A DNA stretch of 64,000 bases, from NCBI GenBank assembly GCA_963754945.1, contig CAVWIG010000024.1:1-64000 (forward strand), written 5' to 3'. Below the pieces are notes generated by a model, which did not search any database, was not told the origin of the DNA, and was given only the letters and a program-made list of their open reading frames with translations. Numbering within the stretch: position 1 is the stretch's first letter; the number at the start of each line of letters is the position of its first letter. This document shows positions 1 to 64,000 of this stretch, one piece after another. Source of the stretch: Methanotrichaceae archaeon (GTDB lineage: Archaea; Halobacteriota; Methanosarcinia; Methanotrichales; Methanotrichaceae). A program made the translations under genes and the position numbers.

Positions 1-104
1 CCTATATTTATTATTTATTGGGCGAAAACGCTTGTCGGGCTAATAGAAACAACTTCTTATAATCTCGTCGCCAATATTATTGCAAAATTGTTAAAGGTGG
101 TCTC

Positions 105-1100
105 ATGAAGAGCTCCATTTTCGTGGCTTTACTGGCAGTGGTAGTGCTGTTCTCTTTGGGCTGCATATCGTCACCCGAGAAAAAAACAGATAACATCACG
201 ACTCTGCATATCGGCTACCAGCCGAGCACCCATCACATTGCAGAGATGGTGGCAGACGAAAAAGGCTGGTGGCTCGCCGACCTAAAGCCCTTCGGCATAA
301 CAGGCATTAAGGAGTTCCAATTCCAGAATGGGCCGCCTGAGATGCAGGCTATGCTCGCGGGAGACCTCGACGTTGCCTACGTTGGAGTGGCTCCGCCGAT
401 CTCCGCAATTGCCCAGGGCCTGGACGCCAAGATCGTAGCTGGCGTGAGCGTAAACGGGTCGAACCTCGTCTTCAGGTCCGGCCTTAACTACAGCGGACCT
501 CAGTCCCTGATGGGATTGAGCGTAGGCACGTTCCCGCCAGGCTCCATCCAGGATATCACCCTGAAGAAGTGGCTCAAGGAGAACGGCGTGGACGTTTCAA
601 AGGTTAAGATACTCCCAATGGGACCAGGAGATGCTGTCACGGCTATAACAGCCGGCAAAGTGGACGCTGTCTTCCTGCCCCAGCCGTCGCCCGCTATAAT
701 AGAAAGGGAGGGCAAGGGCAGGTCCGTTGTGGCTGCCGGCCAGATGTGGCCCAATGCTGCAGCGAACTGCATAGTCGTCAGCGGGAAGCTGATCAGGACC
801 CAGCCTGACCTGGCCGAGCAGATAATCCGGACCCATATCAAGGCCACAGAATATGCCAACGCAAATCCAATGGAAGCCGCCAAGATCTACTCCAACAGGA
901 CGCACCAGGATCTTCAGACCATCGAGTATTCTCTGCAGACCTGGGACGGGAGGTTGATCAGCGATCCTAAGGTGGAGATACCCTCTGTTGAGGAGTACGC
1001 CCGTGTCAACTACGAGCTGAACTACACATCCAAGCTGCTGACAGCGAACGACCTATTCGACACTAACCTTTACGAACGGGTAATGTCAAAGAACAGCTGA
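105..1100 (+). CDS. ABC transporter substrate-binding lipoprotein, SsuA/TauA/NitT family
   Basis: Signal peptide with lipobox-like SLGC; IGYQPS, GPPEMQAMLAGDLDVAYVG and GKVDA motifs. Confidence 0.85.
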   Translation: MKSSIFVALLAVVVLFSLGCISSPEKKTDNITTLHIGYQPSTHHIAEMVADEKGWWLADLKPFGITGIKEFQFQNGPPEMQAMLAGDLDVAYVGVAPPISAIAQGLDAKIVAGVSVNGSNLVFRSGLNYSGPQSLMGLSVGTFPPGSIQDITLKKWLKENGVDVSKVKILPMGPGDAVTAITAGKVDAVFLPQPSPAIIEREGKGRSVVAAGQMWPNAAANCIVVSGKLIRTQPDLAEQIIRTHIKATEYANANPMEAAKIYSNRTHQDLQTIEYSLQTWDGRLISDPKVEIPSVEEYARVNYELNYTSKLLTANDLFDTNLYERVMSKNS

Positions 1101-1199
1101 GATAAGATCCGTGGAGGGTGCTGCCAGGTATCGAACATCCTTCTGCTCCCTCTGCGGAACCTGGCGGTCGCTCTGGGCCATTTTTTTGGCGTACTCCAA

Positions 1200-1400
1200 A
1201 GTAAGGCCCCACTTGATCGCGAAATCACCAATTCTACTGCTACTACACGAAATGTTCTTGACGATTGCAACAAGTCCTTCATCTTACGATTTATCAACGT
1301 GCCCTTAATGTAATTGGCTACTCTATAACCGATAGCCGATCCAGGGCAAACGTGCTCATGAAATTCAACTGTATTATTAAATTCCTCGCCCACTAACATC
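1200..1400 (-). pseudogene. FmdE-family (formylmethanofuran dehydrogenase subunit E-like) remnant
   Basis: EFHEHVCPGSAIGYRVA resembles FHGHxCPG; the next motif (DEGLVAIVKNISC) is in another frame after a stop; boundaries approximate. Confidence 0.6.
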
Positions 1401-1465
1401 ACGCTCAGGATGATTTCACTATTATCAATCAAAAATTATCAATCAAAATCGACTTTACATTCGCT

Positions 1466-1918
1466 TCACTTTGACACGTCACCCTCGATGATCAAGTTCA
1501 GGACGTAATCATAATCCAGAGTTTGGCACCATCCTGCCTTCTCGAAGATCGACATGAAGCAGACACCGATGAGCTGCTTGTATTTTATCGTGGTTAGAAA
1601 ATCCTTCATTTCTTCCGGCTTTACGCCAATCTTGGGCATGGCCATACCACCCAAAACGACGACAACATCAGCGTCAGCAGTGCTCTTGTCCCCGAGCTCC
1701 AATCCGTACTCAGTTGAGACAATCCTGCGTGCCTTTTCTTTATTCAAGCCTGGAACAAAGGCCAGCTCTTTGTCTCTCACCGGATAACCCAGGAAGAGCG
1801 CGAAGGGAGTACAGAAGCCTGGAGAGCCCACGAAGGTTATTTTCTTATCATCTTTCACGAGTTCTCTGAAGCCGTTCAGCATGCCGCCAAGGCCTTTCAC
1901 GTCTTGAACTTTTTCCAT
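1466..1918 (-). CDS. DUF2124-like conserved methanogen protein
   Basis: FVGSPGFCTPFA, VLGGMAMP and IGVCFMSIF motifs. Confidence 0.75.
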   Translation of the reverse strand: MEKVQDVKGLGGMLNGFRELVKDDKKITFVGSPGFCTPFALFLGYPVRDKELAFVPGLNKEKARRIVSTEYGLELGDKSTADADVVVVLGGMAMPKIGVKPEEMKDFLTTIKYKQLIGVCFMSIFEKAGWCQTLDYDYVLNLIIEGDVSK

Positions 1919-2842
1919 TGAAGATCGGTCTAAAGTATGTGGTTCTCAGGCTTTAACTTTGGGGAGACAAAAGTGATGAAATCCGAATAGGTGATTTACT
2001 CCTGAAAGTTTCAGGATAGGGGTGCATAGCCAAGGTATATGATTTTTCAGTTGATCTGGAATGGGCCATTGCATATATTATTGAACCCTCAGGGACTTGG
2101 GATAACAGGGACAGAAGCTTATGCCCGCAGGGTGAATTCCCAAGTTCGCGAATTATGCGCAGTTTTGAAGAACTCCGTGGCTTCCAAGGATACTGCCAAT
2201 GAGAGGGTATTACTGATGAAGGACCGGGGCGGCAGTGGATGGGAGGCGCCAGTGTGGAATGTAGGCTTCAGATTATGCTCCTGTCATATGGCATTTTGAG
2301 AATTCGGCTAAATACGTCATAGAAATCTCACACGTACTAACACTGTTTGTTGCTCAAAAGATATTATACTACCATACCATAAGATCCAGCCAAGACGCTT
2401 TTTAGCTTTACAAGTATCCCGAAGACTATAGGCGCAAATCCGTTAGCTCGCCTGCTATTGATTTATTGCTGCGTTACATAGTATTTTTGGTAATATAGGA
2501 CCAGGAGAGCAAAGGCAGCGGTTTAGGCTGAAATGATATCTTATAAAAATATACACTGGTCACGGAACACAAAAATGAGAAAGATGGAATAAAAAAGGTT
2601 ATATGCATTTAGTAGAGTACTTGCTTCGCTTACGTGGACTGTCAACTCCAGTACGTGTAAGCTAGGACAGGATGATGTTAACCTCAACAAGCGTTAATTG
2701 AATATTGATAAGTTCACTGAGTACACTCGGACAGATCCTTGTGCACGCTTCAGTAACACTCGATTCTATCAATTTTTCTGTCAACGGAATGATCAGATGG
2801 CTGAGGAAGGTCCCGGCCAAGCAATAGAACACAGAAGAGGTA

Positions 2843-4369
2843 TCAGCTGGAGATTGCATCCACACTGTAGAGGGATCCCAATGCACTCTCCGTATCCATC
2901 TCGAACTTCGCTTCTCCCACGGTAAAGACCTTGATCCGGGGGTGGACTAAGATGAAGAATATCAGAGCAGTGAGAAGCATCTTACTCTCCAGGCTCGGCC
3001 CGGTCTCCGTGGTTGTAGTCGTGGTGCTATTGGTTTCCGTGGTCTCAGAGCTGCCCTTGGTGATATTCTTGGAGATATCCTCCTGGACCACTGTAGTCTT
3101 GTTGTTGACAAATGGCAATATCTCTCCTCCTGAAAAGGAGGTGGCAATCATATTGGCGATCATCAGGATCAGGGCGATGACCAGCAACCCACCCACTAGA
3201 CCCCGGAGCCGGGATTCAGACGATCGGAGCTTGAACCACCAGTCCCACCAACTGGTATCCTCTCCCCTCAATCGACCCAAGTTAGCGTTCGCTGCCTCGG
3301 AGAGAGGGTCCAGGCGGAGGGCGTTCTTGAGGTAGCTCTCAGCCTTCTCCTTCGCTCCCTCCATATTGGATACGGCTGCCAAATTGTTGTAGGTCTCAGG
3401 GAGTTCCTCCGATTTGAGAGCAGCCTCAAACTCATTCTTTGCCCCTTCAAGAAGTCCCTGCTTAAAATATAATAATCCTAAATTATTATACAATGCGGCG
3501 ATGGTCTTCTTTTCCTTCCTCTTCCCCCGTGGCGTGAGCTGATCGATGTACTTCTGGCACTCATCCCTCTCGCAGATGGCCAGACCTTCCTTAAATCGTT
3601 TCTCAGCCTCTCGATAGTCACCTTCTACCATCTTGATCCGGCCTAAGTTGTTTAAGGCAGAGGCCTCCATCAGCCCATAGAAGGGGGAGAGATCGGCCTG
3701 GAGAAGGTTCGCTTGAGTTCGGAACTTTCTCCTCGCCTCCTCCAGCTCTTTTTGGGCAAGTGAGAGTCTCCCTTTTTTGAAGAGGACTAGGCCGCGGAAG
3801 AAGTTAGCATGGCCGGTGTCAGTCTCTCCTTGACTTTTGTTCTCGATAGCCCTGCCGTACTGCTCTATCGCTAGGTCAGGCTTGTTCCATTTGTAGTAGG
3901 CCCAGCCGAGATCGTTTCTGAAGAGGTTCTTATCGGACTTTTTCAAGGCCTCCAGGAGACATCTCACTGCCTCAACATAGTTGTCCTCCAACAGATAGGC
4001 CATCCCCAGGTCGTGATAGGCCCAGGCCAGATGACCATTGTCATCTTTCTCCTTCTCAAACTCTCTTGCCTCTTTGCCGTAGATACTCGCGTCACATCTG
4101 TTTACAAGATCGTTGTGGAACTTCCCAGGTCTTCTCTCTCCCTCCCTTACCACCAAGGACAGTTCTAGGATCGCCTCTTTGAACTCCTCCTTCTCCAGAA
4201 GGACTATGCCTAGGTATCGATGGGCATTGAGGTATTCGGGATCTTCTTTAGCAAGCTCTCTCAGCTTTAAAGCGGCCTGGTCCAGGTCCTTGTTCTTTCC
4301 CTGGAAGAGCTGGAAGGCCTCACAGTACTTTTTGAGCAAATTATCGGATTCCGCAAGAACCATCATCAT
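2843..4369 (-). CDS. TPR-repeat protein with two C-terminal transmembrane helices flanking a Thr-rich loop
   Basis: Repeated A(Y/L)NNLG-type TPR units; WWDWWF followed by hydrophobic segments. Confidence 0.8.
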   Translation of the reverse strand: MMMVLAESDNLLKKYCEAFQLFQGKNKDLDQAALKLRELAKEDPEYLNAHRYLGIVLLEKEEFKEAILELSLVVREGERRPGKFHNDLVNRCDASIYGKEAREFEKEKDDNGHLAWAYHDLGMAYLLEDNYVEAVRCLLEALKKSDKNLFRNDLGWAYYKWNKPDLAIEQYGRAIENKSQGETDTGHANFFRGLVLFKKGRLSLAQKELEEARRKFRTQANLLQADLSPFYGLMEASALNNLGRIKMVEGDYREAEKRFKEGLAICERDECQKYIDQLTPRGKRKEKKTIAALYNNLGLLYFKQGLLEGAKNEFEAALKSEELPETYNNLAAVSNMEGAKEKAESYLKNALRLDPLSEAANANLGRLRGEDTSWWDWWFKLRSSESRLRGLVGGLLVIALILMIANMIATSFSGGEILPFVNNKTTVVQEDISKNITKGSSETTETNSTTTTTTETGPSLESKMLLTALIFFILVHPRIKVFTVGEAKFEMDTESALGSLYSVDAISS

Positions 4370-4442
4370 TTATTGAGCAAGCTCTTTATTTAATCCTTTT
4401 GTCCCCGCGAGGCCTCTTGATAGGATCAAAGAGGTGGTGTGA

Positions 4443-6158
4443 TTAAAATTTATTCTTTAATATCAATAGTTGGTAGGGGTGGATGGAGAGGACGACATAG
4501 GTCCGGTCCTGCCTATTTAGCACCGGGGCTCTTGGTCCCCCTTCCAAGAGGCTAACCATTTCTCCCTCGGAAGGATGAAGCCCCTCCTCTACTCCCACCC
4601 AGATCATCCTCTCCTCAGAGGAGAGGTTGATGGCCACGAGGATCTCGTCCCGGTCAAGGAGGCGAGAGAAGGCGATCATTGCGAGGCGGTTTGCTAGGGA
4701 GGGATGCTCAAAGGACCTGCCGTCCAAGGATACCTCCCGAAAGTGCATCCGGCCGTATCGCAGAGCGGGCTGCTCTCTCCTTATCTTGGCAAGTGCTTTG
4801 ATGTGCTGGTAGATGGGGCTCTGGTCATCGAAGAAGTGAACCCCAGTCGTGTCAAAGGCCCCCCATCTTCCGCCGAAAAGGCACTCCCTCACATAGTAAT
4901 CTTTATCGCCGTGGCCATCGAACCCCTGTTCTGTTCCATAGTAGAGGCAGGGTATTCCTGAAGAGGCGATCAGGTATCCAAGAGCTGCCTGGGCCAGATT
5001 GGTTGATGCTAGGCCGTGCATGAATCGTTCGTTCCGGTCGTGGTTGTCCAGGAATGTGACGAGATGAGAGCCGGGGGAACATCGGTCTTGATAATACTCC
5101 TCCAGCAGCGAGTACCTCTCCCTCAGCCGGGCGGGATCCCCTCCCATCTTGAAGACCATCTCCAAGGTTTTGTTGAGGGGAAAGTCCAAGGCCGCCTCCA
5201 GGGAGATGGGGCAGTCCTCTCTTCCGGTGATGGAGACTCTCCGGCAAAGGTAGCCCTTTATCTGTTCGTCATCCCCCGCGACCTCCCCGAAGATTGGGAA
5301 GTTGTGCTTCCCGATTCTCAGGCAGTACTCTTTAATGGCGTTGCAGAATTGGGCGGAGGGGCCGGGGCCAAGATGCCTGGCCGTGTCCAGTCGAAACCCG
5401 TCCACATCGCTGATCGCGATCCAGTATTTATATATTTTTATGAGGCTGTCCATCACAGAAGGATGGCTCAGGTCCAGCTTCTTATAGGAGGCAAAGTCCC
5501 CTTCTTCTATTTCTTCCTGTTCCGCTGCCTTAAAGTCCCGGATGAATCCCCTCCTCTTGTAGTAGAGAGGGTTCTGCAGCTCCCGGGGCCAAACGGCGTC
5601 ATCTTTGCCAAGAGCTGGCCCCTTCCGTCTCCAGAACCCGAAGCTGTAGGGGCAAGTGCTCCTATAGGCTTTCTCCCCACTCAAATATGCCCAGTTGTCC
5701 CCCGTGTGGTTGATGACGATATCTAATATGACATAGATCCCCCGGCCATGGGCCTCTTTCACCAGCCGCTCCAGGTCTTCCCGGTCTCCGAAGCGAGGGT
5801 CTACGGAGAGAAAGTCCTGAATGCCATAGCCGTGATAGGTGTCCACCATCTCCGGCCGGTTCTTGAAGATGGGGCTGATCCAGAGGGCGTTACATCCAAG
5901 ATTTTTTATATAATCCAGCCTTCGGGTCACTCCCTTCAGGTTGCCGCCCTGAAAGACCCCACCTATTCGGGGATCTCGGCCTTTAGGGGTGAAGCCGGGA
6001 TTGAAAGGGGGGATGTAGCGGCGGTTGTTATCGAATCGGTCGACGAGGAGAAAATAAATAAAAATGTCTCTCCAGTCCCTTGGAGAGGGATAGACCTCTC
6101 CTCGGGGCTCAAAGTCCAGCTCAGAGATCGATTTGGGCTCATCTATCTCTCTGTCCAT
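4443..6158 (-). CDS. GH13 alpha-amylase family glycoside hydrolase
   Basis: YHGY, DIVINH, DGFRLD (nucleophile), FGE (acid/base), FLDNHD, GIPCLYYGTEQG. Confidence 0.9.
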   Translation of the reverse strand: MDREIDEPKSISELDFEPRGEVYPSPRDWRDIFIYFLLVDRFDNNRRYIPPFNPGFTPKGRDPRIGGVFQGGNLKGVTRRLDYIKNLGCNALWISPIFKNRPEMVDTYHGYGIQDFLSVDPRFGDREDLERLVKEAHGRGIYVILDIVINHTGDNWAYLSGEKAYRSTCPYSFGFWRRKGPALGKDDAVWPRELQNPLYYKRRGFIRDFKAAEQEEIEEGDFASYKKLDLSHPSVMDSLIKIYKYWIAISDVDGFRLDTARHLGPGPSAQFCNAIKEYCLRIGKHNFPIFGEVAGDDEQIKGYLCRRVSITGREDCPISLEAALDFPLNKTLEMVFKMGGDPARLRERYSLLEEYYQDRCSPGSHLVTFLDNHDRNERFMHGLASTNLAQAALGYLIASSGIPCLYYGTEQGFDGHGDKDYYVRECLFGGRWGAFDTTGVHFFDDQSPIYQHIKALAKIRREQPALRYGRMHFREVSLDGRSFEHPSLANRLAMIAFSRLLDRDEILVAINLSSEERMIWVGVEEGLHPSEGEMVSLLEGGPRAPVLNRQDRTYVVLSIHPYQLLILKNKF

Positions 6159-7053
6159 CCATCTTCATAATTCCCTCTGATCGTAAATAATTATGGGCGA
6201 AATCTACCCTGCGGTCGAAGCGATAAAAGTGCGTTCAGAATCACGCTTAGAGTATGCCCTCGACGATGCAAGTTGTTTCAGAGTATCTAATGGTTTTATG
6301 CGCAGCATCGGCTCAGTAGGTCGTTAGCAAATTTCGAGATAATGCTCCTTGTAAAAGTTTCGTTGGGGACGTCAATGCTTTCCATTTGGACTCGTGGAAT
6401 TGTTCTATTTCGCTGTCAGGTTGTACAATATAAATTATACAACCAGCCAGGCCGGTAAAATAAGCTATAAAATTTTATAAATCTGCTTTCGACCCCGTAA
6501 AGCCTCTTGCTTTTGCGCTCCAGGTTCTGCACCACAGCCGATAGCGGTTAAATCGAGGTCGGCCAAAGGGCTCAATCTGTGCCTATAGACTATATGATTT
6601 GCTGGAAGGAGTTGGGAGGCTCGTCGGGGCAGGCTCGATCTTGCAGAAGGTTCTTGCAAGTTACATTCACTCAGGCCATCAAAACAGTATCGAACAGTAC
6701 TTCTAGGCATCATCGCGAGTACAGCACGGTTAGACGCAACTTCAGCTAGCCCAAGGCGGCCATAACTCCCTGTCCCGGACATTAGTGCTACCTAAACGGC
6801 TTATTACCACAAATCCTGGGCATCCAAGGATGCCGCTCCATTAGAAATAGAATAATTAAAAATAGATAAAAAAAAGGCGTTAGTTGGTTATCCTTTAGCA
6901 AGGCTGGTTTCAAGTCTATTATATAGCCTCTCTTGCTGAGCCTTTTGACAAAAACAAGGACAAGGCTCATGCCCGAAGGATGAAGCGATATTTTTGGCAC
7001 TGCATTCATAAGACATCAATCTACATCAAAGAAAAGTTGAACAAAAAAGAGAA

Positions 7054-8220
7054 TCATTTCGATATTATCTTCTGCATCAACGTCATTATTCCCGGCCCAG
7101 TATTCCTATTGGCTCCCGACTGGCAAGTGCCCATCTCCATTCCCGGGAATCCACCCAGTATCTCCCTGTTGAAACGGTCGGTTATCTCGTCGAATATCCT
7201 CTTGTAGGCAACGCAGTGAGGATCGACGCCCTTTATTTCGCCGCTCGAAGGAACCATTGCGTTGTAGGGGCACCCTCCCCTGCAGTATCTGATGTGCTTG
7301 CACTTCTTGCATTCAGTGTTCACATAATCCTTGAACTGGTGCATGTGCTTCCAGGCCTCAGACTGGGCCAGGTCTTCCATGCTCGGATGGTCCCGGACAT
7401 TGCCCATGACATACTTGGGCATCCCTACAAAACGGTAGCAAGGATAGATGCTCCCATCAGGCCCCACAGCAAAGGTATTGTCCATGCAGTCCACGAAGGT
7501 GCAGACTGTGCCCCTGCCGGTAAAGACACACCTGCAGTAGTCATCGATGTTTCGTACTTCAATCCGGCCCATGTTCTCCAGATACTTGTCAAGGAGATAG
7601 ACCAGCAATTCTCCATACTCCGCTGGGTCAAGCGCCCATTTCTTGGGGTTATCGCCCTTCAAGGAGGGCAGTGCAGGGTGCAGCTTAAGGGTCAGGCCGT
7701 TCTCCAGAAAATAATTGAAGATATCCTCCTTGAACTTCACAGAATGGGAGGTGAAGGTGCAGATGAATTGCACACTGAGGCCGTGGTCCTTGGCGATCTC
7801 ATAGCCGCGCATTGTCCGCTCGTAGTAGCCCTCCGACCTCTGGAGGTCGTTCAGTTCCTGGGGGCCGTCCAGGCTGGAGCCTATGGGAATGCTGTGTTCT
7901 GCCAACACTTCGGCCAGCTCCGGTGTGAGCTTCCAGAGGTTTGTCTGCAGGGCAAAATTCGGTTTCAGGTGAGGCAAGCCCTCGGTCAGCATCGGCAAGG
8001 CCTTCCGGTAAAAGTCCGCGCCTGCCAGAAGCGGCTCACCGCCGTGAAAGGTAAAAGTAACAGGATCGTCCCGGAAGACCTTGAGCCATTCCACCGTTTC
8101 TTTGATGGTGTCAATGCTCATTATGGGAGATCCTTCCTCTGAGCTCCAGCAATAGCTGCACTTGGATGGACAGCCCAGAGTCGGGATTATCATCACGTGA
8201 AATGGCTTTTTTTGCTGCAT
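7054..8220 (-). CDS. Radical SAM/SPASM enzyme, methanogen putative peptide-modifying family (TIGR04083-like)
   Basis: CPSKCSYC, FHGGEPLL, SPASM C..GSIYPC..CKKCKHIRYCRGGCP. Confidence 0.85.
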   Translation of the reverse strand: MQQKKPFHVMIIPTLGCPSKCSYCWSSEEGSPIMSIDTIKETVEWLKVFRDDPVTFTFHGGEPLLAGADFYRKALPMLTEGLPHLKPNFALQTNLWKLTPELAEVLAEHSIPIGSSLDGPQELNDLQRSEGYYERTMRGYEIAKDHGLSVQFICTFTSHSVKFKEDIFNYFLENGLTLKLHPALPSLKGDNPKKWALDPAEYGELLVYLLDKYLENMGRIEVRNIDDYCRCVFTGRGTVCTFVDCMDNTFAVGPDGSIYPCYRFVGMPKYVMGNVRDHPSMEDLAQSEAWKHMHQFKDYVNTECKKCKHIRYCRGGCPYNAMVPSSGEIKGVDPHCVAYKRIFDEITDRFNREILGGFPGMEMGTCQSGANRNTGPGIMTLMQKIISK

Positions 8221-8332
8221 CTTTCGTTTGGCCTTCTTTCCAAGTATTTGTAATTATCCTGCTGGGTTCAGTCCTGGTTTCAGTCCTGTATGGTCCCGAG
8301 AAAATTTATGATTTGATGATATTTGATGATCT

Positions 8333-9550
8333 TTACACACCCAAGGCGTTGATCGCCTCTATCAGCTCTTTAAAGGCCTCGATCTCAAGGTCCAGCACCT
8401 CCCTTTCGGTCATGGAGATGCTCATTTCACCGTCCACTGTCAACTGGTCAGGACCCCTGCGAACAAGCCTGTCATTGCCGTCCTTCGTTAGGACACGATG
8501 AAGGTCCTTGTCATGGGCCAACATCCTTCCCGGTACTAGAACCGTCTCTTTCACATTGCTCAGATCCAGGCCGGCCAAGTCCTTGATGGTCATTAGACAG
8601 CCAACGTCCTTGGCCACCGGAAGGACGTTGACCTTGCCGCCGAGCTCATCGAATATGGCCGAAAGAAGAGGCTGGGCGATGGAGCTTGTGATTATAGTTG
8701 CGCTCTTTGTAACTGCAGGAAGCTTTCCGATCTCCTCTCTGTGGCTGGCCAGGGCGAAAGGCGCACCAGTCATAGGGTCCCACAGAGGAGTGCCTGTCAC
8801 CCTGAACTTGTACCTTTTGCTGACGTCGGTTACGATCTGCTTGAACTCTTTGGCTGTGTGGGACACGACTCCAGGAATGATCGGCGCATTCCCAAGGATC
8901 AAGCCCTGTTCAGTTGTGTTGGCAAACCTCATGAGAATAAGGCCCTTTGCCCCCATCTCCTCCAGGTCGCTGCAGGTCTTCTCTAGCTCATCTTTATCGT
9001 TCACCCCAGGGATCAGGACTGCTGCAGCATAAACATCGCAGCTTTCGCAGAAACGCCTCAGGTTGGATATTGACGCCTCCGGGTACTTGTCAGCCATGTA
9101 CTTGTGCCGAAGCTCCGGCCTTGTGGAGAAGACTGTGAAAGAGACCTCGTTCACTCCGGCCTCGATCAGCGGCTCCGCCTCGTCTCCGCGGGAAAATCCC
9201 TTACCACTGGTGTATCCAAGATGAATAGGCACTATGCCCTGGCCCAACATCCTGGCCAACGGCAGGAGCTCGGGATAGCAGCTGAGGTCGCCTCCGCCGC
9301 TAATAGTAACCTTATCCGGCATAGAGCCGAAGGTCTTCTGGGCTACCTCGAAGGCCACCATCTGCATGGGTTTGAATCCTGGGTACCCTTCGATTATGGC
9401 TCGAGAGCAATAGTCACACCCCTTCTTGAAGGGCATGCAGTGCTGGCACCCAAAAGGCTCCACGGCCTTAACTCCTCTGAAATAGCAATAGCTACAGAAC
9501 CCTTTACAGTCCAGTCCCGGCCTTCCACCTACATCAGCAAGTACATCCAT
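8333..9550 (-). CDS. mmp10: Methanogenesis marker 10; MCR arginine methyltransferase (radical SAM, cobalamin)
   Basis: DVGGRPGLDCKGFCSYCYF, CQHC..GCDYC, C-terminal VRRGPDQLTVDGEMS. Confidence 0.9.
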   Translation of the reverse strand: MDVLADVGGRPGLDCKGFCSYCYFRGVKAVEPFGCQHCMPFKKGCDYCSRAIIEGYPGFKPMQMVAFEVAQKTFGSMPDKVTISGGGDLSCYPELLPLARMLGQGIVPIHLGYTSGKGFSRGDEAEPLIEAGVNEVSFTVFSTRPELRHKYMADKYPEASISNLRRFCESCDVYAAAVLIPGVNDKDELEKTCSDLEEMGAKGLILMRFANTTEQGLILGNAPIIPGVVSHTAKEFKQIVTDVSKRYKFRVTGTPLWDPMTGAPFALASHREEIGKLPAVTKSATIITSSIAQPLLSAIFDELGGKVNVLPVAKDVGCLMTIKDLAGLDLSNVKETVLVPGRMLAHDKDLHRVLTKDGNDRLVRRGPDQLTVDGEMSISMTEREVLDLEIEAFKELIEAINALGV

Positions 9551-9958
9551 GGCTCTCTTTGCTCATAGCCAGAAGAGTAAATAGATTTTGGGCTGGCACA
9601 TCCGGACCAGGTGTTACAAATTGGGAGGTTCAATTGAACACAAAGTTTTTTCTTGCCTATGGGGGAAAGAGTCTATCGTCATATATTTTTTAAGTATCAC
9701 ATTGATATCGAGTTGTGTTAGCCTTATTGAGGGGATAGGGAAAACAATATATACATCCATTAATACATGTTTAAGTCGGGATGGATGAATTGGGACTTTT
9801 GCCCAGTTTGTATCGAGGTTCGGGATGAGGGATGTACTAACCGAGTGGACATAACGAGAGCTGGACAAATTGCAGAATAAGCAATGGAAGAGGGGCATTC
9901 TTCTTGGGGTGCATATTAGGAGCACGATGCCGCAGTGATGATCGGTCGGAGGTAGCTT

Positions 9959-12900
9959 TTGTACATAAAGGAAGTCGAGCTGAAGAACTTCAAGTCCTTC
10001 GGAAAGAGGGTTCAGATACCTCTGTACAACGACTTCATTACCGTCACAGGACCTAACGGCAGCGGAAAATCGAACATCGTTGATGCCCTGCTCTTTGCTC
10101 TCTGCCTCTCCAACTCCAGGGCCATGAGAGCTGAGAGGCTGCCCGATCTTATCTACCGTGGAGACAACGGCCACAATCCCGATTTTGCCGAAGTAAAAGT
10201 CAGGCTCGATAACACCTCCCGGACAATGCCCGTCGATCTGGACACCATTGAGGTTTGCAGAAAGATCAAGGTGAACAAAGACAAGTACGCTTCTTCCTAT
10301 TATTTTAACGGAAAATCCTGCACCCATACCGAACTCCAGGATTATCTCTCCAAGGTGGGGATCAACCCCGAGGGATACAACATCGTCATGCAGGGCGATG
10401 TGACGCGAATCATCGAGATGACTCCAGTCGAGCGGCGCAAGATCATAGACGAGATAGCAGGCGTAGCCGAATTCGACGAGAAGAAGAAAAAGTCCATGGA
10501 AGAGCTTGAGGTGGTGAAGGACAGGATAGGCCGTGTGGACATAATCCTGGAAGAAGTGGGCTTCCAAATGGGCAGGCTGAAGGACGAACGAGACAGGGCA
10601 TTGTCCTATCAGGCTCACCGCGATGAGCTTCGGAGACAGGAGGCGTTTCTGCTTCTGGCTCGGCTCAGCGAGTCCAAGGGTGCCTTGACCACCCTCGACG
10701 CAGAGAGTGCCGCCCTCAGGGAGAAGATCGATCGGCTCAATCTGAAGTCGGCCACGAAGAAGGATGAGCTTGGAATCCTGGATGAACGATTGAAGGGGCT
10801 GAACTCTGAGATTGCCTTTAAAGGAGAAGACGAGCAGCTCCAGGTCAAGCGCAAGATAGAGGAGCTAAAAGGGGAGCGTGCCAGGGAGGAGGGGCGGATA
10901 GAGCTTGTCGACAGAACCCTGGAGGAGGTCGAATCCCAAGCTAAGACCTGCTTCATCCAAGTGGAGAAGATCCAGCAAGAGTCTGGTGAGTTGTCTGGAA
11001 GGATGAGGGATGCCAGCCTCAGAGGTGCCTCTCTTCAGGGGGAGCTGGAAGACCAGTTGGCCCTCTCGGATGTCGCCAGGAAGAATATCGCCGAGGCCGA
11101 TTCCCAGTACTCTAAGCTCAGGGACGATCTGTCCGGAGCCATGCAGCTCAGAGAAGCGTCAAAAGCCAACCTGGGTGACCTGATAAGGGAGAGGGACAGG
11201 CTGCTTGACGCAAGCCGAAGAGGCACATCTGAGCGGGATGAGATCGATGCCGCCATAGCGGAGACGCGTGCCACAGTTGCCGCAGCCGAAAGGGAGACAG
11301 ATGAGATAAAAGTTGAGCTGGCTGAGCTGAACAAAAAGGCTCTGGACCTGGAGAAGGATAGGGACGACCTTGAGAGGGCCAAACTTAAGGTCCGGAGGGA
11401 GATTGCCGAAGCTGAAAGGGAGATGCAGCGGCTTTCTGGTGAGCACGCAAAAACAGAGGCACGCCTTCGCGCCTCAGAAGACCGCTCAGGCTACAGCAGG
11501 GCAGTGGAGGCCATAAGGTCGGCCATCAAAAGGCAGATGCTCACAGGCCTTTACGGCACCATAGCCGAGCTTGGGGATGTCGGTTCCAAGTACTCGGCCG
11601 CCTTAGAGGTAGCAGCCGGCGCAAGGCTTCAGTCCTTAGTGGCCGACACCGATGAGGACGCCTCCATAGCAATAGACTACCTAAAGAGGTCTCAGATCGG
11701 CCGGGCCACATTCCTGCCCTTAAACCGCTTGGAACGCGGAGATCTTGTCCAGAAACCCGACCGTCCGGGAGTTATCGATTACGCCCTTAATCTCGTAGAT
11801 TTTGACCCCAAGTTCGCTCCTGCCTTCTGGTACGTCTTCAGGGACACCCTCGTTGTTGAGACTCTGTCTGATGCCCGGAGGCTCATGGGCAGGTACCGTA
11901 TGGTCACCCTCGAAGGAGACCTCGTGGAGAAGAGCGGAGCCATGACGGGTGGCCACTACAAGTCCAGGCTGAAGTTCGCGGCAGACGAGTCCAGCAAGCT
12001 TGCGGAGATATCTGAGAAGATCGCAACGGCGGAGGCTGAGCGAAACGCCAGGCTGAACCGACTGGACGAGATCGAGGAGGAGATCTCACGTCTGAGCCGG
12101 GATGTCGAAGAGCTTGACAAAGTCATCTCCAAGAAGACCTTCCGCATCGAGGAGATTCAGTCGGCTAGGCCCCGGCTGGAGAAGACCGTTCAAGAGAAGA
12201 TGGACCGATTGTCGCAGATGGAGGGAGAGTCCTCGTCCTTCAAAGAGCGGCTGAATACTCTCGAGATGGAAGTGCAAAGGATCGAAGAAACTCTTGCTGA
12301 AGAACAGCAGAAGATAAGCCGGATTGAAGGAGAGCTGGCCGGTTCGAACATCCCGGAGCTTGCGGCCTCGGCTGCCTTGGCCGAAGGAGAGGCCAAAAGG
12401 CTTCAAGAGAGGATCAGGGAGATCGATTCCGATATCCTGAAGGACAGGATCAGAGCTGACAGCGGTGCTGAGAAGCTAAAAGAGCTCCAAGGCAGGAGGG
12501 AGGCCATGGAGTCTCAGAGGAGCGAAGCCCTGGAGCGCAAACGAGTTGCAACTGAGCGCATACCAGCCATAGAGACACAGATGCGTCTGGTAGCTATCAG
12601 GGAGGCAGAGATCGAGGTTGAACTGCACGGACTCAAGGGTGAGCGCAGCATCCTCGGAGAACAGCTCCTGGCCTTGCAGAAGGATCTGGACCTGATAGAC
12701 CGGGAGATGGATAAGACAGAGGCCCGCTTGATGGCTGCCGATGCTGCTGCTGCCCAGACCAGGGCTCAGGTTGAAAGCCTAAGGTCAGAGATCGAGGCCT
12801 GTGGAGTCGATTCGAACCAGGAGCCCCCCAGAAGCGAAACTGTAGCCCAGAAGATCAAGGCCCTGGAAGCAGCTATGCGAGAGCTTGAGCCTGTGAACAT

Positions 12901-13474
12901 GCTGGCCATAGAGGAGTACGATCGCGTTTTGAAGAGGCACAGCATCCTCCAGGAGCGGCGAGATACTCTGAACAGTGAGCGTGAGGCCATTATAGACAAA
13001 TTGAACAAGTACGACCTGATGAAGAAAGAGGCGTTTCTCTCGACCTTCCTGGAGATTAACAGGAACTTCAACGACATCTTCAAGGAGCTGTCCAAGGGCG
13101 AAGGCGAACTGATCCTGGAGTTTCCCGACGATCCCCTGGGCGGCGGAATGACCATAAAGGCCCGGCCTGCAGGCAAGCCCTTCCATAGGCTGGAGGCCAT
13201 GTCGGGCGGCGAGAAGAGCCTTACCGCACTGTCCTTCATCTTCGCCATTCAGATGTTTCGGCCCGCACCCTTCTACGCCATGGACGAGATCGACATGTTC
13301 CTCGACGGCGTAAATGCGGAGCGTGTGGCCAAGCTGATCAAGAAGATCTCCAGCAGAGCCCAGTTCTTGGTGGTCTCTCTGAGGAAACCCATGATCCAGC
13401 AGGCAAAGTACACCATCGGTGTAACTATGCAGGAAGATAACATCTCCAGCGCAACTGGAATTTACACGAGCTGA
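9959..13474 (+). CDS. smc: Chromosome segregation protein SMC
   Basis: GPNGSGKS Walker A, long coiled coils, hinge GRATFLPL, MSGGEKS signature, MDEID Walker B. Confidence 0.97.
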   Translation: MYIKEVELKNFKSFGKRVQIPLYNDFITVTGPNGSGKSNIVDALLFALCLSNSRAMRAERLPDLIYRGDNGHNPDFAEVKVRLDNTSRTMPVDLDTIEVCRKIKVNKDKYASSYYFNGKSCTHTELQDYLSKVGINPEGYNIVMQGDVTRIIEMTPVERRKIIDEIAGVAEFDEKKKKSMEELEVVKDRIGRVDIILEEVGFQMGRLKDERDRALSYQAHRDELRRQEAFLLLARLSESKGALTTLDAESAALREKIDRLNLKSATKKDELGILDERLKGLNSEIAFKGEDEQLQVKRKIEELKGERAREEGRIELVDRTLEEVESQAKTCFIQVEKIQQESGELSGRMRDASLRGASLQGELEDQLALSDVARKNIAEADSQYSKLRDDLSGAMQLREASKANLGDLIRERDRLLDASRRGTSERDEIDAAIAETRATVAAAERETDEIKVELAELNKKALDLEKDRDDLERAKLKVRREIAEAEREMQRLSGEHAKTEARLRASEDRSGYSRAVEAIRSAIKRQMLTGLYGTIAELGDVGSKYSAALEVAAGARLQSLVADTDEDASIAIDYLKRSQIGRATFLPLNRLERGDLVQKPDRPGVIDYALNLVDFDPKFAPAFWYVFRDTLVVETLSDARRLMGRYRMVTLEGDLVEKSGAMTGGHYKSRLKFAADESSKLAEISEKIATAEAERNARLNRLDEIEEEISRLSRDVEELDKVISKKTFRIEEIQSARPRLEKTVQEKMDRLSQMEGESSSFKERLNTLEMEVQRIEETLAEEQQKISRIEGELAGSNIPELAASAALAEGEAKRLQERIREIDSDILKDRIRADSGAEKLKELQGRREAMESQRSEALERKRVATERIPAIETQMRLVAIREAEIEVELHGLKGERSILGEQLLALQKDLDLIDREMDKTEARLMAADAAAAQTRAQVESLRSEIEACGVDSNQEPPRSETVAQKIKALEAAMRELEPVNMLAIEEYDRVLKRHSILQERRDTLNSEREAIIDKLNKYDLMKKEAFLSTFLEINRNFNDIFKELSKGEGELILEFPDDPLGGGMTIKARPAGKPFHRLEAMSGGEKSLTALSFIFAIQMFRPAPFYAMDEIDMFLDGVNAERVAKLIKKISSRAQFLVVSLRKPMIQQAKYTIGVTMQEDNISSATGIYTS

Positions 13475-13479
13475 TCCAT

Positions 13480-14190
13480 TTGAAAGAAGAGACGACTCCC
13501 GAGAATTCCTCGGTAACAAAGGCTGATCCTAAAGCGGACGACCTGGAGTTCGGCGAGCCTGCGGAGGTCTTGGTGGAGCTGGCCAAGCGCGGAGAGCTGG
13601 ACCCCTGGGACATAGACATCGCCAGGACGACCGAGAAGTTCTTGGATTACATCGATTCCCTGGAGAAGCGTGACCTGAGGATTCCTGCCAGGACTCTGCT
13701 CTATGCCAGCATTCTATTGCGAATGAAGTCGGACTCCATGGAGGGAGGCGTGGAGGTTGCACCTGAGCAGGAGCCGGATGATGAGTGGATCGGTGAGGAG
13801 GTATTCGACCAGCTTCCCTCCCCTCCGGTGAGGAGGCACACCAAGCGGCCTGTAACCCTGGAAGAGCTGATCTCCGAGCTGAAGAAGGCCGAGATGGTGG
13901 GCAGAAGGAAGGCCATGCGGGAGAGGTGGCCTGAGTCTCCGGCAGAGAAGACCCTTGACCTGTCCCACGAGGAAGGCATAGAGGAGCATATAAAAGCCCT
14001 GGAGCCCATTCTGGACGACATGCTGGGAAGCAGCGATAAGGTCTCGTTCGAGGCTGTCAGAGGCAAAGAAAGCATCATGAACTACGTCTCTCTGCTCTTC
14101 ATGGCTCAAAGAAAACAGGTCTGGCTTGAGCAGGAGGAGTTATTCGGCGAGCTTTACATAAAGCAATATCCGAATCAGCCGCCGACCTAA
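13480..14190 (+). CDS. scpA: Segregation and condensation protein A
   Basis: DPWDIDI, RPVTLEELI and LEQEELFGEL motifs; directly follows smc. Confidence 0.93.
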   Translation: MKEETTPENSSVTKADPKADDLEFGEPAEVLVELAKRGELDPWDIDIARTTEKFLDYIDSLEKRDLRIPARTLLYASILLRMKSDSMEGGVEVAPEQEPDDEWIGEEVFDQLPSPPVRRHTKRPVTLEELISELKKAEMVGRRKAMRERWPESPAEKTLDLSHEEGIEEHIKALEPILDDMLGSSDKVSFEAVRGKESIMNYVSLLFMAQRKQVWLEQEELFGELYIKQYPNQPPT

Positions 14191-14213
14191 CCAGAGTAAT
14201 AATTGTTTAGGTA

Positions 14214-16187
14214 TTACTGGATGTCATCAAACTGCCTTGCTCTCTGTTCAATGATTTCAGGAATCAAGCTCGAAAACACGACCAAATTAAGCCCGCTTGG
14301 TTCGTCCAGTTCAGGATTTCGCGTGGGGCTGTCCCTTGTTTCGCAGTGAACCCCAATCAAAAAACCCTCTGGTGGATCTGTTAAATCCCTTACACTTAAT
14401 CTGTCACGACCACTTTTACGATTAATGTTATTAGGTTTGGTTATTACGGGGCTTCCACTTGTTCCACGATGTAAGCGTGCATCAATAAGAATTCCTTGGT
14501 TGTCTTCGTAAGGGACAGGATACACAGATGCTAAAGTTGCATTACGGATTATTGGAAGGTTATGTCGTTTATCGGATAAGTCCAAGGGGTATCCAATTAC
14601 AAGTAGGTCATTCCCAATTGTGATATAAAGTTTTGGAGGTATTTGATTTTCAGCGCTTAATGCCTCGATATGAAATTTTGATCTGACTGCACCAAATTCT
14701 AAGGGTATTGCCACAAGATCAAGATTACTGCCGTAAATTGGATGTTCAAGCCATACAGGCTCGCCCTTCTCGTTATGAAGGCGGATGGAAAAATGGCTAC
14801 TTTTATTTATGTTCTCACGGGTATGCAGAAATAATCTAATCTCGTCAGGTAAATATCCTTCTGTTTCATCAATTACAACATGTCGGTTGGTTATGAAGTA
14901 CAATCCTTCTGCCTGATAAAAGAAACCAGATGCTGAATCATCGACTATTTTTTTGCATTCCTTGAATGGCTGCACGCTAGATACTGCATACACAAAATCA
15001 TTTACATCTTCTACTTTCATTAGTTTTTGGACTAACTTCGGCCCTTCGACCAATTCGTAATACCCGCCCTTCGTCGCAAGCTCATCAAATCTCTGCACAC
15101 TTCCAGCCGGGAATCCTTTTCCCATCATCGCAAAAGGCACCGGCTCTCTGGTGTGCGTCCGCAAGGATATCGGCGTAGCATGATCGGGCAACAGCAGAAC
15201 GCGCCAATCCTCTCCCGACACCTTCAGCCCCCGGATCATTGGACCCACAACGTTCTGGTCGAATAGCTCTATCGCCTTTACCTTCAGCCCCACATCTCCC
15301 TCATGTCCCGCCTCGTCCGGGGCCTCGACGTGCAGATACACAAAGTCCAGATGCTTCAGTGCCTCCAGTGCAGCCTGTACCTTGCCAGCATAATTGGTGT
15401 CTATGTCGCCTGTAGCTCCTGGAACATCGATCACATCCATGCCGGCATAGGTCCCTATACCCTTGAGCAGGTCCACGGCTGAGATCATGGCTCCCTGGAG
15501 ACCGAACCGATCCTGGAATGTGGGCATGCTGGGGGCAGGACCCTGGCCCCAAAGCCAGATCATGTTTGCAGGCCTCTTGCCATCGGTTATGCGCTTCTTG
15601 TTCACCGGGTGCGAGGCAAGTACGGGTCGCGTGGCTTCCATAAGCTCGATGAGAAGTTCAGAGTCTTTGCCCCTGGGCAGATAATCTTCAATGGGCCTGT
15701 CCATGATGTCGTGCGGAGGAGTGCAGACCGCCTCTGCTCCTGCCGTGAGCACCAAAAGGTTTCGGTAGCTAACGCCTGGATAAAGCCTGCCTCCTGGCAT
15801 GAGCGGCTTCAATGACGTAATCAGCTCCCGGCCTTCATCGCTGGTAATGTGGCCGGCGCTGTAGTCCTCCATTAGTCCGTTCGTGACGGTAACGAAGTTG
15901 CATCGAAAAGCGATATCTTCTTTTGCCAGGTGGACTCCCATGGACGCCGCCTCCAGCGGAGCCCTGCCGGAGTAGTACTTGTGAGGATCGTAGCCAAGGA
16001 CAGAAAGGTTGGCTACATCGCTTCCCGGTGGCAAGTCATCAGGAACTGTACTGACAAGACCGGTACGTCCCTGTCTAGCGATTAGGTCCATGTTGGGCTT
16101 ATTGGCGGCCTGCAGCGGCGTTTTTCCACCTAGCGAGTCGATGGGATGATCGGCCATCCCATCTCCGAGGAGGATTACATACTTCAT
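14214..16187 (-). CDS. apgM: Cofactor-independent phosphoglycerate mutase fused in frame to a C-terminal trypsin-like serine protease domain
   Basis: Start reassigned to MKYVILLGDGMAD (16187); PGSDVAN, HVEAPDEAGH, PDHATP; then about 268 aa (15020-14214) with TNRH, DLVAI and RGTSGSP. Confidence 0.85.
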   Translation of the reverse strand: MKYVILLGDGMADHPIDSLGGKTPLQAANKPNMDLIARQGRTGLVSTVPDDLPPGSDVANLSVLGYDPHKYYSGRAPLEAASMGVHLAKEDIAFRCNFVTVTNGLMEDYSAGHITSDEGRELITSLKPLMPGGRLYPGVSYRNLLVLTAGAEAVCTPPHDIMDRPIEDYLPRGKDSELLIELMEATRPVLASHPVNKKRITDGKRPANMIWLWGQGPAPSMPTFQDRFGLQGAMISAVDLLKGIGTYAGMDVIDVPGATGDIDTNYAGKVQAALEALKHLDFVYLHVEAPDEAGHEGDVGLKVKAIELFDQNVVGPMIRGLKVSGEDWRVLLLPDHATPISLRTHTREPVPFAMMGKGFPAGSVQRFDELATKGGYYELVEGPKLVQKLMKVEDVNDFVYAVSSVQPFKECKKIVDDSASGFFYQAEGLYFITNRHVVIDETEGYLPDEIRLFLHTRENINKSSHFSIRLHNEKGEPVWLEHPIYGSNLDLVAIPLEFGAVRSKFHIEALSAENQIPPKLYITIGNDLLVIGYPLDLSDKRHNLPIIRNATLASVYPVPYEDNQGILIDARLHRGTSGSPVITKPNNINRKSGRDRLSVRDLTDPPEGFLIGVHCETRDSPTRNPELDEPSGLNLVVFSSLIPEIIEQRARQFDDIQ

Positions 16188-16233
16188 CAATCCCTCATCC
16201 CTGAAGCATCTTCCTATGCTGAATTTTACGCGT

Positions 16234-16917
16234 CTATGCAGAAGCTTTGGTCGCCTTAGCCGATGCCTTTGAAGGAGCCTTGGCCTTCTCGGCCTCCTCA
16301 CGGGCGTTTATCTCCGCCAGGTGCTTGTTCAGAACTTTGGCCAAGGTGTTCAACTTCACTCTGGTGCAAGTGGCTCCTCTGGTGACACCGGTTACGATGT
16401 CCACTACAGTTCCCTTGGTCTGGGTCTTCTGCCTGGGCGGCTTGACCAGCCTGGTTCTTATTCCCTCCTTGGCAAAGTCCTCGAAGTCCATAGGGCACTG
16501 AGCCACAATCACTGCCGGTATGTCAACCAGCGCCAGCACCTCCTTGGCCTTGAAAATTGCGTGGGACCGGACGTTGCCCAGGTGGATGACGGCGATCTTA
16601 TGTCTGTTGATCTGCTCCACCTCCTTCTCGCTCAATCCGAAGGTTGGGCCGTACCCGCGGGATGATTGAGGGAAGCTCTCCGGAACACCCGTGCCGGCCT
16701 CAAGGACCAGGACGCTGGTCTGGATTCCCTCGCGCCGAAGGCCGTAGGTCATCTCGCAAACAGGCTTGGTTATATGCCTGCGGCCTGGAGACATTGCAAT
16801 GGCTATCACATCCGGTTTTGTGGCCTCGGATAGGGTGCCTCGCTGAGCAAGCCCTCCGCCCTTGGCCAGTCCCATGCTCTCCCTGCAGTCCACAACCTGA
16901 GTTGCCCTGCCGATCAT
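16234..16917 (-). CDS. mcrC: Methyl-coenzyme M reductase operon protein C
   Basis: VVDCRESMGLAKGGGLAQRGT, MSPGRRHITKPVCE and IVTGVTRG motifs. Confidence 0.9.
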   Translation of the reverse strand: MIGRATQVVDCRESMGLAKGGGLAQRGTLSEATKPDVIAIAMSPGRRHITKPVCEMTYGLRREGIQTSVLVLEAGTGVPESFPQSSRGYGPTFGLSEKEVEQINRHKIAVIHLGNVRSHAIFKAKEVLALVDIPAVIVAQCPMDFEDFAKEGIRTRLVKPPRQKTQTKGTVVDIVTGVTRGATCTRVKLNTLAKVLNKHLAEINAREEAEKAKAPSKASAKATKASA

Positions 16918-17006
16918 AATACTAGGATAGCCCGGACAAAGGATATAGATCTACCGCGGAACGGCATGAAGTAGAAGGGAGGGATTTTAAAGGCCCTGGA
17001 CAACTA

Positions 17007-17810
17007 ATGCTCATGCTGTTATTCATCGGCCTGGGCCTGTACGACGAATTGGACATCTCAGTCAAGGGCCTGGAAGCGGTCCGAAAAGCGGACAAGGTCT
17101 ATGCCGAGTTCTACACCTCTCGCCTGATGGGGGCCTCTGTCCAAGATCTTGAGAGGCTCTACGGCAAGAAGATCCATCTACTGTCCAGAAGCGATGTCGA
17201 GGTGGACCCGTCCTGGCTGAAGGAAGCCCTGGAGTCGAACGTGGCTTTCCTCGTGGGCGGCGACCCTATGGTTTCCACAACCCACCTGGACCTGCGGCTC
17301 AGGGCCTTGGAGCTGGGAATAAAAACAAAGGTCATCCACTCCTCGTCCATAGTAACTGCCGTCTCTGGAGCAACCGGCCTGCAGAACTATAGGTTCGGCC
17401 GGTCAACCACAATACCATTCGACTACACTGTTCATGGGAAGAGGGTAGTTCCCGAGACGCCTTACCTGGTTCTGAAGGAGAACCTGGATAGGAACCTGCA
17501 CACCATGCTCTTTCTCGATATCCAGGACACGAGGTACATGACAGTCAACCAGGGAGTAGAGCTGCTCATGGAGATGGAAAAAGCTGCTGGAGATAACGGC
17601 CTTCATGACTCTCTGGGCGTTGGCATAGCCCGGGCAGGATCCGATGACTCCACCGTCAAGGCCGACCTTCTGGGAAAGCTCAAGAGCTACGACTTCGGCG
17701 GTCCACTGCACATCCTTGTTATTCCGGCAAAGCTGCACTTCATGGAGGCTCAGGCTCTTGTGGCCCTGGCTGGGTCTCCCCAGGAGATCATTGAGAAGGC
17801 AGAAGACTGA
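17007..17810 (+). CDS. dph5: Diphthine synthase
   Basis: [43 protein letters not shown]. Confidence 0.95.
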
Positions 17811-17901
17811 GGTCAGATTTAGGGACCGAACATAAAAAGAGAGAAGAGGGGAAAACCTTTAATAAGGGTCCAGTATTCCCCCAGCCATACCGGAGGAATA
17901 C

Positions 17902-18072
17902 ATGCCCAAGGTCACCGTGGAGATCCCTCAGCACATAATCGATGATGTAAACGCCCACGTTGGCGATGGAAAGAAGTTCATAAACTTCTCTGATGCAGTC
18001 AGGACAGCGCTACGAAAGATGCTTGACCAGCTCGATGAGGTCGATCGCCGCAGAGGAAGGGTTTCGGAATGA
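17902..18072 (+). CDS. CopG/ribbon-helix-helix small DNA-binding protein (56 aa; not in ORF track)
   Basis: MPKVTVEIPQHIIDDVN...FINFSDAVRTALRKML; GGAGG RBS; ATGA overlap with queD. Confidence 0.8.
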   Translation: MPKVTVEIPQHIIDDVNAHVGDGKKFINFSDAVRTALRKMLDQLDEVDRRRGRVSE

Positions 18073-18416
18073 AGATCGGCCTATGCATGGAGTTCGACGC
18101 GGCACACCACCTGCCCGGCTACGACGGCAAATGCTCCAGAGTCCATGGACACACCTACAAGACCGAAGTAATTATCGACGGCCCAGTGGGAGAGGACGGG
18201 TTTGTGATGGACTTCTACTCCCTGAAAAAGTCGGTTTCCTCCGCCCTGGAGGAGCTGGACCACAGAGATCTGAACGAAGTAGTCCCAAACCCCACGGCCG
18301 AGCATATAGCAGGGTGGATATTCCAGCGTTTGAAGAGAGACCTCGATGGCACACCGGTAAACCTGGTTTCTGTCAAGCTTTGGGAAGGCAAGAACAAATG
18401 GGTGATGATAGAATGA
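18069..18416 (+). CDS. queD: 6-carboxytetrahydropterin synthase
   Basis: FDAAHHL, CSRVHGHTY, LDHRDLN, PTAE. Confidence 0.93.
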   Translation: MKIGLCMEFDAAHHLPGYDGKCSRVHGHTYKTEVIIDGPVGEDGFVMDFYSLKKSVSSALEELDHRDLNEVVPNPTAEHIAGWIFQRLKRDLDGTPVNLVSVKLWEGKNKWVMIE

Positions 18417-19093
18417 AGATTGCGAAGAAAGCAGTCTGCCTTTGCTCCGGCGGCATGGACTCAACTACCGCTGCCACAATTGCCAAGCGGGCAGGCTATG
18501 AGCTGTACCTGTTTCACGTTAACTACGGCCAGAAGGCCGAGAAGAAGGAGCTTGAGGTGATATCGAAGCTCAAAGAGGCGCTTGGGGCCGCGGATCTGGT
18601 CTCTGTGGACATAGACCTGTTTCGCAACCTTTCAGCCCTGACCACCCCCGAAGCCGCGATACCAACGGGAGACCAGGTTGACCTCAACGCCAAGGCCACA
18701 CCACCAACCTGGGTCCAGTGCAGGAATCTGGTCTTTGTCTCTCTGGCTGCAGCATATGCCGAATACATAGGGGCGGAGCGGATTTACGTTGGGTTCAACG
18801 CTGAGGAGGCTCAATCCTACCCTGACAACCGTCCAGAGTTCGTTGAGAGGTTCAACTTCCTACTGCCGAAGGCAGTGGCGTCCTTCAGCAAGCCTCCTGT
18901 CATCGAGGCTCCACTGGTCAACATGTTCAAGAGGGAGATCGTCAAGACCGGCGTCGAGGTTGGGGCACCCCTGGCGTTGACCTGGTCGTGCTACCTGAAC
19001 GGCAAGTTGCAGTGCGGCACATGCGAGTCCTGCCAGCACCGCAAGAGAGGCTTTACGGAGGCTGGTGTTGCCGATCCCACCGAGTACGCTTGA
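18413..19093 (+). CDS. queC: 7-cyano-7-deazaguanine synthase
   Basis: Start MKIAKKAV (ATGA overlap with queD); SGGMDS, YPDNRPEF, TWSCY..CGTCESC. Confidence 0.93.
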   Translation: MKIAKKAVCLCSGGMDSTTAATIAKRAGYELYLFHVNYGQKAEKKELEVISKLKEALGAADLVSVDIDLFRNLSALTTPEAAIPTGDQVDLNAKATPPTWVQCRNLVFVSLAAAYAEYIGAERIYVGFNAEEAQSYPDNRPEFVERFNFLLPKAVASFSKPPVIEAPLVNMFKREIVKTGVEVGAPLALTWSCYLNGKLQCGTCESCQHRKRGFTEAGVADPTEYA

Positions 19094-19841
19094 GGGCAAC
19101 GTTGGAGAGATCTTCTCCAGCATTCAGGGCGAGGGGCCTCTAATCGGCCGAAGGCAGATCTTCGTGCGCACGGCAGGGTGCGGCCTGACATGTAGCTACT
19201 GCGACACCCAAGGCTATGGGAAGCCCGTGGAGACGTGCAGAATTGAGCATCCACCGGCATCGGGATGCTTTTCTGTAATCCCCAATCCGATTAGCGTTAA
19301 GGCAGTTATAGAACAGATTGATAGACTGCGCAGTCCGGGTCTGCACAGCGTCTCCATTACCGGAGGCGAGCCGCTTTGCCAGCATCATTTCGTGGGAGCA
19401 CTTGCGGATGAGTGCAGGTCCTCGGGGATGAGGGTGTACCTTGAGACCAACGGCTACTCTGTCAGTCGTTTCGAAGAGATCGTCGACGTCATCGACTTTG
19501 CAGCAATTGACCTGAAGCTTCCGAGCCACAAAGCATGCCCTGACTCTCAGTGGCCTGACCTCATCGAGAACGAGCTGGCCTGCACGAAGATGTCTTCAGA
19601 ATATGGAGTCTACACCATAGTTAAGATAGTCATCCTCTCCGGCACCCGAACTTCAGAAGTGGAGGACGCATGCATGCGCCTGAAGGATATTGATGCATTC
19701 CTTGTGCTGCAGCCAGCCTCAGGTGCTCAGAAGCCAAAATCTATAGACCTGATCCACATCCAGGAAGTGGTATCCAGGTATCTGGACCTCGATAAAGTAG
19801 CGGTTATTCCCCAGGCCCATAAGCTCATGGGGGTTCTTTAG
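19065..19841 (+). CDS. queE: 7-carboxy-7-deazaguanine synthase (radical SAM)
   Basis: EIFSSIQGEG, GCGLTCSYCDT, TGGEPL, PQAHK. Confidence 0.92.
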   Translation: MLPIPPSTLEGNVGEIFSSIQGEGPLIGRRQIFVRTAGCGLTCSYCDTQGYGKPVETCRIEHPPASGCFSVIPNPISVKAVIEQIDRLRSPGLHSVSITGGEPLCQHHFVGALADECRSSGMRVYLETNGYSVSRFEEIVDVIDFAAIDLKLPSHKACPDSQWPDLIENELACTKMSSEYGVYTIVKIVILSGTRTSEVEDACMRLKDIDAFLVLQPASGAQKPKSIDLIHIQEVVSRYLDLDKVAVIPQAHKLMGVL

Positions 19842-19869
19842 AGCTGAAAGGCAGAGCAGTCTATAATGC

Positions 19870-20265
19870 TCAATCCCTTGTACTTGTCCAATCGATACTC
19901 TGCTCCATGGGCTCGGCGGAGTCGCCAGCCTGCTCTTTGACCTCGGCGTTCTCCTTCAACCTGGCCTCGTAGTACTTCTTGTACTTCTCGCTTCGCTCGT
20001 TCTTCTCCCATTCACCGATCTTCTTGTCAATGGCCTCTAACATGTACTCCTTTGCCGCCATCACAGTCTCCAGATCGCCTCTCAGAACCAGGATCTCCCT
20101 GTCCATGACCTCTCCGGTCATGTCCATCTTGCCCTTCTTCTTCACAAGGTCCAGCTCGAATTTCTCCACAAGCTCGCGGATGACTGAGACCGGCGCGCTT
20201 AGGGGGATTGCCAGGTCGAACAAACCGGTTAGATCTTCTTTTTCTTCTTTTTTGGGAGCGTCCAT
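19870..20265 (-). CDS. Hypothetical charged protein
   Basis: 131-aa ORF with host-like codon usage and an upstream GGTGA RBS. Confidence 0.7.
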   Translation of the reverse strand: MDAPKKEEKEDLTGLFDLAIPLSAPVSVIRELVEKFELDLVKKKGKMDMTGEVMDREILVLRGDLETVMAAKEYMLEAIDKKIGEWEKNERSEKYKKYYEARLKENAEVKEQAGDSAEPMEQSIDWTSTRD

Positions 20266-20538
20266 AAAAATATCACCAGGCGAACTCTTCCTGTTTGGAT
20301 TTAAGGCTGTCGAAGGACTGATTTCTGGTGAACTGCTGTGTTGAGTTGCGCCCGAGATAGCTAGCCGCCATTCATGATCTCATCTCTCTCACTGGATACG
20401 CTGATTCGGATGGGTGGTAGGATCAAAAGAGCGATTCAATGGATACGAAATGCCAAAGGAGGAAACTCCTTGACATAGATGAACTTGAAGAGACAGGGAA
20501 ACTGTTATTAATGGGATCTACAAACCCACAGGCGGGCC

Positions 20539-20615
20539 GGGCCCGTAGCTTAGCCAGGTTGAGCGCACGGCTGATAACCGTGAGGTCACGCGTTCAAATC
20601 GCGTCGGGCCCACCA
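20539..20615 (+). tRNA. tRNA-Ile(GAT) with encoded CCA
   Basis: Acceptor stem GGGCCCG/CGGGCCC, anticodon arm CACGG-CT-GAT-AA-CCGTG, T arm GTTCAAATC, ends ACCA. Confidence 0.95.
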
Positions 20616-20744
20616 ACTTTTCTAAAGAGCTTCATCATTGGATACGCCTTCTCGATTGTCAGGTTAATGCTAGTCGAGGCCTGAAATCAGGCACCTGTTC
20701 GGACTCCAATCAACGTAAATAGCAACAGTGTCATATTATTTTGC

Positions 20745-22127
20745 ATGGCCGATGTGATCATCGTTGGTGCCGGGCCAGCGGGTATGTTCGCCGCCCTGGA
20801 GCTTTCCCGTTCCAAGGCTGACATCCTTGTGATCGACCAGGGAATGGATGTATCCGACCGCGTCTGTCCCATGAAGAAGAAAGATCACTGTCTCCACTGT
20901 GATCCATGCTCCATCATGTGCGGCGTGGGAGGAGCAGGAACTTACTCCGACGGCCTTTTGAACCTCCACCCTGCGATAGGCGGAGACCTTGAGCGTCTGG
21001 CAGGAGAAGAGGCCTGGAATCTTGTCGATGAAGTGGACTCGGCGTTTCTCAGGTATGGTGCACCCAGCATAACCCTGGAGCCTTCTGAGGATGAAGCAGA
21101 GTCGCTCAAACGAAAGGCTGCGGCTGCTGGTGCACGTTTCATACCCATAAGACAACGGCACATGGGCTCAGACAAGACGCCCTTGATCATCGAGGCCTTC
21201 GAGAGAGACCTGGAGCAGAAAGGGGTCAAATTCCTGCTTAACTCCAGAGTAACTGATCTCATCGTCGAGGAAGGAAGATGTAGCGGAGTCGAGCTGGCCG
21301 ATGGCACACAGATTAAGGCTCGGCGGACCCTGCTGGCTTTAGGCCGGATAGGTGCCCAATGGACCGGAGAGATCATCGACAGATACGGCATAAAGGCCCG
21401 CTACGGTCCTCTGGACGTCGGGGTAAGAGTGGAGGTGCCATCGGTGATAATGGACCCTGTCACCCGAATAAACAGAGACCCCAAATTTCACATTTTCACC
21501 CGGAGGTACGACGACTTTGTGCGGACCTTCTGCACCAACCCGGGAGGTTTCGTTGTTAAGGAAGAGTACCAGGAGTTCATCGCTACCAACGGCCACTCGA
21601 TGACTGATCAGCGATCGGAGAACACCAACTTCGCATTCCTGGTCCGCCTGGAGCTGACGAAGCCTGTGGAGGACACAACAGCCTACGGCATGTCCATTGC
21701 CAAGCTTGTCACCACCATCGGTGGAAGAAGGCCGGTCATCCAAAGGCTTGGAGACCTGCACAGAGGCCGCAGGTCCACAGAAGAGAGAATTGCCAGAAAC
21801 ACGGTCGAAAACACCCTCAAGGATGTTACTCCTGGAGACATATCCATGGCTCTGCCTCACAGGATAGTGATGGACATCATCGAGGGCCTGGAGATTTTAA
21901 ACCAGATCATGCCCGGGGTAAACGCAGACTCCACCCTGCTGTATGCTCCTGAGATTAAGTTCTATGCCCGCGAGGTTGAAGTGGACAGGAGCCTTCAGAC
22001 CTCCATTTTGGGGCTCTACGTTGCGGGAGATGGTGCAGGCCTGTCCAGAGGCATAGTAACCGCTGCGGCCACCGGAATCCTGGCCGGGCGGGGGATAGCC
22101 TCGGTTTTGACAGAGAAGATCGAGTAG
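20745..22127 (+). CDS. FAD-dependent oxidoreductase (COG2509-like)
   Basis: IVGAGPAG, GVGGAGTYSDG, RTFCTNPGG, GDGAGLSRG. Confidence 0.88.
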   Translation: MADVIIVGAGPAGMFAALELSRSKADILVIDQGMDVSDRVCPMKKKDHCLHCDPCSIMCGVGGAGTYSDGLLNLHPAIGGDLERLAGEEAWNLVDEVDSAFLRYGAPSITLEPSEDEAESLKRKAAAAGARFIPIRQRHMGSDKTPLIIEAFERDLEQKGVKFLLNSRVTDLIVEEGRCSGVELADGTQIKARRTLLALGRIGAQWTGEIIDRYGIKARYGPLDVGVRVEVPSVIMDPVTRINRDPKFHIFTRRYDDFVRTFCTNPGGFVVKEEYQEFIATNGHSMTDQRSENTNFAFLVRLELTKPVEDTTAYGMSIAKLVTTIGGRRPVIQRLGDLHRGRRSTEERIARNTVENTLKDVTPGDISMALPHRIVMDIIEGLEILNQIMPGVNADSTLLYAPEIKFYAREVEVDRSLQTSILGLYVAGDGAGLSRGIVTAAATGILAGRGIASVLTEKIE

Positions 22128-22237
22128 ATCGTCACGGTACTTCAAACCTTGACGACTTTCGATAATTCTCAATCTGTCCGATTAGCTGCACCAGGACCGA
22201 AGTTCGGCCTTCAAAACGTTTATGTGGTTGTAGCTGG

Positions 22238-25111
22238 TTGTCCATCCCGATGAAGAAGAGAGCTGATGATATCAAGAAAAAATCTGATCATACAAATAAA
22301 GGATCATTGGATACAAAGAATACAGATCAAGACAAATCCGCTGCCAAAGATCAAGAGGAGCTGGGCAACGAAGAGGGTTTGCGCATACCGCCCATGTACT
22401 GGTACCTTGGCCTTCTCGCCATCATGCTGTTCTCCATCTATCTACGCGCTGTGCTGCCGTGGAAAGCTGTGTTTGTAGGAAACAACACAGTGATGTTCAG
22501 CAGCGAGAGCGACGCATGGTACAACATGATGCTGGCCAAGAGCACGGTCTTGAACCTGCATCGCACATTCTACGATCCACTGACCAACTTCCCCTACGGT
22601 ACACCGATACACTTTGGACCCTTTGATAGCTGGGGCATAACAATCGCATCTTACATAGTGAGCCTGGGCCATCCCGCCTTACACACAGTAGATGTTGTTG
22701 GGGCCTTCTGGCCGGTCTTGATGGGAACTCTCCTGGTCTTGCCAGCTTACTTCATCGGAAAGGAGATTGCAGGAAGAGGTTGCGGCATCATAACCGCCTT
22801 ATTGACAGTGGTCCTTCCCGGTCAGCTCATCGCGCGAACCACTCTCGGGTTCATAGATCATCATGCATCGGAGATCCTGTTGAGCACCCTGGCCATGCTC
22901 TTCTTCCTCCTGGCCCTAGGCACAGGCAGCGGCTTGTCCTTGAACTCAATCCTGAAGCGAGACATGAACGTTATTAAGTATCCGCTCCTGTACACGATCC
23001 TGGCCGGCATCTCCATGGGCCTTTACCTGGACTCATGGCCCTTGGGGGTTATGTTTGAAGGGATACTCCTCCTCGCTTTAACCATCCAGAGCGTAGTGGA
23101 TCATATCAGAGGAAGGGATACGGAGTATCTGGGGATAATCGGGGGAATCGCTCTCTTCATAGCCCTGCTGATGATCCTTCCCTTCGCCAGCTCAGCAGAC
23201 GGATTTAACCTTAATAGATATTCTCTATTCCAACCGACAATACTTCTGCTAGGGATTATTTTCGCCCTAATCATCGCCGTTTTGTCGAAGTTGCTCAACC
23301 AGATGGGCCTGAACAAATACTACTATCCGGGATCAATTGCTGCGGTCATAATTCTGGGCTTTTTGGTCCTTAGTGTAGCCACACCACAATTTATGGGAAC
23401 GTTCATCTCCACGCTTATCACATATCTGTTCCCTAGAGTCGGTGGTGCTTCCACAGTAGCCGAATTATCTCCGATCTTCGCAAACAATGGGATCGACGCA
23501 AACTTCCCAGGGATCGTCAGCCTATTATCCCCCTTCTACTTCTCCGTTCTGGGATTGGCGCTGCTGTTATACCGATACGTAAGGCAGGAGAAACCCGGAG
23601 ATCTCCTAGTAATTGTGTGGAGCCTGTTTATTCTGATCTTAACCATAGACTCAAACAGGTCTGCTTATTACTATGCGGTCAATGTGGCTATCCTATGCGC
23701 TTACCTGGGCATAGAATTAGTCGATCTTGCGAGATTCTACAAAGAGATGAGAATTGAGCATATCATCCTCGGCATATTGCTTCCTTCGCTACTTCTGTTC
23801 ATCGTATTGAGCATATTCCAGGCACCTAACATGCTGCTGTTATTATTGGCAACAATAGTCCTGCCAGTTGCGGTGATGCTGCTCGTTTACGATTTGATGA
23901 AGAGGCCTCTGACAAGGAACGTGGAGATATCGTTGATACTGCTGATATCGACCATGCTATTCATATTCCCCAGCATGCCCAATTCGATTGCAGAGGCAAA
24001 GTACGCCAGCGGTCCGACTCCTGATTGGTACACATCATGCGTCTGGTTGATGAACAATACACCAAGTCCCGGCATGGACATATACACCATCTATCCCAGG
24101 CCACCAAACGGTCATCAGTATCCTTATCCTGATACAGCCTATGGGGTGATGTCCTGGTGGGACTACGGTCACATGATGGAGACCATAGGACACAGAATGC
24201 CTAACGCCAACCCGTTCCAGGAGGGCATAGGCAATGCTTCTGCCGGAATTCCTGGCTCGTCGCCGTACTTCCTAGCGGAAAATGAGTCTGCAGCGGAGAA
24301 GGTACTGACCAACCTGGACAAGAACAGGTCTATCTACCTGACTACTAAGTATGTGATGCCCGACATAGAGATGGCCATAAGCAAGTTCTATGCCATGACA
24401 TCCTGGAGCGACATTCCCTTCTCAAGATACTCAGGGGGAGCTTACCAACAACAGGGAACTCAACTGGTGCCCATTCAGCTCTACCTGCAGTCCTACTTCA
24501 AGACGATGGTCGCTAGACTCGAGCTCTTCGACGGCACCGAGACGCCCATTGGCGACGCTGTGGCAATAGCCTACCGACCAATGCAACTGCAGGATGGCAC
24601 TACGGTCCCTGTTATCACAGACCAGCCCAAAATCTCAAGGAATTACACCGAGCTTGAGGAGTTTGTAAACGCCAGCCGCGCCAAGGGCGATCTTGCCATG
24701 ATTGCCAGCAGAGATCAGCTAACGCCTGCCGTTCCCCTGGAGGCTCTGAAACACTACCGCCTGGTCCACGAGTCGGAGAATGACGTAATGCAGAGCGGCC
24801 TGAAGTGGGTCAAGACTTTCGAGCACGTGCCCGGAGCGGTGATAACAGGAGCCGCGCCCGCAGGGTCCACGGTCACCATAGCCGTGCCAATTATGACCAA
24901 CAGCAAGAGAGCCTTCATCTACCGGCAGTCCAACGTGTCAAACGGTCAGTTCACCCTTGTAGTTCCTTACTCAACTGAAGGGCCCATTGTCGGAGGCACT
25001 AATTTCGACACCAAACCGATAGGAGCTTATCAGTTGGTCGTCGGCGACAAGGCTTACGAGGTCAGGGTCCCTGAGGAGATGGTTTTGACCGGAGGAGTCG
25101 TCAAGGTATGA
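22238..25111 (+). CDS. aglB: Archaeal oligosaccharyltransferase (STT3 family)
   Basis: Many TM helices; ESDAWY, DHH, VAEL, SWWDYG, NANPFQ. Confidence 0.92.
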   Translation: MSIPMKKRADDIKKKSDHTNKGSLDTKNTDQDKSAAKDQEELGNEEGLRIPPMYWYLGLLAIMLFSIYLRAVLPWKAVFVGNNTVMFSSESDAWYNMMLAKSTVLNLHRTFYDPLTNFPYGTPIHFGPFDSWGITIASYIVSLGHPALHTVDVVGAFWPVLMGTLLVLPAYFIGKEIAGRGCGIITALLTVVLPGQLIARTTLGFIDHHASEILLSTLAMLFFLLALGTGSGLSLNSILKRDMNVIKYPLLYTILAGISMGLYLDSWPLGVMFEGILLLALTIQSVVDHIRGRDTEYLGIIGGIALFIALLMILPFASSADGFNLNRYSLFQPTILLLGIIFALIIAVLSKLLNQMGLNKYYYPGSIAAVIILGFLVLSVATPQFMGTFISTLITYLFPRVGGASTVAELSPIFANNGIDANFPGIVSLLSPFYFSVLGLALLLYRYVRQEKPGDLLVIVWSLFILILTIDSNRSAYYYAVNVAILCAYLGIELVDLARFYKEMRIEHIILGILLPSLLLFIVLSIFQAPNMLLLLLATIVLPVAVMLLVYDLMKRPLTRNVEISLILLISTMLFIFPSMPNSIAEAKYASGPTPDWYTSCVWLMNNTPSPGMDIYTIYPRPPNGHQYPYPDTAYGVMSWWDYGHMMETIGHRMPNANPFQEGIGNASAGIPGSSPYFLAENESAAEKVLTNLDKNRSIYLTTKYVMPDIEMAISKFYAMTSWSDIPFSRYSGGAYQQQGTQLVPIQLYLQSYFKTMVARLELFDGTETPIGDAVAIAYRPMQLQDGTTVPVITDQPKISRNYTELEEFVNASRAKGDLAMIASRDQLTPAVPLEALKHYRLVHESENDVMQSGLKWVKTFEHVPGAVITGAAPAGSTVTIAVPIMTNSKRAFIYRQSNVSNGQFTLVVPYSTEGPIVGGTNFDTKPIGAYQLVVGDKAYEVRVPEEMVLTGGVVKV

Positions 25112-25815
25112 AGCTCCTGGAGGAGATGAGCTGGCCGGAGATCGAGGCTGGGCTTAAAGAAACTCAGACCGTCATCCTGCCAGTGGGGGCGACCGAAGAG
25201 CACGGGCCCCACCTTCCCATCTTCACGGACACCATTCAGGCTGTGGAGGTGGCCAAAGGCGCGGCTCTCAAGAGGGACGTCTTTGTTGCCCCTCAAGTGC
25301 ACTACGGCGTCTGCCGCAGCACCAGGGGTTTTCCAGGGACCATAACCGTGAGCCACGATGCACTCAGGCTGTACGCTCACGACATACTCCTCTCCTTCAA
25401 TGACAGCGGTTTCCGGAGGGTGATGATCCTTACTGGTCATGCTGGGGGCCAGCACCTGTCAGCTTTGGAGGAGGCCTGCCAGATGGCAGCGTCGGAGCGT
25501 GACTTCCTGGTCAGCATGGTCTCCCTGTTCGACCTGATTGATACCCAAGCGGTAGAGGCCAAAGGAGACGGCCATGCAGGAGAGATCGAGACCTCGTTCA
25601 TGATGCAGATCAGAGGCGACCTGGTCAAGGGAAAGCCTGCAGCGCACTTCCCAGTCCGTCCAAGGTTCCTGGAGCTAAAAGACGTCAGACACCTGATGGG
25701 CAACGGCATCATGGGCGATCCAAGCCGGGCGTCTCAGGAGAAGGGCAAGACGTTCATGGATATGGCCGTTCAGGGAGTGCTGAAGGCCCTGGATGAGCTG
25801 GAGTCGTACAAGTAA
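25108..25815 (+). CDS. Creatininase-family amidohydrolase
   Basis: PVGATEEHGPHLP, GHAGG, GHAGEIETS. Confidence 0.88.
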   Translation: MKLLEEMSWPEIEAGLKETQTVILPVGATEEHGPHLPIFTDTIQAVEVAKGAALKRDVFVAPQVHYGVCRSTRGFPGTITVSHDALRLYAHDILLSFNDSGFRRVMILTGHAGGQHLSALEEACQMAASERDFLVSMVSLFDLIDTQAVEAKGDGHAGEIETSFMMQIRGDLVKGKPAAHFPVRPRFLELKDVRHLMGNGIMGDPSRASQEKGKTFMDMAVQGVLKALDELESYK

Positions 25816-25904
25816 CACAATTTCATTTTTATATCTTTTTCACAGCCGAAGGGCAGATTAAATATATGGTTTCGCCATAGTTGGCCTGCCTATGAGATGA
25901 TGCC

Positions 25905-27380
25905 ATGTTATCGGAAAGCGATGCAAGAGTTCTAAAAGCGATATCTGAAGGTTGCTCAAATCCTTTGGACATTGTCCACAAGCTCGGGATGAAGATCGAG
26001 GCGGTGCGAGCCTCAGCCGATGTGTTGAGCGAGCAGGGTCTGGTCAAGGTATTCAAATCTGTTGATGAGATCTTCAGACTAACAATAGAAGGCAGATTTT
26101 ATGCCCAAGATGGGCTTCCGGAAAGAAAGTTGTTCCAGTTATTAGGGTCAGGTAAGAGCATGGCCGATCTGAAGGACTCCGACCTTAAGATCAATGTGGG
26201 ATGGCTGCGCAAAAAGGGCTGGGCCACTATCCAGGAGGGCATGATCAAGCCGATGTGTGCGACGCCACCCAAAGGCAAGGACGAGGAGATCTTGGATATC
26301 TTGTTGCTGGTCGGACCGAAGAGTAGCGCAGATCTTGACGAAAAGGGCCTGGCAGCCCTCAAGAGTCGTGGGTGGGTAGATTCGAGCAAGAGCAAAGAAT
26401 GGCGTTATGAGATAACTCCGGAAGGCCGCAAAGCAGCCTCAGAGATGGGGGCTGATACAGTGGAGTCCATAGTCGACATAACTTCCGCAATGATAAAATC
26501 GGGAGAATGGGAGGGCAGCAATCTAAAATATAATGGCCGCTTCTACCGTGCCCGCCCTTATGACGTTACCTTAGCCTCAGACAAGACCTACCCCGGCAAG
26601 AAGCACCCATACCAGCGGCTTATCGACAAGATGAGAGAGATCATGCTGGAGATGGGGTTCACAGAGATTAAAGGAGAGATCATCCAGTCGAGCTTCTGGA
26701 ACTTCGATGCACTGTTCCAGCCGCAGGACCATCCAGCAAGGGAGATGCAGGACACCTTCTACCTGGATACAAAAGCAGAGATCCCCGATTTTACAAAAGT
26801 CAAGGAGATGCACGAGTGCGGAGGCAGTGTGGGCTCGACCGGCTGGGGTGGATGCTGGAGCCCTGACATAGCCAAGCAAGAGGTTCTCAGGACTCACACA
26901 ACATCGGTCACCATCCACTATTTGGCCGATCATCCCGAGCCGCCGGTCAAGGCCTTCGGCATAGACCGTGTTTACAGGCGAGAGGCTATAGACGCCACCC
27001 ACACACCGGAGTTCGAACAGCTCGAAGGGATAATCATGGATCGCGGCGTCACCTTCAGCAACCTCCTGGGTGTCCTTAAGGAGTTCTACGCCAAGATGGG
27101 ATTCGAGGAGGTCAGGTTCAGGCCGGGCTACTTCCCCTACACAGAGCCTAGCGTTGAGCCGGAAGTGTTCATAGACGGCCTGGGATGGGTGGAGCTGGGA
27201 GGAGCCGGTGTTTTCAGGAAGGAGGTTACAGCGCCCTTCGGGATAGAGCACCCTGTCCTGGCCTGGGGCCTGGGAGTCAGCAGGGTGGCGATGCTCAAGC
27301 TTGGCCTAAAAGACCTGCGACTGCTTTACCAGTCGGACATCCAGTGGCTGAGGGAGACTCCAATCTCAATAAAGATGTGA
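25905..27380 (+). CDS. pheS: Phenylalanine-tRNA ligase alpha subunit (archaeal)
   Basis: WNFDALFQPQDHPAREMQDTF, LRTHTT, YFPYTEPS. Confidence 0.97.
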   Translation: MLSESDARVLKAISEGCSNPLDIVHKLGMKIEAVRASADVLSEQGLVKVFKSVDEIFRLTIEGRFYAQDGLPERKLFQLLGSGKSMADLKDSDLKINVGWLRKKGWATIQEGMIKPMCATPPKGKDEEILDILLLVGPKSSADLDEKGLAALKSRGWVDSSKSKEWRYEITPEGRKAASEMGADTVESIVDITSAMIKSGEWEGSNLKYNGRFYRARPYDVTLASDKTYPGKKHPYQRLIDKMREIMLEMGFTEIKGEIIQSSFWNFDALFQPQDHPAREMQDTFYLDTKAEIPDFTKVKEMHECGGSVGSTGWGGCWSPDIAKQEVLRTHTTSVTIHYLADHPEPPVKAFGIDRVYRREAIDATHTPEFEQLEGIIMDRGVTFSNLLGVLKEFYAKMGFEEVRFRPGYFPYTEPSVEPEVFIDGLGWVELGGAGVFRKEVTAPFGIEHPVLAWGLGVSRVAMLKLGLKDLRLLYQSDIQWLRETPISIKM

Positions 27381-27389
27381 GGTTCATAC

Positions 27390-29021
27390 ATGCCAGTAGT
27401 CAGACTTTATTACGAGGATATGGAGGAGCTGGTGGGAGCCTCCAGGGATGTCATCATGGGCAGGTTGGCCATGATGGGAGCGGACATAGGCAAAAGGGCC
27501 GAAGAGGACCACGTGGACGTGGAGTTCTTCCCGGACCGGCCAGACCTTTACTGTTCAGAGGGAGTGGCCAGGGCCATGCGAGGATTCCTAGGGATCCAGA
27601 CCGGCCTGCCTGAGTACCATGTCAACGCCGGGAAGATCGTCCTCGAAGTTGACGAATCTGTCAAGAGCGTGCGTCCGATCATAGGGTGCGCTGTAGTAAG
27701 AGACCTCGAGTTCAACAACGCGGCAATCGAGTCGCTGATGGACCTTCAGGAGGACCTCCACTGGGGCCTTGGCAGGAACAGGCGCAAGGTCGCCATAGGC
27801 GTACATGACATCTCCATGGTCACTCCGCCTTTCAGGTACCTGGCATCGGACCCCGAGCGCAGGTTCGTGCCTCTGGACTTCACAGAGAGCCTTTCCATGA
27901 GAGAGATCCTGGAGAAGCACCCCAAAGGCATCGGCTACGGCCACATACTGAAGGGCTTCGATAGATATCCTTTGATTGTGGACGCGAACGACGAGGTCCT
28001 CTCCTTCCCGCCTGTCATCAACGGCAATCTAACCAGAGTCCAGGACGACACCAAGGACTTGTTCATCGACGTCACTGGCACTGATCCAGTGGTTTACAAG
28101 GCGCTCAACATTGTAGCCACAGCCCTTGCAGAGCGCGGGGGTAAGATCGAGAGCGTCCTGATCAGAGACACCAATGGTGACCGCATCTCTCCGGACCTAA
28201 GACCATCTAGTTGGACAGTGCAGGCTGAGGAGGCAAACCAATTGATTGGCTTCGACCTGTCCACTCCAGAGCTGGCCTCTTGCCTCGAGAAGATGAGGTT
28301 CGGCGCCAAAGCAAACGGACAGAAGGTTGAGGTGCTGGTACCGGCCTATCGTGCAGATATAATGCACTCGTGGGACATCTTCGAGGATGCCGCCAAAGGC
28401 TACGGCTATGAAAATCTGGCTGCCGATTTGCCCAGTACTGTAACCGTAGGAAAGCCCAATCCAATCGAGGCTCGCAAAGCTGAGATCCGTGAGCTTCTTG
28501 TCGGCCTGGGATATTTGGAGACCATGCCATTCACTCTTACAAACGAGGCGGTCCATTTCCAAAACATGCGCCGGGAACCTGAAGGAGCGACAAGGGTAAT
28601 GCATCCCATAAGCGAGCTGCATACGATCCTTCGGACTTCCATCCTGTCCAGCCTACTGGAGATCCTATCCTTCAACCAGCATCATCCTCTCCCCCAGAGG
28701 GTTTTTGCCGTGGGCGAGGTGGTTTTGGACAGTAAGACCAGGACAAGCCTTGCGGCAGCCTCAATTCACAGCTCCGCCAGCTTCTCTGAGATAAGGTCCC
28801 TGGCAGATGCCGTCCTGAGAGAGCTGATGTTGGAAAAAGAGTGCGAGATCAAGCCTTCAGAAGATGGTGCTTTTCTGTCCGGCCGCGGGGCTGATCTTGT
28901 AGCTGGTGGCAAAAAGATCGGATGCTTTGGAGAAGTTCACCCTCTAGTAGTTCGCAGCTTCGGGCTGGAGCAGCCTGTGGTGGCCATGGAGTTAATGATA
29001 GGTGATTTAGGCAGGTGCTAG
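27390..29021 (+). CDS. pheT: Phenylalanine-tRNA ligase beta subunit (archaeal)
   Basis: DRPDL, GRNRRKVAIGVHD, YRADIMH, FGEVHP. Confidence 0.97.
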   Translation: MPVVRLYYEDMEELVGASRDVIMGRLAMMGADIGKRAEEDHVDVEFFPDRPDLYCSEGVARAMRGFLGIQTGLPEYHVNAGKIVLEVDESVKSVRPIIGCAVVRDLEFNNAAIESLMDLQEDLHWGLGRNRRKVAIGVHDISMVTPPFRYLASDPERRFVPLDFTESLSMREILEKHPKGIGYGHILKGFDRYPLIVDANDEVLSFPPVINGNLTRVQDDTKDLFIDVTGTDPVVYKALNIVATALAERGGKIESVLIRDTNGDRISPDLRPSSWTVQAEEANQLIGFDLSTPELASCLEKMRFGAKANGQKVEVLVPAYRADIMHSWDIFEDAAKGYGYENLAADLPSTVTVGKPNPIEARKAEIRELLVGLGYLETMPFTLTNEAVHFQNMRREPEGATRVMHPISELHTILRTSILSSLLEILSFNQHHPLPQRVFAVGEVVLDSKTRTSLAAASIHSSASFSEIRSLADAVLRELMLEKECEIKPSEDGAFLSGRGADLVAGGKKIGCFGEVHPLVVRSFGLEQPVVAMELMIGDLGRC

Positions 29022-29108
29022 GACTTTTATTTTCAAGGCAGAATTAAAAACTGCCCTTCCATTTATTGGCCAACAAGGATATTAAAAAGATCAGACAATT
29101 AAGCTTTT

Positions 29109-29489
29109 ATGAAAGTCAGAGATCTGATGAGCTATCCCTTAAACACGGTAAGACCTGACGCCACTGTCCTTGATGCCATAAAGGCGATGGTAGATGGTAA
29201 AAAGGGAGGCATCATCGTCTGCGGAGAAGGCCTGCTCAAGCAGTGTCAAGGCATTGTAACCACTACCGAGATCTTCGAGAAGGTTTTGGCTGCCGGAGTC
29301 AATCCTAATGGGATAAAGATCAGCGATGTCATGACGCCTGCACCGCTGATAACCATAGGACCCAACGCGACAGTCAAGGAGGCTGCCGATCTCATGATTA
29401 AGTACAACATAAGAAGGCTGCCAGTAGTTGAGGATCGAGCCCTGGTGGGGATAATTACCAGCAAGGACCTTTTGAAGTGCGTGAAATGA
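29109..29489 (+). CDS. CBS-domain pair protein
   Basis: MKVRDLM, IRRLPVV, LVGIITSKD. Confidence 0.9.
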   Translation: MKVRDLMSYPLNTVRPDATVLDAIKAMVDGKKGGIIVCGEGLLKQCQGIVTTTEIFEKVLAAGVNPNGIKISDVMTPAPLITIGPNATVKEAADLMIKYNIRRLPVVEDRALVGIITSKDLLKCVK

Positions 29490-29814
29490 TGATCTTGGGT
29501 CGCTATTGTACTCTAAGAGCCTTGCATGCCCTATGGACCCGAAGCCTTCTTGATATTCCATCAACATATTATAGAGCAGCTGGTCATGTTCCACGATGAT
29601 CGGAAAGTGGTGATGCCTCCACTAGGATTGTCATGGGCTGGAAACGGCGAAGATCGACGGATCTCCAAGTTCTCGACCTTCCGATCCAGCTTGCTCAGGA
29701 TGGAGTAGTCCCTGTAGATGAGAAGACCACTGAGCCATTGCGATCTGTAGAATTGTTAAGCTCGGACCCAATTGCAACGGTCATGCGAGGTTTCAAATTG
29801 TTGTGAGGCTAGAG

Positions 29815-30810
29815 TTATAGGAAATCCACTAATTGGATTTCTTTGCTCATGTGCTCGGCTTTATCAAAAGTGGCCTTAGCTTCATATTCGAAGCCACTTT
29901 TCTCAAAAGCTACACCTTTATTGTGCCAGGCTTCAGCAAAAGCTTGGTTTAGTTGAATAGCTTTATCATAACTATTGATCGCCTCGTCGTATTTGCCTTG
30001 GCTGGAAAGAGCGTTGCCTTTGTTATACCACATATCCGCATTTTTCGGGATTTTTTCAATAGCTTTATTGTACGCCTGGACAGCCTCGTCGTACTTTCCT
30101 GTCTTATTGAGAGCTAAACCTTTGTCGTACCACGCTAGAGGGTAATCTGGAACGATCTCGATGGCTTTGTCGTATGCCTGGATGGACTGATTGTACTTTC
30201 CTAAAGTGTAAAGAACATTCCCTTTGTCCTTCCAAGCAGTTGCAAATTTGGAGTTAATTTCAGTGGCATTATCGTATGCCTTGATAGCTTCTTCTGAGTA
30301 TCTGATCCTATCTTGCTCATCACTGTTTATGTTGAACATCACGCCGGCCTGCATCGTGATGGCCCTGTCGCTGAGTGCGAGGCCTTTATAATACCAATTA
30401 TTGGCATCCTGTGGATCGGCCTTGATGGCGGTGTCGTATTTTTCGATGGCCATGTCGAAAGCTTTGAGCGATTCGTTGTATTCGTGTAAGTCGTGCCTGG
30501 AAATTGACAAATCCCTAAGCGTAAGACCCTCGCCATACCAGGCGCCCGCATTATCAGGGTTTATTTGAATCGCTTTATCGTAAGCTCTGTAAGCCTCATC
30601 ATAAGATCCTGCCCCAGCTAATATTAGCCCTTTATTATACCAGTAGTCTGCTTTATTTGAGGAGTAATCTGAAACATTCACCTGCGCCATAGCACAGGTG
30701 ATTAGTGCCACCAATGATATCATGGAGAGAACAAACTCGGCTACCAGCCTCGATTTCTTAACTCTTTCATTGGTTTGACAAACATTTACCAGCTCATAAT
30801 TTTCATTCAT
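29815..30810 (-). CDS. TPR-repeat protein with N-terminal hydrophobic/signal segment
   Basis: Multiple WY(N/D)KG..YDEA..YDKAI units; start placed at MNENY, uncertain. Confidence 0.8.
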   Translation of the reverse strand: MNENYELVNVCQTNERVKKSRLVAEFVLSMISLVALITCAMAQVNVSDYSSNKADYWYNKGLILAGAGSYDEAYRAYDKAIQINPDNAGAWYGEGLTLRDLSISRHDLHEYNESLKAFDMAIEKYDTAIKADPQDANNWYYKGLALSDRAITMQAGVMFNINSDEQDRIRYSEEAIKAYDNATEINSKFATAWKDKGNVLYTLGKYNQSIQAYDKAIEIVPDYPLAWYDKGLALNKTGKYDEAVQAYNKAIEKIPKNADMWYNKGNALSSQGKYDEAINSYDKAIQLNQAFAEAWHNKGVAFEKSGFEYEAKATFDKAEHMSKEIQLVDFL

Positions 30811-30976
30811 CAAATGCCTCTTTTTTCGGTATGCGACGAAGCACAAAACGTGGTTCAATCCTTACAGGATCTCAGATTCCTCCACGCTCACAAATAATGT
30901 GGACCTTGATCTACGGCATTTGACGAAACATCGTTCAATGAATATAAATTTTGCGGACTGGCATCAAAACCAATAA

Positions 30977-31165
30977 CTAGCGACTGTCATTCAAGAGATA
31001 ACAGAGAGACAAATAACAGAAACAAATGTTTGGGTCGGAAATTGGTTTTCCGCTTCCTAATCGCTTAAACCCATACCACTGCTGAAGCAACAACACCTTA
31101 AACATTAAAAACATATCAATGTTGGGTGGCCTAAGTATCAAATTTGTATCTTGTGCCAATAACAA
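30977..31165 (-). pseudogene. IS5-family transposase N-terminal remnant
   Basis: RPPNIDMFLMFKVLLLQQWYG resembles the IS5 GRP..D..LMFK.LLLQQWYG motif; then degenerates. Confidence 0.7.
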
Positions 31166-31234
31166 GAAGCACTCTAGCGACCATCTTTGTGATCGAAGTA
31201 AATCACCTCAAATATAGGCGTCACGCTATTCGAT

Positions 31235-31429
31235 TCAATCTGCTTGTTTCATCCATATCGTCAGCCCGTGGTTGTTCTTGGTTAAAGTAAATCCCAGCTT
31301 TCTGAGTTCAGATCTAGCATCTTGCGGACTCAATCCACAGGCTCGGGCTACCCGCTTTAGTTCTCCGCGGTCAAGGATCTGATCTCTTAGACCCGGCTTA
31401 CGTTTTAAATATTCCCTAACGGGTTTCAT
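31235..31429 (-). CDS. Small basic hypothetical protein, possibly HTH-like
   Basis: 64 aa; GGAGA RBS; lies downstream of conserved motif copy 1. Confidence 0.6.
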   Translation of the reverse strand: MKPVREYLKRKPGLRDQILDRGELKRVARACGLSPQDARSELRKLGFTLTKNNHGLTIWMKQAD

Positions 31430-31484
31430 GGTTTATCTCCAGACCATCTTGTCCATGTCAAATCCAGCTACACCGTAGCGTGAA

Positions 31485-31516
31485 TTGAACGATATTTAAT
31501 ATCTGGACCGAACGAA
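31485..31516 (-). promoter_or_regulatory. Conserved motif copy 1 (TTCGTTC-N14-ATATCGTTCAA) with TATA-like core
   Basis: Reverse complement ttcgttc ggtccagatattaa atatcgttcaa; 55 nt upstream of the ORF starting at 31429. Confidence 0.7.
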
Positions 31517-32100
31517 CTATTAGAGCGGTTTTGACGAATGCCAGTAAATTCATTTAGGACCGTTCAATTCTTAAATCAAACCTCTAAATTAGTTCTGTTT
31601 AGATGTAGTCTCATTTTTCTGCAAATATCGCCTTTGCGCGATTTTCCTCAAGAAAGATATTTCAGAGCAGAGAACAGGTCCATTCAGTGAAATTGACGAG
31701 CCCTTGAGATTTAGCTCTCTAGTATCCTATTTCTAGGGGGTCAGGGCATTTTATCGATCTTTTCTGCCCATCAATGAAAATTACTATGTCGATGACATAT
31801 TGGTGATTGCCCTTTGGAATAGGATAGAGATAATCAACTCGAAGGTGAAATACGAAGGAAAAACATCCACAGCAAGACCATTCCTTTATGAAGGTCTTAA
31901 ATTAAGTGAAGGCAAAAATCCATAAGATTCAAAAATACAGGACAATCTTCCCAATCCTTATTTTGGCATTCGCCCTCTTCTTAAAGCAGCGGAATCCAAT
32001 AAATAAAAGGAATTTAGGCCGGAAAAACGCCGTTGAACCATAATGATGGTCTGTACCAAAATAAAACGTTTCTAATTGTTGTGCGAGCCTGACACGACCA

Positions 32101-32132
32101 TTCGTTCGGTCATATATTCATATATCGTTCAA
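32101..32132 (+). promoter_or_regulatory. Conserved motif copy 2
   Basis: ttcgttc ggtcatatattcat atatcgttcaa. Confidence 0.65.
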
Positions 32133-32420
32133 GAGAAAAGGATGGTTGAGGACGATTCCTTCACATAAAACAAGAATAATCGTTCTTTAACAGAGATAAA
32201 TAAACCATGAAATCGCTAATAAAGTCTTTGGCATTTGGTATGCTTTGTGAAGAAGCTGTGTTGCAAAGGAGAAGAGAGGCCAAAAAGGTTAAAGGTAGAG
32301 CCAGAGATACCTAGAAGCGAGGCAACCACGATTCCATACAGAAGATCTACAATGAACTCCTTATTTATTGGAATAGGCTGCTAACTTCAATAGTCCTCCT
32401 TCAATGCAATTAACAGGCAA

Positions 32421-33050
32421 TTGGGTTTGAAGATGAGATCAATAAGAAAAATTCTATTCATTGGGCTGACAGCCTTATGGCTGATGTACTTGATAGGAAA
32501 CAGCTTTGCTCAGACTCCAGAGATTGGAGATAGGGCACATAAAGAACTTGCTCAGAGTAATGTTCCTTTCGTCAAGCCTATCGGGATGATGGAAGGTGCG
32601 CCTGAAGGAATAATTTTTCACCATTGGCGAGGTTTTGCCTTAAAAGGGAATGAATCCTACCCCCTGAGGATCAGCATCGAGAGCGTGAGGCCTGTTGAGC
32701 CAGTGAGTGTTAGAAAACTCCTGGCGTCAAATATGACCATTGAGGAAGTTAGTAAGAAGATTTTGGACCAGGAAGGAAATACGACTTACCGGGGCCATAT
32801 CATGTTGCAAGATAGCCCATATCAGCTTATCAACATCAAAATGACATTCGCAAAGAACAACTTAACCCTGAACGCTGATGTGATTGCGTCCCAAAATAGT
32901 GCTGCCCCCAGCAATACCACAATGATTCTAGGACAACTCAGGGTAGACACCACTAGCCAAGAGGGCGCAAAGAAAAGCCAAGGTGTGCTTATCATCAATG
33001 ACGGATTGCATAGTGGTGGCTACCAGGTATTACTCAACATGGTTCATTGA
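32421..33050 (+). CDS. Secreted hypothetical protein
   Basis: Signal peptide (RKILFIGLTALWLM..SFA); beta-rich body with several N-x-T sequons. Confidence 0.75.
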   Translation: MGLKMRSIRKILFIGLTALWLMYLIGNSFAQTPEIGDRAHKELAQSNVPFVKPIGMMEGAPEGIIFHHWRGFALKGNESYPLRISIESVRPVEPVSVRKLLASNMTIEEVSKKILDQEGNTTYRGHIMLQDSPYQLINIKMTFAKNNLTLNADVIASQNSAAPSNTTMILGQLRVDTTSQEGAKKSQGVLIINDGLHSGGYQVLLNMVH

Positions 33051-33434
33051 GCATGCAAGAGCGGAGTAAAACAACCATCCTGCTTAGGGATGTAACTCTC
33101 GTTTATCTCGCTTTCGGATGCACTACAGTAAAACATCCTCAAGAGATGGTTTTTGGGAGAAGATCAAGCGAGAATTAAACGGATTATCAAGTGCAGATCA
33201 TGACCTTGGTATTGAAGTAATACGTTGGGGAGTCTATATAGCCGATCGGGAGCAAAACTGTAGCTGAAGACGTTACGCCCATGTGAAGTTGCCCGATACG
33301 GAGTTTATCCTTCGTTTCTTAAAGCGGACCGGTTCGAGTTCCTCCATGAGTCTTGCGTGGAGAATTACCTGCGAAATCATCGTTTGCTTTTCGGTGCACG
33401 GATCTTGCCCATATGGTTGTCCTTATTTCTGATA

Positions 33435-34487
33435 TCAATCGCATTCGCAACTTTCGTTTGAGTAAATATAATATCTGAGCGGGTTTGAAGCTGAGGTATC
33501 ATCCTGGTCCGCAGTCCTCACATGGATTTTGTCCATGAGAGCGATATCTCTGTTTCTGGTTAGTGTGATCGGATTGTCCTTGTTGTCCATTATGATGGTC
33601 ATCGCGTTCGGATCGACTAGCCTTATGGACATCTTTTCATACTGCTGGCCAGTTGTTATGGTTGTTGGTGTGTCTGATATCTGAAATATCCCATCAATAG
33701 TGGCGACGTTGCTGTGAGAACTGCTGAATACGCTCTTGAAGTGGACAGCAATGATAACTATGCCCTTTAAGTCACCCAGGTCTTTCTTGTAGTAGTAAGT
33801 CTGGTCACCCATGTTGGCATTTTCTATTGAAGGCTGAATGACCTTGTTATCGACGATTTTGCCATTCTTGCTGAGTTCCAGATAAACCTTCTTGCTATCG
33901 GAATCTATAGCCTTGATAGAGAGATTATAGCCTTCATCCAGCTCCAAGGGGCTTGACGAGTCGAATGTCTTTTCAGTATTGTCATCGTTCAAGATCTCAC
34001 TGATCAGCTCGTCAGTCATTAGGTTCCTTTTCTCGGACTTATCGTATAGGAACGGAACTGACTGGCTGGTGGCACTCAAATCCCATGTTACGTTGCTGTC
34101 ATACGCCGCAAAGTAATCCTCGCCGAGGAAACCAATCTCATCATACTGACCCCATGGCCCAAAACTAAAATCAATAGGTATTGCCTCTGTGGTATAGACT
34201 ATGCCCCTGTTGCCATTGGTATCTGGTTCATCGCTGAGAGTAGCGCTAGCCTTGTCTTGAGCTATATTAGATAGCCTGAAAGTTAGATTTTCAGTGCCAA
34301 TGTCCTCACCAATATCATAGTAGAAGCCTGGAAATGTGTAGCTATCCCAAGTGACCCTTTTCTCTCCAAGGTCATGAACATCGCTTCGGACATCAATTCC
34401 TTGTGCTTGAGATAAAATCGACATAGTGAGTAAAATAATTATTGTGTAGATGCAGATTAGAGCTATATTTCTATTTTTATCTATCAT
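33435..34487 (-). CDS. S-layer domain protein (single Methanosarcinales-type DUF1608-like repeat)
   Basis: Signal peptide; TWDSYTFPGFYYDI, IGFLGEDYFAAY, LELDEGYNLSIKAID, DGIFQISD, LRYYIY. Confidence 0.85.
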   Translation of the reverse strand: MIDKNRNIALICIYTIIILLTMSILSQAQGIDVRSDVHDLGEKRVTWDSYTFPGFYYDIGEDIGTENLTFRLSNIAQDKASATLSDEPDTNGNRGIVYTTEAIPIDFSFGPWGQYDEIGFLGEDYFAAYDSNVTWDLSATSQSVPFLYDKSEKRNLMTDELISEILNDDNTEKTFDSSSPLELDEGYNLSIKAIDSDSKKVYLELSKNGKIVDNKVIQPSIENANMGDQTYYYKKDLGDLKGIVIIAVHFKSVFSSSHSNVATIDGIFQISDTPTTITTGQQYEKMSIRLVDPNAMTIIMDNKDNPITLTRNRDIALMDKIHVRTADQDDTSASNPLRYYIYSNESCECD

Positions 34488-34914
34488 TTAGATCCTTTTC
34501 AAATGATGTATCTTCCTTTAAGCGTAATTACTGAACGGAATCTCCAATCCATATTGTATCTTCTCCAATATAAGAATGTATGATTATATGACGTCTTCCC
34601 GATCGCTTAAGAAAAGATATTTTGGAACGTAGTAGCTCAAGAGAAGCCTCCTATAGATTACAGCATTGTATTCGATATCGTAATTGGTGATACGCCATGC
34701 CGAAAATAGCCTGTGGGACCAAGAGGTAGTTCCAGGATCAAATAAGTTCGCGAAGTCAAAGAACTTGAATATGAATCTAAAAAGATATCATTATTGGCGT
34801 AAGATGGCCGAATAATTGACATTAATTCTTGCTTATTTTTCCATGAAAATGTCGCCTATGATATCGATTTCATTCTCCATGTATGATTCACTGAATCATG
34901 AGGGTTTAAACGTA

Positions 34915-35041
34915 ATACCCCGCAGCTTGCTGCGGCTGGGATAAGGATTATAATCAACCTAAGGATGCTTCAGCTTTCATAGAGCATTTTTATGCGTCGG
35001 CGGAATCATGCCCCTTGCTTGCAGCTGGGTCCGCCGACGCA
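34915..35041. mobile_element. Probable IS200/IS605-type non-autonomous remnant with palindromic ends
   Basis: Hairpin ccgcagc-tt-gctgcgg (34920-34935) and perfect 12-bp inverted repeat tgcgtcggcgga/tccgccgacgca (34993-35004/35030-35041). Confidence 0.5.
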
Positions 35042-35178
35042 ACGTTTGACTCTCCTGTGAAACGGGATTTTGGATCGGTTTATACCAAACTGAACTATTA
35101 TGAAGGTTTAAATGATTTTCCGAACAGTTTTATTGACATAATTCACTGTTCGCGCTGGTCTTATACGGTTCGTTCGGG

Positions 35179-35210
35179 TTCGTTCTGCTCTATCTTTTTA
35201 TATCGTTCAA
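35179..35210 (+). promoter_or_regulatory. Conserved motif copy 3, with an extra TTCGTTC 10 nt upstream
   Basis: ttcgttc tgctctatcttttt atatcgttcaa; 63 nt upstream of 35274. Confidence 0.7.
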
Positions 35211-35273
35211 AAGAATGAATTGCTGGATCACTCTTGCAACTAGAGTTGATCTTGAAAAGTGGAGGTATAATCA

Positions 35274-36083
35274 ATGAATTACGTTAGATATCTAGTGGTA
35301 TTGATAGCCGCATTCTCTCTCATGATACCGGCATTTTCGATGCCAGACGATGGACACTCAACAGGATGCTCAGATAACCAACAAAAAACTTTTGACAACC
35401 AGAATTCCATGATGGGACCCGATGGTCAACAGCAGATTGGCCCCAAGTCCATGATGGGGAATGATGGCAAAAAAATAGTATGCCTAACCATATGCAAAGT
35501 CATAGGTCAGGATGGACAAGAGAACGCTGCCCCCAGATCCATGATGGGTGAGAACGGACAGGATGTCAAGGACAAGACTTGCGGCTGTCAGAACTCAGTG
35601 AAAGGAGATCAGGGACAAGACGGCCAGCAGAAGACATGCGGTTGCCAGGCTGGACAAGAGAACGCTGCCCCCAGATCCATGATGGGTGAGAACGGACAGG
35701 ATGTCAAGGACAAGACTTGCGGCTGTCAGAACTCAGTGAAAGGAGATCAGGGACAAGACGGCCAGCAGAAGACATGCGGTTGCCAGGCTGGACAAGAGAA
35801 CGCTGCCCCCAGATCCATGATGGGTGAGAACGGACAGGATGTCAAGGACAAGACTTGCGGCTGTCAGAACTCAGTGAAAGGAGATCAGGGACAAGACGGC
35901 CAGCAGAACTCATCGAATGACGGCCAACAGAAGACATGCAGTTGTCAGAACTCAGTGAGTGGAGATCAGGGACAAGACGGCCAGCAGAACTCATGGAATC
36001 ACGGCCAACAGAAGACAAGCCATGAGTCTATGAAGGGTCAAGACGGTCAGCAAAACTCATGGAATGATAGCCAGAACCAATGA
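35274..36083 (+). CDS. Secreted low-complexity Gln/Gly/Asn protein with 46-aa Cys-x-Cys/Met-Met repeats
   Basis: GGAGG RBS; signal peptide; repeated TCGCQ and SMMG. Confidence 0.8.
   Translation: MNYVRYLVVLIAAFSLMIPAFSMPDDGHSTGCSDNQQKTFDNQNSMMGPDGQQQIGPKSMMGNDGKKIVCLTICKVIGQDGQENAAPRSMMGENGQDVKDKTCGCQNSVKGDQGQDGQQKTCGCQAGQENAAPRSMMGENGQDVKDKTCGCQNSVKGDQGQDGQQKTCGCQAGQENAAPRSMMGENGQDVKDKTCGCQNSVKGDQGQDGQQNSSNDGQQKTCSCQNSVSGDQGQDGQQNSWNHGQQKTSHESMKGQDGQQNSWNDSQNQ
35513..35908 (+). repeat. 138-bp in-frame tandem repeat, about 2.9 copies
   Basis: Unit starts tggacaagagaacgctgcc at 35513, 35651 and 35789; copies read as identical. Confidence 0.92.
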
Positions 36084-36340
36084 AGGAAATAGCGCATTTA
36101 CCGAGTAGAAAGGACTTGAAGCGGTCAGGATATTTCTTTCCTGACCAAATCCCTTTTAAAATCAATTTGTCTGTGATAGAGTGAATATGATTGGAGGAAG
36201 ATTCTGTCAGTACCATAAAACTCTCACATCAAGAGTCTCTCTGGTTCTGCTCCGTACTCATGCTGAGGTTCGACGCGTTTTTATTCAATGAACATCTAGC
36301 ATAAAGTACAGATCTAAATATCGAATGGAGGAAATCAAAT

Positions 36341-37816
36341 ATGAAAAAAAACTATTGTCTGGCAGTGCTGATATTTCTAATAATCAGTAGCATGGCATTA
36401 ACTGCATCAGCGGACTCAACAAAAAATACAGCTCCAATGAATTATCCTTCAGAGGCGAATTCACGAGGATATGAAGCGAATCAAGGAACATCAGATCAAC
36501 TGCAAACTACTTTGACTCTTTTTGTCCTGGATGGGGGCGTAAATGGCCCGGTGCTTCCTGGAGCGACGGTCACTGCATATGATGCGTCTGGTAGCAGTTT
36601 TAATGGAATAACCGACTCAAAAGGATCCGTTAGCATCAGCGGAAAACCAGGAAACTGGCGATTTACAATTTCAAAAGAGGGCTATGAAACCGTTAACTCG
36701 AATTACGACGTCACCGAAACGCATACAGCTGCGACTTATCTAAAGAAAAATCCACTGCCTCAAGAAACGGTCGCTCTGACAATCTATGTTCACGACGGGA
36801 ACCTCACGGGACCTCAACTCCCTGGTGTACATGTCTCCGGCCAGGACGCATCAGGTAACGGCTTTAACCAGCTAACCAACGCGGATGGATCTGTAGTAAT
36901 TAATGGACAGCCTGGAACCTGGCAGTTTATGTTCGCGAAGGACGGCTACAACCCGGTTAGCCTGAATTACAGTGTGACTGCGACCCAAACAACTGCAGCT
37001 TATCTCCAGAGGAATCCACAGACTCAAGAAACAGTTGCACTAACAATCTATGTTCATGACGGGAACCTAACAGGACCTCAGCTTCCTGGTGTACAGGTCA
37101 CCGGTCAAGACGCTTCGGGTAATGGCTTTAGCCAGCTGACCAACGCGGATGGATCTGTAGTAATTAATGGACAGCCTGGAACCTGGCAGCTAACGTTCTC
37201 GAAGGATGGATATAAACCGGTCAGCCTGAATTTTAGTATGGCAGGGACGCAAACAACTGCGGCTTATCTCCAGAGAATTGCACAGACTCAAGAAACGGTT
37301 GCGCTAACAATCTATGTTCACGACGGGAACCTGACCGGACCCCAGCTTCCTGGTGTACAGGTCACCGGCCAGGACTTTTCGGGCAATGGCTTCAACCAGC
37401 TGACGAATTCGGATGGATCTGCGACCATCAACGGACAGCCTGGAACCTGGCAGTTCATGTTCTCGAAGGATGGCTATAAACCGGTTAGCCTGAATTACAA
37501 TGTGACAGCGACCCAAGCAACTGCAGCTTATCTCCAGAAAAATCCACAGACTCAAGAACAGGTTGCTCTGACCATTTATGTTCACGACGGGAACCTAACA
37601 GGACCTCAGCTTCCCGGTGTCCAGGTCTCCGGCCAAGACGCATCCGGTAATGGCTTTAGCCAGCTGACCAACGCGGATGGATCTGTGATCATCAACGGAC
37701 AGCCTGGAACCTGGCAGTTCACATTCTCGAAGGATGGCTACAACCCTGTTAGCCTGAATTACAATGTGACAGCGACTCAAGCAACTGCAGCTTATCTCCA
37801 GAGTATTACAGCCTAA
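36341..37816 (+). CDS. Secreted protein with five ~88-aa beta-sandwich repeats (carboxypeptidase-regulatory/CnaB-like)
   Basis: GGAGG RBS; signal peptide; LTIYVHDG..LPGV.V..TNADG..PGTW.F.FSKDGY four times plus one divergent copy. Confidence 0.85.
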   Translation: MKKNYCLAVLIFLIISSMALTASADSTKNTAPMNYPSEANSRGYEANQGTSDQLQTTLTLFVLDGGVNGPVLPGATVTAYDASGSSFNGITDSKGSVSISGKPGNWRFTISKEGYETVNSNYDVTETHTAATYLKKNPLPQETVALTIYVHDGNLTGPQLPGVHVSGQDASGNGFNQLTNADGSVVINGQPGTWQFMFAKDGYNPVSLNYSVTATQTTAAYLQRNPQTQETVALTIYVHDGNLTGPQLPGVQVTGQDASGNGFSQLTNADGSVVINGQPGTWQLTFSKDGYKPVSLNFSMAGTQTTAAYLQRIAQTQETVALTIYVHDGNLTGPQLPGVQVTGQDFSGNGFNQLTNSDGSATINGQPGTWQFMFSKDGYKPVSLNYNVTATQATAAYLQKNPQTQEQVALTIYVHDGNLTGPQLPGVQVSGQDASGNGFSQLTNADGSVIINGQPGTWQFTFSKDGYNPVSLNYNVTATQATAAYLQSITA

Positions 37817-37821
37817 AAACC

Positions 37822-37835
37822 TATTTTATTTTTTT
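37822..37835 (+). terminator. T-rich archaeal terminator-like tract
   Basis: tattttattttttt directly after the stop codon at 37816. Confidence 0.45.
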
Positions 37836-38180
37836 GATATTCTCGAATTTTCAACATATTACTGTCATCTTTGGTGATGAATGTGTCATCCATATATGCC
37901 ATTCACGACTCTCGGTGTATATTTTTGATGTTGTACATCCACTTTTCTGACCATTCCGACTTCAGAAGCTTATCCTTTCTCAGATTAATGCCTGAGGGAT
38001 GCTTGCGAAAATTCTCAATCTAACCGCTTAAACAGAACCGAATAGCTACCAGGAGTTGTTAATAAGTAAAATAACGTAAATTAAGGCAAATAGCTAAAAA
38101 CAGAACTGTTTTATTAGTTTAAATTAAAAATCGAACATTATTAAACAATTATTAGCACTTCTAAAAAACAAGTTTAATAG

Positions 38181-38212
38181 TTCGTTCGGTCCAGGTTATA
38201 AATATCGTTCAA
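38181..38212 (+). promoter_or_regulatory. Conserved motif copy 4; probable NRPS promoter
   Basis: ttcgttc ggtccaggttataa atatcgttcaa; TTATAAAT about 25 nt upstream of ATG 38228. Confidence 0.7.
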
Positions 38213-38227
38213 TTGGGTTCATATATA

Positions 38228-41200
38228 ATGTTTGAAAAGAGGGCTCAGAGTTTATCGATTCCAAACACTCAAGTAAAGCCTGCCATGTTGCAGCAGTTGT
38301 TCGAAAGAACAGCCGATACAATGCCAGATCGCATCGCAGTCATCTGTGAAGGAAAGGAATACACCTACTTAGAACTGGAACACTACGCAAACCGCATTGC
38401 TCATTACTTGAGCGAAAGAGGTGTTAAGTTTGGGAACCGTGTTGGTATCCTGTTGAAGCGCTCGATCGAGACTTATGCCGCGATAATCGCTGTTCTGAAA
38501 CTCGGCGCTGCGTATGTTCCACTTGATACAAGCTTTCCCAGTGACCGCATTCGTTTTATTGCTGAGGATGCTGAGTTTAGCATGCTGATTTCGACCGAAT
38601 CGATCTCAGCCCGAAAGGCTGCGAACAAAAGCCCTCAGGTGCTTTTGGATCGTGAAAAGGCAGTAATTGCATCGCAACCTGGTAGTCGTCCCGAGATTGC
38701 CCTTTCCGGCCAGCCCGAAAGGGAGCTTTGCTACATTATTTACACTTCTGGCTCCACTGGCAGGCCGAAGGGTGTAGAGGTCGAGCATCGAAGTGTAGTC
38801 AATTTGATCAACGTCGTGACCGAGATCTACGGTATCAAGCCTGAAGACCGTGTTTTTCAAGGAATCACTATTGCTTTTGACTTTTCGGTCGAAGAGATCT
38901 GGATGGCATTCAATGCAGGCGCGACACTAATTGCTGGTCCAGCAGAAAAGGGGAGCTGCGTCGGCAACGAACTCGCCCGTTTTCTCATCGAGCAGCGTGT
39001 GACCGTTCTAGGCGCCGTGCCGACCATGCTTTCGTCGATCGATAAAGACATCCCAAGCCTCAGGCTGATTGAAGTCGGCGGTGAGCCGTGCCCTCAGAAC
39101 TTGGTTGACCGCTGGGCAAAGCCAGGACGACGCTTCCTCAACACTTACGGCCCAACTGAAACTACTATCACAGCGACCTGGGCAGAGCTGGAACCGGGAA
39201 AGCCTGTAACGATTGGACGACCGTTGCCGAGCTATAAGGTGCTTATCGCTGACGAAGCAGGTCGGAGAGTGCCCAATGGCGAGATCGGCGAGATCTATAT
39301 CGGAGGAGTGGGTGTCGCCCGAGGGTATGTCAAACGACCCGATATAACCGCCGAGCGCTTCATACCGGATCCAGACGCAGAACCAGGATATGCAAGGCTC
39401 TATCGGACCGGCGACCTTGGACGCTACACAGAGGCCGGTGAGATCGAATATCATGGGAGGGCAGATCTACAGGTAAAGCTGCGCGGCTACCGCATTGAGT
39501 TATCGGAGATCGAATCGGTAATCTTGAAGTCCGACGACGTTCAGGCGGCTGCAGTGGCAGTGATGCCATCTCCTGATGGAATCGAGGAGCTTGTCGCCTA
39601 CGTAACTCCAAAACTCGGCCACAACGTCGATCCTGCGAAGCTCCATGATCTGCTTCACTACTACATGCCACCCTACATGGTACCGGCTTATATAGAGTTG
39701 ATCAATGCACTCCCCGTCCTTCCCAGCGGCAAGATCGACCGCAAGGCCCTGCCCAAGCCTGGTTTGACCCGCCTGGGTTCTAACAAGCCATTCGTCGCTA
39801 CCAGAGGAGAGGTTGAAACCCATATCTCTGAAGTCTGGAGCAATGTCCTGAGGCTGCCGCAGATTTCAGCGACCGACGACTTCTTCCGTGACCTCGGCGG
39901 TCACTCGCTTTTCGCAGCCTTTGTGGTCTCGAAGCTGAGGGAGAATCCGGCGTTCGTGCATTTGAGCATGGCCGATTTCTATGCTAACCCGACTGTGCAG
40001 AAGCTCGCAAGGCTAGGTACTGCTGCTGAAGACCCCAATGGAATCTCGATTGTCGAACAGCCTAAAAAAACTACGTTCAAAGCACGTGCGTCGAAGAGGC
40101 TCGTAGCCGCTCAATCCTTATCTCTGTACTTGATGTTTGGCATTCCTGGCCTGATGATGATCCTCTGGCTGTATCTGTCTCAGAGGCTGACCGGAGGCGA
40201 TACCCTACTGAACTACGTGTTTATTGGGCTGCTTTTGTACTTGCTCTATATTCCCGCCTCAGTTGCTGTCGCAGTCGTCGCGAAACGGTTGCTGATAGGC
40301 CGGTTTAAACCAGGCGTGCATCCGCTGTGGGGTGATGCTTATCTGCGCTGGTGGCTGGTAAACCTAGCACAAAGGTTCGTGCCGGTGTCCATGTTTGTGG
40401 GCACTCCACTGATGGTCTGGTATTGCCGCCTGATGGGCGCAAGGATCGGCAAGGATTGCTACATCGGCACTGGTCTCGTTTCCTGCCATGACTTGATCTG
40501 CCTAGGCGATGGCACCAGCGTCGGCAACGGTAGCTACTTGTTGGGTTACTCCGTAACGTCTGGCAGCATCGAGTTCGGCACAATCGACATCGGTAGCGAC
40601 TGTTACATAGGAGCCAACAGCGTGCTCGGCATCAACACCATAATGGGCGATGGCGCAATGCTTCTCGAACAATCTCAGCTTGCCCATGGAAGCATGCTGT
40701 CGCCCAGCTATGTCGCTAACGGTTCACCAGCACGTTCTCGACCAATCGATCAGGCTCCCCCGTTCGTTGTGCCCGTAACGCAAGGCAGGCAACGTGTGTC
40801 GGAACGGATGTTGATTGCGGGATTCCTGGTTTCAGGCATGTTATTTCTGCCGCTTGTGCCGCTCTTGGCTGGGATACCCGGAGTTCTATTCGATTGGTGG
40901 CTGATCACGAACTATCCGGGAAATGTCTGGACCTGGGTCGTCGGCCTGATTTTAGCTGGCGCCATGTTCGTCTCATCCCTATGCATACTCGTTACTGGTT
41001 GCAAGCGGCTAATACTGCCAGATGTCAAGCCGGGCGGATACCCGTTGCAATCCACTTTCTACCTGCGCAAGTGGACGGTCGACGCGCTCGTGGGATTGAC
41101 CCTGATGCTCAATAATGCGCAGTATGGGACGCTTTACATAGCCCCCTTCTTGCGTATGCTCGGAGCTAAGATTGGTGTGCGCGGCGAAATCTCGACAGTT

Positions 41201-42316
41201 TCCAATATCACTCCTGAGCTGCTCACAATCAAAGACGAGGCCTTCGTCGCTGATCTGGCTTCGATAGGGCCAGCTCGAGTGTACCGAAAGACACTGATGG
41301 TCGCGCCCATTACCATAGGCGTCCGCACTTTCATCGGCAACTCTTCGGTGGTGCCGGTCGGTGGAAATGTTCCCGATGGTTGCCTTATAGGGGTACAGTC
41401 GACTCCACCCCAAGCCACGATTTATCCCGGCAGTTCCTGGCTGGGCCTGCCTCCGATGTACCTCCCTCGCCGGCAAGTTGTCGAGGGCTACACCGAAGAG
41501 CAGACATTCAACCCACATCTGGGCGCCTATGCGTTGCGCTACGGCTACGAATTCTTCCGAATCACGCTTCCGCCGGCCTTCGCGTTTGGCATTTTATGGG
41601 CTCTATACTTCTTGTCGCAAGCAAGTCTCGCCACACTGGGGTTAGGTTTTTCCCTACCACTGCTGCCGTTGTTCTACCTGGCTCCAGCGTTCGCGACAAT
41701 ACTCGCAGTCGCCGCACTAAAGTGGATATTGATTGGTCGCTACCTGCCGCGCTTCGAGCCATTGTGGAGCCACTTTGTACGCCGCACTGAACTCATCACC
41801 GGGCTCTATGAAAATGTCACTGTGCCACTCCTTCTGGGATTCTTGACCGGCACTCCGCTCATCCGGCCGATGTTGCGTTTGTTGGGTGTAAAGCTCGGTC
41901 GTAATGTTCTCCTCCTGACCACTTTCATGAGCGAGTTCGACCTTACCGAAGTTGGGGACAACAGTGCCATTAACCCTGGGGTCTCACTGCAGACTCATCT
42001 GTTTGAAGATCGTGTGATGAAGATGTCATACGTCCGAGTCGGCCCCGATTGTACGATCGGTGAACGCAGCGTGGTGCTCTACGATAGCGAGATGAAGGCA
42101 GGTGCGCGCCTGGGGAACCTTTCGTTGCTGATGAAGGGTGAGGTGCTTGCCAAAGGCAGCGAATGGGAAGGTTCGCCAGCGCAGCCGGTGCTACGAGTTG
42201 AAGCCATATTGTCTCCGCAGGCCAAATCTAAGAGACATATGGTAGTTCAGCCAAAGCAGAGTCTAAAGCATTCGGGATCATTGTCAAGAAACCCGAGCCT
42301 CGGGAAGAGTGTGTAA
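38228..42316 (+). CDS. Pls/PosA-family single-module membrane NRPS (adenylation-thiolation-3x TM/hexapeptide C-terminal region)
   Basis: YTSGSTGRPKG, FDFSVEEIW, NTYGPTE, YRTGD, QVKLRGYRIEL, PSGKIDRKAL; T domain LGGHS; three K..L....PG..PL(W/Q)...R.LG..IG/LG modules. Confidence 0.92.
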   Translation: MFEKRAQSLSIPNTQVKPAMLQQLFERTADTMPDRIAVICEGKEYTYLELEHYANRIAHYLSERGVKFGNRVGILLKRSIETYAAIIAVLKLGAAYVPLDTSFPSDRIRFIAEDAEFSMLISTESISARKAANKSPQVLLDREKAVIASQPGSRPEIALSGQPERELCYIIYTSGSTGRPKGVEVEHRSVVNLINVVTEIYGIKPEDRVFQGITIAFDFSVEEIWMAFNAGATLIAGPAEKGSCVGNELARFLIEQRVTVLGAVPTMLSSIDKDIPSLRLIEVGGEPCPQNLVDRWAKPGRRFLNTYGPTETTITATWAELEPGKPVTIGRPLPSYKVLIADEAGRRVPNGEIGEIYIGGVGVARGYVKRPDITAERFIPDPDAEPGYARLYRTGDLGRYTEAGEIEYHGRADLQVKLRGYRIELSEIESVILKSDDVQAAAVAVMPSPDGIEELVAYVTPKLGHNVDPAKLHDLLHYYMPPYMVPAYIELINALPVLPSGKIDRKALPKPGLTRLGSNKPFVATRGEVETHISEVWSNVLRLPQISATDDFFRDLGGHSLFAAFVVSKLRENPAFVHLSMADFYANPTVQKLARLGTAAEDPNGISIVEQPKKTTFKARASKRLVAAQSLSLYLMFGIPGLMMILWLYLSQRLTGGDTLLNYVFIGLLLYLLYIPASVAVAVVAKRLLIGRFKPGVHPLWGDAYLRWWLVNLAQRFVPVSMFVGTPLMVWYCRLMGARIGKDCYIGTGLVSCHDLICLGDGTSVGNGSYLLGYSVTSGSIEFGTIDIGSDCYIGANSVLGINTIMGDGAMLLEQSQLAHGSMLSPSYVANGSPARSRPIDQAPPFVVPVTQGRQRVSERMLIAGFLVSGMLFLPLVPLLAGIPGVLFDWWLITNYPGNVWTWVVGLILAGAMFVSSLCILVTGCKRLILPDVKPGGYPLQSTFYLRKWTVDALVGLTLMLNNAQYGTLYIAPFLRMLGAKIGVRGEISTVSNITPELLTIKDEAFVADLASIGPARVYRKTLMVAPITIGVRTFIGNSSVVPVGGNVPDGCLIGVQSTPPQATIYPGSSWLGLPPMYLPRRQVVEGYTEEQTFNPHLGAYALRYGYEFFRITLPPAFAFGILWALYFLSQASLATLGLGFSLPLLPLFYLAPAFATILAVAALKWILIGRYLPRFEPLWSHFVRRTELITGLYENVTVPLLLGFLTGTPLIRPMLRLLGVKLGRNVLLLTTFMSEFDLTEVGDNSAINPGVSLQTHLFEDRVMKMSYVRVGPDCTIGERSVVLYDSEMKAGARLGNLSLLMKGEVLAKGSEWEGSPAQPVLRVEAILSPQAKSKRHMVVQPKQSLKHSGSLSRNPSLGKSV

Positions 42317-42320
42317 CAAT

Positions 42321-43028
42321 ATGCGCCCGTCTCTGTTCGAGCTGTGGCGGGCATGCGGCGTTTTCCCGCCAGGACACGGAGAGTGCCTTAAACCCGGGCA
42401 GGTTCTTGTACATGCACTGCCGCTAGACTGTGGCTCGATGAAAGCAGTCTGGCCCTTTCTTTCCCATGACGAGCAAGCTAGAGCTGCAAGCTATGGTCGA
42501 GAGCTAGACGGTCTGCGTTTCGCAATCTCTAGAACTCTATTGCGTGGGGTGTTGGGGCTCTATACCGGAATTAATCCCCACAATCTAGTATTTCTCTATG
42601 GACCTCACGGACGGCCCCGGCTGGCTCTCGACCAGGCCAATGACTTGGATTTCAATTTAGCGCGAAGAGATGATTGCTGCGTGATTGCGTTGGGTTTAGG
42701 CCGGCGCGTCGGCATAGATCTTGAATCTCGTTGTCTTTCCAAATTGGTTGAAGCTACGGTAATGATGTCTGCGGGAGAAGATCGGTTCGCACTAGAAGAA
42801 GCTCGGGGGGATGAACGCAGCATGCGTCTGATCGAAGAATGGACGACGCTAGAAGCTAGAGCAAAGGCAATTGGAACCGGGCTATGCGACATGGTTACGC
42901 ATAACGCCGCATTGACATGCCGGAAATTCGAGCTAGGCAAAGAGTGGATCGGTTGTATCGCTTCAGAAGGTCATAATTGGCATTTCAAGCTTATTTTAGA
43001 AACGAACTTGACGACCAATAGCATATAG
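42321..43028 (+). CDS. Sfp-type 4'-phosphopantetheinyl transferase
   Basis: LSHDEQARA, GPHGRP, FNL, VGIDLE, WTTLEARAKAIGTG; starts 4 nt after the NRPS stop. Confidence 0.85.
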   Translation: MRPSLFELWRACGVFPPGHGECLKPGQVLVHALPLDCGSMKAVWPFLSHDEQARAASYGRELDGLRFAISRTLLRGVLGLYTGINPHNLVFLYGPHGRPRLALDQANDLDFNLARRDDCCVIALGLGRRVGIDLESRCLSKLVEATVMMSAGEDRFALEEARGDERSMRLIEEWTTLEARAKAIGTGLCDMVTHNAALTCRKFELGKEWIGCIASEGHNWHFKLILETNLTTNSI

Positions 43029-43209
43029 GCCGTTAAGGCTCTTTGTAGCCAGGACTTCCAGCCAAATTGCGACGATAAGATCGTCGATAACTTCCTTATA
43101 CATATATCACAGAATAATATAACAGAAATGCCATTTTTTTTCGCAAAATCTTAAATAGCATAGATCCTAATAGAATTGAGAATGCATAAGCGAGAAGGAG
43201 AGATGATTA

Positions 43210-43764
43210 GTGCATCGTATAATGTATTTTATATTGATTGGGTCATTAGCAATATTTGGCCTAGCAACAACCGCAATGGCCGCGGATCAGCTAATAAAAA
43301 CAGATCTCTCCAACTCAGATGGAATTTTGAAGTTAAGCGACAGCACAGCGAATAACGCTATTAACAAGTTTCCTTTCTTTGTCCTCGATTGTTACGTCCC
43401 ATGGTGTGAACCATGCAAGACTATGAGCACTGCACTTTATGAACTGGCCGGTGAGCTGAGGGGCCAAGTGACTTTTGGACTGATCGATATCGAAAATAAT
43501 TCGGTGACAGCGAGAAGGTACAATATCACGTCTTACCCAACGCTTCTGATTTTCAAGAACGGAATGCTAGTAGATAACCAAGCAGGATACGGTTCGAAGT
43601 CGGAACTCGTAGATTTACTTCAAATGGATGATCCAGGGTTGAATACCGGCAGTGCTGCGCTTGCGGCTCCACATCAGCCGCCGACTACCCCATTGAGCTC
43701 AAACTACTCACAAATGACAACACTTGATCCAATTAGGGATCTAACGACATACAAAATGCCTTAA
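43210..43764 (+). CDS. Secreted thioredoxin-family protein
   Basis: Signal peptide; WCEPC; YNITSYPTLLIFKNG. Confidence 0.85.
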   Translation: MHRIMYFILIGSLAIFGLATTAMAADQLIKTDLSNSDGILKLSDSTANNAINKFPFFVLDCYVPWCEPCKTMSTALYELAGELRGQVTFGLIDIENNSVTARRYNITSYPTLLIFKNGMLVDNQAGYGSKSELVDLLQMDDPGLNTGSAALAAPHQPPTTPLSSNYSQMTTLDPIRDLTTYKMP

Positions 43765-43841
43765 CGATCATGAGTAGAAGGAATTGTGCCAGATTTCACC
43801 CGAACCACAAAAAAGGATTTCTGGTTGCATCAGAATCTTAA

Positions 43842-44255
43842 TCAATTGTGCTTCGCGAAAGATTTGACTGCATTAAGTGCATTGGTTGTATTTTTATTAG
43901 TCGCGTTTATGCTTGCGGGTATGATCGTGTTCGTGATTTCGGTTAGATTCTGAATTAATACGATGTTCAATGTAACATTCTGAAGCATGATCATTTCCAT
44001 GGACCCATTGGCCATCTTACTAGGCATATTCATCGGCATCGTCATGTTCATCGGCATCGTCATGTTCATCGGCATCGTCATGTTCATCGGCGTTGTCATG
44101 TTCATCGGCGTTGTCATGTTCATCGGCGTTGTCATGTTCATCGGCGTTGTCATGTTCTTCGCCATGCTACCTTTCTCTGTCAAGGCCACTCCTCCAAAAG
44201 AGAGTATCAATAGTATTGATAGTAGTGCCAATCCAGCCAATACGGAGCTTCTCAT
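43842..44255 (-). CDS. Secreted Met/Asn/Thr-rich repeat protein
   Basis: Signal peptide; NMTTPM x4 and NMTMPM x3. Confidence 0.75.
   Translation of the reverse strand: MRSSVLAGLALLSILLILSFGGVALTEKGSMAKNMTTPMNMTTPMNMTTPMNMTTPMNMTMPMNMTMPMNMTMPMNMPSKMANGSMEMIMLQNVTLNIVLIQNLTEITNTIIPASINATNKNTTNALNAVKSFAKHN
44029..44157. repeat. 18-bp tandem repeat x7 (coding)
   Basis: ttcatcggc(atc/gtt)gtcatg: three atc then four gtt variants. Confidence 0.92.
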
Positions 44256-44683
44256 TTGTATCCTTCCTTACTTTCCCACGTTAATTAGTTTATACGGATT
44301 TAAATCTTCCTGAGGACGAACTTGTTGGCCATAACTCGTCCTCATCTTGCCAAGCTCTTCTCCCTCCAGCTCTTTCCTCAAGCCTCTTCCTGATCATGTC
44401 AGGCCTCCAAGGTTGTCTTGCTCTTTTATCCCAGTCTTCGATCGATCAAATTCATGATTGGGTATAGGGCTCTATGGATCATTTCGGTACTTGTGCAAAA
44501 TTTTGTCTGATCAATTCCTGTATGGGTTGAAGAATCGTCTATGAAGGTGCTGCCGATAGAACGGAATACACTACTTGTTCTTTCTCTATCGGCCAGCTAA
44601 TTCAAATAGCGGAACCTATGGAAGATCTTGTGTTGTAATCCTAGTCCAAAAGACTCCTACATCCGATCAAAGCGTGCGCATTA

Positions 44684-45292
44684 CTACTGCTTTACTGCGG
44701 TGACATTTCCTTTGCCTAAGGACTGTCCGCCTGAACTCAAGACATAAGTTCCCGACAGAGTATTGTTTTTCATAAGCAGGTCGAGATCGTACACATCATA
44801 TTTTTGATTGGCGTATTCGGGTGTGGCCGACTTAGCGGTCAATGTTAGCTCCTGCGCGGTTAAAGATCCGCTGGCAGTCACAGAGTTCTTAGCACCGTCT
44901 TCTGTTAGGGTGCCATAACCCATAATTCTGTTCCCGCCGGACGGCCATAGGTTCAAGTCAAGTGACCTGTCTGTGCCGTCATTAAACTTTATCGACCATT
45001 TGCCGCTCACGTTCATTGGTTGGACCCCCTGTTGTATTTGAGTCACTTGCGTCTGATTAGAACTCGTATTGCTGGTTTGGTTGAGTTCCTGTTTAGGATT
45101 GATGTTTGGCTCGACTATCGTCTTGGGGGTTGTCACTGGCACCTCCATGCTTGGCGCTGAGATGTGAGGCTCTGGCACGCTCATGTCCGGGACGGGCATA
45201 CTCGGCACTGCGATGTCACCAACATCGGCGTGAGCCTGAATTGATAAACATGAAAGTAATATAGCTGATAACAGTATGCTTGCCAATCTCAT
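44684..45292 (-). CDS. Secreted hypothetical protein with Pro/Met-rich linker and beta-barrel-like C-domain
   Basis: GGAGG RBS; signal peptide (AHA); VSGKWSI..LSGTY. Confidence 0.75.
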   Translation of the reverse strand: MRLASILLSAILLSCLSIQAHADVGDIAVPSMPVPDMSVPEPHISAPSMEVPVTTPKTIVEPNINPKQELNQTSNTSSNQTQVTQIQQGVQPMNVSGKWSIKFNDGTDRSLDLNLWPSGGNRIMGYGTLTEDGAKNSVTASGSLTAQELTLTAKSATPEYANQKYDVYDLDLLMKNNTLSGTYVLSSGGQSLGKGNVTAVKQ

Positions 45293-45514
45293 TCAACTAA
45301 CCTCCACCTTGATATGGTTGCACGCAACAACTTTAAAGGTTATCCCATGCATGGAGTTCACGCCAACTCTCTTAAACCCCTGGATGTGTGGATAGCAATC
45401 TCGCAGAGGAAGAGGTTTCTCCGCTACAGCTCTCCTCCAACGGCCTCCTCTGTATCATGTTCTCTACATCGGGAGGCTGTTTTAGGTATCATCCAGTACA
45501 GCCCTGTACACCAC

Positions 45515-46519
45515 CTAATCCTTGATCCCTGGCGTGGTCACCGAGAAAACCGCCTCGCCATCCGGTAGATTGGGAGAATCCACAAGTCGAGCGATGCGCT
45601 TCTCGCCCTTGGACTTGCGCAGGTACAGCCTGAAGGTTGCCGTGTGACCCAGCACATGCCCGCCCACGGGTTTTGTTGGATCGCCGAAGAAGGTGTCCGG
45701 CTTGGACATGACCTGATTGGTGACCATTATCAGGGCGTTGTTCAGATCTCCAAAGCGCATCAGAGCGTGGAGGTGTTTGTTAAGTTTCTGCTGCCGATCC
45801 GCCAGGGTTCCGCGGCCAACGTACTCAGCCCGGAAGTGAGCAGTGACCGAATCCACAATGAGCAAGCGGACTGGCTTGTCTGAGTCCTTCAGCTTCTCGG
45901 CTAGGTCCAGGGCGCTTTCGGCCAGGAGCATCTGGTGATTGGAGTTGTATGCCCTGGCCACGTGAATGTGCTTCAAAAACTCCTCCGGTTCCCAGGTACG
46001 GTCTTCGGATGCTGGAAGGCCGCCCACCATCTGGGTGATCCTCTCAGGCCGGAAGGTGTTCTCGGTGTCTATGATTATTGCCGAACCGTCGAGGCCGCCC
46101 ATCTCCTGAGGGAGCTGGACGTTGACGGCTATCTGGTGGGCCACCTGTGTCTTTCCCGAGCCAAACTCGCCGTAGAGCTCGACTATGGACTGGGTCTCCA
46201 TGCCGCCGCCCAGAAGATCGTCCAGGCTCTTGCTGCTGGTTGTCAACTTCCCAACATGCTTTCTTCGCTCCAGAACTATGTCTCCGGTCTCGAAGCCTCC
46301 GATGTCGGCGGCCTCGCGGGCGGCGGCTATGATCTTGGAGGCAGTAGTCTCGCCAACGTCCGCGCACGCGCCTAGTTCTCCGGGCGACGCGACAGCAATG
46401 GCCTCGATGGAGTTGAACCCGGCCTCTCTAAGCTTCTCGGCCGTGGCAGGACCAACTCCAGGCAGATCCTCTAGAAGTTTTATTGGCATTATGATTTCCT
46501 CTATACTATTTTGGGCCAC
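45515..46519 (-). CDS. radA: DNA repair and recombination protein RadA
   Basis: [37 protein letters not shown]. Confidence 0.97.
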
Positions 46520-46532
46520 TTACTTAACTGAG

Positions 46533-47648
46533 TTACTCAGGCGGGGCGAAAGTGATTTTGGTACTCCAACCGCAACTGATCTCGAGCTCTTCATTCCATC
46601 CGCTCTTGACCTGGCAGTCCACAATATCGGCCCGAAAGCCAATATCCAGCCCCTCCAAAAGCTGTGCATGATCTCCCCACAGAACAGCTTTCACCCGGCC
46701 GGTGGCATCGGAGACGTAGATGTTGGCCACCTTGCCCGGAGTGCCGTCGGCCTTCTGAAACTCCCTCACCTCGCCTAGACCGGAAACGAATCCGGAGACT
46801 GTGCAGATCATTCCCGGCTCAAGGTCGGCTATCGGCGTTATCTTCTCGCTATAGTTGATCGTAGCATTGCTCTTTTTCACTACGGTGTAGCCGCCGGTCT
46901 GGATCTCCACCTGGCCGTACCTCTCCCGAGAGGATCCGTTTATGATCTCCAGGGCATCGCCCGGGGCAATCTCCAAGCTGGCCTGGTCGTTCCACAGGTT
47001 GAGCCTGATCTTCCCAGTCTCATCGCCCAGAAGAACGGTCCTGACTAGCCCCTTCGATCCATCTTTACGCGCGAACTCCCTGACAACTCCTGGATCCAGT
47101 ACACGAGCGACCAGATTCACCTCGCCCATGTCTCTATTGATCTCCGAGATTTTGTAGGGCGCGAGCCTTGGCTTTATGTCCGCGTCCACCTCTTCGACGC
47201 CCCCGTTGCGGCCTATGGACACCTCCGTCCCAGCAAAGCCCTCCTTGGCCAGGCCCCGCACCTTCAGGCACTGGTCCACCCTTATGTCTCCGGACTTCAC
47301 CAGATCGGTTGCCTCATCCCACAGGGCTGCTCGAATGGTGCCCGTCTCGTCACCAAGTGTCAGGTTCACAACCCGTCCAGGCGAGCCATCCGACCTCTGA
47401 AACTCCTTGATCTCGGATATGGATATGATTTTTCCCGTAAAGGTGACTGTTCCAGTTTCCGGCTTGATCCTTCCGATCTTGAATTGGACCTCGCTTGCCC
47501 CAAGCTCCCGGGCCACCAGCATGGCCGCAGTACGCCTGTCGCAGAGGCCACCCATAAGGGAAACCTTCTCCGCTATTCTGGTCTCGAACTCCTCGGGGGT
47601 GATCTGGTCAGAAAGCTGCTGGTAGATCTCTGTCAGCTCATCATCCAT
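46533..47648 (-). CDS. rpa: Replication protein A (three OB folds)
   Basis: Repeated EF.R.DG..G.V....GDETG...LW OB motifs. Confidence 0.88.
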   Translation of the reverse strand: MDDELTEIYQQLSDQITPEEFETRIAEKVSLMGGLCDRRTAAMLVARELGASEVQFKIGRIKPETGTVTFTGKIISISEIKEFQRSDGSPGRVVNLTLGDETGTIRAALWDEATDLVKSGDIRVDQCLKVRGLAKEGFAGTEVSIGRNGGVEEVDADIKPRLAPYKISEINRDMGEVNLVARVLDPGVVREFARKDGSKGLVRTVLLGDETGKIRLNLWNDQASLEIAPGDALEIINGSSRERYGQVEIQTGGYTVVKKSNATINYSEKITPIADLEPGMICTVSGFVSGLGEVREFQKADGTPGKVANIYVSDATGRVKAVLWGDHAQLLEGLDIGFRADIVDCQVKSGWNEELEISCGWSTKITFAPPE

Positions 47649-47667
47649 GTCAAATCACATCAATAAA

Positions 47668-49386
47668 TCAAGTCAGAACTTGGCCTTCAGGCCGCTTAAG
47701 ATAGGCGGCTCCGCACCTGGAAAGGAAAGCATTGCAGACCTCGTCGGGGTTGCCGTCGGCCGATATGACTCCGTTCTCTATCAGAATTGCGCGGTGAGAA
47801 ATCTCACGCACGAAGTCAACGTGGTGACTGACCAGGAGGATGGTAGTCCCGAGCTCTCTGTTGATCTTCTTCAGGGCGTTAGATACTTCTCTCAGAGTGA
47901 GAGGGTCAATGTCACCAAAGGGCTCGTCCAGGATCAGTATCCTGGGCTTGGCCGCCAGGAGGATGGCGATGGAAGCCCTTACCCTTTCTCCACCGCTGAG
48001 CTGTTCGGACAGCTTCGTCAGCACGGTTGGGTCGAGGTCCATGAGCTTGAAGACTGGCTCTGCGAACTCGAGGGCCTCTGTAGTTGGGAACCTGGGGAAG
48101 AGATCCTTGAAAACATCCCTTGTCAATCCCATGGATTCCAGAACTGTTTTTGCCTCCTCTTCTTGCATGTCCGTCAGCGAGTAAATAAGATCCAAGACCT
48201 TATCGCTGATCCCGTTCTCCTCGGCCATAGATCTGGCGTGTTCTACGACATTCTGGCCCTTCACTCCCAGTTGGTAGGCTATCTGATCTAATATGGTCTC
48301 ACTCAGGGATAGGGCAAACTCCTGGTACATTATGCCCAAGGATCTTCTGACCTCCATCCTGGATGGCGAATAGGAGATAATGTCCACCCATCTTTCGCCC
48401 AGTCGGTAGAGCACTGATCCCTCGTCCGAAGGCCTCAAGCCCTCGATGATCTTGAGAATAGTGGTCTTGCCAGATCCTGATGATCCTATTATTGAGGTGA
48501 TCTCTCCTTCATTGATATCGAAGGTGAGATTCTCGATATTTAGAACCTCACCCGGGCCGACCAGGTAGCTCCTCTTGTTCAGCCCCTCAATGCGGATGAT
48601 CGGCTCTGGATTATCTCTAGAGGCAAGAGGTTCAGCTACGCCTATGCCTGATAGGAACTTCTCAAGAATCGCGGCGGGCAAACCCATGTCCACAATCCTT
48701 CCATTATCCAGCCAGATCAGCCTGTCGTCCAGATACTGGTGGACCTCGGGCAGGTGAGATACCACTAGAATGGTCAATCCTAGCTCTCTATTCACGTTCA
48801 AAACGGCGTCCAAAACCTCTTGCTTGGTGGCCGGACACGCCATTGTAGCTGGCTCGTCGAGCAGCAAGAACCTGGGCTTCTTGGCCAGTTGTCTCGCAAT
48901 CAGAAGCCTCTGCTTCTCGCCTCCTGAAAGGAGGGTGGCAAGCTGGTGGGCTTTCTTCTCCAATCCCACGAGCCGGAGGTAGTACATTGCCTCTTTGTAA
49001 AGATCGTCGTAGTTGCCCAACTCAGGTATTGGAAGCACCTCATAACCGGTTTCTCTTGAGTAAACTCGCATGACAACGTTCTTCAGAACGGACTCGGTCC
49101 ACAGCGCAAAATCCCTCTGCAGATGGATGGCCGATAGCCTCATCTGTTCCCTTCGGACGTCGTCTTCCGACTCGGGCGTTACAGTCAACTCCCCCATGAC
49201 GATCTTGCCGGAGTTGAATGGCTCCATCCCTCGCAGGATCTTCATCAGCGTGGTTTTGCCGCCACCGCTCTTGCCAACGAAACCCAGGATCTCACCGGGC
49301 TTGACGGAAAAGCTGATGTCCTTAAGTGCTGCAACCTCTATTCCGTCTATTGTATAAGACTTGGATAAATTATCAATTTGAAGCAT
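47668..49386 (-). CDS. Tandem ABC ATPase, MCR component A2 (AtwA)-like
   Basis: GKSGGGKTT..LRG, two LSGGE signatures, second Walker A GSSGSGKTT; no TM segments. Confidence 0.75.
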   Translation of the reverse strand: MLQIDNLSKSYTIDGIEVAALKDISFSVKPGEILGFVGKSGGGKTTLMKILRGMEPFNSGKIVMGELTVTPESEDDVRREQMRLSAIHLQRDFALWTESVLKNVVMRVYSRETGYEVLPIPELGNYDDLYKEAMYYLRLVGLEKKAHQLATLLSGGEKQRLLIARQLAKKPRFLLLDEPATMACPATKQEVLDAVLNVNRELGLTILVVSHLPEVHQYLDDRLIWLDNGRIVDMGLPAAILEKFLSGIGVAEPLASRDNPEPIIRIEGLNKRSYLVGPGEVLNIENLTFDINEGEITSIIGSSGSGKTTILKIIEGLRPSDEGSVLYRLGERWVDIISYSPSRMEVRRSLGIMYQEFALSLSETILDQIAYQLGVKGQNVVEHARSMAEENGISDKVLDLIYSLTDMQEEEAKTVLESMGLTRDVFKDLFPRFPTTEALEFAEPVFKLMDLDPTVLTKLSEQLSGGERVRASIAILLAAKPRILILDEPFGDIDPLTLREVSNALKKINRELGTTILLVSHHVDFVREISHRAILIENGVISADGNPDEVCNAFLSRCGAAYLKRPEGQVLT

Positions 49387-49394
49387 ATCGATTC

Positions 49395-51425
49395 CTACCT
49401 TACCTTTGTTCCCGGCTCTACCCTTTCCTGCGGTCTTAACAGCAATGCCTTTCCGCCGATATCGGCTGCCAGGAGCATTGCCTGTGATTCCACGCCGAAG
49501 AGCTTAGCGCGCTCCAGGTTGGCTACGACCACAGCCTGGGTTCCCACCAGGTCCTCAGGCGTGTAGGTCTCGGCAATGCCTGCAACCACCTGTCTCTTCT
49601 CTGTTCCTATGTCCACTATGATCTTGAGAAGCTTATTGGAGCCCTTGATCCTCTCAGCCTCTTTTATCTCTCCCACCCTCAGGTCTATGCCCTTGAACTG
49701 CTCAAAGGAAATGGTCTCCATTAACTTGTTCTTCTCCTTTTTGTCTTTTGATTCTGCCTGGTTCATCCTCTCTTTGAAGATGTCGTCCAGTTCTTTGATC
49801 GTCGCATCCTCCATCCTGACAAAGAGGATCTCCGGCTTTCCCAGCCTATGTCCCTCAGGCACAGGAACGACGGCATCAACAAACCGTTGGGCCTCTACGG
49901 TCCCTTCCAACCCCAACTGTCTCCAGGCTGCCTCCATCTTGGTGGGCATGACCGGGTCCATAAGGATGACAAGCGCCTTGGCGATCTGAAGGCACGATCG
50001 CAGCACGGGTCCTGCCAGCTCTTTGTCGGCCTTCACGAGCTTCCAGGGCTCGTGGGACTGGAAGTAGGTGTTACCGTAATCGGCCAGGGTCATCACAGTA
50101 TCAATGGCCTTCTTGAACTCGTACTCCTCCAGGCCAGATGTTACCTCCCTGGTCGTTCCAACAATCCTCGAGATGACCTCGGGATCTATCTCTCCTGGCG
50201 GCACCATGTTGTCGAAGTTCTTGATTGTAAAAGTAAGGGTTCTGTTCAGGAAGTTGCCGAAGGCTCCGGCAAGCTCAGTGTTCACCTTATCCCCAAAGAT
50301 CTTCCAGGCGAAGTTGACCTCCTTGTTGTGAGCGGTGTAGCTTGCAAGGTAATACCTGAGAAGGTCGGGGTGCAATCCACGATCCAGGTAGTCGTCCTTG
50401 ACCCAGATCACATAGCCTCGGCTCTTGGAGAACTTCTTGTCGTCGATCTTGAGCATTCCGCTGGCCACGACCGCCGATGGCAGTGTGTATCCAGCCCCTT
50501 TGAGCATTGCCGGCCAGAAGATGCAGTGATGGTAGACTATATCGCCACCGATGAAGTGGACGATCTTTGCCCCGTCCAGCCAGTACTCTTTCCAGTCCCT
50601 GTTGTTTTGGGCGCACCACTCCTCTGTGAAGGCTATGTAGCCGATGGGTGCATCCACCCAGACGTAAACCACAAGATCGTCATGCTCTGGGAACTTGATC
50701 CCCCAGGACATGCTTCGAGTAATGCACCAGTCCTTCAGCTCCATTCGTACCCACTCGGATGCGTAGTTCCTGGCGCTTGCTGTTCCCCCCAGGGTCTCAA
50801 GGTACTTCAGGAGGAAGTCCTTGAACTCTGAGAGCTTGAAGAAGTAGTGGATCTGCTTTCTGTACTCGGCCTTTCCGCCGCAGACCTTACAGACGGCGTT
50901 CTTTATCTCACCGGGCTCGAGATGGCGGCCGCAGCCCATATCGCACTCGTCGCCCCGTGCGGAAACGCCGCAGTAGGGACAGATGCCTTCCACGTACCTG
51001 TCTGGCAGGAAGCGGACGCACGCCGGACAGTAGGCCAGCTCTATCTCCTTGGGGTAGACGTAGCCCTTCTCCACCAGCGTCTCGACAATCTCCCGGGTCC
51101 GATGGTGGCTTTCGGGATCATCTGTGTCGCCGAAGAAGTCTAACTTCACGTTCATGTCCTTGAAGACAGCGTCGAAGTGAGCGTGGTACTTGGCTACCAG
51201 CTCTTTTGGCGTTGTCCCTTGAGCCTCGGCGTTGACTACGATTGGCGTTCCGTGAGCATCGGTGCCGCAGACGAAAAGGACGTCCTTGCCCATCTTTCTC
51301 ATGCCTCTTACAAAGATGTCCGCTGGTATGTAGGTTCTTAGGTGGCCTAGGTGGCAGGGGCCATTTGCATAGGGTAGGCCGCAGGTTACAAGGATACGAT
51401 CGTTGCCGGGAGACAATGAGAACAC
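49395..51425 (-). CDS. metG: Methionine-tRNA ligase
   Basis: [11 protein letters not shown], Zn knuckles, KFSKS, C-terminal tRNA-binding domain. Confidence 0.97.
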
Positions 51426-51512
51426 CGCCTACTGGTATGCGTAACAGGGAGATATATGTTTCCCAACCACCAGAAATATATTGGCTAAATTGAATTATAT
51501 AAATAGTTTAAA

Positions 51513-51731
51513 CTAGCCTCTCAGGGCTTGCCACAGCAGGATAATCAGTACAACCACCGGAAACACCAGGGTTATGAGCAGCGTCCAGGAGCCGAACCTC
51601 TCAGCCACGATGCACCAGTGCTCGCACAGCCTGCCGCCTGTGCACCCTCCGCAGACCAGATTGCACCACCAACGGGTGAGGGGCGAGTTGGCCACCTTCC
51701 AGTCCTTGCATTTTGCAGGAATCCTGCCCAT
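51513..51731 (-). CDS. Small Cys/Trp-rich protein with C-terminal TM helix
   Basis: 72 aa, 6 Cys; upstream TTTATATA box. Confidence 0.55.
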   Translation of the reverse strand: MGRIPAKCKDWKVANSPLTRWWCNLVCGGCTGGRLCEHWCIVAERFGSWTLLITLVFPVVVLIILLWQALRG

Positions 51732-51836
51732 AGAACAACGCTTTCGTCCTTGATGATATAAAGAGTCTGCTGACTCTATTGATTAACTTTATAGGCTAAG
51801 GGTGCTCTATAACCGAGACTATTCGGTGGCGGTGCT

Positions 51837-52016
51837 ATGGTAATAAGGGTCAAAGCCAGATACGAGGACAAGGTGCTGAAGCCTCTTCGGGACATCAAAC
51901 TGCGAGAGGGCGAGGAGGTAGAGATTGAGGTCCGGAGGCCCCCTGTTGATGAGTTTCACGGGCGGCTGAAGATAGATGAAAAGACAGCCGATGAGATTGT
52001 CGATATGGAGTTGTAG
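51837..52016 (+). CDS. Antitoxin, AF2212/DUF104-like (59 aa; not in ORF track)
   Basis: MVIRVKARYEDKVLKPL..IKLREGEEVEI; ends 2 nt before the PIN toxin gene. Confidence 0.85.
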   Translation: MVIRVKARYEDKVLKPLRDIKLREGEEVEIEVRRPPVDEFHGRLKIDEKTADEIVDMEL

Positions 52017-52018
52017 GA

Positions 52019-52510
52019 TTGAAGCTAACAGAGATACCTGATGGTGAGAAGGTTTTCTTAGACGCAAACATATTCCTTTACTCTGCCTTCGATCACCCAA
52101 CCTTCGGCCGGAATTGCAGAGATCTTCTTACCCGTGTGGAAAATAAGGAGATCAAGGGTTGTTCTTCAGACTTCGTCCTGAGCGAGGTTTTCCACAAGCT
52201 CACTGTGGCAGAGATAGCAAGTGTCTACGGAGTCGAAGTCCGGAAGGCAAAGAAGCTGTTCAAAGAAAGGCCTGAGATAATCGATGAGCTGAAGATCGTC
52301 TGGGTGGAGATGGAACTCATAAAGAGCTTCAATCTCGGCCTGTTGGAAGGAGCGCTTTTCCCTGATTTCGTAGTGCTGTCCAGGAGATACAGCCTGATGG
52401 CAGCAGATGCAATCCACCTTTCGATGATGAGGCTGAACGAAGTAACTAACATCGCCACCAACAACAACGATTTCGAGAGGGTGGAGGGGATAACTCAGTG
52501 GAAACCGTAA
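52019..52510 (+). CDS. vapC: PIN-domain VapC toxin
   Basis: FLDANIF, VLSEV, DAIH, IATNNNDF. Confidence 0.88.
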   Translation: MKLTEIPDGEKVFLDANIFLYSAFDHPTFGRNCRDLLTRVENKEIKGCSSDFVLSEVFHKLTVAEIASVYGVEVRKAKKLFKERPEIIDELKIVWVEMELIKSFNLGLLEGALFPDFVVLSRRYSLMAADAIHLSMMRLNEVTNIATNNNDFERVEGITQWKP

Positions 52511-52582
52511 GATTTCGTCCCTTTGTAAGAGGGTCTTGAGAGAGCCAAACGGAGTTTACTGGACGTATCGGAGGGAGCTAAA

Positions 52583-53260
52583 ATTACAAGACAGAGTTCA
52601 AGTGGAACCTGCTGCTTCTGCAAAGGCAACTTTGCCAAATCGGCGATGGCAAGGCATCTGAAGTCCTGTAAGGTCAGAGCTGAAGAGAACGATAAGCTGG
52701 CAATCAAGGGCACCGCCAAAGGCAGCACCAGTAGGACAATCCTTCATCTTCAGGTGGAAGGCCGCGACCGGCCGATGTACTGGATGCATATTGAAATCCC
52801 GGCGAATGCGACTCTGGAGGACCTGGACAGTTTTCTGCGTCAGATCTGGCTGGAGTGTTGCGGCCACCTCAGCAGCTTTGAGATAGGAGGCGGCACATTC
52901 ATTTCAGAAAAGATGGAGCCCGGCGACAGGAGCATGAAAATCGCCCTTGGAAAAGTGATCGTCCCGGGGATGAAGTTCGAGCACCTCTACGACTTCGGAA
53001 CCTCGACAGAGCTTCTACTTAAATTGGTCTCAGTTAGGGAAGGCCTGGCACAGGGCAAGGCTGTCAAGGTCCTGGCCAGAAACGATCCTCCAGACATTAA
53101 ATGCCAATGCGGCAAGCAGGCCACAGCCGTATGCTGTGAGTGCACCGACGATGCCGCTTGGGTCTGCGAGGAGTGCGCTGGTAAGCACGAGTGCGGAGAG
53201 GATATGCTCCTGCCGGTCGTCAACTCTCCTCGGGTCGGGATGTGCGGCTACACTGGATAG
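52583..53260 (+). CDS. pRiA4b ORF-3-like protein with Zn-binding Cys motifs (start uncertain: ATT 52583 or ATG 52646)
   Basis: TLEDLD.FLR.IWLECCGHLS.F, YDFG, C-terminal CxxC pairs, NSPRVGMCGY. Confidence 0.7.
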   Translation: MTRQSSSGTCCFCKGNFAKSAMARHLKSCKVRAEENDKLAIKGTAKGSTSRTILHLQVEGRDRPMYWMHIEIPANATLEDLDSFLRQIWLECCGHLSSFEIGGGTFISEKMEPGDRSMKIALGKVIVPGMKFEHLYDFGTSTELLLKLVSVREGLAQGKAVKVLARNDPPDIKCQCGKQATAVCCECTDDAAWVCEECAGKHECGEDMLLPVVNSPRVGMCGYTG

Positions 53261-53414
53261 CGATACGGATAGTCGGCAAAAGGGGGGAGGCAAGGTAATT
53301 TAGAAACCAGAATCGGAAGCTTACCCATGCCGAGCACTCATAGATTAGAGCCAGCTTTTGAAGTCATAAAAGAAAGAAGGCAAAAGCGTATAACCGCTGA
53401 TATCTAAAGGATTA

Positions 53415-53786
53415 TCACTTGTAACTGTGCAGGCCGACGCTATTCCCCTCGGTGTCCATTATCATTGCTATCCAGCCCATATCGCCTATCTTAAGTTTCG
53501 GTGTGACGATCTTTCCGCCGGACTTTTCTACTCTTCCAATTACCTCATCGAGTATTCCCTGACAACTCAGGTAAACGCGTGTGCCGTTGGCGCATGGCTT
53601 TGCTCCCAATCCCGGAGGCACTATGTCGCCGCCAACACCTTCCATTCCTTCCATGGGGAAGAAACCGAGCTTTTGCCCCATGAATGTGTCCACGCGGATC
53701 TGTTGGCCTAGAATGTCAGAATAGAACTTAACCGCACGATCAAAATCCTCGGTTGGGATGTCAAACCAAGTTATTGCGTTTTTCAT
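53415..53786 (-). CDS. VOC/glyoxalase family protein, copy 1
   Basis: WFDIP..DFDRAVKFY..MDTEGNSVGLH; start reassigned to MKNAI. Confidence 0.9.
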   Translation of the reverse strand: MKNAITWFDIPTEDFDRAVKFYSDILGQQIRVDTFMGQKLGFFPMEGMEGVGGDIVPPGLGAKPCANGTRVYLSCQGILDEVIGRVEKSGGKIVTPKLKIGDMGWIAMIMDTEGNSVGLHSYK

Positions 53787-53873
53787 AGTAGTAATAGGAC
53801 TTGTGATGCTATAAATGTTTCTAAATTTTTGAAGAAGTATCCACGCGGTTTTTGATATCTTTTTCGTCCTCAA

Positions 53874-53974
53874 GAACAGCTTCATCAGCTCCTCGGCGAT
53901 TATCCGGTAGCCCGCCTCGTTTGGATGATCCAGCCCTGGAATGATCAACGACTTAATGGAGTTCCCTTGCGCAC
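53874..53974 (-). pseudogene. 3' fragment of an SGNH hydrolase, paralogous to 57117-57218
   Basis: Encodes SLIIPGLDHPNEAGYRIIAEELMKLF, the same as the C-terminus of 57114-57731. Confidence 0.8.
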
Positions 53975-54081
53975 GCGCTTCGTTGTAAGAGGGCCGGGGA
54001 GAATCCGAAAGAGAAGACGAGTTGGTAAAGGGCGCTACCAGAGGCAGTGCCAGAAGGCCAGAAGGCAATCCTTTATCTATA

Positions 54082-55172
54082 ATAGGACTTACGCAGTTGA
54101 ATCTTTCGACAATGAATAATAAGGATATTTTATATATTCGCGAATTGACTCGCGAATAATTCTTCGCTTAGATTCGAACCAACTTATTCCTATTCTAAGC
54201 CTTTCTACTTCTAATCTGAGAAACGCTCTCAGGGAGAACATTATGTGTGCTCTCTGGGACTGACTTTTTCTTGCTTGACAGCTTTCGACTCCACAGAATT
54301 GCTTTATGCCTCTGTGATATTCCTCAATCTTCCAGGAATATCCACCAAATTTTTCGCGTTTAGCTTCGTCTATCTCCAGCACGTCAGTTGCCCAGTATCC
54401 TATGTCACCGTCATTAGAGACTATCCGGAATACTTTTATAAAACCATAAGCTTTTAAATGCACTTCCCTGCCTTGCAACGGTATCTCTATCTCCTGAATT
54501 TGCATATTTTTGGTGTTATTCGGATTCACTAGCCTATTTTTCTTCAATCGGGTCAGCCAGTGCCATCCAGACTTTCGTATGGTTTTGAGATTATCTACAC
54601 TGGCATACCAGCTATCGAAGAGAACAATACGGGGCTGAAAACGCCGTTCTTTTGCTTTGGCAAGCATATCTCGAAAATGATCATTTTTTGTCTTGCCGTC
54701 GACATCTATATCGTAGATTCGGAAATCAACGGGAATTATAGCGTTTCCATCTGTCCACAGCAACGTACAAATATTGATTCCATTCACCAATCGATGCTGT
54801 TTTCCACTCCATTGATGATAGACTAGGCTCATATTTTTAGCATATGGCTTGTCCAACGTCGTATCGTCAATAACCAAGAAACCATTTTGAGGCTGAACAA
54901 TATCCTTTACCTCATTCCACAACGTATCCGTATCTGGAGGCTGTCTTTGTAGAAGACGGGTAAATGCATCATGCGATGGACTATTTTCTCCTACTGGCTG
55001 GCACCTTGCAGCCTCAGTACAGGTAAAAACATCTACTGATGCTATCAGAAAGTGAATATAATCAAGATCATCGCACTTGGAAGGATTCAAGTTCAGCCCT
55101 ATCCCATTTATTTGTTGGTATTAATATAGCATATGCAATATAAGAAGATTCTGCCAAGTGCGTAAGTCCTAT
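54082..55172 (-). mobile_element. IS701-family insertion sequence
   Basis: TIRs ataggacttacgcagttg / caagtgcgtaagtcctat (17/18 match); AT-rich flanks, TSD ambiguous (possibly ATA). Confidence 0.88.
54089..55090 (-). CDS. IS701-family DDE transposase
   Basis: SHDAFTRLL, IDDTTLDKPY, FDSWY, WKIEEYHRGIKQ. Confidence 0.9.
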   Translation of the reverse strand: MNPSKCDDLDYIHFLIASVDVFTCTEAARCQPVGENSPSHDAFTRLLQRQPPDTDTLWNEVKDIVQPQNGFLVIDDTTLDKPYAKNMSLVYHQWSGKQHRLVNGINICTLLWTDGNAIIPVDFRIYDIDVDGKTKNDHFRDMLAKAKERRFQPRIVLFDSWYASVDNLKTIRKSGWHWLTRLKKNRLVNPNNTKNMQIQEIEIPLQGREVHLKAYGFIKVFRIVSNDGDIGYWATDVLEIDEAKREKFGGYSWKIEEYHRGIKQFCGVESCQARKSQSQRAHIMFSLRAFLRLEVERLRIGISWFESKRRIIRESIREYIKYPYYSLSKDSTA

Positions 55173-55221
55173 ATAAGAAAAGAAGGCAATAGCGTATACG
55201 CCGCTGATACCTAAAGGATTA

Positions 55222-55590
55222 TCATTTGGAACTGTGCAGGCCGACGGTATTTCCCTCAGTGTCCATGATAATTGCTCTCCACCCCATATCGCCGAGCTTA
55301 AATTTCGGAGCGATGATCTTTCCGCCGGACTTCTCTACTCTTCCGATGACCTCATCGAGTATTCCCTGGCAACTCAAGTAAACGCGAGTACCATTGGCGC
55401 AGGGCTTTCCCCATTTCGGGAGCACTAAGTCGCCGCCAACACCTTCCATTCCATCCATAGGGAAGAAGCCGAGCTTTTGCCCCATGAAGGTGTCGACGCG
55501 GATCGGTTGGCCGAGAATGTCAGAATAGAACTTCACAGCACGATCAAAATCCTCTGTAAAGATGTCGAACCAGGCTATTGAGTCTTTCAT
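55222..55590 (-). CDS. VOC/glyoxalase family protein, copy 2
   Basis: Close paralog of 53415-53786; start MKDSI. Confidence 0.9.
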   Translation of the reverse strand: MKDSIAWFDIFTEDFDRAVKFYSDILGQPIRVDTFMGQKLGFFPMDGMEGVGGDLVLPKWGKPCANGTRVYLSCQGILDEVIGRVEKSGGKIIAPKFKLGDMGWRAIIMDTEGNTVGLHSSK

Positions 55591-55676
55591 AATGATAGTA
55601 ATAGGACTTGTGATGCTATAAATGTTTCTAAATTTTGAAAGAAGTGTTCCATTGAACAATAATGCAGAGACCGCAA

Positions 55677-57068
55677 GGTAGTGTGCCGAGATTTCTGTAA
55701 TTTGGAGTTGCCCTGTATCCCAACATACTCAATCAGCATCCATAGATAAATACTTTTTAGCGGTCAGCCATTCTTCGTTGATATCGATGAGGATCGAAAC
55801 CCCTAACCTCATGAACGAGCTCTCACTTGGGAAGGCACCGACTACCCTGGATCTTCTTTTCAGCTCCTTGTTGATCCTCTCCAGCCCGTTTGTAGTCCGA
55901 ATCCTTCTCCAGTGACCTCTGGGGAATGCCCTGTAATTCCACAGACTGAATCTGAAGCGGTCGATAGTGTCAGCAGATTTCGCATAACCTCTTTCCCTCA
56001 ATTCTTTCGCTAAGTCCTGTATCTTGATTTCGTCTTCCAGAGCGATCTTGATCTTATCGGCGATCTCCTTATGATACTTCTTGGCAACGTTTCTCAAGAC
56101 CGCTCTTGAAAAGTGAACGTGACACATTTGCCATGAAGCACCAAGAAATGATTTCTCAACCGCTTTCTGGATTCCCTTATGACCATCTGATATCACGAGC
56201 TTTACTCCGGACAACCCACGATCCGCCAGATCTTGAAATAATCCCGACCAGAAGAGTTCATCTTCACTGTCAGCTATTCTTGCGCCAAGTATCTCGCGAT
56301 AACCGTCATCTCTAACACCTGTGACGATCATGAAAGCTTTGGTAACATATCTTGATTCTGTTCTTACTTTGAAGTAGCTTGCATCTACATAAAGATAAGG
56401 AATAGGACGTTCGATAGGTTTCTTCAGGAATTCTTCTACCTTCTCGTCAAGCTCTTTGGATATCCTGGAAACGCTAGAGGCAGATAAATTCTCGATGCCA
56501 AATCGAGAGACAATATCTTGGATTCTCCTGGTTGAAACCCCCTGGAGATACGATTCGAGTACAGCGTTGACCAAAGCCTTCTCTACGCGCGAAAATCTGT
56601 CGAACACCTTGGTTTCGAAGGAAATTTCACGGAATTGAGGTTTCTTGAGTCGGAGCTCTCCAACTCGCGTCTTCAGAGATCTTTCCTTGTAGCCATTCCT
56701 ATGTGCCTTTCGGGATTCGACTCTCTGATACGGTTCTGCATCTGCCTGTTGCGCCGCTTCTAGCTGCATTACAAGGTTCAAGAACCAGGTCAGAAGCTTC
56801 TTTAGTCCATCTTCCTGATCGATAAGGTAATCTTCCAAGAGTGCTATGGGTATCATGGTCCTGTGTCCTCCTTTTCTCAAGATTGGATAGGATACAGGGC
56901 CGATAATCATTCTTATTATCAAAGTACAGAAAAATCGTTACACTGCCGTAATCTTCCAAGAGTGCTATGGGTATCATGGTCCTGTGTCCTCCTTTTCTCA
57001 AGATTGGATAGGATACAGGGCCGATAATCATTCTTATTATCAAAGTACAGAAAAATCGTTACACTGCC
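55677..57068 (-). mobile_element. IS256-family insertion sequence with a tandemly duplicated terminal 121 bp
   Basis: Imperfect TIRs ggtagtgtgccgagatttctgta / tacagaaaaatcgttacactgcc; 8-bp TSD GACCGCAA at 55669-55676 and 57069-57076. Confidence 0.93.
55729..56856 (-). CDS. IS256-family transposase
   Basis: RNGY, GVSTR, VDASY, ISDGHKG, QMCHVHF, RTTNGLERINKELKRR; GGAGG RBS before MIPIA. Confidence 0.93.
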   Translation of the reverse strand: MIPIALLEDYLIDQEDGLKKLLTWFLNLVMQLEAAQQADAEPYQRVESRKAHRNGYKERSLKTRVGELRLKKPQFREISFETKVFDRFSRVEKALVNAVLESYLQGVSTRRIQDIVSRFGIENLSASSVSRISKELDEKVEEFLKKPIERPIPYLYVDASYFKVRTESRYVTKAFMIVTGVRDDGYREILGARIADSEDELFWSGLFQDLADRGLSGVKLVISDGHKGIQKAVEKSFLGASWQMCHVHFSRAVLRNVAKKYHKEIADKIKIALEDEIKIQDLAKELRERGYAKSADTIDRFRFSLWNYRAFPRGHWRRIRTTNGLERINKELKRRSRVVGAFPSESSFMRLGVSILIDINEEWLTAKKYLSMDAD

Positions 57069-57113
57069 GACCGCAATGAATTAGACTGTTTTAAATCCTT
57101 CCCGAGAATAGTA

Positions 57114-57731
57114 TTAGAATAGCTTCATCAGCTCCTCAGCTATTATCCTGTACCCTGCCTCATTAGGATGATCCAGGCCTGGAATGATCAACGAACTTAG
57201 AGGTGTCCCTTGGCGCACTCGATCCATCCAGGCTCCATAGACATCCACGAAACCAACGTCCATCTCCTTCGCAACCCGCTCGATAGCTTGATAGTAATCC
57301 AGGACCAGCCTGTCATAGGGCGGCGTCTCCAGAGGCTGAGAGGAGAGCAGCAATATCTCAGATGCAGGGCCTGACAGAATGCGCCTTATCATCTCCGCTA
57401 GGTTTGCCTCGAACTCCTCGAGCCCCAGGCCATAGACACAGTCGTTGATCCCAAAGTTGATGGTTACAAGATCAGGCTCGTAGGAGAGGACGGCCCAGTC
57501 CAGCCTGTAAAGGCCGTCCATGGTCGTGTCCCCTGAGACCCCTGAGTTGATCATCTCTATCCTGACGCCGGGATACTTCTGCACAAGCATCTCCTTCCAA
57601 AAAGTCGGAAATCCCCGCCGGACAGCGTACCCTGCAGTTATAGAGTCTCCGAAGACTACTATCGTCGCATCGCAGCCGTTATGGAGATCGGCTAGAGTCT
57701 TTTCGGCAAACCTCTTCGTCTCTTCTTCCAT
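57114..57731 (-). CDS. SGNH/GDSL hydrolase
   Basis: FGDSITAG, NSGVSG, FGIND, DHPN. Confidence 0.9.
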   Translation of the reverse strand: MEEETKRFAEKTLADLHNGCDATIVVFGDSITAGYAVRRGFPTFWKEMLVQKYPGVRIEMINSGVSGDTTMDGLYRLDWAVLSYEPDLVTINFGINDCVYGLGLEEFEANLAEMIRRILSGPASEILLLSSQPLETPPYDRLVLDYYQAIERVAKEMDVGFVDVYGAWMDRVRQGTPLSSLIIPGLDHPNEAGYRIIAEELMKLF

Positions 57732-57744
57732 GCTGCAAAATTCT

Positions 57745-58530
57745 TCAGCAAACTATTGGAGCTTTGCTCTTATCGACTGCACTGATTGCCTCTTTCATAT
57801 CCCTGACCAGTTGCTCCAGGCGATCGATCTCTCCTTTGGCGATCAGGTCAACGCAGGCAGAACCTACGATGGCTGCATCCGCACCTGCTCTGATCACCTC
57901 TGCCGCCTGGGCAGGCGTGGAGATGCCAAAACCTACCGCCCTGGGAACGTTCCCGGGAACCCTTGTTATCAGGCTCTTGGTATCCTGGAGCACGTCTTTC
58001 CTGGCCCCGGTGACACCTGTTCTCGCCACCAAGTAGACGAACCCCGAGGTCTGGTCCAGGATCATTCGCATTCGATCAAGCGGCGTGTTGGGCGCTACAA
58101 GGAAGATCAGGTCCACGCCGTGGCAGATGCAGGCCTCCCGGAGAGGACCAGCTTCCTCCGGCGGTAGGTCGGGCACGATTAGGCCGGAAATACAGCTTTT
58201 GGCGCAATCGCTTGCGAACTTGTCCAGGCCTCGGGCGTAGATCATGTTGTAGTATCCCATGAATACCTTGGGAATGTCAACATCCATAGAAGCAACAGTT
58301 TCGAAGTAGACGTCTGTGTTCATCCCTGCGGCTATGGCCCTCTGGGCTGCTGCCTGGATGGTGGGGCCATCGGCTATGGGATCGGAGTGGGGTAGTCCCA
58401 GCTCTATTATGTCCGCGCCTGCCTCTGCAATCCTTTCTGCCAGGTCGACTGTAGCTTCAGGGCTAGGGTCTCCAGCGCAGATATAGACGATCAATAGAGG
58501 TTTATGCAGAAAAGCTTCAGAGATTCTCAT
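57745..58530 (-). CDS. trpA: Tryptophan synthase alpha chain
   Basis: [28 protein letters not shown]. Confidence 0.96.
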
Positions 58531-59719
58531 ATTCCATCACCGTTGCCAGATCTTTGTCGCCTCTGCCTGAGATATTTATGATCGCCAGGTCTCCTAGCGC
58601 CTCGGGCTCCCCAAGGGCGTACCCAACTGCGTGAGCAGATTCCAGCGCCGGGATTATGCCCTCCAGCTCGGAGAGCAGCCTGAAACCTGTTATTGCAGTT
58701 TTATCGTCAGCCATCCTGGGCTTGACGCGCCCAGTCTCAGCCAGATAGGCTAACTGTGGACCAACACCGGGGTAGTCCAGACCGGCAGCGACAGAATAGG
58801 ATTCCAGGATCTGGCCGTAGGGGTCCTGCAGGATCTTAGTAAGAGCCCCGTGGAGGACACCGTCATCCCCGCAGCCCAGGGATGCCCCATTGTCCGCAGT
58901 CTTGTCGGTCTTTCCCAAGCCCCTCCCACCAGCCTCAACGGCGATCAGATCAACATAGCTGTCATCCAGGAACGGGGCGAAGATCCCCATGGCATTGGAC
59001 CCGCCGCCAACACAGGCCACTATTGAGTCAGGTAGCCTGCCTTCGGCCTGCACGATCTGCTCCCTGGCCTCCTTTCCGATCACGCTCTGAAAGTCCCTGA
59101 CCATGCTAGGGAAGGGGTGGGGTCCGGCTGCCGTGCCCAATAGGTAGTGAGTGCTCTCGAAACTGGACGCCCAGTCCCTCATGGCCTCGTTTATGGCATC
59201 CTTGAGGGTTCGAGAGCCTGACTTGACCGGTATGACCTCGGCCCCCATCAACTCCATGCGGTAGACGTTCATCTTCTGGCGCTCGATGTCCACCTCACCC
59301 ATGTACACCTGAGTCTCGAACCCCAAGTTAGCCCCTACGATCGCTGTTGCCACACCGTGCTGTCCTGCTCCCGTCTCGGCTATCAGCCTGGTCTTGCCCA
59401 TGCGCTTTGCCACCAGTGCCTGGCCTAGAGTGTTGTTCAGCTTGTGAGCACCGCCGTGGACCAGGTCCTCACGCTTCAGGTAGACTTTCCGGCCCAGCTT
59501 CTCGCTGAGATTCCTGGCGTAGTACAGGGGCGTAGCCCTTCCTGCAAAATTCTTAAGCATGCCGTCCAGGTCGGCAGTAAACCCAGCATCCCCGCTCAAC
59601 CGTTCGTAAGCCTCTGCCAGCTCGGTCAGCGGCGGGATAAGAGTCTCGGGCACAAATAGCCCGCCATACCTCCCGAACTTCATCGTCTTGGGAATTTGAT
59701 CAGCAACCTGACATTTCAA
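58517..59719 (-). CDS. trpB: Tryptophan synthase beta chain (start may be 59683)
   Basis: [34 protein letters not shown]. Confidence 0.96.
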
Positions 59720-59815
59720 AGGATCACCGGCTTGATGTATAACTTAGTACTATGATGTATGAAAAAGTACATTGTATTTAAGCCTTATCTTTCTCCTTTC
59801 TCCCAGCCTTCTTGT

Positions 59816-60076
59816 CTAAAGATCTCCAGGAAGCTCTCCGGTGAGGCTCTCGATCCTCTGCTCAGCGCTCTCCAGCCTGGAGCTGCACAATCTGACCAAA
59901 CGTATACCACGCTCAAACAGAACCAGGCTCTCCTCAAGCGAGAGCTTCCCATCCTCCAGCCTGCCGACAATCTGCTCCAGATCCGCCAGTGCTTCCTCCA
60001 AATTCAGATCGTCCTTCGAGATAACACCACACCCTAAATCTTCAACTTCCTCGCTTTTACATCTTTTCCAATACAT
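59816..60076 (-). CDS. xseB: Exodeoxyribonuclease VII small subunit
   Basis: EEALADLEQIV..LSLEESL..FERG..C...LE.AEQ. Confidence 0.88.
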   Translation of the reverse strand: MYWKRCKSEEVEDLGCGVISKDDLNLEEALADLEQIVGRLEDGKLSLEESLVLFERGIRLVRLCSSRLESAEQRIESLTGELPGDL

Positions 60077-61244
60077 TGCACTTCAGCTTTCCATCTGCTA
60101 GGATCAGCTCTATTACATCCCCTGGTGAGGCATCCCCCGCCTTGAGGATCAACCGTCCACCTGAGGATCGAGCGATGGAATATCCTCGGGACAGAGTAGC
60201 CAGAGGGCTAATCGAATCAAGGCTGCTCTCCGCTAGAGCGAGCCTGTTCTTCAGGTTCTCTATCCTCGTCCTTTGGGCCGATTCCATGTGCTCTGCCAGG
60301 TCGTCCAGACGCTGGCGGTGCTCAGCCAGGAGGGCGTACATTCTCCGGGCAGATAGGCTGCGCTGGAGGTATTCCAGGCGTTCTTGCTTGCGCTCCAGAC
60401 TGGACCAAAGGGACCTGGTCATCCTGGATTCGACAAGTCCGAGATGGATCTTCAGCTCTGCGACATCGGGGACTGCCATCTCCGCAGCCGCCGTCGGAGT
60501 TGGTGCCCGCACGTCTGCAACGAAATCTGCGATTGTGATGTCGGTCTCGTGCCCTATGGCCGAGATCACAGGAGAATCGCACTCGAAGATGGCCCTGGCT
60601 ACAATTTCGTGGTTGAAACCCCACAGATCCTCAGCCGATCCGCCACCTCGGCAAACTATGACAACGTCAGCCCTGCCCTGTAGGGACCTTACGGCCAATG
60701 ATATGCTCTCCGGTGCTCCGTCGCCCTGGACCTGAGCAGGTGACAGTATAATCCTGGCAGGATAGGAGCCGATGATGCTGAGCACATCCCTGAGGGCTGC
60801 TCCGTCAGGAGATGTCACTATGCCGATTCTGGACGGGTACTTGTGCAGGGACCTCTTGCGCTCGTCGTCGAAGAGGCCTTCTGCAGCAAGCTTTTGCTTG
60901 AGCCTCTCAAGCTCCTGGTGCCGGAGTCCCAGACCGGAGTCGAGCCTGATTCCTCGAACTACCAGTTGTACCTGCCCCCTGGGACGGTAAACCTCTACGT
61001 CTCCGAAGACCTGGACGTTCTGGCCATCCTTTAGCTCGAAGCCTAGTCGCGCCCCGTAGTTCCGAAATAGGGCACAGGAGAGTTGAGAATCCTTATCCTT
61101 GAGGGTGAAGTACCTGTGGCCTGAGCGATGGTTCACGACATTGGACAGCTCCCCTCGGGCCCACAGGTCGTGCAGCCGTAGGTCCGAATCCAGGCGCTCT
61201 TTTATCCTTTCGGTCAGCTCTGAGACTGTGAATATCTGGGTCAA
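60057..61244 (-). CDS. xseA: Exodeoxyribonuclease VII large subunit
   Basis: SGHRYFTLKD, RGGGSAEDL, SAIGHETD, RAPTPTAAAE. Confidence 0.95.
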   Translation of the reverse strand: MTQIFTVSELTERIKERLDSDLRLHDLWARGELSNVVNHRSGHRYFTLKDKDSQLSCALFRNYGARLGFELKDGQNVQVFGDVEVYRPRGQVQLVVRGIRLDSGLGLRHQELERLKQKLAAEGLFDDERKRSLHKYPSRIGIVTSPDGAALRDVLSIIGSYPARIILSPAQVQGDGAPESISLAVRSLQGRADVVIVCRGGGSAEDLWGFNHEIVARAIFECDSPVISAIGHETDITIADFVADVRAPTPTAAAEMAVPDVAELKIHLGLVESRMTRSLWSSLERKQERLEYLQRSLSARRMYALLAEHRQRLDDLAEHMESAQRTRIENLKNRLALAESSLDSISPLATLSRGYSIARSSGGRLILKAGDASPGDVIELILADGKLKCNVLEKM

Positions 61245-61303
61245 GGTGTTTCTTTTTTAGACGTGTGGCATATTTAACACCTCTCAGGGCAGGAAGAAAG
61301 TGG

Positions 61304-61989
61304 ATGCGAATAGCCGGCGATCTCATCTGGGCAAGGTTCCTCGAGCGGACGAGCAGGTTTACGGTTACTGCAGAGCAGGATGGCAGACTGCTCGACTGTT
61401 TCTTATCAAACCCCGGCCGACTCAAAGAGCTGCTGGTCCCGGGGCATAGCCTCCTGCTTAGGTGCGTCGCCGACACGGGCAGGACCAGAAAAACCGGCTT
61501 CGACGTCATCGGCGTATGTCTGAAAGACAAGGTCATCACCATCGACTCGAGGATTCCCAATGCTCTGATCGAGGAGGCTCTCAATGCCGGAAGCCTGCGG
61601 GAGTTCAAAGGTTACAGCGTTGTCAAAACGGAGCCGGCCTTCGGCTCCGGGAGATTCGATTTCCTCCTGGATTCACAGTGCTTTGTGGAAGTGAAGAGCT
61701 GCACACTGGTCAAGAACGGAGTAGCCCTGTTCCCGGATGCGCCCACAGCCCGCGGGAGGCGTCATCTGTTGGAGATGATCGAAGCTTTGAAACAGGTTAC
61801 AGGTGCGTCATCATCTTCGTTGTTCAAAGAGACGATGCTAGGGTGTTTATGCCTAATTCGGACACTGATCCAGAGTTCAGCAAGGCGCTCCAGGATGCAT
61901 GCAGCTCTGGAGTCGAGGCCATCGCCTACACAGCCAAGTATGAAGACAGACTAATAGAGCTTGTCAGAAGGATAGATGTTCAGGTCTAG
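61304..61989 (+). pseudogene. sfsA: SfsA nuclease split by a frameshift near 61796
   Basis: NPGRLKEL, EVKSCTL, FPDAPTARGRRHL in one frame; GYRCVIIFVVQR..DPEF..GVE in another. Confidence 0.8.
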
Positions 61990-62135
61990 ATACCAATTGC
62001 CTCGTGATAGAATCTTCGGCTAAGCATGATGTTTTTAACGAAGAAGGATCACATGAAAAAATCAATTAAACTTTTTTGGTCTCTAATCAAGATAACTTTA
62101 TATGGCATAATTTCCTCTTCAATTGTGGTGTTGTC

Positions 62136-62831
62136 GTGCATATAATGGAAGGGTTCCTGCCTCATCCCTGGTGGGAGATCTGGTTTGGACTTTCACTGCC
62201 GGTGGTGGCGTATGGGGCTTTTAGGATGAACAAAATGATAAAAGAAAGCCGCGAAATTTTGCCCTTGCTTGCAGTCTCTGGCGCCTTTATCTTCGTCCTA
62301 TCTTCCCTGAAGATGCCATCCGTTACAGGAAGCTGCTCGCACCCCACAGGAACGGGCATGGGAGCGATCATCTTCGGTCCCTGGATTACTTCTGTGCTGT
62401 CGATCATAGTGCTGATATATCAGGCCCTGTTCCTAGCTCACGGCGGCTTGACCACGTTGGGGGCCAACACATTCTCCATGGGAATAGCAGGGCCGATAGT
62501 CGGATACATAGTCTATAAAGCGGCCATGAAGTCGGGGGTAAATATTTACATCGCCGTATTTCTGGCGGCGTTGCTCGCCGATTGGGCCACGTATGCTGTT
62601 ACATCCGTCCAGCTTGCTCTGGCCTTCCCCGCGGCTACCGGTGGAGTGCTGGCCTCGTTCAAGGCTTTCATGGCCATCTTTGCCATAACACAGGTTCCCC
62701 TGGCAGTAGTTGAGGGCGCTGTAACTGCACTTATGTTCAAATACATCGTCCAGCTCAGGAGCGATGTTCTGGTAAGACTCAATGTTGCATCTCCCAGCAT
62801 TATTAAGAAACTGAAGGAGGCTTCGGCGTGA
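62136..62831 (+). CDS. cbiM: Cobalt ECF transporter substrate component
   Basis: GTG start gives MHIMEGFL; GSCSHPTG, AHGGLTTLGAN. Confidence 0.93.
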   Translation: MHIMEGFLPHPWWEIWFGLSLPVVAYGAFRMNKMIKESREILPLLAVSGAFIFVLSSLKMPSVTGSCSHPTGTGMGAIIFGPWITSVLSIIVLIYQALFLAHGGLTTLGANTFSMGIAGPIVGYIVYKAAMKSGVNIYIAVFLAALLADWATYAVTSVQLALAFPAATGGVLASFKAFMAIFAITQVPLAVVEGAVTALMFKYIVQLRSDVLVRLNVASPSIIKKLKEASA

Positions 62832-63136
62832 AGTTAGAGTTAATAACCTTGGCTATTTTAGTGACCTTCATCGCAGTCTTTGCATATGTCAGTTCAAGCG
62901 GAAACCACGAGTGGGGAGGCGCAGATGATCAGCCGGCAAAAGTCATCAATGAGCTGACTCATGGGTCCTACCATCCTTGGTTTAATAGTGTATGGGTACC
63001 TCCTAGCCCTGAGATAGAGAGCTTGCTTTTCGCCTTGCAGGCGGCCTTCGGCAGCCTCATTATCGGCTATTTCCTGGGCTACTACCGTGCCATGGCAAAG
63101 ATTAAGAGTGCGGCAGCTTCGGCTAAGCAAGATTGA
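62828..63136 (+). CDS. cbiN: Cobalt ECF transporter component
   Basis: GGADD, YHPWF, EIESLLFALQAA. Confidence 0.92.
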   Translation: MKLELITLAILVTFIAVFAYVSSSGNHEWGGADDQPAKVINELTHGSYHPWFNSVWVPPSPEIESLLFALQAAFGSLIIGYFLGYYRAMAKIKSAAASAKQD

Positions 63137-63143
63137 GAATTGA

Positions 63144-63926
63144 ATGCACGACCTGCTAGACGACTACGCACATTCCAACGCACTAAGGGACACGAATCCG
63201 AGGCTCAAGCTGCTGCTTGGTCTCGGAGCTATCATCCTTTGCGTATCTTCGGCCACTCCGATAGCGCCTTTATTCATAGCTGTTACCATGAGTCTCATAA
63301 CTGTAAGGTTGGCCAAAATTCCAGGGCGTTTTTACTCCACACTGCTGCTAATACCCATCTCCTTCTCCATGATGAGCGCCGTAGTGGTGGCCTTCATGCA
63401 TGGCGGAGGCGACCAATTATTTACCTTTGACATCTTCGGCATCAGCTTGGGCATCAGAGAAGAGGGGGCCAACCTGGCCCTGCTTCTGGTCGCCAGGACC
63501 TTTGGGGGCATGTGCTCCCTATTCTTCATAGCCCTGACCACGCCCATGATCGAGATCTTCTCGATCCTGAAGTCCCTGGGCCTGCCGGACTTCTTGGTTG
63601 AGCTTTCCATGTTGATGTACAGGTATATCTTTGTCTTCGTGGATCAAGCTGCCATGATCCACAGCGCCCAAACGATGCGGCTTGGAGATATGGGAATCAA
63701 AAACTCTCTTAACTCCTTCTCCATGCTTTCGAGCGTTCTTTTTCTACGGGCCTGGGAGCAGGGGGAGCGCTTAATGGTGGCCATGGACTCCCGTTGCTAC
63801 GATGGGAGACTGGATGTATTCGAAAAGCGGACACCAATTATGCTGCAAGGCGCATTGATCGTTGTCGGCTATTTGGCCACAATTGCAGCGATCGCCTTTT
63901 TGACAAGGGATTTCAGGCTGATATGA
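63144..63926 (+). CDS. cbiQ: Cobalt ECF transporter T component
   Basis: LTTP, MYRYIF, AMDSRCY. Confidence 0.92.
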   Translation: MHDLLDDYAHSNALRDTNPRLKLLLGLGAIILCVSSATPIAPLFIAVTMSLITVRLAKIPGRFYSTLLLIPISFSMMSAVVVAFMHGGGDQLFTFDIFGISLGIREEGANLALLLVARTFGGMCSLFFIALTTPMIEIFSILKSLGLPDFLVELSMLMYRYIFVFVDQAAMIHSAQTMRLGDMGIKNSLNSFSMLSSVLFLRAWEQGERLMVAMDSRCYDGRLDVFEKRTPIMLQGALIVVGYLATIAAIAFLTRDFRLI

Positions 63927-63933
63927 GGTTGTC

Positions 63934-64000
63934 ATGGACAACATTCTAGAAGCAAGGAACGTTCGATACTCTTACTCGGATGGTCCGGAGGCGCTGAGAG
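63934..64000 (+). CDS. cbiO: ECF ATPase, truncated at window edge
   Basis: MDNILEARNVRYSYSDGPEAL directly after cbiQ. Confidence 0.75.
   Translation, partial: MDNILEARNVRYSYSDGPEALR

Follow-up and report, generated by a model that had tools for sequence, protein, structure and literature searches.

The pls locus and the organization of its two proteins

The window, a 64,000-nucleotide stretch of a contig from a Methanotrichaceae archaeon, carries on its forward strand the gene of a single-module synthetase of the Pls/PosA family, here called pls, and that of a 4'-phosphopantetheinyl transferase (PPTase). The features of the locus are listed below.

38196–38205, + strand: TATA-box-like element TTATAAATAT, read from the sequence, centre about 28 nt 5' of ATG 38228
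38228–42316, + strand: Pls/PosA-family single-module synthetase gene (pls), 1362 aa plus stop (ORF and HMM)
38300–39733, + strand: adenylation domain, residues 25–502 (Pfam, NCBIfam, motifs)
38879–39172, + strand: specificity pocket D218, F219, E222, G262, E282, G284, T306, I314 and T315 (alignment to PosA and Pls A domains)
39731–39733, + strand: pocket residue K502, code position 10 (same alignment)
39824–40012, + strand: carrier (thiolation) domain, residues 533–595 (PP-binding)
40100–40801, + strand: module 1, transmembrane (TM) hairpin (residues ~625–691) and left-handed beta-helix domain C1 (hydropathy, internal repeats, AlphaFold, module alignment)
40802–41542, + strand: module 2, TM hairpin (~859–931) and beta-helix domain C2 (hydropathy, repeats, AlphaFold, module alignment)
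41543–42181, + strand: module 3, TM hairpin (~1112–1173) and beta-helix domain C3 (hydropathy, repeats, AlphaFold, module alignment)
42321–43028, + strand: divergent Sfp-type PPTase, 235 aa, ATG 4 nt past the pls stop (HMM, model, alignment)

The frame of pls is open from TTG 38213 or ATG 38228 to position 42316 with zero internal stops, and the start at ATG 38228 agrees with the database copy of the synthetase (P0003, 1362 aa). The stop codon TAA (42314–42316) is followed by the four nucleotides CAAT and by the PPTase start codon at 42321, which fits the N-termini of homologues. The candidate TATA box would yield a leaderless or near-leaderless archaeal pls transcript. A scan of the locus for sigma-70 promoters and terminators was set aside as not applicable to archaea.

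The Pfam matches of the synthetase are AMP-binding (residues 25–367), AMP-binding_C (427–502), PP-binding (533–595; 30.7 against a cut-off of 20.8) and Hexapep, with no Condensation or Thioesterase family among them. The amino-acid adenylation model TIGR01733 scores 430.7 bits (cut-off 317.4), and all core motifs of the adenylation (A) domain are found: SGSTG at residue 174, YGPTE at 307, GEIYIGG at 354, YRTGD at 392, GRADLQVK at 410, and PSGKID at 499. The carrier motif LGGHS spans residues 556–560, and its phosphopantetheine-attachment serine, placed by the earlier note at codon 39905–39907, is Ser560. The NCBIfam model of the Pls/PosA terminal domain, TIGR02353, matches residues 628–1318 with 551.3 bits (cut-off 423.1; 553.9 bits in the whole-genome scan) over profile positions 2–695 of 695. 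Every column that is invariant in the Pls/PosA family is retained. The architecture and the curated model confirm that the synthetase belongs to this family; the matches to TIGR02353, AMP-binding, and PP-binding, and the top ranks of PosA and Pls among PDB matches to its pocket, bear out the family assignment of the earlier note.

The C-terminal region contains six hydrophobic segments arranged in three pairs (residues 625–651 and 657–691, 859–894 and 898–931, 1112–1135 and 1137–1173). The three modules have pairwise sequence identities of 24–32% (E 2e-6 to 1.5e-21), and the family-invariant sequence QTHLFEDR-MK-S (residues 1255–1267) is located in module 3 and is lacking from modules 1 and 2. 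In the AlphaFold model of residues 600–1362 (pLDDT 88.3, pTM 0.87), two long helices and a beta-helix are repeated three times. Foldseek matched this model to hexapeptide acyltransferases only, with single-module acetyltransferases at E ~3e-4, and returned no full-length structural analogue of the C-terminal region; when the last 763 residues were searched against the sequences of the PDB, just two weak matches to hexapeptide proteins came up. The order of A domain, carrier domain, and three TM-plus-hexapeptide modules in one uninterrupted ORF, as originally read, is thus upheld by the single 1362-residue frame, the Pfam and NCBIfam domains, and the three modules with TM pairs.

The founding member of the family, the epsilon-poly-L-lysine synthetase Pls of Streptomyces albulus (A domain 7wew), has the same architecture. 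Pls reportedly works iteratively with free polymer as the acceptor, a mechanism associated with Yamanaka et al. 2008. The arrangement of A domain, carrier domain, and three TM pairs with beta-helices is also that of the delta-poly-L-ornithine synthetase PosA of Acinetobacter baumannii (A domain PDB 8g95–8g98; PMC10522769), and the predicted C-terminal fold agrees with the PosA model as it is described in the literature; PosA and Pls give TIGR02353 its name. The beta-poly-L-diaminopropionate synthetase PDAPs of S. albulus PD-1 (Xu et al. 2015, PMC4668381) and the gamma-poly-diaminobutyrate synthetases PldA and PddA are likewise described as single-module enzymes with tandem C domains separated by TM segments, of which seven are reported for PDAPs (PMC4668381), in contrast to the six hydrophobic segments here. 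PosA differs in its bacterial host, and posA is published as a single-gene operon (PMC10522769), whereas the archaeal pls has a translationally adjacent PPTase gene.

The curated HMM scores of the PPTase are all below their cut-offs (AASDHPPT_N, PF22624, 25.5, <27; ACPS, PF01648, 18.2, <25; HetI, NF042922, 71, <370). Its AlphaFold model (pLDDT 86.3) is of an Sfp-type, two-domain fold, and the top Foldseek matches are human AASDHPPT (2cg5) and Sfp (4mrt, 1qr0) with TM-scores of 0.69–0.72 and E-values of 1e-9 to 7e-11. The protein shares this two-lobed fold (TM ~0.70) and the motifs GIDLE and W-T-x-x-E-A-x-x-K with the group II PPTases Sfp and AASDHPPT, and the magnesium-binding and catalytic residues D133, E135, E178, and K182 are invariant across 17 aligned PPTase sequences. 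It differs from them in the replacement of S-H-S by A-R-R, of the lysine before the catalytic glutamate by leucine, and in a deletion of some 24 residues following motif 3, deviations common to the whole Methanotrichaceae clade. The fold and the conserved metal and catalytic residues corroborate the Sfp-type PPTase that had been read 4 nt downstream of pls. Genome-wide, the pls ORF is the sole PP-binding match and its neighbour the sole ACPS-like match (genome 87.7% complete), and the two genes are adjacent in all four carrier assemblies, which agrees with the idea of a self-sufficient unit. Of 78 loci with a Pls homologue, 20, mostly bacterial, have a PPTase gene no more than 7 kb away, and the pairing is therefore no archaeal invention.

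Specificity pocket and candidate monomers

The specificity code of the synthetase, read by residue-by-residue alignment to the A domains of PosA (8g95) and Pls (7wew), is DFEGEGTITK; the code columns were cross-examined in a MAFFT alignment of 114 homologues. The pocket columns map one-to-one onto PosA residues D217, M218, E221, H260, N280, G282, T304, V312, and S313, and the published PosA code DMEHNGTVSK (PMC10522769) is recovered from the same columns. Against the PDB, the pocket segment scores 135 bits with PosA, the best match, and 114 bits with Pls, the second best, whereas ordinary NRPS A domains reach at most 55 bits. Asp1, Glu3, Gly6, Thr7, and Lys10 are identical to those of PosA, and the differences are Met in PosA to Phe in the synthetase at position 2, His to Gly at position 4, Asn to Glu at position 5, and Val-Ser to Ile-Thr at positions 8–9. 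The Pls code from the alignment is D-A-E-S-I-G-T-V-V, in which Ala2 fits lysine, whereas the synthetase has Phe2.

Asp1 (D218) and Glu3 (E222) lie in the segment FDFSVEEIW (residues 217–225) and align with PosA D217 and E221, as in diamino-acid binding mode 1. Glutamate at position 3 is described as the hallmark of the diamino-acid binding mode in the Pls/PosA family (PMC12042044), and the two acidic residues mark the predicted substrate as a diamino acid. Position 2 is given as Phe in the PDAP and PDAB synthetases, Met in PosA, and Ala in lysine enzymes, and Phe there as a chain-length limiter tied to short diamino acids (PMC10522769). Phe2 points to a short diamino acid, for which 2,3-diaminopropionate (Dap) appears more likely than 2,4-diaminobutyrate (Dab). 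The earlier note had taken the acidic residues of FDFSVEEIW to fit a diamino acid, which holds for D218 and E222; its view that the substrate cannot be called is refined by Phe2 to a putative short diamino acid. Gly6 and Thr7 (G284 and T306) are retained as in the larger DFE..GT[V/I]TK group, which includes cyanobacterial sequences, and cyanobacterial sequences are called PDAP-like in the PosA paper (PMC10522769). The synthetase groups with the Phe2 sequences, a likeness to the PDAP type that goes by the published description of position 2, and positions 4 and 5 are specific to its clade.

It is possible, though it is not our preferred reading, that the enzyme shares the family and mechanism of its relatives and uses a monomer other than Dap, its pocket having been remodelled (Gly4, Glu/Asp5) in the archaeal clade. 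Such a monomer may be Dab, a longer diamino acid held in place by the second acidic residue, or one unseen in the family. The pair Gly4 and Glu5 is unmatched in every bacterial homologue examined, and the transfer of the Dap call is uncertain for that reason. Acidic residues at position 5 are restricted to the Methanotrichaceae clade, with 9 instances among the 114 homologues and 3 among the 73 loci, and Gly4, where bacterial relatives have mostly Tyr or Cys, could deepen the pocket. Patel and Gulick note that unusual codes can signal new substrates (PMC10522769). Against a changed monomer, the same paper describes His260 and Asn280 of PosA, at positions 4 and 5, as making no substrate contact, and Phe2 is its published chain-length limiter.

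The monomer-supply genes bear on the same question. Profile searches of the 87.7%-complete host genome found no dedicated supply gene: the best matches were 142 bits for the SbnA family (cut-off 350), 175 bits for SbnB (cut-off 327), and 122 bits for the Dab transaminase (cut-off 402). The SbnB-like gene is without a PLP-enzyme neighbour, and an SbnA/SbnB-like pair for L-Dap supply was not found in this genome, which favours another monomer; the transaminase score counts in the same way against Dab. A class-III aminotransferase gene adjoins pls homologues in 10 of 73 related loci, and all ten, and no other locus, carry the code DFECLS[A/V]VTK; a dat gene beside a poly-Dab synthetase gene has been published (PMC8117764). 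This Dab-associated code departs from DFEGEGTITK at positions 4 to 8, with Ser-Ala/Val in place of Gly-Thr at positions 6–7, and the flanks of pls in the window contain no aminotransferase gene, so the locus lacks both features of the poly-Dab type. When OCD-like and PLP-enzyme proteins of the host were compared by BLAST with the ORFs of 78 related loci, they had zero matches among neighbours, and the aminotransferase query alone matched. A PLP-enzyme gene near the homologue in a MAG labelled Methanosarcinaceae was rejected as an SbnA candidate, as it is a split cysK.

We consider it likely that the synthetase is an active diamino-acid homopolymer synthase. If it is, Dap would be the leading candidate for the monomer, at somewhat less than an even chance; a monomer other than Dap or Dab would come next as a serious contender, and Dab would be rather unlikely.

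Host, distribution, and origin of the cassette

The host MAG is 87.7% complete with an estimated contamination of 3.2%. On the same 123-kb contig, pls is flanked on both sides by archaeal genes, among them those for AglB, the alpha and beta subunits of PheRS, an S-layer protein, RadA, an RPA-like OB protein, and MetRS. The archaeal host named by the earlier note is thus supported by the contig itself, whereas its status as a methanogen rests partly on binning because mcrA is located on a different contig of the MAG. Among host genes, pls ranks at the 64th percentile in GC content and at the 47th in GC3, and its codon-usage distance is 0.046 compared with a host median of 0.056. Since codon usage is fully host-like, a long residence in the host is indicated.

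The pls–PPTase pair is adjacent in four independent Methanotrichaceae assemblies. The synthetase gene is intact and full-length in the genome of the window (G000), G019, and G041, and is cut by the contig end in G002. In the three further carriers, where the pair lies on a 2.2-Mb contig in one case and on a 161-kb contig in another, the S-layer gene is again found upstream, and the same S-layer-domain gene adjoins the cassette in both genera that carry it. Of 105 Methanotrichaceae genomes, four, which belong to 2 of 16 genera, score above the family cut-off, as do none of 400 other genomes that were sampled across the phylum. In the tree, a 12-row clade with the synthetase (support 100) is nested among bacterial sequences as the sister of a 5-row Sulfuriferula/Pseudomonadota clade (support 100). 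Because of this sister position, the cassette is likely of bacterial origin, acquired by horizontal transfer and now resident in a few Methanotrichaceae.

Whether the acquired cassette is in use can be judged from its distribution and constraint. The cassette is dispensable. A whole-genome search of G001, which belongs to the same genus and is 99% complete, found neither pls nor the PPTase gene; at the locus, a contig of that genome begins at window position 44096 and the segment 31.0–44.1 kb is without a high-identity match, an absence indistinguishable there from an assembly gap. In genus g10 only remnants with stop codons are present, and in the MAG labelled Methanosarcinaceae a close homologue is split into at least 6 ORFs. 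Together with the patchy spread, the lack of matches to monomer-supply genes, and the divergent PPTase, these observations would fit a silent or decaying passenger from which the current host gains no product. We consider this improbable in view of the three intact full-length frames, the retained family-invariant columns and PPTase metal ligands, the host-like codon usage with the long residence that it indicates, and the selection on the genes. The dN/dS of pls is 0.13–0.15 against three orthologues, with dS up to 1.2, and that of the PPTase gene is 0.13–0.42; pls is under purifying selection. Peat metatranscriptome contigs match pls in four of four runs at 90–99% identity, which argues weakly in the same direction, as they stem from relatives, such libraries may contain DNA, and depth cannot rank genes. 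The sequencing-run shares are all below 0.31, and the RNA runs are labelled peat.

A homologue labelled Methanoregulaceae was rejected as archaeal evidence; it adjoins a gene for BamA (Omp85 with 5 POTRA), and its contig is therefore bacterial. Although this case proves that such errors happen and the host MAG has its estimated contamination, bacterial DNA misjoined or misbinned into the archaeal assembly is a very improbable source of pls, given the archaeal hallmark genes on both sides, the three further assemblies with the pair, the typical GC, GC3, and codon usage, and bacterial homologues of at most 47% identity. The chimera that the earlier note had regarded as a danger to its reading is thereby dismissed, and the contig linkage that it had proposed as a check shows archaeal flanks.

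Proposed polymer synthesis and its meaning

We favour, and hold to be probable, a reading in which the two genes form a functional cassette that came from bacteria, now resides in a few Methanotrichaceae methanogens and makes a polycation from a short diamino acid. The PPTase would take phosphopantetheine from CoA and attach it to Ser560 in the carrier domain, and the A domain would activate the diamino acid with ATP and load it onto the phosphopantetheine arm as a thioester. Asp218 would bind the alpha-amine of the monomer, Glu222 would bind its side-chain amine, and Phe219 would shorten the pocket, so that 2,3-diaminopropionate would be the most likely monomer and 2,4-diaminobutyrate the next. 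The C-terminal domain, predicted to consist of six membrane helices that bear a pseudo-trimer of acyltransferase-like beta-helix domains, would repeatedly couple the monomer on the arm to a free monomer or oligomer through the side-chain amine of the latter. A polycationic homopolymer with isopeptide bonds would result and would exit at the cell membrane. The enzymatic activity, monomer, export, and biological role of the cassette are inferred. The roles suggested by the earlier note, as an antimicrobial, in a sheath or in aggregation, would be candidate functions of the polymer.

The find is less new than the earlier note assumed, because NCBI annotation already names related proteins from Methanotrichaceae MAGs as members of the Pls/PosA family. 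Archaeal homologues were remarked on by Patel and Gulick in 2023 (PMC10522769), and literature searches on a Pls-type enzyme in methanogens turned up just that general remark and a peatland survey that mentions NRPS clusters in Halobacteriota MAGs. The characterized producers of homopoly(amino acid)s in the available literature are bacteria and one fungus; bacterial members of the enzyme family are well known, whereas a poly-amino-acid polymer is so far without demonstration in archaea.

More speculatively, and in our view with only a slim chance, the Methanotrichaceae clade may have re-tuned the A-domain pocket after the transfer to a monomer new to the family, with the polycation placed in a cell-surface or aggregation matrix rather than secreted as an antibiotic. 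If true, archaea would have their first homopoly(amino acid), and its polymer chemistry would be new.

For the probable short-diamino-acid cassette, the consequences concern both the family and the organism. Epsilon-polylysine and other homopoly(amino acid)s are of use as antimicrobials and as cell-penetrating polymers, and the compact two-gene unit is heterologously expressible. The code DFECLS[A/V]VTK, flagged by an adjacent aminotransferase gene in ten of ten loci, may aid substrate calling in the family. The locus is a clear case of bacterial secondary-metabolism genes resident in archaea that are otherwise without carrier-protein machinery, and through the predicted self-activating synthetase a polycationic product would enter the biology of acetoclastic-type methanogens from peat and fen, which are drivers of methane emission.

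The synthetase and its neighbouring PPTase gene

The Pls/PosA-family synthetase gene pls and the PPTase gene following it form a two-gene cassette with the features listed here.

38228 (ATG)-42316, + strand: pls, a single open frame of 1362 codons, with an in-frame TTG at 38213
Residues 25-367 of the Pls protein: AMP-binding (Pfam)
Residues 427-502 of the Pls protein: AMP-binding_C (Pfam)
Residues 533-595 of the Pls protein: PP-binding (Pfam)
42321 (ATG)-43028, + strand: PPTase ORF, 235 codons, opening four bases after the pls stop, which ends at 42316

The four-base gap is the one described in the earlier note, and the carrier serine codon lies exactly where that note had placed it, at 39905-39907, within the motif LGGHS formed by residues 556-560. 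The proposed HMM check was positive: the C-terminal 690 residues match the NCBIfam model TIGR02353, 'Pls/PosA family non-ribosomal peptide synthetase', with 551 bits, above the curated cut-off of 423 bits. The A domain matches TIGR01733 (NCBIfam) with 431 bits at a cut-off of 317, and Pfam additionally identifies hexapeptide repeats. A Kyte-Doolittle scan located six hydrophobic segments arranged in three pairs, and the three modules that follow the pairs are 24-32% identical to each other (E-values from 2e-6 to 1.5e-21). The AlphaFold model of residues 600-1362, calculated from 41 aligned sequences (pLDDT 88.3, pTM 0.87), is composed of three repeats of two long helices and a beta-helix, the arrangement also given for the PosA model in PMC10522769. 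Foldseek matched the C-terminal model only to hexapeptide acetyltransferases, and no full-length analogue of this part was found in the PDB by sequence search or Foldseek. The family-invariant stretch Q-T-H-L-F-E-D-R is present only in module 3, which suggests that the three modules are functionally asymmetric.

The PPTase ORF reaches only sub-threshold scores with the PPTase HMMs of Pfam and NCBIfam. Its close relatives can be aligned with bona fide PPTases and retain the G-I-D-L-E and W-T-x-x-E-A-x-x-K motifs, and Asp133, Glu135, Glu178, and Lys182 are invariant among 17 aligned sequences. The predicted structure (pLDDT 86.3) has a TM-score of about 0.70 to both human AASDHPPT and Bacillus Sfp. 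The retained motifs and the match of the model to AASDHPPT and Sfp support the assignment of the second ORF as a putative PPTase from a divergent clade, despite its HMM scores. The clade differs from bona fide PPTases in having A-R-R instead of S-H-S and Leu instead of a Lys, and in lacking about 24 residues after motif 3. A whole-genome profile search of the source genome identified pls as the sole PP-binding match and its neighbour as the sole ACPS-like match, in support of the idea that the pair is a self-sufficient unit.

Archaeal setting, constraint, and possible expression

The source genome is a MAG of 2.97 Mb (87.7% complete, 3.2% contamination), in which mcrA is located on a different contig than pls. 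On the same 123-kb contig, the cassette is flanked by genes for AglB, archaeal PheRS alpha and beta, a PF07752 S-layer protein, RadA, an RPA-like OB protein, and MetRS. The two genes are adjacent in all four carrier genomes, including on contigs of 2.2 Mb and 161 kb, and the same S-layer gene immediately precedes pls in the second genus. Close pls homologues carry the source names 'Methanotrichaceae archaeon' and 'Methanothrix sp.'. The GC content of pls is at the 64th percentile of the host and its GC3 at the 47th, and its codon-usage distance is 0.046 compared to a host median of 0.056. An assembly chimera, for which contig linkage had been the suggested check, is very unlikely because of the archaeal flanks, the adjacent pair in four genomes, and the host-typical GC, GC3, and codon usage.

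The segment at about 31000-44100, which contains the S-layer gene, two ORFs at 35274-37816, pls, the PPTase gene, and a thioredoxin gene, may be a variable region. No high-identity match to it was found in genome G001 of the same genus, the contig of which starts at window position 44096, and the GC content is lower, 0.42-0.46, at 30-38 kb. Just upstream of pls, positions 36341-37816 (+) encode a 491-residue protein with four carboxypeptidase-regulatory-like domains, on which RNA-library contigs lie in 4/4 peat runs; in the second genus, its gene does not precede pls. Further along, at 53415-55659 (-), an IS4-type DDE transposase (54089-55090) is positioned between glyoxalase/bleomycin-resistance-like fragments (53415-54068 and 55222-55659), which may represent one gene split by the insertion sequence. 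The next gene encodes a Mutator-family transposase (55729-56922).

Compared with three orthologues, the dN/dS of pls is 0.13-0.15, with dS up to 1.2, and that of the PPTase gene is 0.13-0.42. The Pls protein retains all columns invariant across 41 aligned family members. Peat metatranscriptome contigs with 90-99% identity lie on pls in all four runs, and one is on the PPTase gene; these contigs come from relatives and may reflect DNA carry-over, and give a hint of pls expression in peat. A TATA-like TTATAAATAT is positioned about 28 nt upstream of the ATG at 38228, and this spacing would fit a leaderless archaeal mRNA.

Distribution and origin of the cassette

TIGR02353 matches above the cut-off occur in 4 of the 105 species genomes of the family, belonging to 2 of 16 genera. 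An even sample of 400 other genomes from the phylum yielded no such match. Whole-genome searches of a same-genus genome with 99% completeness found neither gene. PPTase profile matches are present in seven of the 105 genomes, four of which are the pls carriers. Another contains a different A-T NRPS-like gene (L117, G012:C78:97-3615 (-), from another genus), the 913-residue product of which has an unassigned C-terminal part and is 30% identical to the Pls protein over residues 1-607; a HetI-like PPTase (229 bits) comes after it, beside a KaiC-like gene. The remaining two, from genus g10, have PPTase pieces with in-frame stop codons beside short pls remnants (L118, G011:C50, and L120, G011:C24, both at contig ends; L119, G023:C21). 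These remnants are 47-61% identical to pieces of residues 875-1332, and resemble decayed cassette copies.

Two relatives without pls have small ORFs of 224 and 229 residues (L006, G006:C26:15960-16562; L007, G020:C104:6725-7033) that match single TIGR02353 modules with 69-84 bits and may encode stand-alone transmembrane and beta-helix proteins. Locus L041 (6974-10767 and 11312-11782), on a contig labelled uncultured Methanosarcinaceae archaeon, contains a 72%-identical homologue in at least six ORFs and a shortened PPTase-like ORF after it, and represents either a pseudogene or assembly indel errors; its flanks (Usp, LarE, split cysK, CBS-hydrolase) do not point to a particular domain of life. 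The homologue of the Methanoregulaceae-labelled locus L048 (ORFs 1434-2720 and 2539-4428), which is 46% identical and divided into three ORFs, was rejected as archaeal, since it adjoins a BamA gene (Omp85 and five POTRA) and its contig is thus bacterial and probably mis-binned.

In an unrooted maximum-likelihood tree of 113 sequences, the 12 close homologues group in a single clade (SH-aLRT 100) that is nested among bacterial sequences, with a five-sequence Sulfuriferula/Pseudomonadota clade as its sister (support of the pair 100). Identity is at least 62% within the close-homologue clade and at most 47% outside it. Another Euryarchaeota-labelled protein is placed far off, inside a lysine-code clade. 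The simplest history would be that Methanosarcinales-type methanogens received the cassette from bacteria, kept it for a long time, and lost it repeatedly; the donor is not established by this unrooted tree. Of 78 related loci, 20, most of them actinobacterial, have a PPTase-like ORF within 7 kb of the gene, and therefore the two genes may have been transferred as one unit.

Substrate pocket and proposed mechanism

The solved A domains best matching the pocket segment are those of PosA (135 bits) and Pls (114 bits), and generic NRPS domains score at most 55 bits. The pocket columns, taken from printed alignments, correspond to PosA D217, M218, E221, H260, N280, G282, T304, V312, and S313, and yield the archaeal Pls code D-F-E-G-E-G-T-I-T-K. 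The same columns return the published PosA code (PMC10522769) and, in Bacillus-type homologues, the lysine-type DAESIGTV.K. According to published structure-function studies, Asp1 and Glu3 anchor the two amines, and how large residue 2 is determines chain length: Phe for PDAP/PDAB (polymers of 2,3-diaminopropionate and 2,4-diaminobutyrate), Met for Orn, Ala for Lys, and Gly for beta-Lys (PMC10522769, PMC12042044).

The archaeal code has Gly-Thr at positions 6-7, as does a large DFE..GT[V/I]TK group that includes cyanobacterial sequences described as PDAP-like in the PosA paper (PMC10522769). Diaminopropionate is therefore the tentative first choice of monomer, from a comparison with the codes of PosA, Pls, and the related loci. 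A caveat to this call is that Gly and Glu/Asp at positions 4-5 are restricted to the Methanotrichaceae clade (9/114 homologues, 3/73 loci). A second caveat is that profile searches of the 87.7%-complete source MAG found no SbnA/SbnB or Dab transaminase above the cut-off. The family matches of the cysK-like and class-III aminotransferase genes at G000:C17:111327-112215 (-) and G000:C28:75956-77089 (-) each fall into two pieces, with a TAG in frame; a frameshift, an error in sequencing, or read-through of the codon could explain this.

In NCBI, related proteins from MAGs are already entered as 'Pls/PosA family non-ribosomal peptide synthetase [Methanotrichaceae archaeon]', and those of the second gene as '4'-phosphopantetheinyl transferase superfamily protein'. 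Patel and Gulick 2023 noted homologues in a few archaea, and the archaeal code in their main text, DLEDIGTV.K, is unlike DFEGEGTITK (PMC10522769). Our literature searches found neither a characterised archaeal homopoly(amino acid) nor a published description of the Methanotrichaceae cassette. The cassette is solidly supported as one more example of the already-known Pls/PosA kind.

In the proposed mechanism, the PPTase would prime Ser560, and the A domain would adenylate the diamino acid and load it as a thioester. The membrane-embedded pseudo-trimer of beta-helix domains would then mediate transfer to the side-chain amine of a free monomer or oligomer, and chains would be set free without a thioesterase. 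The acceptor-donor scheme of the transfer step reportedly goes back to Yamanaka et al. in 2008.

Of the 73 related loci whose pocket could be read, ten bacterial ones have a class-III aminotransferase gene immediately downstream (L039, L040, L042, L055, L071, L076, L088, L090, L106, and L111). All ten have the code DFECLS[A/V]VTK, which occurs in none of the other 63. A dat gene adjoining the poly-Dab synthetase gene has been published (PMC8117764). Because of this published adjacency and the restriction of the aminotransferase neighbours to one code, DFECLS[A/V]VTK is read as a putative Dab-type code, and it looks usable as a signature of poly-diaminobutyrate synthetases.
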